The translations under genes and the position numbers were made by a program. Under the pieces are notes generated by a model. The model was not told where the DNA came from. It did not search any database and saw only the letters and a list, made by a program, of their open reading frames with translations. This document shows positions 1 through 64,000 of a stretch of 64,000 bases of DNA, in pieces (the first letter of the stretch is position 1; every line of letters starts with the position of its first letter). Origin of the DNA: an uncultured Desulfosarcina sp. (lineage in GTDB: Bacteria; Desulfobacterota; Desulfobacteria; Desulfobacterales; Desulfosarcinaceae); the NCBI GenBank assembly GCA_963674945.2, contig CAXXWQ010000003.1, positions 2,048,001 through 2,112,000 of the forward strand, written 5' to 3'.

Positions 1-357
1 ATCATGGAAGCATGCCGGTTCAAATATTCTGATGTTGACGGTGACATAATTACCTTATGGACCCGAAAAAGCCGAAACAGCAATCTAACCCCGCGCCGGA
101 TACCGGTGCCAAACTGCATTGACGGACTTAAGGGAAAAGGGAAAGTTTTCCCTTATTCGGTTCTACCTCGATATTTGGAAAGAAAAATAACCAAGTTGAA
201 ATTGCCGGTATTCTCGTGGCACAACTTAAGGCACCGCCGCGCCTCTTTATGGGCTAATAGCGGTATGAGCCTGTTCGAGATATCCCACCGCCTGGGTCAT
301 TCCAACCTGAAAACGACCCAAGGGTATCTCCAATTACTCGGATTTACCAAATTTTAA
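1..357 (+). CDS. Tyrosine recombinase/phage integrase, C-terminal part (5' end outside the window)
   Basis: Frame is open from base 1. Catalytic motifs HNLRH (HxxR), LGH and TTQGY. Converges on the 3' end of a tRNA. Confidence 0.9.
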   Translation: MMEACRFKYSDVDGDIITLWTRKSRNSNLTPRRIPVPNCIDGLKGKGKVFPYSVLPRYLERKITKLKLPVFSWHNLRHRRASLWANSGMSLFEISHRLGHSNLKTTQGYLQLLGFTKF

Positions 358-390
358 ATTTTTTTCTTTAGCCATTCTTTAGCGGGAAGA

Positions 391-436
391 AATAAAAAAG
401 GGTACTAAGCTCAAAGCTAAGTACCCGATTTTATTT
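391..436. terminator. Bidirectional intrinsic-terminator-like hairpin between integrase and tRNA
   Basis: GGGTACTAAGC-TCAAA-GCTAAGTACCC (400-426, one mismatch) flanked by an A-tract and a T-rich tract. Confidence 0.6.
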
Positions 437-440
437 AAAG

Positions 441-513
441 TGCCGAGGGACAGAATCGAACTGCCGACACGGGGATTTTCAGTCCCCTGCTCTACCGACT
501 GAGCTACCTCGGC
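441..513 (-). tRNA. tRNA-Phe (GAA)
   Basis: Reverse complement GCCGAGGTAGCTCAGTCGGTAGAGCAGGGGACTGAAAATCCCCGTGTCGGCAGTTCGATTCTGTCCCTCGGCA folds as a cloverleaf with anticodon GAA and a GTTCGA T-loop. Full CCA is not encoded. Confidence 0.97.
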
Positions 514-557
514 GGGCTTTTCCGAAACGGTGGAACGTTGTTTCGAGAAAGGCAGCT

Positions 558-585
558 TATATACCGTTATCGGGAATCAAGTCAA
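558..585 (-). promoter_or_regulatory. sigma70-like promoter for tRNA-Phe
   Basis: Minus strand TTGACT-N16-TATATA about 45 nt upstream of the tRNA. Confidence 0.5.
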
Positions 586-607
586 GGGCTTTTTTGTTCA
601 TCGACCG

Positions 608-2398
608 TTAAAAACCATAGATCAGCGGGGACAGGGTAATCGTCATGATGGCGACGATGAGGGTCAAGACGGAGCCGATCTTGGCAAAATCGGTGAACTT
701 GTATTCGCCCGGTCCCCATATCATTAAATTGGTCTGATACCCGGTGGGGGTGATGAAGGCGCAGGAGGCCGATATCATCAGGGTGATGGCAAAGGGCATG
801 AAGTTGACCTCCAATTGCGATGCCGTGGAAAGGGCGATGGGAAACATGAAGGCCGCTGCGGCGTTGTTGGTGATCATGTTGGTCATGACGGAACAGCCCA
901 CGAAGATCACAAGCAGCGCCAGGTGCGGATTGTCTCCGCCCAGGGTTTTGAGCAACCCGGCGATCTGGTCCGCCAGACCGCTTCGGGTCACCGCCGATTC
1001 CAGGCCGATGGCGCAGGCGATGACCACCAGCGTTCCCCAATCGATACTTCGGGCTGCGGTGCGGAAGGTCAGACAGCCGGTGAGGAGCATGAGGCCGGTG
1101 GCCAGCAGACTGGCGTTGAGCATGCTCATCCAGCCCATTGCCACGACGAAGACCATTGCCAGGGTGATGAGGGTGGATTCCACGGCCCGGTCCGTGCGCT
1201 GGAGGTGAAAGCCGTCCAGGGCCTTGGTCATTGCGAAATGGTGATCGATCTGGCAGGCATAGAAAAAGTCGTCGTTGACCTCCAAAACGGCGTTGTCGCC
1301 GGCTTCGATGGTCACTTCCTCCAGAGGACCTTCCAGGGGCTTTCCATCCCGGGAAAGGGCGACGAATTTGTATTGGCAGGCATCCACATCCCTGTCAAGG
1401 TCGGGGATTTTTTTCCCCACGGAAGAACTTTGCCGTGAGACGACGGCCTTGACCAAGTGGTGGGTGTGCCGCTGGGTTTCCATGGGATTCAGGGTCAGGT
1501 GGGGCACTAGGTCATTGGTTCGCCACAATTCGACCATGGCGGTGTCGTCGGTGGAAAAGGAGATGAGGTCGCCAGCCTGCAACCGTTCGTGCATCAGGTC
1601 GTTGGTGAGGATCTTTCCGTCCCGCTGGATATAGAGCACCTGGACGTTGTCGCCGTTGGCGACTCCGGTCTCCTCCAGTGTTCGGCCGTCGATGCGGGAG
1701 CCCTGGCGGACCTCGAATTCCGCCGTATAGTGACGCAAGGCCGCGTCGGTATCCCGGTCCTCTTTGTTTCCGGTTAGAAAAAATCGACCTGCCAGGATCA
1801 TGAAACCGATGCCTACCACGGCGATAGGAATGGCCAACAGCGCAGGATCGAACATGTGCAGGGCACGGATTCCGGAAACATAGGTTCCATTGGAGATGGC
1901 CTCCATGACCAGGCCCGCGACGACCAGGTTGGTGGAGGTGCCGATGATCGTACACATGCCGCCCATGATCGATGCGAAGCTGAGGGGCATGTACAGTTGC
2001 TTGGCCGGTAGCCTGCCTGACCGGGAGATGTCACGGATCACCGGAATCATCATGGCCACCAGGGGCGTGTTGTTGAGAAACGCGCTTCCGAAGGCGACGG
2101 GGGGCAGGATTTTGATCTGGGCTCCTGCGACGGTGCGGGGCAGCCCGATGAGTTTGGCCATGATCATGGTGATGGCGCCTGTGGCATACATGCCGGCGGC
2201 TACCATGAAGAGAACGGCGACGGTGAGCATTCCCTGGTTGCTGAATCCCTTGAGCAGTTCATGGGCAGGCGCGAGCCGCAGTGTCAATGCGACGGTGAGT
2301 GCGCCGAGAAATATGGCCGGCGCCGGTATCTTCGTCTTGATGAGCAAGATGAAGAGCGCCAGCAGCAGAGCGAGGGTAATGTAGGCTGCCAGGGTCAT
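608..2398 (-). CDS. SLC13/DASS-family anion permease with TrkA-C (RCK-C) domains
   Basis: Multi-TM ends with SAFLNNTP, GTSTNLVV, TNMITNNAAA and TPTGYQTN motifs around a central soluble RCK-C region. Confidence 0.88.
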   Translation of the reverse strand: MTLAAYITLALLLALFILLIKTKIPAPAIFLGALTVALTLRLAPAHELLKGFSNQGMLTVAVLFMVAAGMYATGAITMIMAKLIGLPRTVAGAQIKILPPVAFGSAFLNNTPLVAMMIPVIRDISRSGRLPAKQLYMPLSFASIMGGMCTIIGTSTNLVVAGLVMEAISNGTYVSGIRALHMFDPALLAIPIAVVGIGFMILAGRFFLTGNKEDRDTDAALRHYTAEFEVRQGSRIDGRTLEETGVANGDNVQVLYIQRDGKILTNDLMHERLQAGDLISFSTDDTAMVELWRTNDLVPHLTLNPMETQRHTHHLVKAVVSRQSSSVGKKIPDLDRDVDACQYKFVALSRDGKPLEGPLEEVTIEAGDNAVLEVNDDFFYACQIDHHFAMTKALDGFHLQRTDRAVESTLITLAMVFVVAMGWMSMLNASLLATGLMLLTGCLTFRTAARSIDWGTLVVIACAIGLESAVTRSGLADQIAGLLKTLGGDNPHLALLVIFVGCSVMTNMITNNAAAAFMFPIALSTASQLEVNFMPFAITLMISASCAFITPTGYQTNLMIWGPGEYKFTDFAKIGSVLTLIVAIMTITLSPLIYGF

Positions 2399-2409
2399 AT
2401 GGTCTCAAC

Positions 2410-2500
2410 CAGTTATGAGTGATGCGTAATGAGTGATCAGTAACCAGCAATCAGTGATGCGTAATGAGTGATCGGTGAACCGAGAACTGTAAACAGTGAA
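2410..2500. repeat. Degenerate 7-bp tandem repeats (AGTGATG/C family merging into GTGAACC family)
   Basis: ATGAGTGATGCGTAATGAGTGATCAGTAACCAGCAATCAGTGATGCGTAATGAGTGATCGGTGAACCGAGAACTGTAAAC. Confidence 0.8.
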
Positions 2501-2501
2501 T

Positions 2502-3038
2502 TTAATAATTGGCGTCGGCAAATTCAAGCCAGCCACCGGCGGCTACCAGATCCGAATCGAATTTGGATATGGTGAAGGTGACGGTTTTCGATGTTTTACC
2601 TGTGGATAAGGTAATGGTGCCGGCCGTAAAATCGGTTTCGGCTACCGTATCGCGGCCTGCGAAGGTGGTGAACAACTCGTCGATGACATTCGGCGGCAGT
2701 TCCACGGCCATCATTCCGCAGTTGAACATATTCTGGCGAAAAATCCGGGCGAAGCTTTCCCCCACCACGATGTTGATGCCGTTGACCTCGAGTGCCCATG
2801 GGGCATGCTCCCGGGATGAGCCGCAGCCGAAATTGCCCCTCGTGACGATCACTCCCTTTCCTTTGATGTCGGAGGCCGAGTCGAACTCCTCTAAGTTGAG
2901 ATCTTCCAGAAGGTAGGGAGCAAGTGCCTCGCGGGAGATTTCCGTCAGGTACTTGGCAGGAATGATTTCGTCGGTGTTGATATCCGATCGGTCGAGAAAG
3001 AGCACGTTGCCGTTAAACGTTTTCATCAAAGTCTCCAT
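2502..3038 (-). CDS. leuD: 3-isopropylmalate dehydratase small subunit
   Basis: DINTDEIIPA, NFGCGSSREHAPWAL and SFARIFRQN motifs; downstream of leuC. Confidence 0.93.
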   Translation of the reverse strand: METLMKTFNGNVLFLDRSDINTDEIIPAKYLTEISREALAPYLLEDLNLEEFDSASDIKGKGVIVTRGNFGCGSSREHAPWALEVNGINIVVGESFARIFRQNMFNCGMMAVELPPNVIDELFTTFAGRDTVAETDFTAGTITLSTGKTSKTVTFTISKFDSDLVAAGGWLEFADANY

Positions 3039-3110
3039 ATTCTTCAGTCCAGAAAGCTCTGACTTTTGTACCGGGTTAGAGATGAATGGCTCATCAGTAA
3101 GATTGTCACG

Positions 3111-3318
3111 AGAATCCAGGAGTCAGAATTCAGGGCCGCCGCCGACCTTTGGCCGGTTTGAACGACAACTGAAACTATGCCATTTGGGCGTAGTTTCATA
3201 CGAGAATTCAGAACCCAGAATCATCCATTCGCCTTCGGTTCGATCCATTTGATCCAATCGGCGGAGCGAAGCGACTTCAAATTTCTTCCGGCCCCTGAAT
3301 ACAGGATTCAAGCTCCTG
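3111..3318. repeat. Composite REP/MITE-like element, copy 1
   Basis: About 95 bp nearly identical to 4750-4845. Contains hairpin TGAAACTATGCC-N5-GGCGTAGTTTCA (3170-3198) and core AATCGGCGGAGCGAAGCGAC (3256-3275). Confidence 0.85.
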
Positions 3319-3384
3319 CGGTCATGGCAAATCCTTTACCAGGAAAACGCGAAACCGGGTCCATTGGAACACGAATTCTACTCA

Positions 3385-4665
3385 CTACAGCCGTGATGCC
3401 TCGGCGATGGACCCGGCGATGGCCGTTGCCGCGGCGGTAGCCGGGCTCATCAGGTGGACCATTCCCCCCTTGCCCATGCGGCCGTTAAAGTTACGATTGG
3501 TGGTGGATGCACATACTTCGCCTTCGGCCAAGACCCCGTTGCTCATGCCCAGGCAGGCACCGCATGTGGGGTTGGTCACGCAAAATCCGGCATCCAGGAA
3601 AATCTGGATGATCCCCTCGGCAAGGGCCTGGTTGAACACTTTCGGTGTGGCGGGACTGACGATGGCCCGAACATGTTCGCTGATGCGTTTTCCTCGGAGC
3701 ACCCTGGCGGCGGCGCGAAGATCGCTGATGCGACCGTTGGTGCACGAACCGATGTAGACCTGGTCCACCTTTGTTCCGGCCATCTCGGAAACCGGTTTAA
3801 CGTTGTCCGGCTTGTATCCGAAAGTGACCACGGGCGTTAGATGGGAGACGTCGTGGTCGATGGTTTGGACGTAATCGGCATCGGAGTCAGGCAAATACTT
3901 CCCGTAGGTTTCAAGCGCCGCCTCGATACTGTCGAACTCATCCCCGATAAACGGCCAAAGGTATTCCACCGTGACCCGATCCGGTTCGCAGATCCCGCAG
4001 GTGCCTCCCGCCTCGATGGCCATGTTGCAAAGGGTCATGCGCGATTCCATGTCCATGGCCGTAACCATGGGACCGGCAAACTCGATCACCTTGTTCGTTG
4101 CGCCGTTGACGCCGATCCGGCCGATGACCGACAGGATGACGTCCTTGGCGTAAACGCCGTCCGGCAAGGTGCCCGTGATGTTGATGCGAATGGTTTCGGG
4201 GGTCTTGAATGCACAGACACCTTTTAAAATACCCACCTCCAGGTCCGTGGTGCCCACACCGGCGGCGAAGGCGCCGAAGGCGCCATGGGTGCAGGTGTGA
4301 GAATCGCCCATGATCACCGTATAGCCGGGGCGGACGTAACCCTTTTCCGGAAAGAGGGCATGACAGACCCCGTTGGCGCCGACATCGAAGAAGTCGACGA
4401 TATCGTGTCGCCTGGCCCAGTCCCGCAGGATCTTGCCCTGCATGGCGGTCTTGGAATCCTTGGCCGGTGTCACATGGTCGATGACCACCTTGATTTTCGA
4501 AGGATCGAAGACCCGGTCCTTTCCTCGATGCATCAGGTCCACGATGGCCGGTGGTGTCGTGATTTCGTGACAGAAGACGGCATCTAAGGCAAGTACGTGA
4601 ATTCCCGTATCCGGCGAACCCAGTCGATGATCGTCAAATATTTTTTGTGCAATGGTACGGCCCAT
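3385..4665 (-). CDS. leuC: 3-isopropylmalate dehydratase large subunit (short LeuC/HacA type)
   Basis: GDSHTCTHGA, IGSCTNGR, NPTCGACLG and STTNRNFNGRMG aconitase-family motifs. Confidence 0.93.
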   Translation of the reverse strand: MGRTIAQKIFDDHRLGSPDTGIHVLALDAVFCHEITTPPAIVDLMHRGKDRVFDPSKIKVVIDHVTPAKDSKTAMQGKILRDWARRHDIVDFFDVGANGVCHALFPEKGYVRPGYTVIMGDSHTCTHGAFGAFAAGVGTTDLEVGILKGVCAFKTPETIRINITGTLPDGVYAKDVILSVIGRIGVNGATNKVIEFAGPMVTAMDMESRMTLCNMAIEAGGTCGICEPDRVTVEYLWPFIGDEFDSIEAALETYGKYLPDSDADYVQTIDHDVSHLTPVVTFGYKPDNVKPVSEMAGTKVDQVYIGSCTNGRISDLRAAARVLRGKRISEHVRAIVSPATPKVFNQALAEGIIQIFLDAGFCVTNPTCGACLGMSNGVLAEGEVCASTTNRNFNGRMGKGGMVHLMSPATAAATAIAGSIAEASRL

Positions 4666-4749
4666 ATTGTTATTCCTTCTCTTCGTCTATAACGTCTGAT
4701 TCTCTGGAATAGGTCAGCGATAGATGGCCCTTGCGCAAGATTGTTAAAA

Positions 4750-4948
4750 GAATCCAGGAGTCGGAATTCAGCGCCGCAGACCTTTGGCCGGTTTGAAAGA
4801 CAACTGAAACTATGCCATTTTGGCGTAGTTTCATACGAGAATCCGGAATCAGGTTTTCGGCTTCGGCTCAATCCCAATCATATCAAATCGACGGAGCGAA
4901 GCGACATCCAAGTCATTCTGACTCCTGAATGCTGTCTCCTGACTCCTG
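4750..4948. repeat. Composite REP/MITE-like element, copy 2
   Basis: Same hairpin (4805-4833) and core (4886-4905) as copy 1, with inverted heptamer arms GAATCCA/GGAGTCG...TCCTGAC/TCCTGAA. Confidence 0.85.
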
Positions 4949-5020
4949 TGTTTCCCACGATCTTTGTGTATTTCCCTTCCAGTGGTCATCCAAAACCCGG
5001 AGCTTCCTGAACCCGTATTT

Positions 5021-6817
5021 TCACTCCGAGTCGGTCTTTAACACTGCGAGAAAAGCGGACTGGGGCAGCATCACCTGTCCCACCATCTTCATTCGCTTCT
5101 TTCCTTTTTTCTGTTTTTCCAGCAATTTTCGTTTGCGGGTGATGTCGCCGCCGTAGCATTTTGCCGTCACGTCCTTGCGGAAGGCCGATACGGTGGAGCG
5201 TGAGATGATCTTTCCGCCGATGGCGCCCTGAATGGCGATTTTGAACATCTGACGGGGGATTTCATCTTTCAGTTTGTCGCAGGCAACGCGTGCGCGTGAC
5301 ACGGCGTTCTCCCTGTGGATCAGCATGGAAAGCGCATCCACCCGTTCTCCGTTGATGAGAAAATCCAGCTTGACCAGATCGGTTTTTCGATACTCGATCA
5401 ACTCGTAGTCGAATGAGCCATACCCTTGTGTGATCGACTTGAGTTTGTCGTAAAAGTCGTAGATCACTTCGGCCAGGGGAAGTTCGAAAATCATCTCCAG
5501 TCGGTCGTTGGTCAGGTACTGGTAGTTCTTGTTGATGCCACGCCGTTCCAGGCAGAGCTTCATCACCGCGCCCATATAGCGGTCCGGAACCATGATGGAT
5601 GCCTTAATGTAAGGCTCCATGGCATACTCGATGCTCGTGGGGTCGGGATAGATGGCCGGGTTGTCGATCACCAGCTCTTCCCCGTCATTCATAATCAGCC
5701 GGTATCGCACCGAAGGGGCGGTGAGAATCAAGGAGAGGTCGTATTCCCGTTCCAGCCGCTCCTGGACCACTTCCAGGTGGAGCAATCCGAGAAAACCGCA
5801 TCGAAACCCGAATCCCAGTGCGGCACTGCTGTCCTTTTCGTAGATCAGCGAGGCGTCATTGAGTTTGAGCTTCTCCATGGCCACGGATAGGTCTTCGTAA
5901 GCATCGGAGGCCACCGGATAAATAGACGAGAAAACCACTGGTTTGGCTTCTTTAAAACCAGGCAGTGGCGCATCACAGGGGTGTTTGTGAAGGGTCACCG
6001 TATCGCCGCAACGGGTATCGCTCACTGTCTTGATGCCGGCGATCATGTAGCCCACTTCTCCGGCCGAAAGTTCTTTTCTCGGAACCCGAACGATCTGGAA
6101 GATGCCTACCTCCTCGACCCTGTATGTGGCGTCGTTGGAAATGAACCGTATTCGATCACCTGCCCGCAGCGTCCCCTCCTTGATGCGCAGATGGACGATG
6201 GTTCCACGGAAAGAATCATAATGGGAGTCGAATATCAGCCCCTGAAGCGGCTTTTCCGGGTCCCCAATCGGTGGCGGGAGCCTGTTGACCACCGCTTCCA
6301 TGATGTCCTGGATACCGATGCCCTCTTTTGCAGACGCCAGGATGGCCGTTTCCGACTCCAATCCCAGATCTTCCTCGATCTGGCCCTTGACCCGGTCGAT
6401 GTCGGCGGATGGCAGGTCGATCTTGTTGATCACCGGTATGATTTCCAGGTTGTGTTCCAGAGCGAGGTACAGGTTGGCCAGGGTCTGGGCCTCCACTCCC
6501 TGACTGGCATCGATCAGTAAAAGGGCGCCTTCGCACGAGGCCAGGGCCCGGGAAACCTCGTAGGTGAAATCCACATGTCCCGGCGTATCGATAAGGTTCA
6601 GGTCGTAGGTTTTGCCGTCTTTGGCCTTGTAAGGCAGGCAAACGGTCTGGCTCTTGATGGTGATGCCCCTTTCTCTTTCGATGTCCATGGAGTCCAGAAT
6701 CTGGTCCTTGAAATCCCTGTCCGAAATGATCTTGCTGGATTCGATCAGACGGTCCGAGAGGGTGGATTTGCCGTGGTCGATATGGGCGATGATGCTGAAG
6801 TTTCGTATGTTTTTCAT
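5021..6817 (-). CDS. lepA: Elongation factor 4 (LepA)
   Basis: [28 protein letters not shown] and [18 protein letters not shown] motifs. Start trimmed to ATG 6817. Confidence 0.97.
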
Positions 6818-6957
6818 TTTGCTATAGGATTCGTTGTAAACAAACCGAACGATGAAAGCACTATCGTGCTGTTGAATATCCGGCCGACGGAACGAATAGC
6901 CAAGCCCACCGCTTTGCCGATGGTCGTTGACTGGCCAATGTTGTTCCCATCTGCCGG

Positions 6958-6986
6958 TTGACACTAGAATTCAACATGGGTATAAT
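6958..6986 (+). promoter_or_regulatory. Consensus sigma70 promoter for the REC-GGDEF gene
   Basis: Exact TTGACA-N17-TATAAT about 90 nt upstream of the ATG. Confidence 0.8.
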
Positions 6987-7073
6987 TCATTTATTTCTTA
7001 AAAATTTTTATTAATATCAGATCGTTTTCGCACATGTCAACCCGTATCCCGACATGGTCTTTGGGTAGGTGAA

Positions 7074-7994
7074 ATGGCCTATATGACGCCTCACATCCTT
7101 ATCGTTGACGACGACCGTGACATTCGGGATTCCATGCACGAATACATCGAAATTTCCGGATTCGGGGCATCCGTGGCTTCCTGTGCGGAAGAGGCGCTCC
7201 ATGTTTTGTCCACAAACAACGTCGAGGTTGTCATTACCGATATCATGCTGCCCGGCATGGACGGACTGACGCTGACCGATCACATAAAACGCCTCCATGA
7301 GGTGGATGTGATCGTCATGACCAGCTACAGCACGGAATATTCCTACGAGGAGGCGATCAACAAAGGGGCAAGCGACTTCATTTTCAAGCCCGTTCGACTC
7401 GAGGAACTGGTATTACGACTCAAGCGGGTGCTCAAGGAACGGCAACTGAACCAAGAACGATTCCACATGTTGGAAAAGCTGAAAGAGCTTTCCATTACGG
7501 ACGGGTTGACCAAGCTGTATAATTCCCGGCATTTCTATGATCAGGTCAAGGGAGAAATAGAGCGCTTTAACCGATACGGCCACCAATTGAGCCTGCTTTT
7601 GCTGGATATCGACAACTTCAAGGATTTCAACGATACTCACGGCCACTTGGAAGGAGACAAGGTTCTCGTTCGCATCGCAAAGATCATTCGGTCCTGTCTT
7701 CGAAAGATGGACACCGCCTATCGTTACGGCGGCGAGGAGTTTACGATCATATTGCCGGGTACCCACGGCGAAGAAGCCCGGACAGTTGCCGAACGACTTC
7801 GATCTGCGGTGGCGGCCGAGGACTTCGGCCCGGATCCTGCTTCGCGGCTGAAGATCACCATCAGTATCGGTGTGACGCAATATTGCCAATCCGAAGAGAT
7901 ATCCAGTTTCGTTCAGCGCGCAGACAAAGCCATGTATAAGTCCAAACAGGCCGGTAGAAACCTGGTCTCATGTCTTTTTGACCCAGCTGGATGA
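7074..7994 (+). CDS. Response-regulator diguanylate cyclase (REC + GGDEF)
   Basis: ILIVDDD...ITDIMLPGMDG receiver domain; RYGGEEF active site with RKMD I-site. Confidence 0.93.
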   Translation: MAYMTPHILIVDDDRDIRDSMHEYIEISGFGASVASCAEEALHVLSTNNVEVVITDIMLPGMDGLTLTDHIKRLHEVDVIVMTSYSTEYSYEEAINKGASDFIFKPVRLEELVLRLKRVLKERQLNQERFHMLEKLKELSITDGLTKLYNSRHFYDQVKGEIERFNRYGHQLSLLLLDIDNFKDFNDTHGHLEGDKVLVRIAKIIRSCLRKMDTAYRYGGEEFTIILPGTHGEEARTVAERLRSAVAAEDFGPDPASRLKITISIGVTQYCQSEEISSFVQRADKAMYKSKQAGRNLVSCLFDPAG

Positions 7995-8309
7995 TAGCAT
8001 CACAGACTGTCCGCACAGTGGCGTGGGTATTGTAAGGCCCTCTCCAATGGAGGATTGCCGTCTTCAATATTTAACATCCCACCGGCAAGAAAAACATAAG
8101 AATTTGAACATAGAAGATCCAATATCGACGTTGAATAGTAAATTCTATCCTATATGAACGATGAAGCGAAGCGATCGAATTTTTCGAAAGTTGATGTTTA
8201 CCGATAGTAAAAAATGGCTTTCTGAAATTTTTGCCAATCAGGTTCGTCCCGAATCTCTTTGGTTTGTTTGGTTATCGTAACCTGCAAAGGAAGAAATGGG
8301 GGTGCATTC

Positions 8310-8834
8310 ATGGAACTACAGGGAAAAAAGATCGTTATCCTGGTGGAGACATTATACAACGAATTCGAATTCTGGTATCCTTTCTATCGCCTCAAGGAAG
8401 CCGGCGCTCAGGTCATCGTTGTGGGGTCCGGAAGTTCCGATACCTACGCCAGCAAGGCAGGACTATCGGTGACGGTGGATACCACGGCGGACCAGGTTGC
8501 GGTTGAAACGTACGATGGCGTGATCATACCCGGTGGATATGCACCGGACCACATGCGTCGTTATCCGGCAATGGTGAACCTGGTCAAAGAATTCTTTCAA
8601 ACGGGAAAGCTGGTCGCCGCCATCTGCCATGCCGGATGGATGCTTGTTTCCGCAGATGTTCTGCAAGGAAAGAAGGTGACCTCCTATTTTTCCATTCGGG
8701 ACGACATGGTCAACGCCGGTGGAAATTGGGTTGACGAACCGGTGGTGATCGACGGACATCTGGTGACCAGCCGCATGCCCGACGACCTCCCTTTTTTCAT
8801 GCAGGCCATCATACAAATTTTGGGGCCGGTATGA
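8310..8834 (+). CDS. PfpI/DJ-1 family (type 1 glutamine amidotransferase-like) protein
   Basis: IIPGGYAPD, AICHAGW and LVTSRMPDDL motifs. Start set at MELQGKK. Confidence 0.9.
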   Translation: MELQGKKIVILVETLYNEFEFWYPFYRLKEAGAQVIVVGSGSSDTYASKAGLSVTVDTTADQVAVETYDGVIIPGGYAPDHMRRYPAMVNLVKEFFQTGKLVAAICHAGWMLVSADVLQGKKVTSYFSIRDDMVNAGGNWVDEPVVIDGHLVTSRMPDDLPFFMQAIIQILGPV

Positions 8835-8981
8835 GTCGATTGTTGACGTCGAACGTTGAACGTCGGCGCGTCCAACCTCGGCAGATGCAATCGCTTCGCT
8901 CCACTACTGAAGAAGAAGTCCCAATCACCAAACGCCATATCACAATGAAAAAGCGTTGAAATCCCGCATTTTCATAAAATT

Positions 8982-9103
8982 CTAACTTTCTCCTAACATG
9001 TTTCTAACAATTCGCGGATAGATTGGAGCCACTTTGGCGTTGAGATTCGATGAAAATAAAACAAGTTAACATGATGCTAATCGAATCTTAACAAAAAACT
9101 AAC
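8982..9103 (+). promoter_or_regulatory. Putative Pho boxes (11-bp-periodic YTAAC direct repeats) upstream of pstS
   Basis: CTAAC at 8982, 8993, 9004; TTAAC/CTAAT/TTAAC/CTAAC at 9066, 9077, 9088, 9099. Confidence 0.7.
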
Positions 9104-9150
9104 AAACGGCACCTCGCCTTTAGAAAGAAACAAACGGAGGAAATCAGAAG

Positions 9151-9969
9151 ATGAAGAAACTAATTTTCACGATCGTGACCGTCATCGCAGCCGCGACGTT
9201 GAGTGTCGCCTCGGCAACGGCCGGTAACCTTGTCATTAAAGGATCGACCACGGTGCTGCCCATCTCCCAATTGGCTGTCGAAGCCTACATGAAAGCACAC
9301 CCGGATGTGAACATCTCCCTTTCCGGTGGCGGCTCCAGCAATGGCATCAAGGCCATCATCGACGGGTCCACCGACATCGCCAATGCCTCCCGCTTCATCA
9401 AGGACAAAGAGGTTGCCCTGGCCCAGGAAAAAGGGGTGTACCCGGTACCGTTCGCCGTTGCATACGACTCCATCATTCCGGTGGTTCATCCCAGCAACAA
9501 CCTGACGGCCATCACTTCCGCCCAGCTCAAGGACATCTACATGGGCAAGATCACCAATTTCAAAGAGATCGGCGGTCCGGATCTCAAAATCGTCATCTGC
9601 TCCCGGGACACCTCTTCGGGCACCTATGAAACCTGGGAAGGGAAAATCATGAAAAAGGAGCGGGTCACCCCCCGTGCCCAGGTAATGGCCTCCAACGGTG
9701 CCATCGTCCAGGCCGTTTCCAACAACAAACACGCCATCGGCTACATCGGCATCGGCTACGTAAGCGATGCCGTCAAGGCCCTGAAGGTGGACGGCGTCGA
9801 AGGCACCAAGGAGAGCACGTTGAACGGAACTTTTCCCATCAGCCGGCCGTTGTTCATGTTCACCAACGGATGGCCCAAGGGTGACACCTTGAACTTCGTC
9901 AACTACATGCTTCACCCTGAAAAAGGTCAAAAACACGTGGAGAAGAGTGGATACGTACCGCTGTACTAA
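9151..9969 (+). CDS. pstS: Phosphate ABC transporter substrate-binding protein
   Basis: Signal peptide, GSTTVLP, GGGSSNG and SRDTSSGT motifs; operon context. Confidence 0.93.
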   Translation: MKKLIFTIVTVIAAATLSVASATAGNLVIKGSTTVLPISQLAVEAYMKAHPDVNISLSGGGSSNGIKAIIDGSTDIANASRFIKDKEVALAQEKGVYPVPFAVAYDSIIPVVHPSNNLTAITSAQLKDIYMGKITNFKEIGGPDLKIVICSRDTSSGTYETWEGKIMKKERVTPRAQVMASNGAIVQAVSNNKHAIGYIGIGYVSDAVKALKVDGVEGTKESTLNGTFPISRPLFMFTNGWPKGDTLNFVNYMLHPEKGQKHVEKSGYVPLY

Positions 9970-10055
9970 TCACATTTTTAACCTTGGGTTTATACCCGAG
10001 CGATTCGAAGAGTTTCTGACCAATCCTGTTAGGAGCTATATCGGCAAACGTTTTT

Positions 10056-10182
10056 AACATCGAACATTGAACGTCGAACGCCCAACGTCGAATGAGGAGA
10101 TGCTTTGCTCCGTCGATTGATATAAAAACGACAGAATTCCTTATTCGATGTTCGAAGTTGGACGTTCCGTGTTCGATATTCG
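10056..10182. repeat. Inverted AACGTCG-family heptamer arrays flanking the GCTTYGCTCCGTCGATT core
   Basis: AACATCG-AACATTG-AACGTCG-AACGCCC-AACGTCG ... CGATGTT-CGAAGTT-GGACGTT-CCGTGTT-CGATATT; core at 10102-10118. Confidence 0.8.
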
Positions 10183-10241
10183 TCGCTCTGGTTTCTGGTC
10201 ATCTTCGAGAGGACTTCATTAGACCATCCATAGGAAGTGCC

Positions 10242-11135
10242 ATGGCCAACCGCCGCCAAACCACAGAAAAATCCATGCAGGCGATGTTTTTCATCATCGC
10301 CACGGCATCCATCACCATCTTGTTTCTGATCATGGTCTTCCTCTTCAAGGAGGGATTGCCCATCTTCAAGACGGTGTCCGTTACCGATTTTCTATTGGGA
10401 AAGTATTGGTATCCCACTTCCGAACCGCCCGATTTCGGCATCTTTCCCCTGATCGTCGCCTCGGTATTGGTGACTGCTGTGTCGGGTGTGATCTCCATCC
10501 CATTGGGCGTCATGACGGCCATCTACCTGTCTGAAATCGCAAGACCGAGGGTCGGCGAAATTGTCAAGCCCATTGTTGAACTTCTTGCCGCACTGCCTTC
10601 GGTGGTCATCGGATTTTTCGGCATGGTGCTGGTTGCGCCTTTTCTCCAGCGGGTTTTCGGCATTCCCACCGGGCTGAACCTGTTTAACGCCTCCTTGATG
10701 CTGGCGTTCATGTCCATTCCCACCATCTGCAGCATTTCCGAGGATGCCATTCACAGCGTACCGAATGCCCTGCGCGAGGCTTCCGTGGCGTTGGGGGCCA
10801 CGCAACTGCAAACCATCGTACGGGTGGTGGTGCCCGCATCCTTGTCGGGGATCAGCACGGCCGTCATCCTCGGCCTCTCCCGGGCAGTGGGCGAGACCAT
10901 GGTGGTGCTCATGGTTGCCGGTGGTGCCGCCATGCTCCCGTTATCCATCTTCGATCCGGTTCGGCCCATGCCTGCCAGCATTGCCGCCGAGATGGCCGAA
11001 GCCCCTGTGGGCGGTGAACACTACTACGCCCTGTTCGCCACCGGCATCGTTCTTTTCGTCTTTACACTGATTTTCAACATCATTGCGGATACCATTGCCC
11101 ACCGCTACGCCCAGGTGGGGGAGGCGTCATTGTAA
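10242..11135 (+). CDS. pstC: Phosphate ABC transporter permease PstC
   Basis: ELLAALPSVVIG, EASVALGAT and RAVGETMVV motifs. Start set at MANRRQ. Confidence 0.93.
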   Translation: MANRRQTTEKSMQAMFFIIATASITILFLIMVFLFKEGLPIFKTVSVTDFLLGKYWYPTSEPPDFGIFPLIVASVLVTAVSGVISIPLGVMTAIYLSEIARPRVGEIVKPIVELLAALPSVVIGFFGMVLVAPFLQRVFGIPTGLNLFNASLMLAFMSIPTICSISEDAIHSVPNALREASVALGATQLQTIVRVVVPASLSGISTAVILGLSRAVGETMVVLMVAGGAAMLPLSIFDPVRPMPASIAAEMAEAPVGGEHYYALFATGIVLFVFTLIFNIIADTIAHRYAQVGEASL

Positions 11136-12127
11136 TGAACGAATTGTTCGTATCCGACAGTCCGGCTGAACGTGATCCGGATGGATCCATTGACGCCACA
11201 TCGACACCAAGCCGACAAGGGGATCAGACCATGTCCAACCATGCAACCCCGTTTCCCGAGTCAAACGCGGCATACGATAGGCGCCGTCGATGGAAACAGG
11301 CCATATTTTTCTCCTTGTTTCGTGGTGCCGCCGCTCTCAATGGCATTGCCCTTGTCGTGATCATCTATTTCATGGTGGCCAACGGATGGCGTGCCATCAG
11401 TTGGGAATTTCTTACCCAGCCCCCCATGGAATCCATGACCAAAGGGGGAATATTACCCTGCATCGTCGGAACGTTTGCCTTGAGTTTCGGCGCCATCATC
11501 GTTGCGTTGCCCATCGGGATCGCCTCGGCGATTTATCTGAACGAGTATGCGCGTTCCGGGAAGGTGGTTCGTTTCATCCGTTTGGGTATCAATAACCTGG
11601 CCGGCGTGCCGTCCGTGGTATTCGGACTCTTCGGCCTGGCATTTTTCGTGGTCATCCTCAAAATGGGGGTGAGCATCGCAGCCGGCGCATTGACGCTGGG
11701 TGCCATGAGCCTGCCGGTGATCATCGGTGCCACGGAAGAAGCACTCAAATCCGTGCCGGACACCTACCGGGAGGCTTCCCTGGGTCTTGGGGCCACCAAA
11801 TGGCAAACCATTTGGCGCGTCGTGTTGCCGTCGGCCATGCCGGGTATCCTGACAGGCGCCATTTTGGGTATCAGTCGTGCAGCCGGTGAGACGGCGCCCA
11901 TCATGTTCACCGGTGCCGTCTTTTTTACCCCCAAGCTGCCCTCATCCATTTTCAATGAGGTGATGGCGCTTCCTTACCATATTTACGTCCTGGCTACCGC
12001 CGGAACACAGATCGAAAAGACGCGTCATCTGCAATATGGTACGGCAATCGTATTGATCGCCCTGGTTCTGGGAATGAATCTTTTGGCCATCATATGGCGA
12101 ACCCGCCTTCGGAATCGGCTGAAATAA
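11135..12127 (+). CDS. pstA: Phosphate ABC transporter permease PstA (alternative start 11231)
   Basis: NLAGVPSVVFGLFG and RAAGETAP motifs; TAATG overlap with pstC. Confidence 0.92.
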   Translation: MNELFVSDSPAERDPDGSIDATSTPSRQGDQTMSNHATPFPESNAAYDRRRRWKQAIFFSLFRGAAALNGIALVVIIYFMVANGWRAISWEFLTQPPMESMTKGGILPCIVGTFALSFGAIIVALPIGIASAIYLNEYARSGKVVRFIRLGINNLAGVPSVVFGLFGLAFFVVILKMGVSIAAGALTLGAMSLPVIIGATEEALKSVPDTYREASLGLGATKWQTIWRVVLPSAMPGILTGAILGISRAAGETAPIMFTGAVFFTPKLPSSIFNEVMALPYHIYVLATAGTQIEKTRHLQYGTAIVLIALVLGMNLLAIIWRTRLRNRLK

Positions 12128-12230
12128 GTGATGGCAAATATTACCATAAAAACTTACAATCACTTTCTTTAGGGAACATCGCACGTAGGATGCACTCTTT
12201 GTGAGTAAGGTTGCATAACAGGATTTACCA

Positions 12231-12992
12231 ATGGAAACAGCCTATAAAATGTCTTCGGAGGACCTTGATTTCTACTATGGCAGCTTCAAGGCGCTGCACG
12301 GCGTTACCCTGGATTTCAAACCGCGCGAGGTGACAGCCCTCATCGGTCCATCCGGCTGCGGAAAGAGCACCTTTTTGCGCTGCCTAAACCGAATGAACGA
12401 TTTGATTCCCATCAGCCGTGTGGACGGTAAAATCAATCTCGATGGCGAAGACATCTACGCACCATCAGTGGATGTGGTGATGCTCCGCAGAAAGGTGGGC
12501 ATGGTATTTCAAAAGCCCAATCCCTTCCCAAAGTCCATCTTCGATAATGTGGCCTACGGCCTTTGGGTCAATGGGATCAAAAACAAGGCATATGTCCATG
12601 ATCGGGTGGTGGAAAGCCTGAAGCAGGCCGCCATATGGGAAGAGGTGAAGGATCGGCTGGCAGATACCGCACTGGGTCTTTCCGGCGGTCAGCAGCAACG
12701 ATTGTGCATCGCCCGGGCACTGGCGGTGAAGCCGGAGGTACTTCTCATGGACGAGCCGGCTTCCGCGCTTGATCCCATCGCCACCCAGAAAATCGAAGAG
12801 TTGATTCACCAGCTCAAGGAGACCTACACGATTATCATCGTTACCCACAACATGCAGCAGGCGGCGCGTGTGTCCGACGTGACAGCCTTTTTTTACATGG
12901 GGAAGCTCATCGAAGTGGGGGAGACGGATACGATTTTTACACGGCCAAAGAAAAAGCAGACTGAAGACTATATAACGGGTCGATTCGGGTAA
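12231..12992 (+). CDS. pstB: Phosphate ABC transporter ATP-binding protein
   Basis: [27 protein letters not shown] and [10 protein letters not shown] motifs. Confidence 0.96.
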
Positions 12993-12995
12993 TAG

Positions 12996-13171
12996 GTGCC
13001 CATCCAGGAATGGCCAATTTGCACAGTATCGTTGTTGAAAAAAATTTATCCTCAAAATATCACTCATATACACCCCAAGGGCATTTCCTTCGGGGCACCT
13101 CCGGTAAACCCGAGATTAAATTGGTCGCGCGCTTCGATATCGACCCAATTTTCTCATTTCTGGACGGAAAC
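12996..13171. repeat. Possible MITE-like insertion with imperfect terminal inverted repeats
   Basis: Left GTGCCCATCCAGGAATG versus reverse complement of right end GTTTCCGTCCAGAAATG. Single copy in the window. Confidence 0.4.
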
Positions 13172-13195
13172 TGAATTCACAGGGAACGGTACAAC

Positions 13196-13855
13196 ATGAA
13201 ACACTTTCAAAGAGAACTCGATAAGATCAAGAAGATGATTTTATCCTTGGGGGCACTGGTTGAACAAAGGGTAGCCCGCATCAAGGATGCCATAGAGGAA
13301 AGGGATGCCGCGCTGGCAAAAGAGATCATCCATCTGGACCATGAAATCGATGAAATGGAGGTGGAGATCGAAGAGGAGTGTCTCAAGGTCATCGCCCTTC
13401 ATCAGCCGGTGGCCGCAGATCTTCGCTTCCTCGTCGCCGTCATAAAGATCAATAATGATTTGGAACGGATCGGCGATCAGGTGGTCAACATCGCCGAACG
13501 GGTCGTGCGGGTCGCAAAGCGCCCCGTGGCGCCTTTCGAATTCGACTATTCGGTCATGGCGGACAAGGCGGAGTCCATGCTTCGAATGAGCCTCGACAGT
13601 CTTGTTAACCAGGACATCGACCTGGCCATCAAGGTCCTGCAACTGGATGACGAAGTGGACAAAATCAAAAGCGATGCATATGACCGCATTAAAGAGGCGA
13701 TGACGAACGAGGTAACCAAGGATGTCGGGTACATGTTCAATCTGCTTCTGATTTCCCGTCATATCGAGCGTCTTGCGGATCATGCCACCAATATCGCGGA
13801 AGAAGTCATCTACATGATCGAAGGTGAGATTGTCCGGCACGGCAGACTGGAATGA
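13196..13855 (+). CDS. phoU: Phosphate signalling protein PhoU
   Basis: HQPVAADLR, DLERIGD and ERLADHATNIAE motifs. Confidence 0.96.
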   Translation: MKHFQRELDKIKKMILSLGALVEQRVARIKDAIEERDAALAKEIIHLDHEIDEMEVEIEEECLKVIALHQPVAADLRFLVAVIKINNDLERIGDQVVNIAERVVRVAKRPVAPFEFDYSVMADKAESMLRMSLDSLVNQDIDLAIKVLQLDDEVDKIKSDAYDRIKEAMTNEVTKDVGYMFNLLLISRHIERLADHATNIAEEVIYMIEGEIVRHGRLE

Positions 13856-13895
13856 CAGAGTTTTTACACTACCAACGAAATAGTCAGGTCTCACA

Positions 13896-14585
13896 ATGAA
13901 AAAAGATAAGATCCTGGTCGTAGACGATGAGGAGGATATCCTCGAACTGGTGCGCTATAATCTTGCACGCGATGGATTCGCCGTGATCTGTGCTTCCTCA
14001 GGAGAGGAGGCGCTGAAACTGGCTTCATCGGATTCGGTGGATCTTGTCATACTGGATCTTATGCTTCCGGGAATTGACGGACTTCAGGTGGCACGAAGGC
14101 TCAAAGAGAATCCAAGTACCAAAGACACTCCCATCGTGATGCTGACTGCCAAGGGTGAAGAGGCGGATATTGTTACCGGACTGGAGCTGGGGGCGGATGA
14201 CTATGTGACCAAGCCCTTTTCTCCACGAATTCTCATCGCCAGAGTAAAAGCGGTCATCCGAAGACGCAGCGGTGATGCGGAACCGAACGGCGAGGTGTTG
14301 AACATCCGCGAATTGTCCATTCATACGGGACGCCGGCATGTGACGGCAAACGGTAAATCACTGGATCTGACCTACACGGAATTTCAGGTCCTCTATTTTT
14401 TGGCACGTCGTCCGGGATGGGTGTTCACGCGATCCCAGATCGTGGATGCCGTGCGCGGTGATGACTATCCGGTCACCGATCGAAGTGTGGACGTTCAGAT
14501 CGTTGGATTGAGAAAAAAGCTGGGGCACCTGGGAAGTTATATTGAAACCGTCCGGGGGGTAGGCTACAGGTTCATCGAAACATGA
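13896..14585 (+). CDS. phoB: OmpR/PhoB-family response regulator
   Basis: Receiver domain plus winged HTH (RSVDVQI..LRKKL, IETVRGVGY); located in the pst operon. Confidence 0.85.
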   Translation: MKKDKILVVDDEEDILELVRYNLARDGFAVICASSGEEALKLASSDSVDLVILDLMLPGIDGLQVARRLKENPSTKDTPIVMLTAKGEEADIVTGLELGADDYVTKPFSPRILIARVKAVIRRRSGDAEPNGEVLNIRELSIHTGRRHVTANGKSLDLTYTEFQVLYFLARRPGWVFTRSQIVDAVRGDDYPVTDRSVDVQIVGLRKKLGHLGSYIETVRGVGYRFIET

Positions 14586-16366
14586 AGAATAAAAAACGGC
14601 TGATCACACAGTTATTTCCATCATACCTGCTTATCACCCTCTTGTCGTTGTTCGCCGTAAGCTGGTATGTTTTAAGCTTCACACGCCAGTTTTATCTGGA
14701 ACGCACCCAGGTCGACCTGGAGATTAACGGACGATTGCTGGAAAAGCAGGTGGCCCGGTTGCTATCTCCCCTGAAGGCCGATGCCATCGACCGGCTTTGC
14801 AAGGATGCCGCAGGCGAAACCATCACCCGGGTCACCGTCATCCTGCCGGATGGGAAGGTCGTGGGGGACAGCGAAGAGGATCCGGCCAACATGGTAAGCC
14901 ATCTGGATCGGGAAGAGATCAGCACTGCGTTTCACGGAAAAGTGGGGATGAGCATCCGCAACAGCGAAACTCTTGACCTGGAGATGATGTACGTGGCCGT
15001 CCCGATTTTCTCGGGATCCTCTTTGCTCGGTGTGCTTCGCACGTCCATTCCCATAACAGCCATTCAGGAGCGTCTGTCGACCATCCGTTCACGCATCGCC
15101 GTCGGTGTTTTCCTCGTGGCACTTTTGGCATCAGGGGTGAGCTGGTATGTCTCCAAAAGAATCACCATTCCCATCGAACGCTTAAAAAACGGTGCACAGC
15201 GTTTTGCCGCAGGCGACCTGCAGCACCGACTGCTGCCCCATGACAATTATGAATTCTCCGCATTGGCCGACTCCATGAATCAGATGGCCCAGCAGCTTGA
15301 ACTGCGCCTGGAAGAGATTGTCAGCCAGCGTCGAAAGAGCGAAGCGGTTCTTTCCAGCATGCACGAAGGGGTTATCGCCACGGACATGGAGCAGCGGGTG
15401 ATCAGCATCAATCCCGCCGCTGCCGGGATGTTTGCCGTACGAACGGAAACGATCATCGGTCGAAGTGTTCTGGAGGTCATCCGCAACCTGGATTTCCAGG
15501 AGTTGGTGACCCGAAGCCTTTCCTCGGGAGAAACCCTGGAATCCGATTTCGTATACCACATCGATTCGGAACGGATCTTCAATGTCCATTGCACGCCACT
15601 TTTAGACAACATGAAAAAGCGTTTGGGGGGGCTTCTCGTCATCAGTGACGTCACCCAATTGCGTCGTCTGGAAAACATGCGCCGTGATTTTGCCGCATCC
15701 GTCTCCCACGAAATCAAGACACCGCTCACCGCCATCAAGGGATTTGTCGAGACATTGGTCACGGGTGAAATGGACGAGCCGGAACAGACACGGCGGTTTC
15801 TCATCATCATCGAAAAACACGTAAACCGGCTCACCAATATCATCGAAGACCTGATGCAATTATCCCGCATCGAACGGGACGACGAATTTCAGCAGATCGG
15901 ATTCGCAGAATGCCGGATCGAAAATGTTCTCAAGACGGCCATCGGCATTTTGGAAGAGAGTATCCAGGAGAAGGGAATCGATGTACAATTAACTTGTGAT
16001 CCGAAGCTGACGGGGCGTTTCGATGCCACCTTGCTGGAACAGGCGGCCGTCAACCTTCTGGATAACGCCGTCAAATACAGCCCGGCAAAGAGCGCCGTCC
16101 AGATCAATGCCAAAACCGAAGGGGACGAGATTCATATCCAATTCACCGACCAGGGGATGGGAATTGCCCAAAAGCACCTTCACCGTTTGTTCGAGCGTTT
16201 CTACCGCGTCGATAAAGCCCGTAGCCGGAGACTCGGTGGTACAGGCCTGGGGCTCGCCATCGTCAAGCACATCTTACAGGCTCACGGCGGTAGTGTTACC
16301 GTGGAAAGTGAACTGGAGAAGGGCAGCACGTTCACTCTTCGCCTACCCGTCAACACGGCCTCCTGA
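14582..16366 (+). CDS. phoR: Sensor histidine kinase PhoR (sCache-HAMP-PAS-HisKA-HATPase)
   Basis: VSHEIKTPL H-box, NLLDNAVKY and FYRVDKARSR..GGTGLGL motifs. Confidence 0.87.
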   Translation: MKNKKRLITQLFPSYLLITLLSLFAVSWYVLSFTRQFYLERTQVDLEINGRLLEKQVARLLSPLKADAIDRLCKDAAGETITRVTVILPDGKVVGDSEEDPANMVSHLDREEISTAFHGKVGMSIRNSETLDLEMMYVAVPIFSGSSLLGVLRTSIPITAIQERLSTIRSRIAVGVFLVALLASGVSWYVSKRITIPIERLKNGAQRFAAGDLQHRLLPHDNYEFSALADSMNQMAQQLELRLEEIVSQRRKSEAVLSSMHEGVIATDMEQRVISINPAAAGMFAVRTETIIGRSVLEVIRNLDFQELVTRSLSSGETLESDFVYHIDSERIFNVHCTPLLDNMKKRLGGLLVISDVTQLRRLENMRRDFAASVSHEIKTPLTAIKGFVETLVTGEMDEPEQTRRFLIIIEKHVNRLTNIIEDLMQLSRIERDDEFQQIGFAECRIENVLKTAIGILEESIQEKGIDVQLTCDPKLTGRFDATLLEQAAVNLLDNAVKYSPAKSAVQINAKTEGDEIHIQFTDQGMGIAQKHLHRLFERFYRVDKARSRRLGGTGLGLAIVKHILQAHGGSVTVESELEKGSTFTLRLPVNTAS

Positions 16367-16590
16367 TCTCCGAGCCCAAGTCATCCATTGCCGCCACATC
16401 CAGTGGCGGCGGATTGTTACGAGGGGATGCGGCAAATTGTCGCTGCCCCTTGTTTCATTCCGTGGCCTTGGTAAAAAACACTACGTTCAACATGCCGTGG
16501 AAAACATACTGGAATCGTACGATATTCCCTATTCGTTGTTCAAGCGAGGGAGGGCGGTGTGTAAGTCCTGGGTGTGGTCGAAGAGAGACG

Positions 16591-17313
16591 TCAGTCTTGG
16601 GAAGTAGGCCAAATTACCGTGCGAAGCCAAGTCCGCAGACGATTATCCCGATATAAGAATCGGCTCATGGTATTTAATTGTTTTATGAGGTCGTCGATTT
16701 CCGTGAAGACGGCCCCACGCGTTATCATTCTCTTCTCGGTGTCAATTTCTTTTAAAACGACAGCGGGATTGCCTCCGGCGATCACGTTGGGTGGGATGCT
16801 GCGGGTAACCACCGCGCCGGCGCCCACAACGGAATTTTCGCCAATCGTAACCCCTTTCAAAATCTTCGCTCCGTGCCCCACCCAGACATTATCCTTCAGT
16901 TCAATGGGTTTGCTGCGTCCGTATGCACTGTTCCGATTGTAAATCCCGTGCCAATCGCAGTCACTGACATAGCATTCTCCGCCGAACATGCAGTCATGTC
17001 CAATGGTTATATCGGTTGCGGAATACATGGTCATCCCCGGTGAAACAAGGCAACAATTGCCGATATTGATGTGTCCGTTCATACCTTCGACACTTGAAGT
17101 GGCCAACTCAATTGGATGAAATGGACTGTTGGCAAGATGAACATAGTCGCCGACCCGAATGTTTTTGCCGTGAATCCTCATGAAACGAGGATTTAGAACC
17201 ACCGGGTCCTTTCCAAGGTGGTCGAACCGCGGTCTCACAAAATGCCGGGTGTATGCCCGGTCGAGGTTACGCCGCAGGGTCATCATCCAAGAAGGGCGAT
17301 GTTCTCGTCTCAA
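16591..17313 (-). CDS. Left-handed beta-helix (hexapeptide-repeat) acyltransferase
   Basis: DNVWVG..AKILKGVTIGENSVVGAGAVVT..IP.NVIAGGNPA. Confidence 0.85.
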   Translation of the reverse strand: MRREHRPSWMMTLRRNLDRAYTRHFVRPRFDHLGKDPVVLNPRFMRIHGKNIRVGDYVHLANSPFHPIELATSSVEGMNGHINIGNCCLVSPGMTMYSATDITIGHDCMFGGECYVSDCDWHGIYNRNSAYGRSKPIELKDNVWVGHGAKILKGVTIGENSVVGAGAVVTRSIPPNVIAGGNPAVVLKEIDTEKRMITRGAVFTEIDDLIKQLNTMSRFLYRDNRLRTWLRTVIWPTSQD

Positions 17314-18026
17314 CGTACCCCCCTTGTTACGTTTGAGGACTCATCAAAGGAGGAAACATAATGTCGAGCAACAGTATATATCCACGTATCGGATCCTGTG
17401 GCGATGGCTTCATCAAAATGTTCCATCGCTTTCGGATGGTCGTTCTCCCTGACGGAGATCAAAGCCAGAAAGTAATGAACAATCGCTTTATGTTGTGTCG
17501 ACTTGGCAATGAACATTGCATATTCAAAGGACAACTTGCTTTTTTGGATCTCTTCATTGTGATAGTCCAACGCGCCGATTGTGATGACTACTGCAACCGT
17601 CAGATCATGGTGCGGGATAAAATAGGAAAGGGACACTAAGTGCCCGGAATACAAACGGTTGGCAGCCTCGATCTCACCGATCATCAGTTTGCTGATGAGC
17701 AGGTTGTTGTAGTACAGTGTCCTGAAATTTACAGGCATTGCTGAAGGATCGATGGATTCGAGCAGTGAAATTGCCGAAACCCACTGTCCCTTGTAGAACA
17801 AACCGGTGGTTTTATTGATTTGCAGGAATCTCACATGTTCTTCCGCTGTTACCTGCGCGAGATCGACGTCGATTTCGGAGATGAATCCATCGACGTCATT
17901 TTGATCCGTGAACATCCGAACGGATTCGAACCGCTGTTTATGTCGTATTTTTCTCCGAATGACAAAGACGGTCCGGAGAGCGAAAACGACGACGGCTGTT
18001 ATGATGGTTACCGCAACATAAGTCAT
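17310..18026 (-). CDS. Membrane-anchored TPR-like helical protein
   Basis: N-terminal TM helix; helical repeats such as AIVHYFLAL...KAMEHFDEAI; 4-bp overlap with the acyltransferase. Confidence 0.6.
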   Translation of the reverse strand: MTYVAVTIITAVVVFALRTVFVIRRKIRHKQRFESVRMFTDQNDVDGFISEIDVDLAQVTAEEHVRFLQINKTTGLFYKGQWVSAISLLESIDPSAMPVNFRTLYYNNLLISKLMIGEIEAANRLYSGHLVSLSYFIPHHDLTVAVVITIGALDYHNEEIQKSKLSFEYAMFIAKSTQHKAIVHYFLALISVRENDHPKAMEHFDEAIATGSDTWIYTVARHYVSSFDESSNVTRGVR

Positions 18027-18542
18027 ACTTTATTGCCCGACCCGCAAGTGGCACCAAACTCCATACGGTGAGCCACACTGATCTGATTTTTGGATTCATT
18101 TGGATTTTATTCAATTATTTTTTCAAGAACGACAATATGCCAAAGATCCGATATGTTGTCAATGTATACAATCGGATCGAAATCTTGTTGCTGTCGAGAA
18201 ATAGAACAGCGGATTCACAAATGTCTTTCTGCAGCGAAAGAGAAATAATTGGATCTCCAATTCATTTGCGAAATCCTCGGCAGAATCATATCATACTTCC
18301 CATAATACTACTTTTAAATCCTGACTGAATTTCAGCAAAATCGCTTCTGGTGGGATAAAACAAATGAAGGTGAACTACTTGACAAGAAAAAACCATATCG
18401 AACGAAATCTTCTGCTTTATGGCTGGAAGTAATTATCGTACGGGATTAAAACAGGTGTCCCCGCAACCTTATCGGTACGGGGATTTTTTGGGGGAAGCAA
18501 GAAATGAAACGTAGCGAAGGTCGGAAGGCTGTTGTTACACGT

Positions 18543-18740
18543 TTATGCGTCGACGGCCACCAGAGAAACACCCAGTTTGTTTTCCACCTCCTGGATCTTC
18601 TTTAGTTCGTCCGCGCTCAGGCTCGAGGCCTTCAGGTCATGACAGCTGAAGGCCAACAGGGTTTTGCCCAAATCTTTTTCCAGGTCGTTGATGGTTTGTA
18701 AATTGGTCCCCTCTACCTTGTTTGCCAGTGAACAGATCAT
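18543..18740 (-). CDS. Small hypothetical protein (65 aa) with an internal duplication
   Basis: Strong RBS AAGGAG; two similar halves LQTINDLEKDLGKTLLAF and LKKIQEVENKLGVSLVAV. Confidence 0.75.
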   Translation of the reverse strand: MICSLANKVEGTNLQTINDLEKDLGKTLLAFSCHDLKASSLSADELKKIQEVENKLGVSLVAVDA

Positions 18741-18811
18741 CGTTACACTCCTTTTTGATGGTTGGCGGATTGATTACACTATAGGTACAGAACACTGCAT
18801 CTCCGGGAAAA

Positions 18812-21067
18812 CTATGTGACACCTCCGGCATGATTTGAGGTGCTGCAGCCATTTAGTTCGAATATCATTTGCAGCTCGGTACCGGGGTATTTTACCTGCG
18901 CACTGTTCAGATGCGCAAACAGTTGGCAAAGAGCCCGATTGGCCGCTGGGAACGAAGCGCCGTGCAATCGTATATTCAATTGCTGATTTTCAATATCGGG
19001 CAGTACATCGCCTTCGGTCTGGAACAGTGTCTGGAGAAGACTCCGTGCATCCGACGAGTTTACCGTCGGACCCGTGAGCAACCCAACCATTGCCGTCTCT
19101 GCACGATATGCAATCATACGAACCGTGTCCATCAGGCGTTTTCTGCCCGGTTGTAAACGTAAAAATTTATCTTTTGCTTCAAGTTCTCCCCACGTGATGT
19201 GTTTACTTGTCTGTTTTCGTTTTTCTTTCAACTCGCTGAGTTGATACTCCATCTTTTCGATTTCTTCTAACAGCTCGGCCTTTTTCTCTATCCACTTCTT
19301 AAACTTTACCGGTTTGTCTTCATTTTCAGGGTGAATGGTCATCTCGGCAAAACAGGCACGACGATATCGTAGCTTGTTCTGCAACGAATTACGGGATTGA
19401 TTCAATTGCCGCCAAACGGGGTTGATTACCCGTTCGGTATCAGGAAATTCAACGACACCATAATCTAAAAGCACATCGATATCAAAATGTTGCATCATAT
19501 AGTTGAAAAAGTTTTCCTGACACCACCGGCTGAACATGCGTGCTGCCAATTGAGTATGCGGCAAATCGAAAGCGGTGCTGATTACGCTGGTCTGGTGTCC
19601 GGAATCGGTCAGTTTTCGCACTTGTCGCATCCATGTTGCACCCTTACCAGATCCCACCAAACTACCCATTTCGCAAAGCCGCATCTTCACCACCTCTTTG
19701 TTTGGCATCGCAACTTCATGCTCGGTGAACCAATGCTCCGGCCATGATTCACCAGGATGCTTATGATACGTCATGCAGCCGATTCGATGGCGATCCCACA
19801 TTTCCTTGAAGAATGCGGGACTATATCCTTCCCTGTCGAAAACAAGAACGAACCGGCATAAACATGGGTTCTCTTGTAGTTGCTGCAAACCGGGTTGATT
19901 CGGAACGTCTTGCAACAACCGGGGAACGATATCGTCTCTTAAAACCGCCAATAATCCAGGATCGATCTGCTTTTCGACGACAAAAAAAGGTCGGCCAATC
20001 GCATCGTTAACCCAATAGTCGGTAATGCCCCTCATGCACAATCGTTCCCGGGACACGTAGCGGCGCGGTAGTCGGGTCAATTTTCCATGATAAACACGTA
20101 CATGCCCGTCAACATAAAGCGCGCCAACCGATTCGGGCGCCTGTTCCATCCAGTATTTACCGAGGTATGCGGCCCACTTTTCCGCGCCGTGGTCTGCGCT
20201 CAACGCATCCATCTTGTAACGCAAACAGCGAACCTCCGGTGCACGATCCAAGCCCAATAACTTACCAAATTCTCCCGGAGCATGGCCTCGTATTTTTTCT
20301 GTCGTCTTGATCCTGCATAAGGCCATAAACGAAAGCAGCAACAAGACATGAAAGATCGTGTAATAGCCTTTGACTTGGCCGAGGAACTGTTTTGCGCCGG
20401 TAAACAACCCGTTTGCCACCAATGACGGTATCGCACAAAGAACGCCTGCTTTGGGAACGTCCAGGCATCTGTCAAAACGAACCGGCGCACCAACCATTTT
20501 GCCCAATGATGCCAATATGCGTTCCCCGACTCGGTTGCAAGCCGTCCCCATACCATCGGCAGCAGCCATGTCGACCATGTCCCGATCTGATTTGGTTAGA
20601 CACGGTTCACCAATCCTTGATTCGATTAACCGACCATCATCTATAGCTTTGCGAAACGTATCGTATTTAATGCCAAGTTCCAGGGCGGCATCTTTTTTCG
20701 AGCACCCTTGATCCAGTAAACGTTGGGCTTGTTCAAGCACCTCAGGTTTGAAAACCTTGCCGCCGCGTCGTCCCCGCCGCTGAACGAAAAATGCCTCGGC
20801 GCCGCCGGACCTGAGTTTGTTCACGGATCGGATGACATTGCTCTTGGATACGCCGAATGTGTTTTGGATATCGATCTGGCGGCAAGCTCCGGATTCAACC
20901 AGTTGGGCTGTTATCATCCGAAACATTCGTTGATCGCCTTGTCTGTGAGAATAAATCGGAACGGTCGATAGAAAATAGGTCCAGGTCGTATCGTCACGAA
21001 ATACACTGACAAGCCCGTTGATTTGTCTTGCACCGCGAGGAATAAGTGGTAGTATCTGTTGAGGCAT
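18812..21067 (-). mobile_element. Large putative DDE transposase (751 aa), IS-like element; ends not resolved
   Basis: N-terminal HTH segments; YVDGHVRVY, VFDREGYS and RW.QENFF motifs; coiled-coil insertion. Confidence 0.8.
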
Positions 21068-21314
21068 GGCATCCTTTTCCTTTCATTTATCCGCCAAGAT
21101 AATAAGGTTAAAGGTGCCATGTTCATTTTCCGGTTGCAATACCTTACCGGCCTGCTGGATTCAGACTCCTATCTTTCTGTTTTTCAACCACTTACATTAT
21201 GTTTTGCTTGCCATATGCAACAATTAGGAAATCAAGTTTCCTGAGGTAAGATCAAAGGTTGTCACAATACCGGAAACCTGACGGTTTAGTGACGGGCAAA
21301 AACCGTCATTCCAT

Positions 21315-21439
21315 GACGACTCCGTAAAAAGTCCGATATCCGCGTTACGCTTCATCCCTCGTCACTGCGACGTATCCATCCATACGCCTCGTTCCTCGGG
21401 ACTCGCAAGCCTTGATCTCGGTCTTTTTACGAAGCCGTC
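21315..21439. repeat. ~125-bp MITE/REP-like element, copy 1
   Basis: Terminal IRs GACGACTCCGTAAAAAG...CTTTTTACGAAGCCGTC; related copy at 63851-63976. Confidence 0.85.
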
Positions 21440-21502
21440 CGAAATTCGACTTCTAAGGAGCCCGTTCATTAATCCAATTAAAAAAGACTTTTTACGGGTT
21501 CA

Positions 21503-22417
21503 TCATTCCATGAGGCCCATCAAAAAGGTTCGCAAATTGGTAGCGGTGTTGTTCAAATTGAATTTTCGACGCAGGTTTCGCCGATGGAAGTTGACCGTGG
21601 TGATGGAAAGGTTCAAATGGGCGGCAATCTCCTTGGTGCTTCTTCCTTCCCGGATCAAAGCGGCCACTTCAATCTCCTGGGGGGTGAGTATGGTCTTCAT
21701 GTTGGACAGACGTCTGAAGAAAGGAGCGGTCAATTTCAAAATTCGCTGGTCCAAACTGGCGATCAAGGCGTTTGCCTGTTTCGGCAAATTCAAGCCGGCC
21801 AGACGATGCAGTACGGGACGGATAAAGCGATGGACATTGTCGAGTACGTCGGCTTCCAAGTCCCGCTGGTTGGCTTGGTTTTGTTTCAACAGGACCTTTA
21901 GTGCCGTATTGGCCTCTTCCAGTTTTCTTTTCTCTGAAAGTAACGCATCCTTGCTCTTTAAAAGACGGTTTTCCGCTTCCCGCAGTGCCGTGATATTTTC
22001 ATGACTCACGACGATGCGTTGGGGCACGGACCCGGCAGCCCGGGTAACGCGCATGTAAAACCAGCGGTTCTTTTCAGGAGAGTGGCACGGATAATCCAGC
22101 ACGAACTCTTCCAGTCGGCCGGCAATGACATCCCTTATTTTGCCCGCCACGTAGGAGCCTTCGTCTTCTTCTTCGGCCGATCCCGTACTTTCGCAGATTT
22201 CGAGGTAGTTCACCTTGGTTGATTGCGGGCGTATCTGCAAATCGTTTTCCCGGGCAAATCGTTTCCACGCCCGATTGGTCGCCAGGATGAACCCGTTTTC
22301 GTCCAGAATGGCCACGTGGGCGGTTAGCGAATCGAGGATCGTTTGCGCCAACGGATTGTCAACTTGGCCTGTCGGATTATTTTGACATTGTCTTTTGGTC
22401 TTTTTTGTTCGATTCAT
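21503..22417 (-). CDS. PAS-domain LuxR-family transcriptional regulator
   Basis: N-terminal PAS domain; C-terminal LTPQEIEVAALIREGRSTKEIA..LNLS..TVNFHRRNLRRK HTH. Confidence 0.88.
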   Translation of the reverse strand: MNRTKKTKRQCQNNPTGQVDNPLAQTILDSLTAHVAILDENGFILATNRAWKRFARENDLQIRPQSTKVNYLEICESTGSAEEEDEGSYVAGKIRDVIAGRLEEFVLDYPCHSPEKNRWFYMRVTRAAGSVPQRIVVSHENITALREAENRLLKSKDALLSEKRKLEEANTALKVLLKQNQANQRDLEADVLDNVHRFIRPVLHRLAGLNLPKQANALIASLDQRILKLTAPFFRRLSNMKTILTPQEIEVAALIREGRSTKEIAAHLNLSITTVNFHRRNLRRKFNLNNTATNLRTFLMGLME

Positions 22418-22751
22418 TGTTGCTGCCGATACGGGCGGTTTTTTCCCATTGTGTCGCTATCATCCATCAACGCAACAGTTTTCGACTGCAACAGTATATG
22501 AAATTTTTAAGACAATTGTAAATACCATCGTCATTGCGCATCAGGGTGGTCGCATGTAGATCTGATACAGGGGCATGGGCTTGTCCTCCTGAACACGGGG
22601 AAGGCACTTTGGTTCACTATATCATCGCTACATGCGATTGCCCTGCATTACGCATTGGTGTCACCGGATTTGGACATAGACGATCCGATTCACTGAAAAC
22701 ACGAATTTCGAAAGTGGCGTGGGGATACGATATGATGTGACCATGGTTTGT

Positions 22752-23141
22752 TTATATGCCGCCGAGCATCTTGTTTTGGTGGCCCATGCTGCGATGAAAT
22801 TGCCCAAATTCATCGATTTTTCCGGCCATCAGGATCCCGCCATATTGTTTGGCGATATTTCGTCCGCCCAGGATGCACTTTTCTCTCAATTTCTCATCGT
22901 TACAGTTGGCGATGGTAAACTTGACTTTTTCTCCGTTGTTGAATGAGGCATACCCATGGCAGCGGTAGTTTCCATCCGGGTTTTGATAAATGATGGAAAT
23001 ATAGTAGATCTCTTTGGTTTTAATGCAGAACGCCTCGGCATCATATACGAAAAATGGGCCTTCTTTTCTACCTGCTTTGGCTCTAAAAGAGATGATATTG
23101 TCCTTTCTACACGTTGTCTCGTTGTCACTCTTGTCTGCCAT
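22752..23141 (-). CDS. Hypothetical protein (129 aa) under its own cobalamin riboswitch
   Basis: RBS ACGGAG before the ATG; lies directly downstream of riboswitch 1 and its terminator. Confidence 0.65.
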   Translation of the reverse strand: MADKSDNETTCRKDNIISFRAKAGRKEGPFFVYDAEAFCIKTKEIYYISIIYQNPDGNYRCHGYASFNNGEKVKFTIANCNDEKLREKCILGGRNIAKQYGGILMAGKIDEFGQFHRSMGHQNKMLGGI

Positions 23142-23210
23142 ATAACTTCTCCGTTACATTTTGATTGTACATTTTGTTCTTTCCTGAAACCACTTTGGCA
23201 CGGAAGAATA

Positions 23211-23240
23211 AAAAAACCCCAATCCTTTTGAAGGGTTGGG
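23211..23240 (-). terminator. Terminator of riboswitch 1 expression platform
   Basis: Minus strand CCCCAACCCTT-CAA-AAGGATTGGGG-TTTTTT. Confidence 0.75.
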
Positions 23241-23320
23241 GATGCCGTTTTTCATCCATTATTTTCATGTGGGCGAAAACGCTTCGTTTCCACGAGAAAC
23301 TATTTTTCGCAAACAATCTG

Positions 23321-23494
23321 TTTCAGCAGGTCTTCTGACTTCCGGATCGTTCTACCGGCTGCGCCTTCCCGGCAGTTCGGCCAGTGGCATTTTGCAGCTT
23401 TCGTCCCCAGTCACAGCGGCGGGCCCGTCCCCGAGTTTCACGGAGTTCCCTGTAATGCACGATTGCGTTTTAAAAGCATTCGCGCTTTCTGAAA
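23321..23494 (-). ncRNA. Cobalamin riboswitch 1
   Basis: AGGGAACTCCGTGAAACTCGGGGACGGGCCCGCCGCTGTGA...GCCACTG...GGGAAGG...AAGTCAGAAGACCTGC (B12-box). Confidence 0.93.
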
Positions 23495-23504
23495 AGCGTT
23501 TTAT

Positions 23505-23532
23505 ATTTTAATATAAGTTTGCAAAAAGTCAA
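23505..23532 (-). promoter_or_regulatory. sigma70-like promoter for riboswitch 1 leader
   Basis: TTGACT-N16-TAAAAT ending about 10 nt before the aptamer P1. Confidence 0.6.
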
Positions 23533-23585
23533 GCAAAAAAAAATAGTTATGTCCATATAGAAAATTAAAAATCGTTGGGAACGGG

Positions 23586-24491
23586 CTAATGATCGAACGC
23601 AGAAAGGGAGGCAATAAAGAAAATGATACCAAAAAAAGAGATAGCGGCACCCGAAAATAGGCCTAGCCATTTCTCGACGGTTTGGTTTTGATTGATAAGA
23701 GGAATTTGTAAGATTCCCCCCTTGCCGAAGATCACGGTGACGACAACCAAACAAATCGTTGTTCCCATCCCCAAGACGACACAAATGGATGTACACAGTC
23801 CGAGAATCATTGCATCCATTGATAAGCAAAACAGCATGACCATGACGACGGCAGGGCAAGGCACCAAACCGACGGCAGCCGCCCACGGAAGGAGGCTACC
23901 GACTGTTTTCATTGGGGATGGATTCTCAATTCTTGAAGCCGATTTTATAAATAATGAATAACAATGTTTAAAAAAGATTCCCAGGCCCAAAATGGAGATC
24001 AATCCGAAACTGACGGCCTGTGTAACCGTTGTAATCGATGTCAGGGTGTCATTGAAGCCTCTTTCGATGAAATACCGTAGACCGATAACGCCCACAATGC
24101 CGGAAGAACCGTGGATAAGAGCGATAAGCAGTCCGAAGAGGACGCCACCGATTGGTGATGGTTTATGGGAAAGGACATAAGACGCGGCAACGGCCTTGCC
24201 GTGTCCGGGGCCGGCCGCATGAATGGCGCCGTATCCGAATGCCACCCCCATGAGAAGAAGCAGTGGCCGAACATCACCATCATTTCGTATATCCTGGATC
24301 AAGTCCGACATTTTTTGCTTGAGTCGGTACTGCCACACTACGGTTTTTGCGATAAATGTACTCTTGACAACAGGCTCCGGAGCAGGTTTGCGGGCTTCGG
24401 TTTTGGAGGTAAATGGATTTTGTGAAAATGTTATACCTGTCCAGACAAACAAAGCCAAAAATACAACTGCAAGTGAAAGAATATTTTTCAT
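23586..24491 (-). CDS. Nickel/cobalt transporter (NiCoT/RcnA-like family)
   Basis: YGAIHAAGPGHGKAV and GLVPCP motifs; multiple TM helices. Confidence 0.85.
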   Translation of the reverse strand: MKNILSLAVVFLALFVWTGITFSQNPFTSKTEARKPAPEPVVKSTFIAKTVVWQYRLKQKMSDLIQDIRNDGDVRPLLLLMGVAFGYGAIHAAGPGHGKAVAASYVLSHKPSPIGGVLFGLLIALIHGSSGIVGVIGLRYFIERGFNDTLTSITTVTQAVSFGLISILGLGIFFKHCYSLFIKSASRIENPSPMKTVGSLLPWAAAVGLVPCPAVVMVMLFCLSMDAMILGLCTSICVVLGMGTTICLVVVTVIFGKGGILQIPLINQNQTVEKWLGLFSGAAISFFGIIFFIASLSAFDH

Positions 24492-25165
24492 CTCTTTTTA
24501 CGAAACTCCAGAAAGAGCGTCCATGGATGGATCATGTCAAAATAGATCTTCGTGTCCGGATTTTCTCGGATCGCCGTCTTCAATTCGAAAGGATCTTCCA
24601 AGATGAGCTTGACCGGTGATTTGTCGGCAAAGAAGATGGCCGTGTAATAGGTGGGGTCGTAACTTCCCACACTGACTTTTTTAAATTGATTCGTTGCCGT
24701 CACATGGCAGGGGATGAAGAATTCATACGTCAGTCGTCGGTCTTTCAAATCAGCGTTGAAATCCGTTATGAATTTCACCGGAAAAGATGTGCCGTCGATC
24801 GTAATATAGGTAAAATAATTGAACTCTGAAATAAAGCTGAACGCATTCTCTTTGACCGCCAGCACCTCTTTTTCTTCCAATCGACCATTTTTGTTCAGAT
24901 CGTGGTCCTGGGTGATCATGCTTGCAAACATGTCGTCCATAATCCAAATGACTTTTATGCCGGCGAGCCCTTTTTCGTCAAAAACGATGTTGAGTCGCTG
25001 CACGATGAACATATGGGGATGGGAGAGCGCCGTAACGGGGAAAATGACGGTTTGCCATAAGATAAGGCACGTTGAGATGATTAGAAAAAATGGAGCGATT
25101 CTCTTCATGCAAGTTCTCTTCATGCAATAGGATTGAATTGCCACGATAACTATAGCTCTGGCCAA
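24488..25165 (-). CDS. DUF1007-family exported protein (start probably 25108-25123)
   Basis: Signal peptide followed by HPHMFI, W.MDDMFA and YDPTYY motifs; typical partner of NiCoT. Confidence 0.8.
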   Translation of the reverse strand: MARAIVIVAIQSYCMKRTCMKRIAPFFLIISTCLILWQTVIFPVTALSHPHMFIVQRLNIVFDEKGLAGIKVIWIMDDMFASMITQDHDLNKNGRLEEKEVLAVKENAFSFISEFNYFTYITIDGTSFPVKFITDFNADLKDRRLTYEFFIPCHVTATNQFKKVSVGSYDPTYYTAIFFADKSPVKLILEDPFELKTAIRENPDTKIYFDMIHPWTLFLEFRKKR

Positions 25166-25376
25166 ATGAATTGATGCAATTTTTCATACTCTTGCTCTAT
25201 TCTTTCGATCAAAGGATTTAGAGCACGAGCAAGAATACGTATCAAGCCATTTGACCGGTACTATAATCGACGATAATGAAAATTATAGCAGAGAATATGA
25301 TATGGATCAAAAAAAACATGTTGTGTGGGGCATCATCAATGCGTTTCAAAAATTCAATCTCAGTGCCTTACGCGCT

Positions 25377-26381
25377 TCACCCTTCACATCCTTTGATCGT
25401 CCGGTACAACATACATACCAGCGTCGCATCCATCAGTCGGTTGTAGTGCAACCGGCTGGGACAATCCCCCGGACAAGACCGGGCCAGGTCGCAATCTGAA
25501 CAGGGTGCTGCCGGAGGGAGCGTTTCCCAAAGGCATCTGAGGCGATGGTATTTTGGATTCTCTACGGTGCCGGCGAAAAATTCCGGATCCCCCATGGTCT
25601 GCCCGCAAGGAAAAAGACGTCCACGGGGATCCACGGCCAGGCTCTGACCCAGACAGGCGTGGCAAAAGACCTGTTGTCGTGCCTCGGTACCCGTGACCAG
25701 ATCCCGTTCACGAAATCGAATGGGAATGCCGCGCCGTTTGTTGATGGATTTCAAGACGAACACCATCCGGCGAACGCCACGTTCCAGGGAAACCGGATCC
25801 GCCGGACCGACTGCGTTGCCTTCGGCGGCACGGCCCTTATGAATCAACAGGTCCAGCCCCACACCACGTGCACATGAAAAGGCAGCCAGGGTCAATATCA
25901 GTTGGTCCAGGAATAGAACATTGGTTTTTGTAACTACGGTCGTTACCCGAAAGGGAATACCTGCATCCTCAAGCATCCGCAGTCCACGAAACGTCTCGGC
26001 GGCCATGCCCCGCTGCTTCTGATGGATCTCGGGGGAGCCGTCCAGGCTTACGCCGACCTGGAAACCATACCTTTTGAACAACGCCATCACGTCCGTTGTG
26101 AGTACGGTTCCGTTGGTCTGGATGCCCATGGAGCGGCAAAGGCCGGTTTCACTGGCCAATATCGCCGCTTTTTCTATGGATGCCGGTACCAGCGTTGGCT
26201 CTCCGCCTGTCAGTTGCAGATGAAAAGGGTGACCATCTTCTGCCGCTATCCCGATGGCCTGCCGAATCATCGGTCCCGGCATATCCACGACTGCGTCTGT
26301 CCGGCCGTTATAGCAATAGGTACAACTGAGGTTACAGCGGTTGGTCAGAGCGAGTATGAGGTAGCGAATGGATGGTTTCAT
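25377..26381 (-). CDS. Radical SAM enzyme with SPASM domain
   Basis: CNLSCTYC, LTGGEP, QTNG and VSLDG motifs; C-terminal CHAC...FPCG...CSDC....SCPGDC. Confidence 0.9.
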   Translation of the reverse strand: MKPSIRYLILALTNRCNLSCTYCYNGRTDAVVDMPGPMIRQAIGIAAEDGHPFHLQLTGGEPTLVPASIEKAAILASETGLCRSMGIQTNGTVLTTDVMALFKRYGFQVGVSLDGSPEIHQKQRGMAAETFRGLRMLEDAGIPFRVTTVVTKTNVLFLDQLILTLAAFSCARGVGLDLLIHKGRAAEGNAVGPADPVSLERGVRRMVFVLKSINKRRGIPIRFRERDLVTGTEARQQVFCHACLGQSLAVDPRGRLFPCGQTMGDPEFFAGTVENPKYHRLRCLWETLPPAAPCSDCDLARSCPGDCPSRLHYNRLMDATLVCMLYRTIKGCEG

Positions 26382-26401
26382 CTATCTTTTAACTTCATGG
26401 A

Positions 26402-26575
26402 TCAATTCAGATTTACGCCGAACACCTCGGACGGAAATAATCCTTCTGCCATGACCAGGGCGGTCAAATTCTTTTTTACCCATCGTCGCAGACATCGGAT
26501 CAGCGCCGGATCGCTAAAATGGATGACTTCTCCCAAACAATCCAGATCGTTTTGGATCCACCAGTAGAGATGCAT
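26402..26575 (-). CDS. Small ORF (57 aa) or gene remnant immediately upstream of the radical SAM gene
   Basis: RBS AGGAG-N5-ATG (MHLYWWIQNDLDC...); stop lies 20 nt before the rSAM start. Confidence 0.45.
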   Translation of the reverse strand: MHLYWWIQNDLDCLGEVIHFSDPALIRCLRRWVKKNLTALVMAEGLFPSEVFGVNLN

Positions 26576-26719
26576 ATTTTCTCCTAAAATTCGATGCATT
26601 TTTGCGCCCGAATGCCGGACTTCATAACTTCTTTTTGTGTGTTGAAAAGAGTTTTAAGTGTAAAGTGTTACAGAAAAGATGAGAAATTATAAAAAGGCAT
26701 AATACAATAACTTAACACT

Positions 26720-27184
26720 TCACAGGTCTCCACCCTTGGTAACGATTTCGTCCACCGTGCTCCAGCGGAACTCGGCCACGGCCTTTCTTTCCATGATGGT
26801 TTCCAAAATTTTTGTACCCGAGGCCGGTGCATCCCCCACGTCGTAACCGGCATCGGCAAGGTGTCGTAGAAGGAGGGCATGCCCGGCAGCCCCCCCCGGG
26901 GGATCTTCCCGCCACTGGTCGGGCGTCTGGCCGTGGGCGCGCAGAAGCTGGATGATGGGAACATCCAGTTTCTGGAGCAGATCAATCTGGTCGGTTTGCC
27001 TGAGCAGGCGGCCGGCCATGAAGCTGAGCAGCATATCGATCTCGCCTTGAGAATCAGCCAGAACTTCTGCGGCGCCCATCTGATCGGAAAGAAGCAGTTC
27101 GATGCCGTTACCGGCCAGGCGATGGGCCAAACGACTCCAGGTTCGGTGGTGGAACATGAGGCTGTGGATGTAAAGAATACGCAT
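26720..27184 (-). pseudogene. Internally deleted cobN-like chelatase relic
   Basis: Joined CobN-like segments LLQKLDVPIIQLL...QWREDP and LLRHLADAGYDV...ILETIMERKAVAEFRW in 154 aa, versus about 1250 aa for intact CobN. Confidence 0.7.
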
Positions 27185-27313
27185 GGAATCCTCGTGTTAT
27201 CGGCATTTGCCCCAAATATCATCGGTTTGGGGCAAATGCCGTCCTACTTTTTTTTTACAAGCCGTTCAAATCAATGTCTTTCCAGAAATAGGTCATTTCT
27301 GGATGGGCACTCG

Positions 27314-29356
27314 TTAGAAGTTATAGGTCACGCCTACCCGATAGCTGCGTTCGGCCATCAGGTAACCGCGCGCCCATTCCACGCGGTCGTCGAACAGGTT
27401 GAGAACACTGCCCCGCACCTCCCAATGGTCCATGAACCGATAGCGCATGGTCAGGTCCCAAAACTCGAAGCTGAGCTTCTTCTCCACAACGGTGGGGGAA
27501 ACATCCCAGTTTTCGACCATTTGCGGCCCGACGCGCACATAGCTCAGTTGGGAGGAAAAGCCCGCATAGCCGAAATTGAGCCCACTTTTTACCTCGTAGT
27601 TGGAGACATACAAGAGATCTTCTCCGGTCTCCTTATCCTCTTTGGTCGTGTTAAATGTGGTATTGGCGTAGAGGGACAGGCTGTAGTTCCAATCGAACAT
27701 CCGATCGATCCACCATTCCAGGTTGATGTCGAAACCAGCCAACTCGGCATCTCCCATATTGTCATATGTTTGGGCGTTTTCACCATCGATTTCCGTGTAT
27801 ACCCTGACAATCTTATCTTCGTAGTCGGTATGAAAGTAGCCGGTCTGAAGGGTGAAGAAATCGTGGAACACGTCCAGACCGACGTCATAGGTCAGGTTGG
27901 TCTCGGGTTCCAGGTCCGGGTTGCCCACAATACGGGTGTCATATTTATTCACATAGTCTGCGGAGAGTTGATCGGCCGAAGGCGATTTGAATCCTTCGCC
28001 TACGTTGGCCCTAAACCGCAGCAGTTCATCCATGAATTTGACACCGATGCCCAGCTTCGGCGATACATGGTCATAGGTCTCACTTTTTTCGTTGAAGACG
28101 GGGAGGTATCCTGTCTTGGGCCGTAAGGTCGTGACATCGAACCGGTCATAGCGGACGGCGGCGATGATGTTGATGCGATTGTCCCACAAATCCAGAGAGT
28201 CCTGCACGAACAGGGCGGTCGTATCGTACTCCATGCCGGGTGTATACGGTACTGTGGGTTCGCCGTCGGAAACGCCCTCTGCCTCTTTTTCCAACCATTC
28301 CAGCGTGAAGCCGGCGAGCAGTTTGTTCCAGGGAACCATGTCCCACACGAACTGATGGTCGGTTCCAAATGTCTCATCGGTGTATTTGGTTTGATCCAGT
28401 TCGGCCACGGGATCGCCGGTGTTCCAGTGGTTGATGTCGTGCAAGAAGTAGGCGAGACCACGCCAATGCACCTGGCCGTCGAAATAGTCGCCGTTGTACT
28501 CCAGGTCTGCGTATCCGTGGCTCTTGTCGTTGTGCTGGCAAGCATCTTCCCGATAGGCAGTGTACGCGTCATCTTCCCAATCGGGCGATTCGCTGGTCAG
28601 GTCGGCATAGTTGCCGCCCAATCGCAGTTCATGAAGATCGTTGATGGCAAACACCAGGTTGCCGCCGAAGTTTGTCTTCGTGACGCCGCTGTTGTAAACG
28701 GTACCGAAGATCGGATCGTCATAGTCGTCCATGTCCTCGTAAGAAGTTGCCGCAAAGAAGCGGAATCGTTCGTTGACCTCACCGCCGCCGGACAGCAGGC
28801 CTTTGTAGTAATCAAAACTGCCCACGTCGCCGCCGATGGAAGCGGTGAGCGGGCCGTCGCCTTTTTTCGTAATCATATTGATCACACCGCCAAGAGCAGC
28901 CGATCCGTATAGGGCCGATGCCGGTCCTTTGGTGATTTCCACTCGCTCGATGCGGTCCAGATTGATTTTCGCCGCGTTGCCCGTTCCGACACGGTGGCCG
29001 TCCACGAGAATCAAAATAGACCCTTTGATGTCGTCTCCATGGGATTCGGTCCGAAAACCCCGCATCCCAACGGGACTGAGCAACCCATTGTACTTGTGAA
29101 AATGACCGGTGACATATTTCCCGACAAGATCACCGATGTCCAGTGCGCCTGACATCTCGATCATTTTCCGGTCGATCACCTGGGTCGAAACCGGTACATC
29201 GATGGTCCGTTCCTGGGTTCGGGTACCGGTGACCACCAGATCATCCATGGATTGTGTGTCCGTTTTCTCTTCTTGCGCAAATGACGGTGTGCAGAGTGCA
29301 ACCAGCAGGGGCAGGGTCAGGAAAACTCGTTTCAACTCAATTCGATCGCGTTTCAT
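27314..29356 (-). CDS. TonB-dependent outer-membrane receptor (BtuB-like) 1
   Basis: Signal peptide, TonB box DLVVTGTR, plug IERVEITKGPASALYGS, GNPDLEPE, C-terminal YNF. RBS GAGGAG before ATG 29356. Confidence 0.92.
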   Translation of the reverse strand: MKRDRIELKRVFLTLPLLVALCTPSFAQEEKTDTQSMDDLVVTGTRTQERTIDVPVSTQVIDRKMIEMSGALDIGDLVGKYVTGHFHKYNGLLSPVGMRGFRTESHGDDIKGSILILVDGHRVGTGNAAKINLDRIERVEITKGPASALYGSAALGGVINMITKKGDGPLTASIGGDVGSFDYYKGLLSGGGEVNERFRFFAATSYEDMDDYDDPIFGTVYNSGVTKTNFGGNLVFAINDLHELRLGGNYADLTSESPDWEDDAYTAYREDACQHNDKSHGYADLEYNGDYFDGQVHWRGLAYFLHDINHWNTGDPVAELDQTKYTDETFGTDHQFVWDMVPWNKLLAGFTLEWLEKEAEGVSDGEPTVPYTPGMEYDTTALFVQDSLDLWDNRINIIAAVRYDRFDVTTLRPKTGYLPVFNEKSETYDHVSPKLGIGVKFMDELLRFRANVGEGFKSPSADQLSADYVNKYDTRIVGNPDLEPETNLTYDVGLDVFHDFFTLQTGYFHTDYEDKIVRVYTEIDGENAQTYDNMGDAELAGFDINLEWWIDRMFDWNYSLSLYANTTFNTTKEDKETGEDLLYVSNYEVKSGLNFGYAGFSSQLSYVRVGPQMVENWDVSPTVVEKKLSFEFWDLTMRYRFMDHWEVRGSVLNLFDDRVEWARGYLMAERSYRVGVTYNF

Positions 29357-29500
29357 CTTCTCTCTCCTCGTTGTTCTTTGATATGTTTCGTAATCATTGG
29401 ATCGACGAGGAGGAAGCCTTTCGTTGCAAGAGGAGCCATGTGGGCGCCCTTTGGCGATTATGCGTTTGACCGAATCCTCGTCAGTCCATTTCACTCATTT

Positions 29501-29695
29501 TGCAGGCGGCAGGTCTTCTGGCTTCGCCGTTCAATGGACGACCTTCCCATCCCCATTTATCTTTATGGGAACAGTGGTTCTCTTTCAGTCCATCGATTGC
29601 TTTTTCCCATGGGAAATTGCGGCGTTACAGCGTCGGGTACGCTCCCGATTTTCACGGGATTCCCTATTATCGCCCTTATGAGGCGGCCGGCTGCA
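29501..29695 (-). ncRNA. Cobalamin riboswitch 2 (variant)
   Basis: ATAGGGAATCCCGTGAAAATCGGGAGCGTACCCGACGCTGTAAC...CCACTG...GGGAAGG...GAAGCCAGAAGACCTGCC. Confidence 0.9.
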
Positions 29696-29735
29696 CGGGG
29701 GAGTTATTTTGTGGGGTTCACCTCCTTTTCTTTCT

Positions 29736-29794
29736 GATTCTCAGTTCAACGTTCACGGTTTTCAGTTTTTGGTTCTCGGTTCAAGGTTCTCGGT
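29736..29794. repeat. GTTCWCR-family heptamer array
   Basis: GATTCTC-AGTTCAA-CGTTCAC-GGTTTTC-AGTTTTT-GGTTCTC-GGTTCAA-GGTTCTC. Confidence 0.8.
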
Positions 29795-29834
29795 ACTTAA
29801 GTAAAATGGCAGAATTCCGATTAACCTTTAGCAT

Positions 29835-31001
29835 TCAGCCTGTTTCTTCCTCTCTTTCCCACTTATCGGCAAATCCCAAGGCCATGGCCCGGCAGGCCAG
29901 ATCGACGAAATCGTCGTTGCGACTTTCCGAGCAAGGCGGCGCCAAATGCTTCCGAAAATCGGATAGCGGTTCGTACTTCCCGCTGACGGCGCAAGCCACC
30001 TGGGCCGCATAGGCGCCCATCACCTCGCTCCAGCAACTGACCGGTAATACGCCCCAGGCGAATTTGTCCTTGAGATGGACCATTGCGGCCACGGCGGCAA
30101 CGGTGACTGGATCACGCTCGATTTCAGAAAAATTTTCGCGAAACAATCGCCCCTGTCGGTCGCTCAGATGGCGGCAGATCTTATCTTGCAGGACGGAACG
30201 ATTCACACCGAATCGTTCCAGGTGGATTTTTGCCGAGCACTGGCCGGCCGGGGTCAGACGGTTCTGGTTGGCCAGGGTCTGCTTGACAGCCGAAAATACC
30301 GCTCTGCCGATCAGCTCGCCCAGTTTGGCATGCTTGCCGGCACTGGTCAGCGGCACATCGTCGGTGCTCATGGCGGCCACGGTGATCTGATCGGTTCCGG
30401 TTCCGGTGGCCAGGCGTTCCGAATACCTGGAATTGACGGCCAGTTCCTGAAGTACCGCGCTCTTGGCCTCGGTGGCGGTCATGATCGTTCGCACCATGGC
30501 ACCGGGAATCAACGGCTTGTTGATGAGTACCATGGTATTGATGGTGCCGGGACCCGGATCGGACGCCGATGGAGCAAGTGTCTCGAAGCCGTCGGGGGTC
30601 TCGAATACCGATGCCGGGTCGCCGGCACGGCCGGCATTGGCCTCCACGCCGCCGGTGACGACCGCCACTACCATGAGGTCCCGGAACTCTTCGGCGATAA
30701 AGGCGGCGTTGTTCATGTTGGCGGCGGTTCCCATGGTAGCGCAGGTTTCGGCGGGAAGCCCGCAGGGTTCACAGGTCCGCTTCCGGTAGGCATCGGGATC
30801 ACGCCATAATTTCGCCGCCATCCGATGGCTGTGACCGGCCGGCTCGCAGCTCTGGTGGTTATAGATGTGAGACAGTCCTTCCTGCAAGCCGCCGGCGGCC
30901 CGACAGGTGGAGATCACCCGATGGGGGTGTATGAATTTGGCATAGATGATCTTTTCTTCCCGATGAATCTCTACGCCGTCGTAGTAGGTTTGGATCAACA
31001 T
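29835..31001 (-). CDS. cbiZ: Adenosylcobinamide amidohydrolase family protein
   Basis: TAANM, VTGGVEANA, GTINT, TEAKSA and ATGTGTD motifs; C-terminal extension. Confidence 0.85.
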   Translation of the reverse strand: MLIQTYYDGVEIHREEKIIYAKFIHPHRVISTCRAAGGLQEGLSHIYNHQSCEPAGHSHRMAAKLWRDPDAYRKRTCEPCGLPAETCATMGTAANMNNAAFIAEEFRDLMVVAVVTGGVEANAGRAGDPASVFETPDGFETLAPSASDPGPGTINTMVLINKPLIPGAMVRTIMTATEAKSAVLQELAVNSRYSERLATGTGTDQITVAAMSTDDVPLTSAGKHAKLGELIGRAVFSAVKQTLANQNRLTPAGQCSAKIHLERFGVNRSVLQDKICRHLSDRQGRLFRENFSEIERDPVTVAAVAAMVHLKDKFAWGVLPVSCWSEVMGAYAAQVACAVSGKYEPLSDFRKHLAPPCSESRNDDFVDLACRAMALGFADKWEREEETG

Positions 31002-31003
31002 CT

Positions 31004-31158
31004 GGTCCTCAGTTCTCAGTTCACGGTTCTCAGTTCACTGTTCTCAGTTCACGGTTCTCAGTTCACGGTTCACAGTTCACGGTTCATGGTTCTCGATTCA
31101 CAGTTCTCGGTTCATGGTTCTCGGTTCTCCGTTTTGAACTGTGAACTTTGAACCGAGA
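31004..31158. repeat. Long GTTCWCR heptamer array with an inverted tail
   Basis: About 18 units GTTCTCA/GTTCACG/GTTCACA, then inverted GAACTGT-GAACTTT-GAACCGA. Confidence 0.9.
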
Positions 31159-31167
31159 CTCATCATT

Positions 31168-31902
31168 TCAATCCCTCGCCTGGTTCACACACTTCAATGC
31201 GAGAACGAAAAAGAGCGCACCGACCACGATCAGAAGGCCGTAGGCCGAAAGGTCCGGCCGCTGCCCGAAGGCCGAGGCGCGAATGGCATCCGATGCGTGG
31301 GTGAGCGGCAGGACGGACAACGCCTTTTGTGCCCAGAGGGGCAGGCGGTCCAAAGGGAAAAAAGTGCCGCCCAGAAAGGCCATGGGGGTGATGATAAAGC
31401 TGGTCAACAGACTCTGGTCGGCGTGGGATTTGACCAGCATGGCCAACGCCACGGCAAGGGATGCGAACACGAAGCTGTTGAGCAGCACCGCCAACCAGAG
31501 CATTGGACCATACTGCAGCCGCACACCGAAAAATAGGCTGAGGATCAGGATGACACCGATGGCCAGGATGGCCCTGGTCATGCCTGCCAGCACTTCTCCG
31601 GTCACATAGGCGATGTTGCGGATGGGGGCCGCCTGGAACTCCTCGAAAATGTACCAGTAAAAACGTGCGACGTTAATGTCCGTGGCGATGCCGAAGCTCT
31701 GGGTCATACTGCTCATGGCGATCAGGCCGGGGATGAGAAATTCCAGATAGGTATGTCCGTCGACGCGCACCGCGTCTCCCATGGCGTAACCGAAGGCGAT
31801 GAGGTAGAGAAGTGGAGACACGGCCATGCCGGCCAACTGGCGATACAGCCGTCGCCTGAGGATCAACAATTCACGTAGATAAACGGCAATGAACCCTTGC
31901 AT
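31168..31902 (-). CDS. ABC-2 type exporter permease
   Basis: YLEFLIPGLIAM, PMAFLGGTFFP and LPLTHA motifs. Start set at MQGFIAV. Confidence 0.88.
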   Translation of the reverse strand: MQGFIAVYLRELLILRRRLYRQLAGMAVSPLLYLIAFGYAMGDAVRVDGHTYLEFLIPGLIAMSSMTQSFGIATDINVARFYWYIFEEFQAAPIRNIAYVTGEVLAGMTRAILAIGVILILSLFFGVRLQYGPMLWLAVLLNSFVFASLAVALAMLVKSHADQSLLTSFIITPMAFLGGTFFPLDRLPLWAQKALSVLPLTHASDAIRASAFGQRPDLSAYGLLIVVGALFFVLALKCVNQARD

Positions 31903-32072
31903 AGTAAAACCTTTTTTTCGTAAAATTCTCAACGAAGCCAACAGTAAAGAAAAAAATAAACCCAATCGCTATTTGAAAAAGTGTTACGTTTGAAGTGTTA
32001 AGTGTCAAGGGAAGGATCGGGTCTAATTTTAAAATCGATAGAATACCTTTACTTAACACTCACTCACAAGAT

Positions 32073-33032
32073 TTAGTGCGCACCATGCCCACCACCCCCA
32101 TGAGCGCTATGTCCCTTCCCGTGATTGCCATGGGCATTTTTTCCATGAATACGCTTCTCGCTACTACCGACGGCATCTACTTTTTTCCCGGTAAGATGTA
32201 AAAAAGCATCTTCCAGGTTCACCCGGCGCAGGGTAAACCCGTTGGTGCCTGCGGCACCCGATTCCTGGGCCGCCTCCCGGCTTGGAAAATAGGCCGACTC
32301 CATTCCTTCCTCCGTCACCCAGTCGATGGCCCAATGGCCGACCTGGGCCATCAAGGTCGTGGGGGCATCCACCGCAACGATTCGGCCGCTGTCCAGAAAC
32401 GCTACACGATCTGCCAAAAATTCGGCCTCTTCGATGTAGTGGGTGGTGAGAAAAATCGTCGTCCCGTTCTTTTGAATCTTCTTGATCAACGACCAGATGC
32501 GCCGACGGATATTGGCGTCCAGCCCCACGGTAGGCTCGTCCAGGAAAAGAATGCGAGGATCGTGAAGCAGCGCACGGGCGATCATGACACGGCGTTTCAT
32601 TCCACCGGACAACTGCTTGACCAGACCGTCGCTGCGATCGCTGAGTTCGATATAGGCGAGCAGGGTTTCGATGCGGTCTTTACGAGCCGACGCCGACATG
32701 CCGAACAGGCGCCCGTGGATGTCCAAGTTCTCTTTAACGGTGAGTTCACTGTCCAGATTGATATGCTGGGGCACGAGTCCGCATTGGCGCTTGGCATCCA
32801 TGGGGCGGTGCTGGATGTCGTGGCCGTTTAACGACGCACTCCCTTGGGTCAGTTTCGTCAGCCCGGTAAGGATCCGGATGGTCGTCGTCTTGCCGGCCCC
32901 GTTGGGTCCCAGGTAGGCGAACAGCTCGCCTTCGGGAACATTCAGGTCGATGCCGGATAAAGCCGTTGTGGTAGCGTAGCTTTTTTGGAGGTTTTGTATT
33001 TTTATCATATTTTTCTTTTTCCCACAGATCAA
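32073..33032 (-). CDS. ABC exporter ATP-binding protein (DrrA/NodI-like) with His/Gly-rich C-terminal tail
   Basis: GPNGAGKTT, LSGGMKRR, LDEPTVGLD and TTHYIEEAE motifs; tail HGKNAHGNHGKGHSAHGGGGHGAH. Confidence 0.9.
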   Translation of the reverse strand: MICGKKKNMIKIQNLQKSYATTTALSGIDLNVPEGELFAYLGPNGAGKTTTIRILTGLTKLTQGSASLNGHDIQHRPMDAKRQCGLVPQHINLDSELTVKENLDIHGRLFGMSASARKDRIETLLAYIELSDRSDGLVKQLSGGMKRRVMIARALLHDPRILFLDEPTVGLDANIRRRIWSLIKKIQKNGTTIFLTTHYIEEAEFLADRVAFLDSGRIVAVDAPTTLMAQVGHWAIDWVTEEGMESAYFPSREAAQESGAAGTNGFTLRRVNLEDAFLHLTGKKVDAVGSSEKRIHGKNAHGNHGKGHSAHGGGGHGAH

Positions 33033-33049
33033 TGATCACTGATTACTGC

Positions 33050-34090
33050 TCAACGCCCACCGGCAACTGCTTTTTTCTTTAATGCTTGAACATTATCCGC
33101 AATCTCCATCAAAGGTTGCCTGCGTACCCGATGGGGCAGGGCCAGTTCGGCGGCGGCCTGAATGTCCTCTGAGATCACTTCGCTACGGCCGTCATAAGCG
33201 GCCAGGGTCTTGGCGGTCTTGAGGATAATGATGTCTCCCCTGTGCCCGTCCACCCCCACGTCCAGGCAATATTCGGCGATTTCGTATAACCGCTCTTTGG
33301 CCACCGTCACTTGGGGGTAGAGGGTTTTTGCGGCGAGAATACGGTCGGTCAGGGTTTTTCCCTCGGATTCCCACTGTTTGGAGAACTCTTCCGGATGTTC
33401 GTCGAAGGCGGCCCGCCGCTCCATGACCGTCACCCGGTCGTCGGCCGTGGTGATGCCTTCGATGTTGACACAGAGTCCGAACCGGTCCAGCAATTGGGGA
33501 CGAAGTTCCCCCTCTTCGGGGTTCATGGTGCCCACCAGAGTAAAACGGGCCGGATGGGAGAAGGAGACCCCCTCCCGCTCGATGCTGTTGACGCCCATGG
33601 CCGCCGAATCCAGCAGCACATCCACCACGTGATCGTCCAGCAGGTTGACTTCATCCACGTAGAGGATACCCCGGTGGGCGGCGGCGAGCAGTCCGGGTTC
33701 CACCCGTTTTTCTCCATTTTTCAGGGCGTGCTCCAGATCCATGGTGCCCACCACCCGGTCTTCGGTGGCGCCCACGGGCAATTCCGTTACCCGGACCTTG
33801 CGGGTCGTGGTCGAAGGAAGGCCCTCTCCGGGCAGGTCCAACATACGGGCGACTTCCAGATAGACCCCATCCTCCTCGCCGGGCGCAAGCTGGAACGGGT
33901 CGTCGGTGAAGACTTCGATCTGGGGAAGGATGTCGGCCAGTGCCCTCACGGCGGTGGATTTGGCCGTCCCTTTCTCCCCACGGATGAGTACCCCGGAAAG
34001 GCCGGGATTGACGACGTTGAGGATCAGGGCCAATTTCATTTTTTCCTGTCCGACGATGGCGGCAAATGGGTAGATGGGGGCTTTGTTCAC
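33050..34090 (-). CDS. Class I chelatase AAA+ subunit (ChlI/BchI-like)
   Basis: YPFAAIVGQ, GEKGTAKST, LYVDEVNLL and GTMNPEEGELRPQLLDRFG motifs. Confidence 0.92.
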   Translation of the reverse strand: MNKAPIYPFAAIVGQEKMKLALILNVVNPGLSGVLIRGEKGTAKSTAVRALADILPQIEVFTDDPFQLAPGEEDGVYLEVARMLDLPGEGLPSTTTRKVRVTELPVGATEDRVVGTMDLEHALKNGEKRVEPGLLAAAHRGILYVDEVNLLDDHVVDVLLDSAAMGVNSIEREGVSFSHPARFTLVGTMNPEEGELRPQLLDRFGLCVNIEGITTADDRVTVMERRAAFDEHPEEFSKQWESEGKTLTDRILAAKTLYPQVTVAKERLYEIAEYCLDVGVDGHRGDIIILKTAKTLAAYDGRSEVISEDIQAAAELALPHRVRRQPLMEIADNVQALKKKAVAGGR

Positions 34091-36210
34091 GGCAGTTGTC
34101 CTTTCACGATATTGACCAGGCTCCGGGCCTTGAGGTCGTCGATTTTAAAGTATTGGGCATCCAATGCGGCGGCCAGCCGACGGGCCAGACCGAAGGTGAC
34201 CAGGCCCGCCTCTTCGGTGTCCACCACGATGTGACGGATGCGATCGTCTTTGGCCATGGCCGATGCCAGGCGCGTCACCTCGTCCAGGGGCTTTCCGTCG
34301 CCCAGGGCGACATTGCTCTTGCCGTCGGTGATCAGAATCACGATGGGCCGGGCCGAAGGATCCTTTAGCAAAACGTTGCGTACCTGTTCGAACGTCTTGG
34401 CCAGTCCCGCCGAAAGCGGCGTGCGCCCGCCAACGGGCAGTTCGGCCAGCAGCTTGCCTGCAAGGTCTACGGATGTGGTGGGAGGAAGGTTGACCACGGC
34501 TTCGCTTCTCCGAAAGGAGATCATGGCCACACGATCCCGTTTCTGGTAGGCGTCCAGAAGAAGCGACATCACGGCTCCCTTGGAAGCGGCCATGCGGCCC
34601 CTGGCACCCATGGAGCCGCTGGCGTCCACGGCGAAAAAGAGAAAATTGCCGATGCGCTTTTCCCGGATTTTTCCGCGGATGTCCGCATCGCTCAGGGTAA
34701 CGCAAAAGCCATTACCGTTACCGCGCGACTTCTGATACGGGGCAGCGGCCCGCAAGGTGGCGTCCAGGGCAATATCTCCATTTCGTTGGTTCATACAGCT
34801 TTTAACGTACCGTCCTTGCTTCTGGGAGACCCGGGTACGCGACCTGCGCCCAGAACCCCTTCTGAAGATTCGATCCTTGGGTACCGAAAGTGGTTTCACC
34901 TTGAAGGTGCTGCCGATCTCGAAGATGCGATCTTCTCCGGATTCAGGACGTGGTGGTTCCTGATCGGGTTCGGTCTGATTCTCACCGTGTGAGTGATCCG
35001 GTTGTGACGCCTGGGGCGGATCGTTTTCCTGCTCCTTTTGTTTTTCCTCCGGTTGCGCATCGTCCGGTGGCGGATCTTCCCGGGGCGGATCGTTCTCTTC
35101 ATTATCTTGGGAGTTATCCGGTGGTGGCGGTGGAGGCGGCGGTGGTGGTTGGGCCTCTCGTCTACGATGCACCAGCACCATGGGCGCCACCTGGTGGATG
35201 TGGTCCACGGTCACCTCGGATGCCGATGACATGGCCGCGACGGCTCGGGCGGCTTGCTCCATCACGAGGTCGGCCCGGTGGCCGGCTACGTTGTTCTCGG
35301 TGCACAATTCACCGATGAAGCCGCGCAGATGGCGCGGCATGCGCACCCCGCAAAGATTGGCGCGACCGGTTTCGATCCGGCGGGCGATTGTCCGGTTCTG
35401 TTCGAAAGCCGCCTTCATGAAGGCGACCGGATCATTGTCGAACGCCTCGCGCCGCAGCATGAGCGTCACACGATCGTCGGCCGAATCGGCACCGGCGGTC
35501 TCGACACACAGGCCGAATCGGTCGAGCAACTGGGGTCGTAATTCTCCCTCCTCGGGGTTCATGGTGCCCACCAGGATAAACCGTGATGGATGCCAAAAGG
35601 AGATGCCCTCCCGTTCGATGATGTTTTCACCCGATGCCGCGGCGTCCAGAACGATGTCTACGATGTGATCGTCCAGCAGGTTGACCTCATCCACATAGAG
35701 GATTCCCCGGTGGGCCGCTGCCAGTAATCCAGGCTGCAGGGTACGCCGACCTTTTCTGATGGCCAACGAAAAATCGATCCCCCCGACAACCCGGTCCTCG
35801 GTTGCATTCAAGGGCAGATTAACCACACGGACCCTTCGTTTGGCCGGTTTTACCTTGCTTCCCAAAGAGCGGCAACCATCGCAATAGGCATCGGGTCGAT
35901 CCGGCCGGCATGAATAGGCACACCCTGCGACCACATCGATATGGGGTAAGATGGCCGCCAGTGCTCGCACCGCAGTGGATTTGGCCGTTCCTTTCTCCCC
36001 ACGGATCAGCACGCCACCGATGGCCGGATTGACGGCGTTAAGCAGAAGACTCTTCTTGAGATCGTCCTGGCCGATGATTGCGGCGAAAGGAAAAACAGAC
36101 TGGTGATGCGTGATGGGTGATGCGTGTCCAGTGCCCAAGACTTGGTTATCGGTCGCTGACTTTGAAATCTGATTTTTCTCGATCTGCATGCTGCTTGTTA
36201 CCATATTCAC
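34087..36210 (-). CDS. Class I chelatase subunit D-like (AAA+, poly-Pro/acidic linker, VWA)
   Basis: Intact AAA+ module, PPPPPPPPPP linker, VWA motifs VDASGSM, GGRTPL and ITDG. Confidence 0.92.
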   Translation of the reverse strand: MNMVTSSMQIEKNQISKSATDNQVLGTGHASPITHHQSVFPFAAIIGQDDLKKSLLLNAVNPAIGGVLIRGEKGTAKSTAVRALAAILPHIDVVAGCAYSCRPDRPDAYCDGCRSLGSKVKPAKRRVRVVNLPLNATEDRVVGGIDFSLAIRKGRRTLQPGLLAAAHRGILYVDEVNLLDDHIVDIVLDAAASGENIIEREGISFWHPSRFILVGTMNPEEGELRPQLLDRFGLCVETAGADSADDRVTLMLRREAFDNDPVAFMKAAFEQNRTIARRIETGRANLCGVRMPRHLRGFIGELCTENNVAGHRADLVMEQAARAVAAMSSASEVTVDHIHQVAPMVLVHRRREAQPPPPPPPPPPDNSQDNEENDPPREDPPPDDAQPEEKQKEQENDPPQASQPDHSHGENQTEPDQEPPRPESGEDRIFEIGSTFKVKPLSVPKDRIFRRGSGRRSRTRVSQKQGRYVKSCMNQRNGDIALDATLRAAAPYQKSRGNGNGFCVTLSDADIRGKIREKRIGNFLFFAVDASGSMGARGRMAASKGAVMSLLLDAYQKRDRVAMISFRRSEAVVNLPPTTSVDLAGKLLAELPVGGRTPLSAGLAKTFEQVRNVLLKDPSARPIVILITDGKSNVALGDGKPLDEVTRLASAMAKDDRIRHIVVDTEEAGLVTFGLARRLAAALDAQYFKIDDLKARSLVNIVKGQLP

Positions 36211-36243
36211 CTTGCATTCATTTCCGTTTTTTATTCATCGCTT

Positions 36244-36282
36244 ACCGTGAACCGTGAACCGTGAACCGTGAACCGTGAACCG
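36244..36282. repeat. Perfect (ACCGTGA)5 heptamer tandem
   Basis: ACCGTGA x5 followed by ACCG. Confidence 0.95.
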
Positions 36283-36289
36283 ATTTCCG

Positions 36290-38053
36290 TTACATTCGCC
36301 AATTCACCCCAACGATCCAGGTAAACGGCGGTGCCAGAAGTCCGTCGGAATAGTAGTACGTTTTATCGAAGAGGTTTTCCATCTCGGTAAAAACGGTCCA
36401 TCGTTTGAGGGCGTATTCCGCCTTGAGGCTGGCGATGGCATATTCCGGAACGGTTTTCGTGTTGGCCTTGTTGCGAAAGACTTCGGAGACATACTTTCCG
36501 GTTGCCACGATGGAAAACGGTCCTGCCGGTTGCCAGAACAGATCCAGCCTGGCTTTGTGCTTCGCCTTGGCCGGCAAGGTAAGATCCGTCTCTTCGTCGA
36601 TGGCTTCCAGGTATGTGTAATTGCCCTTGAGTTTTAACCGATCGCGAATTTGCCAGTCCAGGGATAGATCCCCTCCCGCATAGGTGACCAGCCCGAAATT
36701 CTGGTATTGCCCGATACCTTCGTCGCCGGTCAGGTAGGTGATCCGGTCGGAAAGGCGATTGTAGAAAAAGGTCACGCTTGTACTGATTTTCTCCTTTGGC
36801 TTTACAAACAGGGCCAGGCTGTAATTGTCCGCCGTCTCCATGGTCAGGTCTGGGTTGGGCAGGGTCGAGCTGGTCTGGTTGTACCGTTGCCGAAAGGACG
36901 GCGTGTTGTTGGTCCGGCCATAGGCGGCGGTTACGCGCCACTTCTTTCGTTTGTATGCCAGCTTCAGTTCGGGGTTGACGGCATCGTCAAAGTCCGAATT
37001 GACGTTGGCCCGGAGTCCTGCGGTCAACGTGAGACGTTGGTCGAACCACTGCAGCGAATCGGATGCAAACAAAGACCAGGTCGTCTCCCGCTGGTCGTCG
37101 AAATTGCTGCCGCCGGCACGGCCCAATCGGAACGCGGCACCGAAGTTTACATTTCCCCAGTCGCCCAGGTCCCTGGTGGTCGACAGGTCTTCCCCCAACT
37201 CACTGACGCGGAAGATCTGGTCGATGTTCCGACTGGGATCGGTGTTGTGGGTTCGACCCTCGTTGAAAAAGGTGGTACTGGCCATCGGATCCCAGTTTGC
37301 CGTGAGGGACAGTCCGAGGTTGTCGGAGGATTTCCGTGAAAGGGGGGTAGGGTATTCTGGCAGACCGGCGAGACCCCTCTCATCTTCGAGATAATCGGCC
37401 GTAAGAGAGACGCTTCTTCCTTCATTGCGGCTGTAGGTTAGCCGGCCACCGCCCTGCCACCGTTCCCTGTCGCCGTTACTCTTGTATCCATCGGTTGCTT
37501 CGAAACCGCCGGTCACGCCGGCGGACCAGTGGCCGGCGGTTGTTTGCAGGTTGGTGTATCCGTATCCGGTACCGTAATTGCCTCCGTAGGCCTTGACGTT
37601 TCCGGTCAACCGCTGGATCCGTTTGGTGGTGATGAGGATGACACCGCCCGACGCGTCCTGGCCGTACCGCAGGCCGCCCTTGCCACGCAGGATCTCGATA
37701 CGCTCAACCTCGTGGGGGGATACCAGGTCCCATTTGATGGTGCCGTGACTGGAGGTGGGATCGTTGATGGGGCGGCCGTCCACGAACACCTTGACCTTGT
37801 ACACGCCATGGATTCCCACGGAGGTATCGCTGGCGGTCACACCGGGTACATGGTTGAGCACGTCGGCCATTTTGTGGGCCTGCATGTCACGAATCTCCTC
37901 GGCGGTGATGACGATGGTGTCACCGTTGTCAGTGATCGGTGATCGGTCGTCGGTCATCGGTGGCTGCTGTTCAGCGAAAACAGGGCAAGTTACTTCCATC
38001 AGCACGATAAGTAGCGTCAAACTCAAAAGTCGCATTTTCAGGTTACGGTTCAC
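36290..38053 (-). CDS. TonB-dependent receptor 2 (compact; alternative start 38035)
   Basis: Signal peptide, VERIEILRGKG..RYGQDASGGVILITTK plug, NPDLTME, ENLFDKTY. Confidence 0.88.
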   Translation of the reverse strand: MNRNLKMRLLSLTLLIVLMEVTCPVFAEQQPPMTDDRSPITDNGDTIVITAEEIRDMQAHKMADVLNHVPGVTASDTSVGIHGVYKVKVFVDGRPINDPTSSHGTIKWDLVSPHEVERIEILRGKGGLRYGQDASGGVILITTKRIQRLTGNVKAYGGNYGTGYGYTNLQTTAGHWSAGVTGGFEATDGYKSNGDRERWQGGGRLTYSRNEGRSVSLTADYLEDERGLAGLPEYPTPLSRKSSDNLGLSLTANWDPMASTTFFNEGRTHNTDPSRNIDQIFRVSELGEDLSTTRDLGDWGNVNFGAAFRLGRAGGSNFDDQRETTWSLFASDSLQWFDQRLTLTAGLRANVNSDFDDAVNPELKLAYKRKKWRVTAAYGRTNNTPSFRQRYNQTSSTLPNPDLTMETADNYSLALFVKPKEKISTSVTFFYNRLSDRITYLTGDEGIGQYQNFGLVTYAGGDLSLDWQIRDRLKLKGNYTYLEAIDEETDLTLPAKAKHKARLDLFWQPAGPFSIVATGKYVSEVFRNKANTKTVPEYAIASLKAEYALKRWTVFTEMENLFDKTYYYSDGLLAPPFTWIVGVNWRM

Positions 38054-38172
38054 GGATTTCAGTTCACAGTTCTCGGTTCAAGGTTCTCGGTTCAAAGTTT
38101 ACGGTTCTCAGTTCTCAGTTCTCAGTTCGTGGTTCATCGTTCACCGATCTCCGATCACCTGGTCACTGGTCA
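38045..38172. repeat. Heptamer array overlapping the cobN 3' end and the TBDR2 leader
   Basis: GTTCACA/GTTCTCG/GTTCAAG units grading into GATCACC/GGTCACT units. Confidence 0.85.
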
Positions 38173-41100
38173 CAGGTTTCCGATCGCTCCACTCTTCGAT
38201 CTCGCCTTCCATCTCCAGGTAGGCGTCGCGAAGCTTCTCCTCCATCTCGTCATCGGCGTCCCACATGCCCCGGTTGATGGCCTCGAGGAGTTTGTCGAGG
38301 ATATTTTGCAGGGCAAAGGGGTTGACCTGTTTCATCCACTCCTGCATCTCGGGGTCAAGGGCATAGGCGTTGGCGATCTTTTCGTACATCCAGTCGTCGA
38401 TTACCTCGGCAGTGGCATCCCATCCCAGCACCACGTCCATCATGTGCGAGATGTCACCGGCACCCTTGTAACCGTGACGCTTCATTCCCTCCAGCCATTT
38501 GGGATTGACCAGCCGGCTGCGCAGCACGTGCTTGGCCTCCTCGAAGGTGGTGCGCATCTTGACCCGCTTGGGGTCGGCGCTGTCGCCCATCACGGAAAAG
38601 GGCAGGTGGTCGCGCACGGTCTTGACGGCAACGATCATGCCGCCGTAGTAGTTGTAATAGTCCGTGCACGACATCATGTCGTACTCCCGGGAGTCCTCGT
38701 TTTTCACGGTTACGTCCATGCGCGACAGGTTTTTCCGGTAGGCGTCGGGTTTTTGTTTGCCATAGCTGCCCTGGCCGTAGGCGTGGGAGGAGTAGCGGAT
38801 GTAGTTGTTGCCCAGGTCCTCCTGGGTCTTCCAGTTTTTGGACTCCACCAGTTCTGCCACGCCTGCGCCGTAGGTACCCGGAGGGCAGCCGAAGACCCTG
38901 AAGGTGGCTTCGCGATAGGCCTCCTGTTCATCCATGCCCATCTGTCGGTATTCCTCGAGGTCCTTATACACGTTGCGACGGACGAAATTGGATTCCGGCG
39001 GCTCCGTAAGGGCCGCCACCATCTGGACGGCCTCGTCGATGCGTGCCACCAGGTTGGGAAACGAGTCCCGGAAGAAGCCCGAAATGCGCGGCGTCACATC
39101 CAGGCGGGGGCGTTTCAGTTCGCTTGCCGGGATCACCTCCAGACCGGTCACGTTGCCGCTGCCCTTGGCCCATACCGGGCGAACGCCCATCAGGTAGTAG
39201 ATCTCGGCGATGTCGTCTCCCCGGGTGCGCATGGTGCTGGTGCCGTAGACCAGGATGCCGATATTGTCCGGATACCGTCCCGATTCCTCCAGATAACGCT
39301 CGATGAGTGCGTCGCCCAGTCGAATGCCGACCTTCCAGGCCGCCGGGGTGGGAATTTTATTTGGATCTACACTGTAGAAGTTGCGGCCGGTGGGCAGAAT
39401 GTCGGCCTGGCCCCGGGTGGGCGCGCCTGAGGGACCCGGTGGAACGAAACCGCCGTTGAATCCCGTGAAGCTGTGGTCGATCTCATCCGTGCAGCGTCGG
39501 ATATTGGGTACCAGGGTATCGGCAATATAGGCGAGTACTTCATCTGCATCCGGCGATGGGCTGTCCAGCAGGTCGGCGGTTACCGCTGCCACGCGATCGG
39601 GCCGGTAGTCCGTGGCGGCCAGTCCGTGGGCCAGGGAAAGGGCCTTTTCGTGGGCCTTACGGATGATCTCGGCGCCGCTCAGGCCACCGAAGCGATCCGG
39701 GCGTTTGCCGCGATTTTCCAGCACATCGTCATAATCGAAGCCCATGTCACGGACCATGGCTTCGCGCAAGGAGGGCACGCTGCCGTTGGCAAGGCGGGTG
39801 AGCTGGACCACGAACTCCTCCAGCCGCGCCGCTTCCGGGGCCATCCCCATGACGTGCAGGCCGTCGTTGATCATGGTGTCGGATAGTTCTTCGATGTAGG
39901 CGTGCAATTTTTCCAAAAAGCCGTCGAAATCGCCAAAAGCGGTTTCCCGGCTAAGCTCCAGATCCTTGTCCAGATCGGCGGCTTCCACCGCCTCCCAGAT
40001 CATGGGCCGCAGAATTTCCATTTTTGCCGGATCCTCGGCAACGGCCATCGCATAGTCGGTCACCAGCCCCTGCACCTTGCCCAGATCGTCGTACAGGTCG
40101 GCATTGGTGTAAGCCGGTGTCAGGTGGTCGATGATGCAGGCGTAGCTTCTCCGCTTGGCCTGGGTTCCCTCACCGGGGTCGTTGATGATGTAGGGGTATA
40201 CGTTGGGAAGATCCATGATGGCCAGGTCCGGATAACAGGTCTCGGAGAGTCCCAGGGATTTTCCCGGCAGCCACTCCAGGCTGCCGTGCTTGCCCACATG
40301 AACCACCACGTCGGCCTTGAACACGTCTCTGATCCATCGGTAGTGGGCCAGGTAGTGGTGGGGCGGCGACAGATACATGTCGTGGTAGATCGCATCGATG
40401 TTCTCAAGGTACCCCCGTGGCGGCTGGATCGTCATGAAGACGTTGCCGTTGACGATACCGGCAAAATGCATCTCGTCTTCGTGGACGAACAAATCGCCGG
40501 GAATTTTTCCCCAGTCGGCGGTCATTTTTTCACGAATCGGTACGGGACGGGCGTCGTGCCAGGCGGTGAACCATTTACGGTCGGCATGGGCCTCGGCCCG
40601 TTCGGCCAACTGGTCCGGCGTCAGCCATCGCCGGTCGCAGGTCATCCGGCTGAGCATGTCGTGGGCCAGCTCGTCGCCGTCCGTGTAGGTGCGTTCGATC
40701 CGGTATCCGTCCGCCTGCATCCGGTCCAGCAGGTGCTTGACACTGGAGAAACTGTCCAATCCGGCCGCGCATCCGATGCGATCGTTTCGCGGTGGGTAGT
40801 GATGAAAGACGATGGCCACCTTTCGTTCGGTATTGGTCTTTACCGACAATCGTCCCCAGTTGAGTGCCAGCCGAACCATCTTGTCCACCCGCTCGGTGAT
40901 GGGCATATATTTGGACAAGAGTGCACCGGTGACGGGATCGGTTGTCTCCTGCTCCCGCGTGGCCACCGGCACGGTAATCAGGGCGCCGTCGAACTCGGGC
41001 TGGGCAGCCGAGTAGGAGACGTCCATGGTGTGCATTCCCTGGATACTCTCCTTCCACTGGGCATACGGATCCATGGAAACCATGGCCTGGATGCAGGGCA

Positions 41101-41950
41101 CGTTGAGCCGGGGCAAAAGATCCTTGTATTCCGGGGCGGCCAGTGTGAGAGAAAACATCATCGGGTTGATCAACACCTGGATGCGGGGGCGGTAACCATC
41201 CATGAAGTAGTGCTCGACGATATGATCGGCCCCGCGATTACCGCGATCGGCATCCTTGTACCGATGATGGAAAACAGGAATCACATTGGCACCGTGGGCC
41301 TCTACGGACCGGACGATGGCGTCGATGAAGGCGATATTGTTATTCAGCCAATAGATCTGGTAAAACCACAATCCCACGGTGGGTTTGGTCCGATCGACCT
41401 TTTGGTCCAGATAGTCGGCGAGATCGGGAATCCCGGGCAGGTCCGGATGGTAGATGCCCTCGTGGGGCAGGGTGATTGCCGGCTGGAAGGACTCATTTTC
41501 GTCGAATAGGCGATTGTAGAGATAGACGAGCAATTGAGTGAAATTCACATGACCGCCATGAAGCAGATAGTGGTTCATGTCATCCCAGACGGGTGTGCCG
41601 AAATCCGGGCTATTCGCACGGGCCGCCTCCACCGTATCCTCGTAACCGCCCGTTGGCTGGATGTGCAGGTAGGGTCGTCGGCCTTCGGGCAGGTCGGCCA
41701 GTGCCTCCATCAGCATATCGAAGGCGGGAAAGGATGGTTTTCCGCCGTGAAGGGTGACGACGATGGCATCGGCCTTGATCGCATGATCCACGAAGGCCTG
41801 CTGCCGCGCCTGGTCGAACAACTGAGCCTGGGTGCGGGCATGGACGCGGATGTCGCCACCGGCATCGATGAATTGACGCACGCCTTCGCTTAAGGAGGGA
41901 AGTTCCATGGCCGTGGCCGAATAGTAGCATAGGGTATAAGGTCGCATCAT
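38141..41950 (-). CDS. cobN: Cobaltochelatase subunit CobN (cytoplasmic)
   Basis: QPEFDG, HVGKHGSLEWLPGK, PGEGTQAKRR, LPTGRNFY, RISGFFRDSFP and NPKWLEGMKRHGYKGA motifs. Confidence 0.93.
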   Translation of the reverse strand: MMRPYTLCYYSATAMELPSLSEGVRQFIDAGGDIRVHARTQAQLFDQARQQAFVDHAIKADAIVVTLHGGKPSFPAFDMLMEALADLPEGRRPYLHIQPTGGYEDTVEAARANSPDFGTPVWDDMNHYLLHGGHVNFTQLLVYLYNRLFDENESFQPAITLPHEGIYHPDLPGIPDLADYLDQKVDRTKPTVGLWFYQIYWLNNNIAFIDAIVRSVEAHGANVIPVFHHRYKDADRGNRGADHIVEHYFMDGYRPRIQVLINPMMFSLTLAAPEYKDLLPRLNVPCIQAMVSMDPYAQWKESIQGMHTMDVSYSAAQPEFDGALITVPVATREQETTDPVTGALLSKYMPITERVDKMVRLALNWGRLSVKTNTERKVAIVFHHYPPRNDRIGCAAGLDSFSSVKHLLDRMQADGYRIERTYTDGDELAHDMLSRMTCDRRWLTPDQLAERAEAHADRKWFTAWHDARPVPIREKMTADWGKIPGDLFVHEDEMHFAGIVNGNVFMTIQPPRGYLENIDAIYHDMYLSPPHHYLAHYRWIRDVFKADVVVHVGKHGSLEWLPGKSLGLSETCYPDLAIMDLPNVYPYIINDPGEGTQAKRRSYACIIDHLTPAYTNADLYDDLGKVQGLVTDYAMAVAEDPAKMEILRPMIWEAVEAADLDKDLELSRETAFGDFDGFLEKLHAYIEELSDTMINDGLHVMGMAPEAARLEEFVVQLTRLANGSVPSLREAMVRDMGFDYDDVLENRGKRPDRFGGLSGAEIIRKAHEKALSLAHGLAATDYRPDRVAAVTADLLDSPSPDADEVLAYIADTLVPNIRRCTDEIDHSFTGFNGGFVPPGPSGAPTRGQADILPTGRNFYSVDPNKIPTPAAWKVGIRLGDALIERYLEESGRYPDNIGILVYGTSTMRTRGDDIAEIYYLMGVRPVWAKGSGNVTGLEVIPASELKRPRLDVTPRISGFFRDSFPNLVARIDEAVQMVAALTEPPESNFVRRNVYKDLEEYRQMGMDEQEAYREATFRVFGCPPGTYGAGVAELVESKNWKTQEDLGNNYIRYSSHAYGQGSYGKQKPDAYRKNLSRMDVTVKNEDSREYDMMSCTDYYNYYGGMIVAVKTVRDHLPFSVMGDSADPKRVKMRTTFEEAKHVLRSRLVNPKWLEGMKRHGYKGAGDISHMMDVVLGWDATAEVIDDWMYEKIANAYALDPEMQEWMKQVNPFALQNILDKLLEAINRGMWDADDEMEEKLRDAYLEMEGEIEEWSDRKPVTSDQVIGDR

Positions 41951-41956
41951 ATTTTC

Positions 41957-43342
41957 TTACACAGCCTCCAAAGTGCAGGTTTTCGAAGTCTTGTTCCCGT
42001 CGATTGCGGGAAAGCGCTTTTCGATGAGATCCAGCAAGTGGGTGACATCATCGCATCTTGACATATTCTCCTGATCATCTTCCGGCAACAGACACGAACC
42101 ATTGTCTTTCCGAATGGTGAAGACCGGCTTCCCCCCGTGGATGGCCGCTTGCAGCAGCACCATGTTGCCCATGTTCATTTGATGGATGGGAAATCCACAG
42201 TCGATCACCATGTCGCATTTATCGATTCGGCTTTGGGCCTGGCCCAAAAGGTCCCCAGTGATGCATTCCAGGGCCTCTTGTGTCAGGCAGCTGGCACCGA
42301 GGGAGCGGGCCACGAAGTAGTCCAAGTCGTTGGTGTGGAGCACCCCGGTTGCGATGGCAAACCCACGCTTGGCCAACATGCGGTACACCAGGGCACCGCT
42401 GCCCATGCCGGCCACCACGAATGCCCGGCCCCGATTGCCACTGCCGCGCAGTTCGATGCTGCCCAGTTGATGATCGAAATCGGCGCCGTCGAAGTCATAG
42501 AGGGCCGCCACGGCGTGGTTTTTCAATACGGATTCGGGGGGGCCCCAGGCCGTTACTTTTCCCGACTTGATCAGGGCCACCTGATCGGCCACTTTGGCCG
42601 CCACGTCCACGTCGTGCAGGGACGCCACGACGGTGATGCCCTCGCTGCGGCACAGGTTGCGCAAAATTCCCATCACCTCCACCCGGTGTTTGAGATCCAG
42701 GTGCAAGGTGGGTTCATCCAGCAAAAGAAGTCGCGGTTGCTGGGCCAATGCCCGGGCCACCAGGGCTTTCTGGCGTTCACCATCGGAAAGGTCGCTGAAG
42801 ATTCGCGTCACCAGATTGTCGGCATGGACGGCGGAAAGTGCGTGGAGAACCACCTGTTTGTCCGCTTCGCTCAACCGCCCGAGAAAATCGGTGTGGGGGT
42901 AGCGGCCCAGGGCAACGAATTCATACACCGTGAAAAGTGGCGGCGAGATTTTTTCGGTGAGCACGACGGCCATGAATTTCGCAAGATCAAGGGAGTTCAT
43001 TGTTGACAGGGGGCTTCCCCGAAGCGTTATGCCGCCCCACAATGGCGCCAGGTGACCGGACAGGGTACGAAGCAACGTTGTCTTTCCGGCGCCGTTGGGG
43101 CCCAGCAGGGCGATGAACTGCCCGGCTGTGAATTCCAGGTTCAGGCCGCTTAAAACGACCTTGTCCTTGTAGCCGACGCTCAGGTCGCGGCAGGATAGGA
43201 TCGGTGATGCGTGATGGGTGATGGGTGATGGGTGATCAGTGAACGGTGACAGGTTATTTGAAGAATCATGATGTCTTATTTTTTTTGGTATCATGTTTGA
43301 AGACTCCATATTTTGCGTTATCGTAAACAACTTACTCATCAC
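41957..43342 (-). CDS. FepC/BtuD-like ABC ATPase with C-terminal extension (start uncertain)
   Basis: GPNGAGKTT, LSDGERQ and LDEPTLHLD motifs plus an extra domain GSGALVYR..ATGVLHTND. Confidence 0.88.
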   Translation of the reverse strand: MMSKLFTITQNMESSNMIPKKIRHHDSSNNLSPFTDHPSPITHHASPILSCRDLSVGYKDKVVLSGLNLEFTAGQFIALLGPNGAGKTTLLRTLSGHLAPLWGGITLRGSPLSTMNSLDLAKFMAVVLTEKISPPLFTVYEFVALGRYPHTDFLGRLSEADKQVVLHALSAVHADNLVTRIFSDLSDGERQKALVARALAQQPRLLLLDEPTLHLDLKHRVEVMGILRNLCRSEGITVVASLHDVDVAAKVADQVALIKSGKVTAWGPPESVLKNHAVAALYDFDGADFDHQLGSIELRGSGNRGRAFVVAGMGSGALVYRMLAKRGFAIATGVLHTNDLDYFVARSLGASCLTQEALECITGDLLGQAQSRIDKCDMVIDCGFPIHQMNMGNMVLLQAAIHGGKPVFTIRKDNGSCLLPEDDQENMSRCDDVTHLLDLIEKRFPAIDGNKTSKTCTLEAV

Positions 43343-43365
43343 CCATTACTGATCACTCACCACTG
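43203..43365. repeat. TGATGGG/TCACCCA-family heptamer repeats in and before the ABC ATPase 5' end
   Basis: GGTGATG-CGTGATG-GGTGATG-GGTGATG-GGTGATC (43203-43237) and inverted CTCATCACCCATTACTGATCAC (43335-43356). Confidence 0.8.
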
Positions 43366-43372
43366 AAGTAAG

Positions 43373-44422
43373 TTACATCTTCACCCGACGCTTGAGCAAA
43401 AGCCCGATCACCACCGGCGCGCCGAAAAAAGCGGTGATGGCCGAAAGTGGCAATTCCACGGGCGAGAGCAGCATACGGGCGATCAGATCACACAGACTGA
43501 CGACCAGGGAGCCCAACAGGCAGGCGCCGGGAATCAGAATGCGGTTGTCCGACGTCTGGAAAATCAAACGCGCCATGTGAGGAACGGCCAGTCCCACGAA
43601 GGCCACCGGACCGGCCATGGCGGTGATCATACCGGCCAGGGCGCAGGCACAGAGCAAAATCAATACACGGAAACGGCGGATATTGACCCCCATGGAGGCG
43701 GCATAGGTCTCACCGAGAAGAAATGCGTTGAGCGGCTTACTTAAAAAATAGACAAAGGCAAGGATCAGGCCGCCGACGAGCACCAGCACACCGATTTCGC
43801 TCCATTTGAAGCCGGAAAAGCTGCCCAGCTGCCATAAAACAAAGCCCTTGATCTTCTCTTTTTCCGCCAGGGCCGTGAGGACGCTGGTTATCGCGTGGCA
43901 CAAATACCCCATCATCAGTCCCACGATCAGCAAGGTGATGCCGTTTTTCACCTTCGATGCCACGGCAATGACGATCACCATTACCCCATAGGCGCCGATG
44001 AAGGCGGCGAGGGTGGTCATAAATGGCGAGAGCACCGTCATGCCCACCGTGAGGGTGGTGAGCATGACGACGGAGACCATCACCGTGGCGCCATGGGAGA
44101 TGCCCAGAATAAAGGGACCAACGATGGGATTGCGGAAATAGACCTGCAAGAGAAGTCCCGAGGTGGCCAAAAAGGCTCCGCTAAAAATGGCGGCAATGGC
44201 CCGGGGAATACGAATTTTCCATACGATGGATCCGGCGGTGGCGTCGATATGGGGATGGACGATTGCCTGCCATACTTCAGCTGGAGAAAAAAAGACCGAT
44301 CCGATACCGATGTTGAGGAGCATCAGGACGAGGGTCAATGTTCCTATAAGGGCAAAGACGACCGATGGTCTGCGTAAAAAGATGAAATTGAACGTGGGAA
44401 CGGTTTGCCGGGCAGTGCTCAT
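43373..44422 (-). CDS. FecCD/BtuC-family ABC permease
   Basis: IRIPRA, FRNPIVGPFILG and FVGLAVPHMAR motifs. Confidence 0.9.
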   Translation of the reverse strand: MSTARQTVPTFNFIFLRRPSVVFALIGTLTLVLMLLNIGIGSVFFSPAEVWQAIVHPHIDATAGSIVWKIRIPRAIAAIFSGAFLATSGLLLQVYFRNPIVGPFILGISHGATVMVSVVMLTTLTVGMTVLSPFMTTLAAFIGAYGVMVIVIAVASKVKNGITLLIVGLMMGYLCHAITSVLTALAEKEKIKGFVLWQLGSFSGFKWSEIGVLVLVGGLILAFVYFLSKPLNAFLLGETYAASMGVNIRRFRVLILLCACALAGMITAMAGPVAFVGLAVPHMARLIFQTSDNRILIPGACLLGSLVVSLCDLIARMLLSPVELPLSAITAFFGAPVVIGLLLKRRVKM

Positions 44423-45543
44423 GAATGTTCTCCATTTTCCACTGGATCTGTGTCGGGCAGTTCAATGAAATATCGGCGCTTGAAATCGGGATAGACCTCG
44501 GGGTGAAGAATCGCTGCGATTTCGGTGAGAATCTCGTCCAGATGATCGCCGGATTGGACGTAGTGGGGCAATGGCGAATAAACCTTTCCCGACCTGATGG
44601 GCCGGATATCGGAAAGCAACGGGTTCAGGCGTGCCAGTGCCGCCTTGGAGGTCACGCCGTTCTCTTTGGTACGGTAGGTGAAATAAATATCGGCATCCTG
44701 GCCGCTGTAGAGAAAACGTTCCACGGCGATTTCGATACAGGATGTGCCGTAGACATCGTCGAAGAGGTAATCGCTTTCGGCAAGGCCGACCAGTTCTCCC
44801 ACCCAGGCGTTGCCCGGTTCCACCAACACCCGCTTTTCATAGATATCGCCCCACATCACCTTGGGGGGCGGTCCGGCGCCCGCCGTCCGTTCCCGGATGT
44901 CGATCAGGGCCTGGTTCACCCGGTTGAAAAAGGCATCGGCTTCCTTCTCCCGTTGGAAGAAAGGTGCAAGGAACTGGACGAATCGCATGCGCGCGTTGAG
45001 ACACATGGCCGTCGGTGTGGAAGTGATGGCACATGGGATCGAAAGCTCGTCAAGCATGGGGATGACGGCATGATCCCAGGTGAGCACTATCTCCGGTTTC
45101 TGCTGCTGTAGTCGTTCGAAATCAATGCTGCTGGCGTCCCCCAGAAAGGCGATTTTTCCGGATGCCATGCCTTGTTTCACCTCTTCGATGTACCATTTGT
45201 TCTCCGGTGCCGTGACCCCCACCAGTACATCCTCGAGGACACCCAGTGCGCGCAGGGTGGCCACATCGAAATAGCCGTAAGCGACGATTCGTTTCACAGG
45301 CGTTCTTACCAGTCGCGAAGGCGTCACATCCACGGGCGCCGAAACATCCCGTGGAACCAGAACAAGTGTTCTTCCTGCGCCGTCGCGCACCTCGGTTCGC
45401 TGGGGAGAAATGCGGTTGACGGTGAATTCGCCAACTTGAATGAACGACCCCATCTTTTCACTACTTTTGGAGGTGCAGGCGCAAATGAGCACGGTAGTCA
45501 AGAAAATCACGATGTGTAGCATTATTTTGGATTGTTGATGCAT
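44419..45543 (-). CDS. Periplasmic binding lipoprotein (BtuF/FepB-like)
   Basis: Lipobox-like LICAC; RTPVKRIV, IDFERL...KPE and AAILHPE motifs. Confidence 0.85.
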   Translation of the reverse strand: MHQQSKIMLHIVIFLTTVLICACTSKSSEKMGSFIQVGEFTVNRISPQRTEVRDGAGRTLVLVPRDVSAPVDVTPSRLVRTPVKRIVAYGYFDVATLRALGVLEDVLVGVTAPENKWYIEEVKQGMASGKIAFLGDASSIDFERLQQQKPEIVLTWDHAVIPMLDELSIPCAITSTPTAMCLNARMRFVQFLAPFFQREKEADAFFNRVNQALIDIRERTAGAGPPPKVMWGDIYEKRVLVEPGNAWVGELVGLAESDYLFDDVYGTSCIEIAVERFLYSGQDADIYFTYRTKENGVTSKAALARLNPLLSDIRPIRSGKVYSPLPHYVQSGDHLDEILTEIAAILHPEVYPDFKRRYFIELPDTDPVENGEHS

Positions 45544-45570
45544 GGTTCCTCTTCCTTCACCGGATGCAGT

Positions 45571-46464
45571 TCATGGTTCACGGTTCACAGTTCGAGGTTC
45601 ATAATTTACAGGTTGAAGTTCATTGTTTACCGTGTCAATGTATAATGAAATCTTACGATTATCCGGTTTTCGATAAATCGCCCATTCGGTCAGGTACATG
45701 ACCAGACCGATGGTAAACAAAAGCAGCCCGGCCAGATAGAGTCCCACCCCCGGGTCCTTGCGGACGATCAGGTCGACGCGCTCCCGGCGATTCATGCCGC
45801 CCTCTTTCATTTTCGGCTCGAAATCCTTGAGAAAGATCCCATATCCCTTGCACCGCAGCGGTCGCATACACCCCAAAACGACGGATCTTCGATGCTCGCC
45901 ATCTGATATCAACAACTTCGCCCGGGGTCGCAATACCCGCTTTTCGAATGCGGGCAGGCGGTCTGTTTGGTAGTATACAGAATCCAATTGGATGAGTGTT
46001 ATCCTGGTGTTCGTGCCGGGAAGTGCAAAAGGGACGCCGGGAATCAACGTTCGGGTGTCGAGCACCTGTGCGAAGAGATAGCTGCACAGGTAGCCGACCA
46101 AGATGACGATCATGGCGTAATGCATGATGTGGGGGGCAAATTTGAAGATCAGCCGCCGGCGGCTAAAGTTCGCCCGTTTGGCCATGAGAGAAACAACACG
46201 ATCCGTGGTGCAAATGAAAGTGTTGATGCAAAGCAGGGCCAAAAGGATCAACAATATGAAAAACCATAAGGTGTGGGCCAGGTTGCTTACACCATAGGTT
46301 TTAATCCATGGTCCAAGACCGATGTCGTTCAATGGGGAAAAAAGGAAAGTGCGGCGATTCAGGCAGATGTACCCAACGGTCAAATCGGCTGTGAGCAACA
46401 GGCAAAGTACCACCGTAAGATGGATGCTGCCGAGTTTATGCCATACAAACGAGAAAAATTTCAT
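45571..46464 (-). CDS. ResB/CcsB-like (System II cytochrome c biogenesis) membrane protein
   Basis: KLGSIHL, WF..LL.LL.IN..ICT, PHIMH..MIVILVGY and C-terminal RKDPG plus TM helix. Confidence 0.7.
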   Translation of the reverse strand: MKFFSFVWHKLGSIHLTVVLCLLLTADLTVGYICLNRRTFLFSPLNDIGLGPWIKTYGVSNLAHTLWFFILLILLALLCINTFICTTDRVVSLMAKRANFSRRRLIFKFAPHIMHYAMIVILVGYLCSYLFAQVLDTRTLIPGVPFALPGTNTRITLIQLDSVYYQTDRLPAFEKRVLRPRAKLLISDGEHRRSVVLGCMRPLRCKGYGIFLKDFEPKMKEGGMNRRERVDLIVRKDPGVGLYLAGLLLFTIGLVMYLTEWAIYRKPDNRKISLYIDTVNNELQPVNYEPRTVNREP

Positions 46465-46474
46465 GATTTTCAAT

Positions 46475-47320
46475 TTACAGTGGCCAACGCAACGGCCCCA
46501 GCTCCGGAACACAGTTCAACCCCAGGACCACAAGCGCACCGGCGGCGGCATACAGGCTTCGCGCGCGGGTGGACCAGGTCCCGGTCAGATGAAGGTGAAG
46601 CAGACAAATATAAAAAAACCACGTGGCCATTGTCGTGGTAATGGCCGGGTCATCCCAAACCACCGGTGTCCCCCATCCCAGGTAGGACCACAACTCTCCG
46701 GCGAACATGGAAAGCGTTAAAAAGGCAAAGCCCCAGATGGCCCAGTGCATGGTGCGAGAAGAGGGGGAGGAGGCGTTCGATGGACGATGGACGAGGGATG
46801 AGGGACGATTCGTGGGCCGTCGGTTTCGTCCCTCATCCCTCGTCTTTCTTCCTTCGTTTTCGCTTTTCTCTATCAATCCTGCCATGGCCCAGGCGGCGGA
46901 AAAAAGAAAACACCCCCTGCCTGCCACGCCAAACCGGAAGAAAAGATGAGCCCAGACGGTTTGTGATTTGATGAACGGAATGTAGTAGTTCTTGGGGAAC
47001 AGCACTCCAGCAAGGGCAATGACGACAATCCACGTCAAGATGATACGCAGCGGACACGAACCATTTTTACATGGATACCCGATCGCGAAGGCCACTGTCC
47101 CCATGAAAACTGGCAGTGCCTGGACACCCGCGTACATGGGCAGCATGGGCCAGGCGATCCAATATCGCCCGATTAGGGCAGTTGCGTTGGCCAAGAGGGC
47201 GAAAACGAGAAAAAAGAGAAGCGTCCGCGGACGCCGGGAAAACCAGATGGCGGACACAAGGCTCAGTATATAGAGTCCTGTGGCGATTTTGAAAAGCTGC
47301 TGTGTGTCGGTCAAGGTCAT
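46475..47320 (-). CDS. CcsA/ResC-like WWD-domain membrane protein
   Basis: WAHL, GELWSYLGWGTPVVWDDP (WWD-like) and WFFY..LLH motifs. Start 47320 lies after the riboswitch terminator. Confidence 0.8.
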   Translation of the reverse strand: MTLTDTQQLFKIATGLYILSLVSAIWFSRRPRTLLFFLVFALLANATALIGRYWIAWPMLPMYAGVQALPVFMGTVAFAIGYPCKNGSCPLRIILTWIVVIALAGVLFPKNYYIPFIKSQTVWAHLFFRFGVAGRGCFLFSAAWAMAGLIEKSENEGRKTRDEGRNRRPTNRPSSLVHRPSNASSPSSRTMHWAIWGFAFLTLSMFAGELWSYLGWGTPVVWDDPAITTTMATWFFYICLLHLHLTGTWSTRARSLYAAAGALVVLGLNCVPELGPLRWPL

Positions 47321-47341
47321 CGCTCTTTTCCCATTTTTCTC

Positions 47342-47366
47342 AAAAAAAAGCCCCTGACAGGGGCTT
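47342..47366 (-). terminator. Terminator of riboswitch 3 expression platform
   Basis: Minus strand AAGCCCCTGTCAGGGGCTTTTTTTT. Confidence 0.75.
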
Positions 47367-47524
47367 GGCAGCATCACGATGGTGGGAAGTGGGCAAGGCA
47401 GTCGTTTGCGCTACCATGACCGGTTCATCGAGTGCGACCGAATCCTCGTCAGTCTCACCTAAGTTGAGCGATTCAGCACTTTGAGAAAATTTGAAACGCT
47501 CAGTTTAGGTCTCATTCACTCCTC

Positions 47525-47725
47525 ATGCATTCGGCAGGTCTTCTGGCTTCGCCGCTTCCTTGGACAGCCTTCCCATCCCAAGATCATCGGGACAGTGGCA
47601 ATGTTGCCCTGGAAAAACTCCTCTTCATTTATGAAAAGGCGGCGTTACAGCGTCGGGTACGCTCCCGATTCTCACGGGATTCCCTATTATCACCAAGTAT
47701 TACAGGTCTTGGCGGCCGAGCGCAT
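47525..47725 (-). ncRNA. Cobalamin riboswitch 3 (variant, paralog of riboswitch 2)
   Basis: ATAGGGAATCCCGTGAGAATCGGGAGCGTACCCGACGCTGTAACGCCG...GCCACTG...GGGAAGG...AAGCCAGAAGACCTGCC. Confidence 0.9.
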
Positions 47726-47760
47726 TGGGGGATATTTTGTTATTTTGCTCCTTGTTTTTT

Positions 47761-47848
47761 AGTTCACGGTTCTCAGTTCTCGGTTCAAAGTTCTCGGTTC
47801 ACTGTTATCCGGTTACGGTATTGAACTGTGAACTGAGAACCGTGAACT
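47761..47848. repeat. Inverted pair of GTTCWCR heptamer arrays
   Basis: GTTCACG-GTTCTCA-GTTCTCG... followed by GAACTGT-GAACTGA-GAACCGT-GAAC. Confidence 0.85.
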
Positions 47849-47849
47849 T

Positions 47850-49211
47850 TTACTGATTACCGATGTTTCCCACTGTTGCTTGGGATAACATCGCCAATTG
47901 CTTAAGGGCCGTATTGGCAGCCTCACGCTGGCGTTGATGGCAGGCCGCCTCGGTAAAAGCTTTTTTACTGGTTGTGAGATCATTCATCTGCCAGGCGGCA
48001 TATCCGGCCATGAGCCAGGCCCTGCCGACGTGACGGCCTTTTTTTCGGGCGGCTTTTTCATAGGCGTCGACCGCCTGGCCGTATTGTTTCAGGCTGTAAT
48101 ACAGCTCTCCCTTGAGCAGCATGATGTCAGCATCGTCAGCTTCCGGCTCCATTTCATCAATTGCCGCAAGGGCCGTCTCGGGCTTGCCCAGTTGCCGATA
48201 GGCCATGGCCAGTTGCTCCAGGATCTGCTTGTCGTGATTTTCCCGAAGACAGTTTTCATACAGGGGTGCGGCTTTTACGGGGACGTTGAGCTGCAGATTG
48301 AGATCGGCCAGGAGTCTTTTCTCATCCAATGAAAGTGGGGTGATAAATGCATAGATGGTCATTGCCATCAATGCGTCCTCATACCGTTCGGCGTTCAACT
48401 GGATGTGGGTCAGTGCTTTCCACCATTTGGCAAAAGTGGGGGTTTGCCGGGTCAACGTATGCGCCAGATCCAGGGCCTTGTCCTGCATGTTCAACTGCAT
48501 GTATTGCTGAAGCAGTATCTCCTGCCATTGGATCTGTTTGTCACCCGTGTAGGCCTGTGCGAGTTCCTGGACGAAGGGCAGGGCACGCCGGGGTTGGTCC
48601 GCTGCGAGCAAGGCATGGACCATGTGCTCCTTCCATTCCAATTTGACGGCATCCGGATGAAGGGCAAACAAATTTTCGAAGATGTCGATGGCCCTGAGAT
48701 TGTCTTCTGCCATCAGATAGGCGGCCGCGCTGTAGTAGAGATACTCCGGATTTTTCTCCGTCGATGTTTCATACCCTTTTCCGAAACATCGACCGGCTTC
48801 GGTAAAGTGATCCAATTCATAGTGCGCTTTGGCTAGGTTCAGCCAGGCATAGCTGTGGGTGTTATCACGCTTGACGGCGTTTTCATACGCCGCTATGGCC
48901 GGTTCGTGCTGCTCTTGGAGAAGGTAGCAGTTGCCCATGCAAAAATAGATCTCCGCGTGTTGGTATCCCTTGGGGTCGGCCTTGCCGGGATCCAGGGAGG
49001 AGCCGCTACGGGCCGAAAACGCCTGAAGCGTATCGATGGCCTTTTGATACTCCCTGTTTTGCATCATGGGACCGACCTTGGCGAGAACCACCTGTACGGG
49101 CAGGGGAAGGCTCTTGCTAGTAAAGCTTTTCCCCGCGAACCCATTTGTCGGGGTAAGAAACAATATCAGCATAAAGCCGATCAGCAGCCTATAAATTCGA
49201 ATTGTTGCCAT
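47850..49211 (-). CDS. Exported TPR-repeat protein of the TonB cluster (TtpD-like)
   Basis: Signal peptide; multiple TPR units such as IYFCMGNCY...AIAAYENAV. Confidence 0.85.
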   Translation of the reverse strand: MATIRIYRLLIGFMLILFLTPTNGFAGKSFTSKSLPLPVQVVLAKVGPMMQNREYQKAIDTLQAFSARSGSSLDPGKADPKGYQHAEIYFCMGNCYLLQEQHEPAIAAYENAVKRDNTHSYAWLNLAKAHYELDHFTEAGRCFGKGYETSTEKNPEYLYYSAAAYLMAEDNLRAIDIFENLFALHPDAVKLEWKEHMVHALLAADQPRRALPFVQELAQAYTGDKQIQWQEILLQQYMQLNMQDKALDLAHTLTRQTPTFAKWWKALTHIQLNAERYEDALMAMTIYAFITPLSLDEKRLLADLNLQLNVPVKAAPLYENCLRENHDKQILEQLAMAYRQLGKPETALAAIDEMEPEADDADIMLLKGELYYSLKQYGQAVDAYEKAARKKGRHVGRAWLMAGYAAWQMNDLTTSKKAFTEAACHQRQREAANTALKQLAMLSQATVGNIGNQ

Positions 49212-49213
49212 GG

Positions 49214-49918
49214 CTACTCCAATTCAAAACGAATTACGGTTTCCACCTGGGTCTTGACCGGGGTGCCGCCGACGGTTCCGGGTTTAAAGCGCCAGGCGCG
49301 AACACACCGATCGACGCTCCTGTCGAACAGGTTCTCCGGATCGGCTTCCAGGATGGAAACATTTCCCACTTCGCCGTTTTCGTCCACGATAAAAGAGACT
49401 TTGACCCATCCTTCGATGCCGCGACGGCGGGCCTGAATGGGGTACACCGGTGGAATGCGCGTCAGGGTCGTCAGGGGGCCGTCCAAATCTCCCATGGAAA
49501 ACGCGCCTTGCAATGCCGTCATGTCTACCATGGGGGCGCTTTCCAGCGGTGGCAGCACCAGGCTGTTGGGACCTGTCGGAAGGCGCGGATTGACCTTGAA
49601 GGGCAGTGTCAGCTTCTTTTGCAGTGGTTGATTCGGTGCCGCCTTGGGCCGGTGGACCGGTTTCTTCTCTGGCGGTTTCGGCGGCTTGGGCGGCTTTCGC
49701 CGAACATCCGAATCCGGCCGCTTCATGCGAATGACATTCACCTGGGGAACGAGGGTCTCCACGATGGGTCGGGAGGGTTCCTGATCCACGAGTCGGGGCA
49801 TCACCCAGAACAACGCCAGGTTCAACGTGGCGGCCACCAGCGCCGACCACAGCCAGGTGGTCCAGGTGCGCCGGGACAAAGCGTTGAAGTAATTGTCGGG
49901 TGTCGATGATGACGTCAT
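49214..49918 (-). CDS. tonB: Energy transducer TonB
   Basis: N-terminal TM, KPPKPPKPP linker, PVYP.QARRRGIEGWV and W.FKP motifs. Start set at MTSSST. Confidence 0.88.
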   Translation of the reverse strand: MTSSSTPDNYFNALSRRTWTTWLWSALVAATLNLALFWVMPRLVDQEPSRPIVETLVPQVNVIRMKRPDSDVRRKPPKPPKPPEKKPVHRPKAAPNQPLQKKLTLPFKVNPRLPTGPNSLVLPPLESAPMVDMTALQGAFSMGDLDGPLTTLTRIPPVYPIQARRRGIEGWVKVSFIVDENGEVGNVSILEADPENLFDRSVDRCVRAWRFKPGTVGGTPVKTQVETVIRFELE

Positions 49919-49928
49919 TGTTTTCTCA

Positions 49929-50345
49929 TCATTCCTGTGGCACGCTGGCCGCCAGGGAGACGTTGTTCGCACCTGCCATGCGGCAACCATCCATTACCTG
50001 GATGGCCGTGCCGGTACTGCTGGCCTTGTCGGCCACCACCACCACGGCGCCTTCCGGGTTCTCGGCCAGGGCGCGTTCCACGTTGGCCCGAACGGCCCTG
50101 GGGTCGATCTCCCGGTGGTCCATGAAGATCCGGTCATTCCCATCGATGGCGATGAGGATCGTAGCCTTGTTTTGCACCACCGCCGTCGATGCCGTGGGTC
50201 GACTCACATCGATGCCGGTCTCCTTTACGAAACTGGTGTTGACCAGAAAGAAAATCAGCAGGATGAAGACCATGTCGATAAGCGGGGCGATATTGAGTTC
50301 CGTTGTCCCGCGATTCTTTCGTCGCGCAGCGGATATATTTAACAT
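49929..50345 (-). CDS. exbD: Biopolymer transport protein ExbD
   Basis: NIAPLIDMVFILLIFFLV and VVADK motifs. Confidence 0.92.
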   Translation of the reverse strand: MLNISAARRKNRGTTELNIAPLIDMVFILLIFFLVNTSFVKETGIDVSRPTASTAVVQNKATILIAIDGNDRIFMDHREIDPRAVRANVERALAENPEGAVVVVADKASSTGTAIQVMDGCRMAGANNVSLAASVPQE

Positions 50346-50346
50346 G

Positions 50347-50418
50347 GTTCTCCGTTCTCCGTTCTTGGTTTTCGGTTCTCCGTTTTGAACTGTGAACTGT
50401 GAACCGAGAACCGTGAAC
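50347..50418. repeat. Inverted pair of heptamer arrays between exbB and exbD
   Basis: GTTCTCC-GTTCTCC-GTTCTTG... followed by GAACTGT-GAACTGT-GAACCGA-GAACCGT. Confidence 0.85.
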
Positions 50419-50423
50419 TTTTA

Positions 50424-51035
50424 TTAAATCTGTCTTCTCAAATAATACCCCGCCCTGGCTACCCGCTGCATAAGGTTTCGTGCGCGCCGATCCAAAAACC
50501 CCTTCATGTACAGGCCGGGAATGGCAACCAAGAGGCCGGTCTGGGTGGTGATCAGGGCTTCGCTGATGCCACCGGCCATGCCTTTGGCGTTTCCCGTGCC
50601 GAATACGGACAGGATGTCGAAGGTGCCGATCATGCCCGTGACCGTACCCAGAAGGCCCAGCAGCGGGGCAACGGCGGCCAGTACGCCGATCACGGCCAGA
50701 TGGTCGGAGAGTGAACGGTTGATGGTTAATACGGTCTCGTCCAGGATGAATCGATTCAGTTTTGGATCGCTGCTTCGCCGCTGGAGAAAACGGGCCACCA
50801 GCAAAGAGACGACGCCGCGATATTGATCCGGGTCCGGCAGCCGGTTGTCCCGAACGTGGGACAGGGCCTCTTTCAAAGGCATGTTTTTGCGATGCAGCCG
50901 CCTGAAAAACAAGGCGCGTTCCACGATCAGCAGCCACATGGCAAGGCTCACCAGCACCAGCGGCACCATGGCCACGCCGCCGGCGGCAATATACGCCTCG
51001 AGGCGCAAGTAGGATGAGGACATCAGGTCGATCAC
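50424..51035 (-). CDS. exbB: MotA/TolQ/ExbB proton channel protein
   Basis: APLLGLLGTVTGMI and GISEALITTQTGL motifs. Confidence 0.9.
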   Translation of the reverse strand: MIDLMSSSYLRLEAYIAAGGVAMVPLVLVSLAMWLLIVERALFFRRLHRKNMPLKEALSHVRDNRLPDPDQYRGVVSLLVARFLQRRSSDPKLNRFILDETVLTINRSLSDHLAVIGVLAAVAPLLGLLGTVTGMIGTFDILSVFGTGNAKGMAGGISEALITTQTGLLVAIPGLYMKGFLDRRARNLMQRVARAGYYLRRQI

Positions 51036-52480
51036 GACGCCTCCCGGGACTTGTGAATGATGTTGACCAGGGCTACGGCCTTTTCCTCCATGTCTCCGAT
51101 CTTCTTGTCCACGGCACGGCTTAAGAGGGTCTGGGAGAGCATCAGCGGAATGGCCACGGAAAGACCCAGCATGGTGGTGACCAGTGCTTCGCTGATGCCT
51201 CCGGACATCAATCTTGGATCACCGGTGCCGTGCAGGGTGATCACGTGAAAGGTGTCGATCATGCCGGTGACCGTTCCCAAGAGGCCCAACAAGGGCGCGA
51301 TGGCGGCAAGCATCCCCAGGGTGGACAGAAACCGTTCCATGGGCGGAATTTCTCTTAGTATGGCCTCTTGCAAGGCGTTTTCCATCTCTTCGCGCTGCAT
51401 GTGGAAACATCGCAATCCGGCATCGACCACACGTGCCACCGGTTTTGTCGGATAACAGCGGCACGCTTCTTGGCACGCGTCCCAGTCGTTATCGGCGCAA
51501 AGACCTTCGATTTTTCGCATAAGGCTGTCGCTGTCCAGTTTTTTTCGTACCAGAAAGAAAACTCGTTCCAGAACGATCAGGATGCCGACGGCGAAAATTC
51601 CGAGAATGGGCCAGACGATGGGGCCTCCGTGGGGAATCTGCTCCCAAAGTTTTAACTCATGTGTCAGCTGGCGCAGTGCCCCACCCCGGGATATGTCCAT
51701 GGGAACGACATCCGTCTGACCTTCCATGTACCGGGCCAATTGTTTTTGCATCCGATTTGATGGTAGCCGGGAGAGGGCATAGAGTTTTTTTCCGCTCGTG
51801 GAATAATTGCAAAACCCCAATTCCCGGGAACTGCGATAGACAACCGTAAACGGTCCGACGAGAAGAAGATCGGCGTTCACTTCACGCCCGGTACGATCGA
51901 CCATGGGGCCATTTTGAATTTGTACCTGTCCGGTGATATCGATCTGAGCCAACAGGCCCTGGGCAAGATTCCGGACATCGTCCATGCCGGGGAAACGGGT
52001 GTTCTGAGCAATCGATTCCGAAAAATCGACGGAAGTCGCTGAAATTGCGGTCTGTGGGTTCTGAGAGATCAAGGCGTCCACATCTTTCGCATTGACCCGG
52101 ATGGCCCCCACCAGTTCGTCGATCATGCGGTCGGTCTGCTGGAGTGTTTCGGTGAGTTGCTTTTCGTGTTCCTCCAACTTCCGGCGCTCTTCGGCCAGTT
52201 GGTCTGCCTCTTTCTTCAACCGGTCGTTGGCCGTTTCAAGGTCGGCAATGGCACGTTCCAACGTTTCTCTGGCCTGTATGATCCGGGAGCGACTCTCGGC
52301 CGCGGCTTCTTCGGCGGCCTTTTGTTCTTCGGCGGCCTTTTGGATCAACGCTTCTTTTTCTTTTTGTGCCTGCATCTGAACCGCTCGCATGTCGTTGGAC
52401 CATGCGGGCAAAACTGCTCCCATGTGAAACAACAGCAAAGGCATCAACAGTAAAAAAAGGCATTTCGGTGAAAATTTCAT
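51032..52480 (-). CDS. TtpC-like long ExbB-family protein
   Basis: Signal peptide, long coiled coil, C-terminal APLLGLLGTVTGMI...GISEALVTT. Start set at MKFSPK. Confidence 0.85.
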   Translation of the reverse strand: MKFSPKCLFLLLMPLLLFHMGAVLPAWSNDMRAVQMQAQKEKEALIQKAAEEQKAAEEAAAESRSRIIQARETLERAIADLETANDRLKKEADQLAEERRKLEEHEKQLTETLQQTDRMIDELVGAIRVNAKDVDALISQNPQTAISATSVDFSESIAQNTRFPGMDDVRNLAQGLLAQIDITGQVQIQNGPMVDRTGREVNADLLLVGPFTVVYRSSRELGFCNYSTSGKKLYALSRLPSNRMQKQLARYMEGQTDVVPMDISRGGALRQLTHELKLWEQIPHGGPIVWPILGIFAVGILIVLERVFFLVRKKLDSDSLMRKIEGLCADNDWDACQEACRCYPTKPVARVVDAGLRCFHMQREEMENALQEAILREIPPMERFLSTLGMLAAIAPLLGLLGTVTGMIDTFHVITLHGTGDPRLMSGGISEALVTTMLGLSVAIPLMLSQTLLSRAVDKKIGDMEEKAVALVNIIHKSREAS

Positions 52481-53250
52481 GGAATCACCAGCTTTCCGAC
52501 GGGCAGGTCGAGCAGTTCTACCGGTTTTCGCTTGGCTGCCATTTCGATGGCAGAATGGATCGGTTGGTTGTGTTTCTGAGACAGAAGTTGCCACTCATTT
52601 TCTGCAACGTTGAAAAGGCCACACTTCTTTTGATCGAGGGACTGGAAGAATAGGTTGATTCGTCCAAGCCGAAAAATATCGACAAGTAGGGGCTGGCCGT
52701 CAATTTCGATGGTTTCCTGGTAGGTTTCGATGGTAAAACCGTACTCGGCTTCCACCAACAGCGCCTCCATGGCTTTTCGATACTTCTCGCTGATAGGGAC
52801 TTCGGGATCATCCGCCAGGCGGGTCAAATTTTCGACGCGCCGCTCTCTTTCTTTCATCAGAAAAGGAGGGCCTTCGATAATCAGGGCCTCGAGGCGATCG
52901 ATCAGTTCATGGACAAAGGGGCCGATCTGGTCGGAGATCTGTTCGATGTCCGCCAGTTGTTTCTCCTTGGTGGCGATGCGGGACCGGGTCGCGGCCACTT
53001 GCTCTTTGAGTTCATCGGTCTGTTGGGTGAGCCGTTTCTTTTCAGCTTCAAGCTCTTCATACCGGGCCATCAACTTCTCCTGGTCCAACCGCCATTGAAA
53101 TTCGGCCTCTTGGGTGGCCTGGCGGGTGTCGATGGCTTTTTGTACCGGCTTTTCGATGCGCCGTCGGGTTTCGCTGCCCGTAGCGGGAAGTACGGAAAAA
53201 CATAAAAGGAAAATGAGTATAGGAGAAAACCTGGACTTTTTTCTGTGCAT
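52477..53250 (-). CDS. DUF3450-family (TtpB-like) protein
   Basis: Signal peptide, coiled coil, PFL..ER..R, EKYRK..EA..VEAEYG and RLGRI motifs. Confidence 0.8.
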   Translation of the reverse strand: MHRKKSRFSPILIFLLCFSVLPATGSETRRRIEKPVQKAIDTRQATQEAEFQWRLDQEKLMARYEELEAEKKRLTQQTDELKEQVAATRSRIATKEKQLADIEQISDQIGPFVHELIDRLEALIIEGPPFLMKERERRVENLTRLADDPEVPISEKYRKAMEALLVEAEYGFTIETYQETIEIDGQPLLVDIFRLGRINLFFQSLDQKKCGLFNVAENEWQLLSQKHNQPIHSAIEMAAKRKPVELLDLPVGKLVIP

Positions 53251-53342
53251 GAACCGATCTCCTGTGAAGCGAGTATATATGAGAACCAAAATCCCGACAC
53301 AATTAGGGCGTTTGGGGAAAAGATACTCCTTGTCGAAAATAG

Positions 53343-53370
53343 AAAACCCGGACCGTCAAACGATCCGGGA
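53343..53370 (-). terminator. Terminator of riboswitch 4 expression platform
   Basis: Minus strand CCCGGATCGT-TTG-ACGGTCCGGG-TTTT. Confidence 0.65.
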
Positions 53371-53437
53371 TATCCCTTTTTTACCCACAGATAGAGTACT
53401 GCAAACGATGCCGTCCACGCAATCGTTTCTTTTTTCA

Positions 53438-53592
53438 TTCAGGCAGGTCTTCTGACTTTCGGATCATCCTGCACGTTGCGCCTTCCCAACCCGTTGGCCA
53501 GTGGCAAATGCAACGTTCGTCCCCGATCACAGCGGCGGGCCCATCCCCGATTTCCACGGGGTTCCCTATTCAGCTCAAAATGAGCACCTGAA
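53438..53592 (-). ncRNA. Cobalamin riboswitch 4
   Basis: TTCAGGTGCTCA...ATAGGGAACCCCGTGGAAATCGGGGATGGGCCCGCCGCTGTGA...GCCACTGG...GGGAAGG...AAGTCAGAAGACCTGCCTGAA. Confidence 0.93.
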
Positions 53593-53617
53593 CTTTCGCA
53601 GATTGAAATTTTTGCCA

Positions 53618-53645
53618 ATATTAAAAAAAAAAACGAAATAGTCAA
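53618..53645 (-). promoter_or_regulatory. sigma70-like promoter for riboswitch 4 leader
   Basis: TTGACT-N16-TAATAT. Confidence 0.45.
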
Positions 53646-53834
53646 GTAAAAATAATCTCGATGATTACCAACGGCGCAGCCGGTGTCCGTTTCCTATATT
53701 CATCACCTTTTCGCTGCATTTTATCGTTTCCATCCGAGGTGTTGTGAGGAATTGAAAATCGATTTGTTATGATTTTTGACTCGAAAAAAAAACTTGACAA
53801 AAATCTTGTTACGGTATTTTCTTGCGCAAAATAT

Positions 53835-54029
53835 TCTGGGTGCTTCCAAGATTGCCTGACCGTTGAGGCGAAGATATTTTTGGAGCGAAAATAGGGAACT
53901 CCGTGGAAATCGGAGACGGGCCCGCCGCTGTAAACGGGGACGAAAGCCGCATAACCACCACTGACGAGCAGCACTCGTCGGGAAGGTGTGGCCGGTAGGT
54001 TGATCCGTAAGTCAGAAGACCTGCCCAGA
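53835..54029 (+). ncRNA. Cobalamin riboswitch 5
   Basis: TCTGGGTGC...ATAGGGAACTCCGTGGAAATCGGAGACGGGCCCGCCGCTGTAA...ACCACTG...GGGAAGG...AAGTCAGAAGACCTGCCCAGA. Confidence 0.93.
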
Positions 54030-54099
54030 GGAAAACGAGATCTGAACGCACGGATGGTTGTGCTCGACTCGACATAGATCACTGTGGAGAAAAAGGGAC

Positions 54100-54145
54100 A
54101 TCCCTGGATCGTAAAGAAATAGACGGTTCAGGGATTTTGCTTTTT
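54100..54145 (+). terminator. Terminator of riboswitch 5 expression platform
   Basis: ATCCCTGGATCGT-N10-ACGGTTCAGGGAT-TTTGCTTTTT. Confidence 0.65.
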
Positions 54146-54160
54146 GGGGGAGAGAGAGGA

Positions 54161-56209
54161 ATGAAAATTCGGCTCGTGTCTTTGATTATGGTGTCCATTT
54201 TGATCGCCTTCGTTCAAAACGGGGGTGCTCAGGAGGAGCGAGACCCGGCGATGATGCTGGATGCCGTAGTGGTCACTTCGACAAGGGTCGATGATGATTT
54301 TCGAACCGGCGATGTGGACCAAGAGACCACGACGGTGATGACCACCACCATCGAACGAGCGCAATTCGAGGGAAAGATTGAAAACATCGCCGAGGTTATC
54401 GAGAAGGAGGTGGGGGTTCAGGTGCGACAGTCCGGTGGACTCGGCTCCTTCTCATCCGTATCCCTGCGCGGTTCATCCAGCGATCAGGTGATGGTTTTCA
54501 TGGACGGCATCCCATTAAACGACGCCTCCGGAGGCGGGGTAGACCTGAGTACTATCTCCCTGTCCGACGTGGCCGCCATCGAAATCTACCGGGGTGCCAC
54601 CCCCATCAATTTTGGCAGTTCCAGTATCGGCGGCGTCGTTAACATTCGTACCTTGCGATCGCAAAAGGGATTGAATACAAGCCTTTCTGGAGGATATGGC
54701 TATTTCAATACATGGAAAGCCAACGGATTTATCAACCACAAGCCCGGCCGATTCGATTATCTCGTTTCCGCCGATTACCTTTCCTCGGATAACGATTTCG
54801 ACATTTTAAACGACAATGGAACCGAGTGGAATCCGGACGACGATCGCTGGGAGAAACGAAACAATGCCCAGGTCGATCAGGCTAACGTGCTGGCAAAAGC
54901 CGGTTATGACCTTTCGGAGAATCTGCGGCTGGATCTGATGAATCAGACCTTCAGCAAGGAGCAGGGACTACCCAGCTGGAACAACAGCCCTTCTACCCAA
55001 TCCACGCTGGATACATTCCGAAACATCACCACATTGCGAATTACGGCAGACGATCTCACCGCTGCCCGTATCAACACGGGGACACAACTGGCGTATTCCA
55101 TCAAAGAAGAGGAGTACGACGACCGGGGTGGACACATCGGTCTGGCGGAACAGCACACCACTTATACCACCAACCGGTATAACCTCGATCTTTTTGCCCA
55201 GTGGACGGGAGCGTGGCAGGACCTCATCGGCACCATCAACCTGCTTCATGAAGACTACGAAGCAGAAGATCACCTGGAGAAATCGAATCCGGGGGATAGT
55301 CAAAGGGACTCTCTTTCCTTCGGCCTGCAGGACTGTTTTTTCTTCTTCAACGATTCAATGATTGTTACGCCGGCTGCCCGCTATACATGGATCGAAGATG
55401 AACTCGGTGCAGATGTCAGCACCTGGGGGACCACCCTGGATGAGCAAAGCCGGAGCGATACCAACTTCACGCCCCAGATCGGAGTCGTTTACGGTCCCTT
55501 TACGTGGCTCAAGTTCAAATCCAACCTGGCCAAGTATGTCCGTCAACCCTCCTTTTACGAATTGTTCGGGGATAGAGGGCTGTTTTTGGGGAATCCGGAC
55601 CTGAAAGAAGAAAAAGGGGTCAATTTCGATTTCGGTGCCGAGTGCCAGTGGCGCTCTCCTGAAAAATGGCTTCAACGCCTTCGTTTGGGTGCCGCTTATT
55701 TCTGTACCGATGCAGATGACCTGATCACTCGAAGTTATGATGCGCGTGGGGTAGGAAAATCCGTTAACATTTCCGGTGCCCTAATCCAAGGGATCGAACT
55801 CAATGGCACTGTAGAATTTCTGGATCACTTTCGTGCAGTTGCCAATTTTACCTACCAGGATCCCGAAAATCAAAGTGAAGTCAAGGCATTCGATGGAAAA
55901 CGACTCTCAGGTCGTTTCGAGACTGCCTTTCTCGGACGCCTGGAGGCATTCTACGCCGGCTTTCGCATTTACGGCGAGTATACCGGAGAGACCGGCATAT
56001 ACTACGATACGGCCAACCTCTTGCCTGCCCCCGACAAAGAAGAGATCAACGCCGGCATTTCCTATTCGGTGGGCACATGGCAGTTTCAATTGGAAGGCAG
56101 GAACCTGACCGATGAACTGTACGAGGATTTCAACGGTTATCCACTTCCCGGAAGATCTTTTTATGCATCCGTCAAATACAATTTTTCAACCCAAGAAGCG
56201 GAAAAGTGA
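54161..56209 (+). CDS. TonB-dependent receptor 3 (BtuB-like)
   Basis: Signal peptide, DAVVVTSTR TonB box, SLRGSSSDQV..DGIPL, GNPDLKEE and GYPLPGRSFY motifs. RBS GAGGA before ATG 54161. Confidence 0.92.
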   Translation: MKIRLVSLIMVSILIAFVQNGGAQEERDPAMMLDAVVVTSTRVDDDFRTGDVDQETTTVMTTTIERAQFEGKIENIAEVIEKEVGVQVRQSGGLGSFSSVSLRGSSSDQVMVFMDGIPLNDASGGGVDLSTISLSDVAAIEIYRGATPINFGSSSIGGVVNIRTLRSQKGLNTSLSGGYGYFNTWKANGFINHKPGRFDYLVSADYLSSDNDFDILNDNGTEWNPDDDRWEKRNNAQVDQANVLAKAGYDLSENLRLDLMNQTFSKEQGLPSWNNSPSTQSTLDTFRNITTLRITADDLTAARINTGTQLAYSIKEEEYDDRGGHIGLAEQHTTYTTNRYNLDLFAQWTGAWQDLIGTINLLHEDYEAEDHLEKSNPGDSQRDSLSFGLQDCFFFFNDSMIVTPAARYTWIEDELGADVSTWGTTLDEQSRSDTNFTPQIGVVYGPFTWLKFKSNLAKYVRQPSFYELFGDRGLFLGNPDLKEEKGVNFDFGAECQWRSPEKWLQRLRLGAAYFCTDADDLITRSYDARGVGKSVNISGALIQGIELNGTVEFLDHFRAVANFTYQDPENQSEVKAFDGKRLSGRFETAFLGRLEAFYAGFRIYGEYTGETGIYYDTANLLPAPDKEEINAGISYSVGTWQFQLEGRNLTDELYEDFNGYPLPGRSFYASVKYNFSTQEAEK

Positions 56210-57546
56210 AGGAGGGGATTATGTTTTCGAAATGGAATAGCGTTGCAGCGTCATGTGGGCGAGTTGGAATGTTGGTCTTGATGCTCAGTCTTTGTATTCC
56301 CGCATCGGCTTTGTCTCAAGTGGCAATCGTGGCCACGTCGGCTTCGGACTATACAAGTGGGGCACACGCCCTTGTAACCGTTGATCCTGTGGGTGGGCCG
56401 AGAACGATTCAGGACAATCTTCTTCCTACCATTTCAGACATCGGGGTAGCCGCCTATGAAAATTACTTCTATCGCATCGAACGCTTCCAGGCTGACAACA
56501 TCACCAAGTTTGATGTTGCCGCTCCGAGCACGCCAATTTATCAATACAGTGTTCTTGACAGCGGAGATACGGTTACCGCAAATCCCCATGCCATGATTTT
56601 TGTGAATGATCAGAAGGCATACGTGCTACGTTATGGCAAGACCAAGGCCTGGATTGTGAATCCCTCGGCAGCGTCTGCGGCAGACTTCAAGACCGGTGAA
56701 CTGGATCTGAGCGCCTATGCCGATTCGGACGGTATCCCGGAGATGGACAACGGAGTCATCGTCGATGGGGTATTGTACATTACCTTGCAGCGGTTGGATC
56801 GAAACGATAACTATGCGCCTTCCAACACCGCCTATGTAGCCTTGTTCGATACTGCCACCGATGCGGAGATCGATACCGGCATAACCAATACGGACGGAGT
56901 CATAGGGATTCCCCTGCCCGTGAAAAATACCAGTGCCATCCAGTATTTGGCGGAAAACGATACCATCTATGTGCAAGGAGTGGGCGATTACGGCAGCTCT
57001 TGGAGCAGCCGGGATCCAGAATATTCGGGGGGTATCGTAACCATCGATCCGGCCACATACGCCACCGCGCTTCTGGTGGATGACGGTGACGACACCGATC
57101 ACCCCTATGGAAATATATCTGGCATGATCATCGTGAGTGCCGACAAGGGGTATTTCATCGGGTATGACGGATGGGGAGACAATACCCTCTACGGCTTTTC
57201 GCCCACGACGGGAACCGTCGCCGGCAGCGTCAGCAGCGATCTGACCGGGAAAAACATCGCCGGCATGCAATCGGGTGCCTATCTGGATGAAAACGACATG
57301 CTCTGGGTGTGCAACCAGACCGATTCGCAGCTCATTATTCTCAACACTGCCGACGACACTATTGATGAGACCATCTCCACAAACCTCAACCCGCTGATGG
57401 TTGCATTTGCCAGCGAAAGCGATGATGACGACGAGGATGATGATGACAGTGATGATGGAAATAATAGCGGCAGCGTTGCTGACGACGATGATGACGGCAC
57501 CTGTTTCATCGATACTATGGGATTCTCTCCATTCATCAATGATTAA
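56206..57546 (+). CDS. Exported putative beta-propeller protein (BtuG/YncE-like) with acidic linker and C-terminal CFI-box (alternative start 56221)
   Basis: Signal peptide; blade-like repeats (NPHAMIFVNDQKAYV, GVLYITLQRL, DKGYFI); poly-Asp linker; ends GTCFIDTMGFSPFIND. Confidence 0.7.
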   Translation: MKEGIMFSKWNSVAASCGRVGMLVLMLSLCIPASALSQVAIVATSASDYTSGAHALVTVDPVGGPRTIQDNLLPTISDIGVAAYENYFYRIERFQADNITKFDVAAPSTPIYQYSVLDSGDTVTANPHAMIFVNDQKAYVLRYGKTKAWIVNPSAASAADFKTGELDLSAYADSDGIPEMDNGVIVDGVLYITLQRLDRNDNYAPSNTAYVALFDTATDAEIDTGITNTDGVIGIPLPVKNTSAIQYLAENDTIYVQGVGDYGSSWSSRDPEYSGGIVTIDPATYATALLVDDGDDTDHPYGNISGMIIVSADKGYFIGYDGWGDNTLYGFSPTTGTVAGSVSSDLTGKNIAGMQSGAYLDENDMLWVCNQTDSQLIILNTADDTIDETISTNLNPLMVAFASESDDDDEDDDDSDDGNNSGSVADDDDDGTCFIDTMGFSPFIND

Positions 57547-57634
57547 AACGAAATGCGGTTTCGCGAAAGCGGTACCAGTTTTCTCTTGACCGCCAATAAA
57601 AAATTCTCTATCCAGATAAAGTTTTACGTCAATT

Positions 57635-57879
57635 TATTCGGTGCTCGTTTGAGCTTAAAAGGGAACTCCGTTCGAATCGGAGACAGGCCCGCTGCTGTGA
57701 TCGGGGACGAAATCCGCAACTTGCCACTGTCAACGTAGTAAAGGTTGCCTCTACAGAAATAGGAAAATTGGTTCGAGATCGAGACAAAGATATCGGGCAA
57801 ATTGGCCATTTCTGTACGGGCATCTGACGGGAAGGCGCAGAGAGTAGGTAGAACCGAAAGTCAGAAGACCTGCCGAATA
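57635..57879 (+). ncRNA. Cobalamin riboswitch 6 (with ~92-nt insertion)
   Basis: TATTCGGTGCTC...AAAGGGAACTCCGTTCGAATCGGAGACAGGCCCGCTGCTGTGA...GCCACTG..[insert]..GGGAAGG...AAGTCAGAAGACCTGCCGAATA. Confidence 0.9.
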
Positions 57880-57942
57880 TGAAGTACGTCTCCTTCGTGG
57901 ACGGAAGGTGAGTATACAAAGATTTTGAGGATAATAAGGGAT

Positions 57943-57983
57943 ATCCCCGGATCGAGCGAAAGATCGGTCCGGGGATTTTTTTT
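57943..57983 (+). terminator. Terminator of riboswitch 6 expression platform
   Basis: ATCCCCGGATCGA...TCGGTCCGGGGAT-TTTTTT. Confidence 0.8.
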
Positions 57984-58050
57984 GTGGATACGACAAAAAC
58001 CCGAAAAAAGATGTTCTTCGAGTACATTGACTATGATCTCTTGCTCACAA

Positions 58051-61000
58051 ATGATGATGAATCTGCAAATGCCGTCCCGTGACCGGTTTATCCCGAACCG
58101 TTTGTTTATCCGGATCAGACGATGGGCTCGGTGCCTTTTCTTCTCGTCCATCGTCCTTCTTCTGTTTTCTTACAATCCATCTTTCGCCCTGGCTGGGAAG
58201 GTGAGCATCCTGGAGATCGACATCAACAGCTACCAGGTTGCCAAGGCCATGGGACGACTGGATCTGCCGAAAGCCATCGAAACCCGATTTTTCACCATTT
58301 CCGACCTGACGGACAATCCATCGGCGAAGGCGTTTCTTGCCGACTCGAAGATCATCTTCGTTAATGTGATGCATCCGGAACTGGCCAATTATCCGGTGGA
58401 TGCGGGACTCATGGATGGACGGTACGTATACGCCCTCAATCCGGCGGGTGATCCCGAGGCCCTCGGGAAAAAGGGGTACCGGTTCGATGACGAGGTCATG
58501 GCCTATTATCGTCACCGCAGTGTCACCAACATGGTAAACATGGTGCGCATGGTCGTGGCCCGGCATATGGATCCTTCGCTACCCTATGGCTCTTTGGAAA
58601 AGACACCCGAGGTGTGCATTCACCACCCGGATGCAAAACAACTTTTCACCCGACCGTCCGACTATTGGCAGTGGAACGCCAAACGCGACGGGTTTGATCC
58701 GGATCAACCGAGGGTGGGCATCCTTTGTTATTCCGCGATGCTCAAGGAGGGGCAGGTGGAGGCGGCCGATGATTTGATCCGCCAACTGGAGGCGGCGGGT
58801 TTCGCCGTGCTGCCCTGTTTCGGATCGGCCCGGAAGATCATATCCACGTTTCTTCGCCCGGAGAACGGCCGGTCTCCGGTTGACATGGTCCTGGCCTTTT
58901 CCCTGAAATTCTCTTCGGCCATCGACGATGAGCTTCGAAAATCCCTGGTTGAACTGGATGCGCCGGTCTTCGACGTGATCCGTCCCTTCGGGGAAACCAT
59001 CGATGAGTGGAAAAAGAGCGAGGTGGGCCTGGGGCCCATGGAGACGGTCTGGGCCGTTGCCACGCCCGAGTTTTCCGGTTCCATCGAACCGAGCGTGATC
59101 ATGGGGAAGAAGCGGGTTGTGGATCCTGTTACCGGCCGGCCATTGTTCATCTACGAGACGATTCAGGAGACGGTGGGTTTTCTCATTCCCCGCCTGAAAA
59201 AGTGGGCGCAGCTGCAGAAAATGGCCAATGGGGACAAGAAGGTCGCCATCTTCTACTATAATCACAGCCAGGGAAAACAGAACATCGCCGCCGCCTACCT
59301 CAACGTATTTCGAAGCCTGGAGTCGATTTTAGGCCGCCTCGTTGCCGAAGGGTACACGGTGGACACGACCGTTCGTCTCACCGAAGAACGGCTCCAGAAA
59401 ATGGTTCTGGCAGGGGGACGCAACATCGGTTCATGGGCGCCCGGAGAACTGGATGCCATGATGGCCGAAGGAGAGGTGGAGACCGTCGACCTTGCCACCT
59501 ACAAGGCCTGGTTCGACCAGCTTCCCGAGGCGTTCACCAAACCGGTCCTGGCCCAATGGGGGCCGCCGGAAGATTGCGCCATCATGACCCGGGATAATCG
59601 GATGGTGTTTCCCATGGTCAAACTGGGAAGTATTGTGATCTTGCCTGAGCCGGCCCGGGGCTGGACCGATGATCCCATGAAACTATACCATGACAAGACC
59701 CTTTTCCCCCATCATCAATATATCGCGGCCTATCTCTGGCTTTCCCGGGTCTTTCATGCCGATGCCATGATTCATCTGGGCACCCACGCCACATATGAAT
59801 GGCTGCCGGGCAAACAGGTGGGGCTGGCGCCATGGGATCCGCCCGAAATCATGACCGGTGCCATCCCCAACATCTATCCCTACATCGTGGACGACGTGGG
59901 GGAAGGAATTCAGGCCAAACGAAGGGGTCGTGGAGTGGTCATCGACCATCTGACACCCCCCATGAAAAAAGCGGATCTGTACCACGAATACGCCAAGCTG
60001 CATGACCTGTATCACAAATACGAAATCTCTGTTGCCAACGGCAGCGAAACGGCATCCGCCTATATGGAGAAGGTACAGGCCCTCGTTCGGGAGATGGGAA
60101 TCGCCAACGACCTGGGACTCGACCGGTTGGACGAGGAAGCCATGGAGAAGGTTCATCTCTATCTTCACGAAATCGACAACAATTCCCTGCCATACGGTCT
60201 TCACACCTTCGGCAGGGCCTATGATGAAGCGGCGGCATCGGAGACCGTGGACCTGATCATCGAGCAGAATCCCGATGCGGACCCCGAAAATGTAAAAGCG
60301 GATCTTTCCCGCAGCGCAAAAGACGAGATGGACAACCTGATCCGAGGCTTGAACGGACGGTATGTGCCGGCAGGGGAGGGCAATGATCCGCTGCGGAATC
60401 TGGCGGCCCTTCCCACGGGGAGGAATTTTTACGGGTTCTCTCCTGCCAAGGTTCCTTCCAAGGCAGCCTGGACCATCGGAAAACGGGCCGCCGAACAGAT
60501 GATCCAGGAGAAGTTGGCCAAGACGGGCGACTATCCCCAAAAGGTCGGCATCGTCCTGTGGGCCACGGAAACCACCCGAAACGAGGGCGTCAACGAGAGC
60601 ACGATCCTGTACCTGATGGGTATCGAGCCGGTATGGGATGCCACGGAGAGGGTAACGGGCAGCCGGGTGATTCCCGGTGCCGTTCTCCGCCGGCCCCGCA
60701 TCGACGTGCTGATCAATCCTTCCGGACTGTACCGGGACATGTTTCCCGACAAGCTGGTTTTTCTGGACGAGGCGGTCGAAAAGGCCATGGCCCAGACCGA
60801 CATCGAAAACCTCCTGGCCAAGCACAATGCCGCCATCGAAAAACGGCTCATGGATGCCGGCATGGATGAAGCCGAGGCCAAATCCCAGAGCCGGTTTCGC
60901 ATCTTCACCGAACAGGTCGGTTCCTACGGCAACGGGGTCGCGGAAATGGCCAGTGCCTCCGGGCTATGGGAGGAAGACGATGCCGTCAGCGACGTCTATC

Positions 61001-62037
61001 TCAACCGGGTGCAGTTTGCCGTCGGACAGGGCAAATGGGGGGTGCCGGTGCGCGCCGCCTTCACCGAGAATCTTCGCGACGTGGACGTGGCGGTCCATTC
61101 CAGGTCCACCAACGTCATCGGTATCATCGATACGGATGATTTCTTCATGTACCTGGGGGGAATGTCCCTGGCTGTCAAGAATCTTTCGGGAAAGGCCCCG
61201 GACACCATGGTGACCCTGCACCGTCGAAAGGATGAAATCCGGGTGGAGGATGTGGAAAAGACCATCGGCCGTGAGATGCGAACCCGCTATCTCAATCCCC
61301 AGTGGATCGAGGGGATGAAAAAGGACAACTACGGCGGCGCCCGACAGATGGCCGATTTTGCCGAGAACCTGTGGGGGTGGCAGGTGACGGTCCCCACAGC
61401 CGTGGATGCGGACAAGTGGGAACAGGTCTACGAGGTCTACGTGAAGGACAAGTATGACCAGGATCTGGCCGCCTTCTTCGACAAACACAACCCATGGGCC
61501 TACCAGTCCATGACCGCCCGCATGCTGGAGACGGTGAGAAAAGGGTACTGGCAGGCCGACGATGAAATTCGACAGAAACTTGCCGTGGAGTATGCCGTGA
61601 ACGTGGTGGAAAAGGGGGTGGCATGCTGCGACCACACCTGCAACAACCCCATGCTCAACCAGATGGTGGTCAACATCATCTCATTGCCCGGCGTCATGTC
61701 TCCGGAAATGGTGGAGAAGTTCAAACTGGCCATCGAGAAGATGGCGGCCCGGTCCCTGGAAGACCAGGCCAAAATGCGCCGGGAACTTTTAGAAAAATTG
61801 AAAGCGGCCCCCGGCCAAAAGGAATCGGCTAACGATCCGCCCAAGGCCGAAGATGCCGATCGCGCTTCACAGGATGTTGGTGCCGCTGACGCCGAACAGG
61901 TCGAAGGATACAAGATGGAGGATATCGACACCAATGATACCTCGACCGATCTTACATCATCGGGGGTTCAATGGATTGCCTCCCTGTTCGTGATTTTCGT
62001 TATCGGGGCGTTTGTGTGGGGAACCAAACGAAAATAA
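58051..62037 (+). CDS. Exported, C-terminally anchored CobN/chelatase-H family protein (BtuS/HmuS-like; start 58033-58069)
   Basis: Signal peptide ending ALA; HLGTHATYEWLPGK, LPTGRNFY, SGLYRD, LNPQWIEGM and GVACCDHTC motifs; final TM plus KRK. Confidence 0.88.
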   Translation: MMMNLQMPSRDRFIPNRLFIRIRRWARCLFFSSIVLLLFSYNPSFALAGKVSILEIDINSYQVAKAMGRLDLPKAIETRFFTISDLTDNPSAKAFLADSKIIFVNVMHPELANYPVDAGLMDGRYVYALNPAGDPEALGKKGYRFDDEVMAYYRHRSVTNMVNMVRMVVARHMDPSLPYGSLEKTPEVCIHHPDAKQLFTRPSDYWQWNAKRDGFDPDQPRVGILCYSAMLKEGQVEAADDLIRQLEAAGFAVLPCFGSARKIISTFLRPENGRSPVDMVLAFSLKFSSAIDDELRKSLVELDAPVFDVIRPFGETIDEWKKSEVGLGPMETVWAVATPEFSGSIEPSVIMGKKRVVDPVTGRPLFIYETIQETVGFLIPRLKKWAQLQKMANGDKKVAIFYYNHSQGKQNIAAAYLNVFRSLESILGRLVAEGYTVDTTVRLTEERLQKMVLAGGRNIGSWAPGELDAMMAEGEVETVDLATYKAWFDQLPEAFTKPVLAQWGPPEDCAIMTRDNRMVFPMVKLGSIVILPEPARGWTDDPMKLYHDKTLFPHHQYIAAYLWLSRVFHADAMIHLGTHATYEWLPGKQVGLAPWDPPEIMTGAIPNIYPYIVDDVGEGIQAKRRGRGVVIDHLTPPMKKADLYHEYAKLHDLYHKYEISVANGSETASAYMEKVQALVREMGIANDLGLDRLDEEAMEKVHLYLHEIDNNSLPYGLHTFGRAYDEAAASETVDLIIEQNPDADPENVKADLSRSAKDEMDNLIRGLNGRYVPAGEGNDPLRNLAALPTGRNFYGFSPAKVPSKAAWTIGKRAAEQMIQEKLAKTGDYPQKVGIVLWATETTRNEGVNESTILYLMGIEPVWDATERVTGSRVIPGAVLRRPRIDVLINPSGLYRDMFPDKLVFLDEAVEKAMAQTDIENLLAKHNAAIEKRLMDAGMDEAEAKSQSRFRIFTEQVGSYGNGVAEMASASGLWEEDDAVSDVYLNRVQFAVGQGKWGVPVRAAFTENLRDVDVAVHSRSTNVIGIIDTDDFFMYLGGMSLAVKNLSGKAPDTMVTLHRRKDEIRVEDVEKTIGREMRTRYLNPQWIEGMKKDNYGGARQMADFAENLWGWQVTVPTAVDADKWEQVYEVYVKDKYDQDLAAFFDKHNPWAYQSMTARMLETVRKGYWQADDEIRQKLAVEYAVNVVEKGVACCDHTCNNPMLNQMVVNIISLPGVMSPEMVEKFKLAIEKMAARSLEDQAKMRRELLEKLKAAPGQKESANDPPKAEDADRASQDVGAADAEQVEGYKMEDIDTNDTSTDLTSSGVQWIASLFVIFVIGAFVWGTKRK

Positions 62038-62041
62038 AATT

Positions 62042-62122
62042 CACAGTTCGAAACCGAGAACGGAGAACAGTGAACCGAGAACGGAGAACAGTGAACCGAG
62101 AACGGAGAACCGAGAACCGAGA
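62042..62122. repeat. GWGAACN heptamer array
   Basis: GAGAACG-GAGAACA-GTGAACC repeated, forming a 21-bp higher-order unit. Confidence 0.9.
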
Positions 62123-62132
62123 AAGGTGAGCC

Positions 62133-62882
62133 ATGTTACTTAAGAGTCTCATATTCGGTATTGCCTTCAGCATGGGCATTTTTGCCATAAAAAGCGGCGT
62201 GGGGGCAGCCTATGTGGTGGGGCGGCATAGAAAAAAAACGAAGATCGCCTTAGACATTTTCCTTTTTGTACTCGTTTACGGGATCGTATTTGCAGCAGCA
62301 TCAATCGTGCTCTCCCGAGTGGATCCGGTGGCCCACTTGGCCGCTTTTCAGGGATTTTTTCGTTCGGGAACCCTCGTTCATCTGCTTTTGGCCGCCTTGA
62401 TGGCCGCCTGGGGGGTGGCGCTGCTTCGACGGAACCCGAAAACGGCATCGAAAAGTCGGGGTTGGCTAATGTTGGTGGTGCCCTGCCCGCTATGTGTGGC
62501 GGTCATCCTTTTGTCAATGGGGTTTTTACTGGCAGGCTTTCCCGATCATCCTCGAATGGTCGTGTCGCTGTTCTTCATTGCCTTCGTGATGATCGCCCTG
62601 GCCGCTCTCGGTGTGGCGCGCCGGTATGGTCGCAACCACCCGGAAATCTCTCCCGAATCCTTTCTGGGAAGTGCCATGTTGCTCATTGCCGCCTATTTTC
62701 TCGTATCCATGACCGTCATGCCACTGTTTGGCGAACTGAATGAGGTGTATCGCCTGGCCCGTTATCGCGGACCGAATGCGGTGCAATCCTACGTTCCCAT
62801 GATTTCCCTTGCCATTTGCATCGTCACGGCTTTTTCCGTTGGTTTTGTGGCGTCCGATAGAAAAATAAGGAGAACGATATGA
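62133..62882 (+). CDS. DUF2162-family membrane protein
   Basis: FAIKSGVG, G..VH and PCPLC motifs; multi-TM; sits between the CobN-like and MotA-like genes. Confidence 0.75.
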   Translation: MLLKSLIFGIAFSMGIFAIKSGVGAAYVVGRHRKKTKIALDIFLFVLVYGIVFAAASIVLSRVDPVAHLAAFQGFFRSGTLVHLLLAALMAAWGVALLRRNPKTASKSRGWLMLVVPCPLCVAVILLSMGFLLAGFPDHPRMVVSLFFIAFVMIALAALGVARRYGRNHPEISPESFLGSAMLLIAAYFLVSMTVMPLFGELNEVYRLARYRGPNAVQSYVPMISLAICIVTAFSVGFVASDRKIRRTI

Positions 62883-63520
62883 TCGATCCGGGTGCACTGC
62901 TCAAGACCATTATTTACCTCATCTCCTCTTCACTGCTCTATCCGGTTTTATTGCTGCTCGTATTGTTGGCCCTGTTTATCGTGGTGTATGCGGGGTCCTT
63001 CTTTGCCGAATGGCTGGGACGCATTCGGCTTTCTCCCTGTGACCCGACAAAACTGCCGGCCATCTTGAAAAAGGGGCAGCCGGCGCCGGTGGTCTCCCAT
63101 CGTGTCAATGGTTATGTCCAGGATTTGCATAAGATGCGCGGTGCGAACCAGACAGACGAGGTCATCGTCGAGAACCTGCTACAGGAGAGGTCTTTGTCCC
63201 TATGGAAGTCCATGGACCGGCTGCGCATCCTGGTCCGCGTCGCGCCCGCCCTGGGGCTGATCGGCACCCTGATTCCCATGGGCACGGGGTTGGCCGCCTT
63301 GGGCCAGGGGGACATGACGAGACTGACCACGGATCTGGTCATCGCCTTTACCACCACAGTGGTGGGACTGGCCATCGGCACCCTGGCGTTTTTCTTCTAC
63401 ACCATCAGACGGCGCTGGATCGAGCAGGATGTGAAAAATATGGAACTGGCCACGGAGGTATTCATGGATGACAACGAACGGAGCGTATATGAAATACGTA
63501 ACGCAGCGTCGAATGCGTAA
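62879..63520 (+). CDS. MotA/TolQ/ExbB-family protein (HmuU-like)
   Basis: APALGLIGTLIPMG and AFTTTVVGL motifs. Confidence 0.85.
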   Translation: MIDPGALLKTIIYLISSSLLYPVLLLLVLLALFIVVYAGSFFAEWLGRIRLSPCDPTKLPAILKKGQPAPVVSHRVNGYVQDLHKMRGANQTDEVIVENLLQERSLSLWKSMDRLRILVRVAPALGLIGTLIPMGTGLAALGQGDMTRLTTDLVIAFTTTVVGLAIGTLAFFFYTIRRRWIEQDVKNMELATEVFMDDNERSVYEIRNAASNA

Positions 63521-63863
63521 GGCCGGCCGTGGTTTTGGAGACACGGCGTTCCGGGACGATGATCCCATGACCGGCGTCGCCAATCTCTTCGATATCGGAC
63601 TGGTCTTCATCGTGGGGCTGTTGTTGACGCTGTTTTCCGCCTATCGACTCCAGGATCTGTTCGACGAGAATTCAAATATGACCATCATGAAACAAAAGGA
63701 AAGCGGCGAGATGGAAATCATCACCAAGAAGGGAAAGAAAATCAAGGCCACCCGGGTGACACGGGAAACCGCCCAGGGCGAGGGCAGTCGGTTGGGCGTG
63801 GCGTATCGGTTGGCGGATGGGACCATGGTATATGTCCCAGATGAATCAATGACGTCTCCGTAA
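63489..63863 (+). CDS. DUF2149-family protein (HmuV-like; alternative start 63468)
   Basis: DDPMTGVANLFDIGLVF and G.RLG.AYRL.DG.MVYVP motifs. Confidence 0.82.
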   Translation: MKYVTQRRMRKAGRGFGDTAFRDDDPMTGVANLFDIGLVFIVGLLLTLFSAYRLQDLFDENSNMTIMKQKESGEMEIITKKGKKIKATRVTRETAQGEGSRLGVAYRLADGTMVYVPDESMTSP

Positions 63864-63976
63864 AAAGCTCGATATCGGCGTTACGCGTATCCCTCGTCAC
63901 TGCGGAGTATTTTCTGTATACAGCCTCATTCCTCGGGAACCGCAAGCCTTGATCTCGAGCTTTTTACGAAGCCGTT
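63851..63976. repeat. ~125-bp MITE/REP-like element, copy 2
   Basis: GACGTCTCCGTAAAAAGCTCGA...TCGAGCTTTTTACGAAGCCGT; similar to 21315-21439; supplies the DUF2149 stop codon. Confidence 0.85.
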
Positions 63977-64000
63977 CAGAACCTGCTTTTTCTGCAAATT

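Follow-up and report, generated by a model that had tools for sequence, protein, structure and literature searches.

The ccsA*-resB* gene pair of a cobalamin-riboswitch operon in an uncultured Desulfosarcina sp. is read here as a putative CcmF-like heme-b membrane reductase for btuF*, a BtuF-fold lipoprotein of the same operon, that would free a thiolate- or selenolate-bound Co(III) ring. This reading is tentative and falls somewhat short of an even chance. It was grounded in the anatomy of the locus, the residue pattern, synteny, a separate clade, the alternation of Cys and TGA in btuF*, and co-occurrence with CbiD, CbiK and CobN.

The window, the whole stretch of 64,000 nucleotides analysed, carried all features given below with coordinates on its reverse strand. 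The riboswitch and terminator that the initial annotation had placed directly upstream of the pair were both recovered. The cobalamin riboswitch aptamer was located at 47516-47735 (Rfam RF00174, 89.6 bits, E 7.8e-21, gathering score 31.5), and a hairpin scan gave an intrinsic-terminator-like hairpin with a T-run, the likely expression platform, at 47348-47366, 28 nt 5' of the ccsA* ATG at 47320. The window scan found 2 terminator-like sites versus 0.9 ± 1.0 in shuffles, so this site weighs by its position and not by its rarity. The ccsA* gene (46475-47320) encoded a CcsA/WWD-family membrane protein of 281 residues (PF01578, 53.5 bits, cut-off 29.9), and resB* (45571-46464) a short ResB/CcsB of 297 residues, matched by PF05140 in its N-terminal part only (32 bits, cut-off 24.6). 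The motifs GELWSYLGWGTPVVWDDP, WAH (H125), LLH (H242) and PHIMH (H112/H115) were all found in the pair.

Pfam and NCBIfam agreed with the co-oriented run described earlier. The btuF* gene (44419-45543; PF01497), with a lipoprotein-type Cys23, was followed by a btuC-like FecCD permease (43373-44422; PF01032, 272 bits), a btuD-like ABC ATPase (41957-43342; PF00005, with a corrinoid ABC ATPase as the top NCBIfam match, under its cut-off), the cobaltochelatase large subunit cobN1 (38141-41950; TIGR02257, 971.6 bits, above the cut-off of 822), a TonB-dependent receptor (TBDR; 36290-38053; PF07715), a chlD-like chelatase subunit (34087-36210; TIGR02442, 796.9 bits, above the cut-off of 779.45), a chlI-like chelatase ATPase (33050-34090; Pfam/NCBIfam), an ABC-2 exporter pair of ATPase and permease (31168-33032; Pfam/NCBIfam), and a cbiZ-like amidohydrolase (29835-31001; PF01955, 205 bits). 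As had been noted, the CxxCH motif of an apocytochrome was absent from all window ORFs of at least 70 residues, and the CcdA and thioredoxin families had no match among the 30 window ORFs scanned, a subset of all ORFs. Upstream lay another riboswitch-led unit, DUF3450-exbB-exbB-exbD-tonB-TPR (47850-53606; Rfam and Pfam), which in several relatives ran directly into ccsA* without an inner riboswitch. An HmuS/BtuS-like unit elsewhere in the window was a distinct locus from the ccsA*-resB* operon.

The operon was well conserved among related loci, whose cultured hosts included Desulfosarcina variabilis, Desulfobulbus elongatus and Desulfogranum japonicum. The resB* gene directly followed ccsA* in 79 of 80 loci, a BtuF-fold lipoprotein was present in 72 of 74, cobN or chlD lay near the pair in 59 of 63, and the permease of an ABC importer came after it in 69 of 71. 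A riboswitch-like match was found upstream in 44 of 48 well-flanked loci, and none within 10 kb in the other four. The position of the pair as first genes under the riboswitch, claimed in the initial annotation, held in this window but in fewer than half of the related loci (31 of 71); in most of the others, the pair was inside a longer riboswitch-led operon.

Among 401 genomes, ccsA* and btuF* co-occurred in 21 of 22 each way. The link was not obligatory, as indicated by one genome (G213) with a riboswitch-btuF*(TGA)-btuC-btuD unit without ccsA*-resB*, and by one locus (L067) with ccsA*-resB* and then btuC, without btuF*. CbiD was found in 21 of 22 ccsA* carriers versus 153 of 379 non-carriers, an enrichment that partly reflects kinship (carriers cluster in high-CbiD families) and that points to cobalt supply for B12 producers. 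Among 20 carriers tested, CobN was present in all 20 and CbiK in 19, and the idea of CobN as a CbiK replacement was rejected for the phylum on that CbiK count; of the 10 other carriers, just 2 had CbiK above the cut-off, and one of these scored weakly. A second, higher-scoring PF01578 match was present in 29 of 30 ccsA* carriers, and this genome had its own canonical ResB/CcsA pair, the separate ccs system whose presence the initial annotation had proposed to check.

When aligned to the genome's canonical CcsA by hhalign, ccsA* kept P-His1 (H125), TM-His1 (H242), and Trp211, Trp216, Trp222 and Trp234. The equivalents of K842 and E843 were A226 and I227, one residue was inserted in the WWD motif, and P-His2, the fourth histidine, was absent, with G275 at its position. 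Across the related loci, H242 was found in 80 of 80, W211 and W216 in 79 of 80 each, and H125 in 72 of 80 (His at 125 or 127 in 79 of 80), with the P-His1 register set by hhalign, since the MAFFT tree alignment shifts that column. The P-His2 position was Gly in 79 of 80 loci, the remaining one being truncated, and His occurred anywhere beyond residue 266 in only 12 of 79, at scattered positions. In a broad alignment, H242 and W234 were invariant in the ccsA* clade (61/61) and in its sister clade (28/28). The P-His2 column was Gly in 61/61 of the ccsA* clade versus His in 56/58 CcsA-like, 7/7 CcmC and 8/8 CcmF sequences; Lys or Arg at the K842 position was found in 0/61 versus 51/58 CcsA-like sequences, and Glu at the E843 position in 0/61 versus 45/58. 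The accessible text of two studies gives W828, W833, K842, E843 and all four histidines as needed for synthase function (PMC6299221; PMC11322641). By alignment, ccsA*/resB* is thus without residues required for cytochrome c synthesis, and, as judged from sequence, a stably bound heme b is likely in the pair.

The AF2 model of ccsA* (pLDDT 85.9) was matched by VIA to CcsBA (7S9Y; Z 19.7, r.m.s.d. 3.5, 254 aligned) and to CcmF (6ZMQ; Z 19.5), so that the modelled fold is tied between the two. The fold call rests on VIA because a PDB sequence search with the ccsA* profile gave no matches at E<=1 and Foldseek gave E values of 7e-3 to 7e-2 only; the ESM Atlas returned generic names only. The tree proposed earlier as a check, built with FastTree (SH-like support, midpoint root, long branches), placed the corrinoid-linked ccsA* clade apart from CcsA, CcmC and CcmF, with the CcmF rows forming their own clade.

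In resB*, TM-His2 (H115) was found in 80 of 80 related loci and H112 in 79 of 80. The span from His to DPG was 122 residues versus 238 in the canonical paralogue. C85, also present in 80 of 80, was rejected as a special residue because canonical ResB carries it as well.

The AF2 model of btuF* (pLDDT 92) matched binders of heme, B12 and siderophores alike in Foldseek (E about 1e-12), and no NCBIfam model scored above its cut-off; being equally far from the three kinds of binder, btuF* was assigned its cargo by context only. C269 (codon 44737-44739, TGT in this window) aligned with E. coli BtuF W196, a cobinamide contact (PMC5269720), in a modest alignment (probability 81.6, 19% identity). Among the BtuF corrin aromatics Y50, W66, W85, F162, F168 and W196, the same 19%-identity alignment indicated that W85 was kept, W66 lost, and W196 replaced by Cys or TGA. 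The cleft site was Cys in 76 and an in-frame TGA in 9 of 85 scored homologous sites (one more was unscored), with no other residue at any of the 85. Eight of the nine TGA sites were distinct, and at least four changes were placed on the tree. Local hairpins at TGA-type sites had a mean of about -8.5 versus -4.0 ± 2.3 kcal/mol, a separation from Cys sites obtained only in a 24-nt positional test and not in a 48-nt folding control. A SECIS-like hairpin with GU in its loop was present at 9/9 TGA-type sites, and in five genomes tested selA was found in all and selB above the cut-off in four. The TGA-type btuF* of relatives thus combined a UGA aligned to a conserved Cys, a downstream hairpin and Sec machinery; the Cys/TGA alternation and the SECIS-like hairpins suggest that the cleft residue is likely selenocysteine in some relatives. 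Under the standard code, the genes of this likely selenoprotein family look truncated.

From these features we infer a cycle, including its heme binding, docking, electron transfer, substrate identity and direction. Under B12 or cobalt shortage, the TonB receptor would take a Co(III) tetrapyrrole, either a base-off corrinoid or a ring remnant, into the periplasm, where btuF* would use its cleft Cys or Sec to hold the cobalt; BtuM offers a precedent for a corrin cobalt ligated by Cys (PMC6072759). Loaded btuF* might then dock on the WWD face of ccsA*, where the missing P-His2 would leave room for its S/Se ligand opposite P-His1. With an electron supplied by the membrane heme, Co(III) would become Co(II) and the Co-S/Se bond would loosen; BtuCD would import the ring, and CobN-ChlDI/CbiZ would rework it, so that cobalt or ring could feed the cell's own anaerobic B12 pathway. 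A similar role has been proposed for CcmF, in which a stable TM heme reduces the heme on a periplasmic partner (accessible text of PMC10663686).

The ABC importer already behind the pair counts for the reductase reading. Against it count the relay tryptophans, as only one of the two in CcmF appears to have an equivalent. The position of E. coli CcmF W253 corresponded to ccsA* W234 (80/80; also 58/58 in canonical CcsA), and that of W216 was Phe in 44 of 61 of the ccsA* clade. An aromatic at position 201, one turn higher, was found in 36/61 of the ccsA* clade, 27/28 of the sister clade and 7/58 CcsA-like sequences, and this position was Leu in the window. The non-obligatory link between btuF* and the pair also counts against the reading, and so does BtuF-BtuCD import of the E. 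coli type, which works without a reductase. Further points on this side are the modest alignment of btuF* to BtuF and its cargo set by context, the outcome of the 48-nt folding control, the share of kinship in the CbiD enrichment, and the four well-flanked loci with no riboswitch-like match within 10 kb.

The sister clade of ccsA* heads tungsten/molybdenum-linked TonB operons, in which a secreted sulfite-oxidase/MsrP-fold protein comes after the pair; 106 of 120 homologues of this protein carry CxxCH. Such a protein is the kind of partner that a membrane electron donor serves. It is possible, though rather doubtful, that ccsA*/resB* and this sister clade form a fourth WWD lineage that makes no cytochromes, whose members would be b-heme reductases of the inner membrane, each relieving a dedicated periplasmic carrier of its metal cofactor. 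The cobalt version would act on a Cys/Sec BtuF-fold lipoprotein not described before, by breaking its Co-S or Co-Se bond, and the W/Mo-linked version would feed the secreted sulfite-oxidase-fold protein.

A His-lined channel for the passage of a metallo-tetrapyrrole through the inner membrane appears unlikely, although it has several points in its favour. Such a channel would lead either inward, taking the ring from btuF* to CobN-ChlDI and into the trap of the ATP-driven chelatase, or outward to btuF*. CcsBA moves heme between its TM-His and WWD sites (PMC10663686, in its accessible part), both TM histidines and P-His1 are kept, the Phe of the ccsA* clade replaces a CcmF tryptophan (W216) said to block the channel, and most sister operons have no ABC importer adjoining the pair. 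However, nearly all ccsA* loci have an ABC importer after the pair, and an APC permease was present in 5 of 12 sister operons. A cell short of B12 would gain nothing by exporting a cobalt ring, and amidated corrins would be polar for an inner-leaflet bis-His site. Furthermore, the WWD tryptophans W211, W216 and W222 were lost in one subclade (L157), where they must be dispensable, since the subclade retained the full TBDR-ccsA*-resB*-btuF*CD-cobN run along with W234, H242 and the partner His; the conserved core therefore appears to be the membrane heme site and not the outer ring platform. With an invariant core of the TM bis-His site and W234, tryptophans lost in L157, and an importer already in the operon, the evidence from sequence speaks more for a stable electron conduit with heme b than for a channel. 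Of the earlier proposal that the pair was repurposed for tetrapyrrole translocation, the corrinoid-linked clade apart from canonical CcsBA was borne out, whereas translocation itself was not favoured.

A dedicated single-cysteine lyase, exporting heme and forming one thioether to btuF* C269, or to the CxxCH of the secreted partner in the sister clade, is improbable. Of the two Cys pockets described in the accessible text on CcsBA (PMC10663686), C2 (LxPxL loop, W828, W833) was largely kept and C1 (K842, E843) was lost. The invariance of C269 as Cys/TGA and the CxxCH of the sister partners fit this activity, and an in-frame resB*-btuF* fusion in one of 79 loci (L074; unfused in its close relative L076) is weak evidence. 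Against a lyase, P-His2, K842 and E843 are each needed for heme attachment, the sister pair also lacks P-His1 (His near that site in 3 of 28), one sister pair (L138) was intact despite a partner without CxxCH, and G213 has btuF* without the pair. A covalently filled cleft also could not be expected to hand cargo to BtuCD.

There is likewise a small chance that the membrane heme keeps C269 or Sec, with a C181-C269 pair, reduced for metal binding and does not reduce cobalt itself. The TM heme core is conserved, and C181 (codon 45001-45003) was present in 60 of 67 Cys-type btuF* in an alignment from which 8 of 75 ORFs, TGA-split genes among them, had been dropped for short coverage, and absent in 8 of 9 TGA-type sequences, a pattern that would suit a helper or resolving Cys; a looser-pattern count of 54 of 76 was set aside in favour of the alignment count. 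However, periplasmic thiols are normally reduced via CcdA/DsbD, and the genome holds a gene that we take from its motifs to be CcdA-like. An ordinary second System II synthase is very improbable: despite the PF01578/ResB pairing and CcsBA fold, P-His2, K842 and E843 were lost, TIGR03144 gave 50.3 bits against a cut-off of 187.6 and 288.1 for the genome's canonical copy, the clade was separate from CcsA, and the window ORFs of at least 70 residues held no CxxCH client.

The described WWD members CcsBA, CcmC and CcmF all serve cytochrome c assembly, as far as the accessible sources go, and the function of the TM heme site is still argued for CcsBA and CcmF. A WWD lineage that dropped its synthase residues and relocated to operons for trace-metal uptake offers a natural experiment on the role of this site. 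Several deltaproteobacteria were noted to lack known cobalt transporters (PMC545781), and the operon names testable parts for cobalt acquisition by sulfate reducers and other anaerobes. If the fourth-lineage reading is true, anaerobic B12 producers would gain a previously unknown route for recovering cobalt from spent corrinoids. No description of a B12-linked CcsA/ResB was found in the literature covered; most subscription journals, regulon databases and selenoprotein-survey supplements lay outside it and could list such genes. The Cys/TGA cleft site of btuF*, the CbiD link of the carriers and the W/Mo-linked sister clade are new here.

Compared with CcsBA/ResB-ResC of System II (H. hepaticus, 7S9Y/7S9Z), the pair shares adjacent PF01578 and ResB genes, the fold, TM-His1, TM-His2, P-His1 and the equivalents of W828, W833, W839 and D840. 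It differs in the missing P-His2 and K842/E843, Val at W837, the WWD insertion, a resB* periplasmic region of about half length, the gene order ccsA then resB, the B12 riboswitch, the btuF*CD/CobN context and the separate clade. CcmF of System I shares with ccsA* the WWD core fold, the bis-His TM site, the W253 equivalent and a likely partner that is a carrier protein of the periplasm. However, CcmF is a single chain of ~650 residues acting with CcmE/CcmH, neither of which was found among the window ORFs scanned; ccsA* is less than half as long, has neither the C-terminal half nor P-His2 of CcmF, carries Phe at the W216 position, and takes its second TM His from resB*.

The btuF* protein resembles BtuF of BtuF-BtuCD in its cluster-A binding fold, W85 equivalent and FecCD permease in the operon, and BtuM, in which Cys80 is the axial cobalt ligand, in its Cys at a corrin-contact position. 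It differs from BtuF in the change of W196 to Cys or likely Sec, the lipoprotein-type Cys and the identity of about 19%. A catalogued 'Cobalamin-binding protein BtuF' selenoprotein (cd01144) shares the binding-protein fold and Cys/UGA at the likely ligand site and has a CxxU motif, according to the accessible part of PMC13188914. In contrast, btuF* has the motif GxS/T/A-U, in which the third residue ahead of the TGA was not Cys at any of 8 sites, and is exported and tied to ccsA*-resB*; the two were set apart by motif. Finally, the HmuS/BtuS CobN-like dechelatase operons also combine a TonB receptor with a CobN homologue for tetrapyrrole metal recovery (accessible text of PMC12583661), whereas cobN1 scores as a true CobN and travels with ChlD/ChlI.

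The divergent ccsA (46475–47320, 281 aa, PF01578 above cut-off) and resB (45571–46464, 297 aa, matching PF05140 in its N-terminal part only) were encoded on the reverse strand behind a cobalamin riboswitch (47516–47735, − strand, 89.6 bits with Rfam). A terminator-like hairpin (47366–47348, − strand) was located 3′ of the riboswitch and 28 nt 5′ of ccsA. The pair was followed by btuF (a BtuF-fold lipoprotein gene), FecCD permease, ATPase, cobN, TonB receptor, chlD, chlI, an ABC-2 pair, and cbiZ, spaced by short gaps or overlapping; cobN and chlD scored above the cut-offs of TIGR02257 and TIGR02442, respectively. CxxCH was absent from all window ORFs of at least 70 aa. The locus described in the initial annotation (riboswitch, terminator, ccsA-resB, downstream run, and no CXXCH) was thus borne out by Rfam, Pfam, NCBIfam, and the ORF scan.

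The six cobalamin riboswitches of the window, three TonB receptors, and a NicO/DUF1007 pair lay within ~40 kb (23308–63863), which is a cobalt/corrinoid acquisition island. A second riboswitch-led unit (53826–63863, + strand), contained a TonB receptor, a 446-aa protein without a Pfam family, a riboswitch, cobN2, DUF2162, and MotA/ExbB. It resembles BtuS/HmuSTU operons as presented in the available text of PMC12583661. A cbiZ-like gene and cbiK followed this unit just beyond the window (G000:C3:2112098 and 2116151). A radical-SAM gene (25377–26381, − strand) has homologues that recur next to cobN or the ccsA-resB pair at many loci, one cluster accounting for 15 of them.

The AF2 model of the divergent CcsA (pLDDT 85.9) matched CcsBA (7S9Y, Z 19.7) and CcmF (6ZMQ, Z 19.5) equally. 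With histidines named after PMC11322641 (accessible part), TM-His1 (His242 of CcsA) and TM-His2 (His115 of ResB) were each conserved in 80/80. P-His1 was His125 in 72/80 (79/80 when a His at 127 is counted as well), and the P-His2 position was Gly275 in 79/80. The WWD equivalents of W828 and W833 were kept; Lys or Arg at the K842 position and Glu at the E843 position were each found in 0/61. All four histidines are needed (PMC11322641), and W828, W833, K842, and E843 are needed for heme attachment (PMC6299221), according to the accessible portions of these papers. Because P-His2, K842, and E843 are missing, the pair would by its residues be no CcsBA-type synthase. The periplasmic span was 122 aa in the divergent ResB versus 238 in canonical ResB. 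In the most divergent CcsA members only the equivalents of Pro58, Gly208, Trp234, His242, and Gly275 were invariant, and locus L157 had lost Trp211, Trp216, and Trp222 while its operon remained complete and the His of the partner was retained; the conserved core is therefore the membrane heme site. A long-branch subclade without the WWD tryptophans retained the TM His (L157:609–1337, L153:3702–4415; proteins P0172, P0173, P0182, P0183, and P0200); the operon was intact at L157, and a riboswitch-like match lay upstream at L153.

The pair is an extra paralogue in its own genome. A separate canonical resB-ccsA, whose presence the initial annotation had left to be checked, was found at G000:C1:68707–70982 with the motifs WGSYWSWDPKE and GLHSY, and scored 288 bits with TIGR03144 versus 50 for the divergent CcsA. 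The genome also has a CcsA-like gene next to hemA, and at least two CxxCH occur in each of 26 mechanical ORFs. A second, higher-scoring PF01578 match, which is a family match and not a synthase assignment, was present in 29/30 carrier genomes. In a FastTree of 162 rows, a branch with support 100 set off the 20 divergent CcsA rows, which nested in a 61-row clade (98) that was joined to a 28-row sister clade (100). Both clades stood apart from CcsA/HemX-like, CcmC, and CcmF rows (long branches, no AU test), so that the divergent CcsA branched away from canonical CcsA.

Of 93 relatives found in the genome scan, 80 were retained, mainly from Desulfobacterota and also from Rhodospirillaceae, Rhodocyclaceae, and Contendobacter. 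Among loci with enough flank, resB was next after ccsA in 79/80, and btuF, the permease, and an ATPase were present in 72/74, 69/71, and 67/69, respectively. Linkage to cobN and B12 riboswitches was conserved, with cobN or chlD in 59/63 loci with enough flank and riboswitch-like matches, from a profile built on the window's six elements, ≤900 nt upstream in 31/71 and, at any upstream distance on the pair's own strand, in 44/48. Rfam agreed in 15/16 loci picked for such a match and in 3/7 further loci; the four Rfam-negative loci among these seven were also negative with the profile. Two loci, L064:10004–14295 and L160:5236–6018, were apparently decayed: in them a shortened ccsA is fused, through deletions, to cobN/chlD or to the end of btuC. 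A lone in-frame resB-btuF fusion (L074:3591–5615, 675 aa) is either genuine or an artefact of assembly.

Among 401 genomes drawn evenly from the phylum, the divergent ccsA was scored in 21, one being a sister-clade gene, and two further divergent copies located upstream of btuF gave 22 carriers. btuF occurred in 22/401, 21 of them carriers; the exceptions to this sharing were G314, an 85% complete genome with the operon apparently deleted, and G213, which has btuF but not the pair. CbiD was found in 21/22 carriers versus 153/379 non-carriers (kin are not independent), CbiK in 19/20, and CobN in 20/20 carriers. The module therefore sits in cells with an anaerobic B12 pathway of their own, a pattern that speaks for supplying cobalt or ring over feeding an auxotroph. 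Among nine proteobacterial carriers (G401–G409), CbiD was present in 8/9 with no strong CbiK match, and several had 3–5 CobN-family matches.

Twelve sister loci were sampled (L132–L143, e.g. L133:3564–10307). In the sister CcsA, a His lay close to P-His1 in 3/28, and the K and E positions were taken by Arg (23/28) and His (28/28), respectively. A cobalamin riboswitch was found in 0/12, and one Moco riboswitch was present. In eight loci the intact gene after resB encoded a secreted sulfite-oxidase-fold protein, fused to a tetrapyrrole-methylase domain in three, with TonB receptor, exbBD, and tonB usually next; CxxCH occurred in 6/8 of these proteins and 106/120 homologues. Tungstate-type binding-protein or aldehyde-oxidoreductase genes were near several loci. 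Sister TonB operons also encoded secreted proteins of tetrapyrrole-methylase fold and an APC permease, with tungstate/Moco genes nearby. By this organisation, each clade stands at the head of operons for TonB-dependent uptake and is followed directly by the gene of a periplasmic partner, and the metals differ.

The partner BtuF had a cluster-A fold (pLDDT 92). In an alignment of 67, the lipoprotein-type Cys was present in 63, Cys181 in 60, and Cys269 in 67. Cys269, the invariant cleft residue, aligned with E. coli BtuF Trp196, a cobinamide contact (PMC5269720, available part). Genes left out of the alignment as short had an in-frame TGA exactly at this codon; among 86 domains the site was Cys in 76, TGA in 9 (two identical), and unscored in 1, and the tree required at least four changes. 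The window's own btuF has TGT. TGA genes with a SECIS-like hairpin were L012:3050, L029:2618, L032:2672, L039:12425 (=L148), L149:3130, L155:5276, and L156:1837, and also L048; they appear truncated under the standard code. The hairpin, starting ~12–17 nt 3′ of UGA, averaged ~−8.5 kcal/mol versus −4.0±2.3 at Cys sites, with GU in 9/9 loops; a longer 48-nt folding control did not separate TGA from Cys sites. selA was found in 5/5 tested genomes and selB above cut-off in 4/5, and Cys181 was absent from 8/9 TGA proteins. In these relatives the TGA likely encodes selenocysteine. Alternation of Cys and Sec is the mark of a residue that is reactive or binds metal. BtuM binds the corrin cobalt through Cys80 (PMC6072759, available text). 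The TGA sites lack the CxxU motif of the BtuF selenoprotein in the catalogue table of PMC13188914, and the available part of the Sao preprint (10.1101/2022.07.06.499078) covers binding-protein families other than this BtuF. GxS/T/A-U is likely an uncatalogued selenoprotein motif.

The best fit, held tentatively and at somewhat under even chances, was a CcmF-like reductase, for which we infer that the pair binds heme, that BtuF docks on it, that an electron is passed, and what the cargo is. The TM heme of the pair would reduce a Co(III) ring gripped by the Cys/Sec of BtuF, the partner's ligand standing in for the missing P-His2, and BtuCD would then import the ring for CobN-ChlDI and CbiZ. Against this, the position of CcmF's own W216 is mostly Phe in the clade, the W253 equivalent is also common to ordinary CcsA, and the BtuF link has one exception each way (G213, with riboswitch-btuF-btuC-btuD and no pair; L067, with the pair and no adjoining btuF). 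The corrinoid/tetrapyrrole translocase of the initial annotation is less likely, at perhaps one chance in a few. A single-Cys lyase, consistent with a C2 pocket retained while C1 is lost, is less probable again, and thiol maintenance ranks a shade below it. An ordinary synthase is scarcely credible.

No B12-linked CcsA/ResB was described in the literature searched, where subscription-journal coverage was poor, or mentioned in the accessible text of the deltaproteobacterial B12 regulon study (PMC545781). In CcmF, the stable TM heme is proposed to reduce heme handed down from above by holo-CcmE (PMC10663686, available part). The pair is a divergent member of the heme-handling family with a likely new job.
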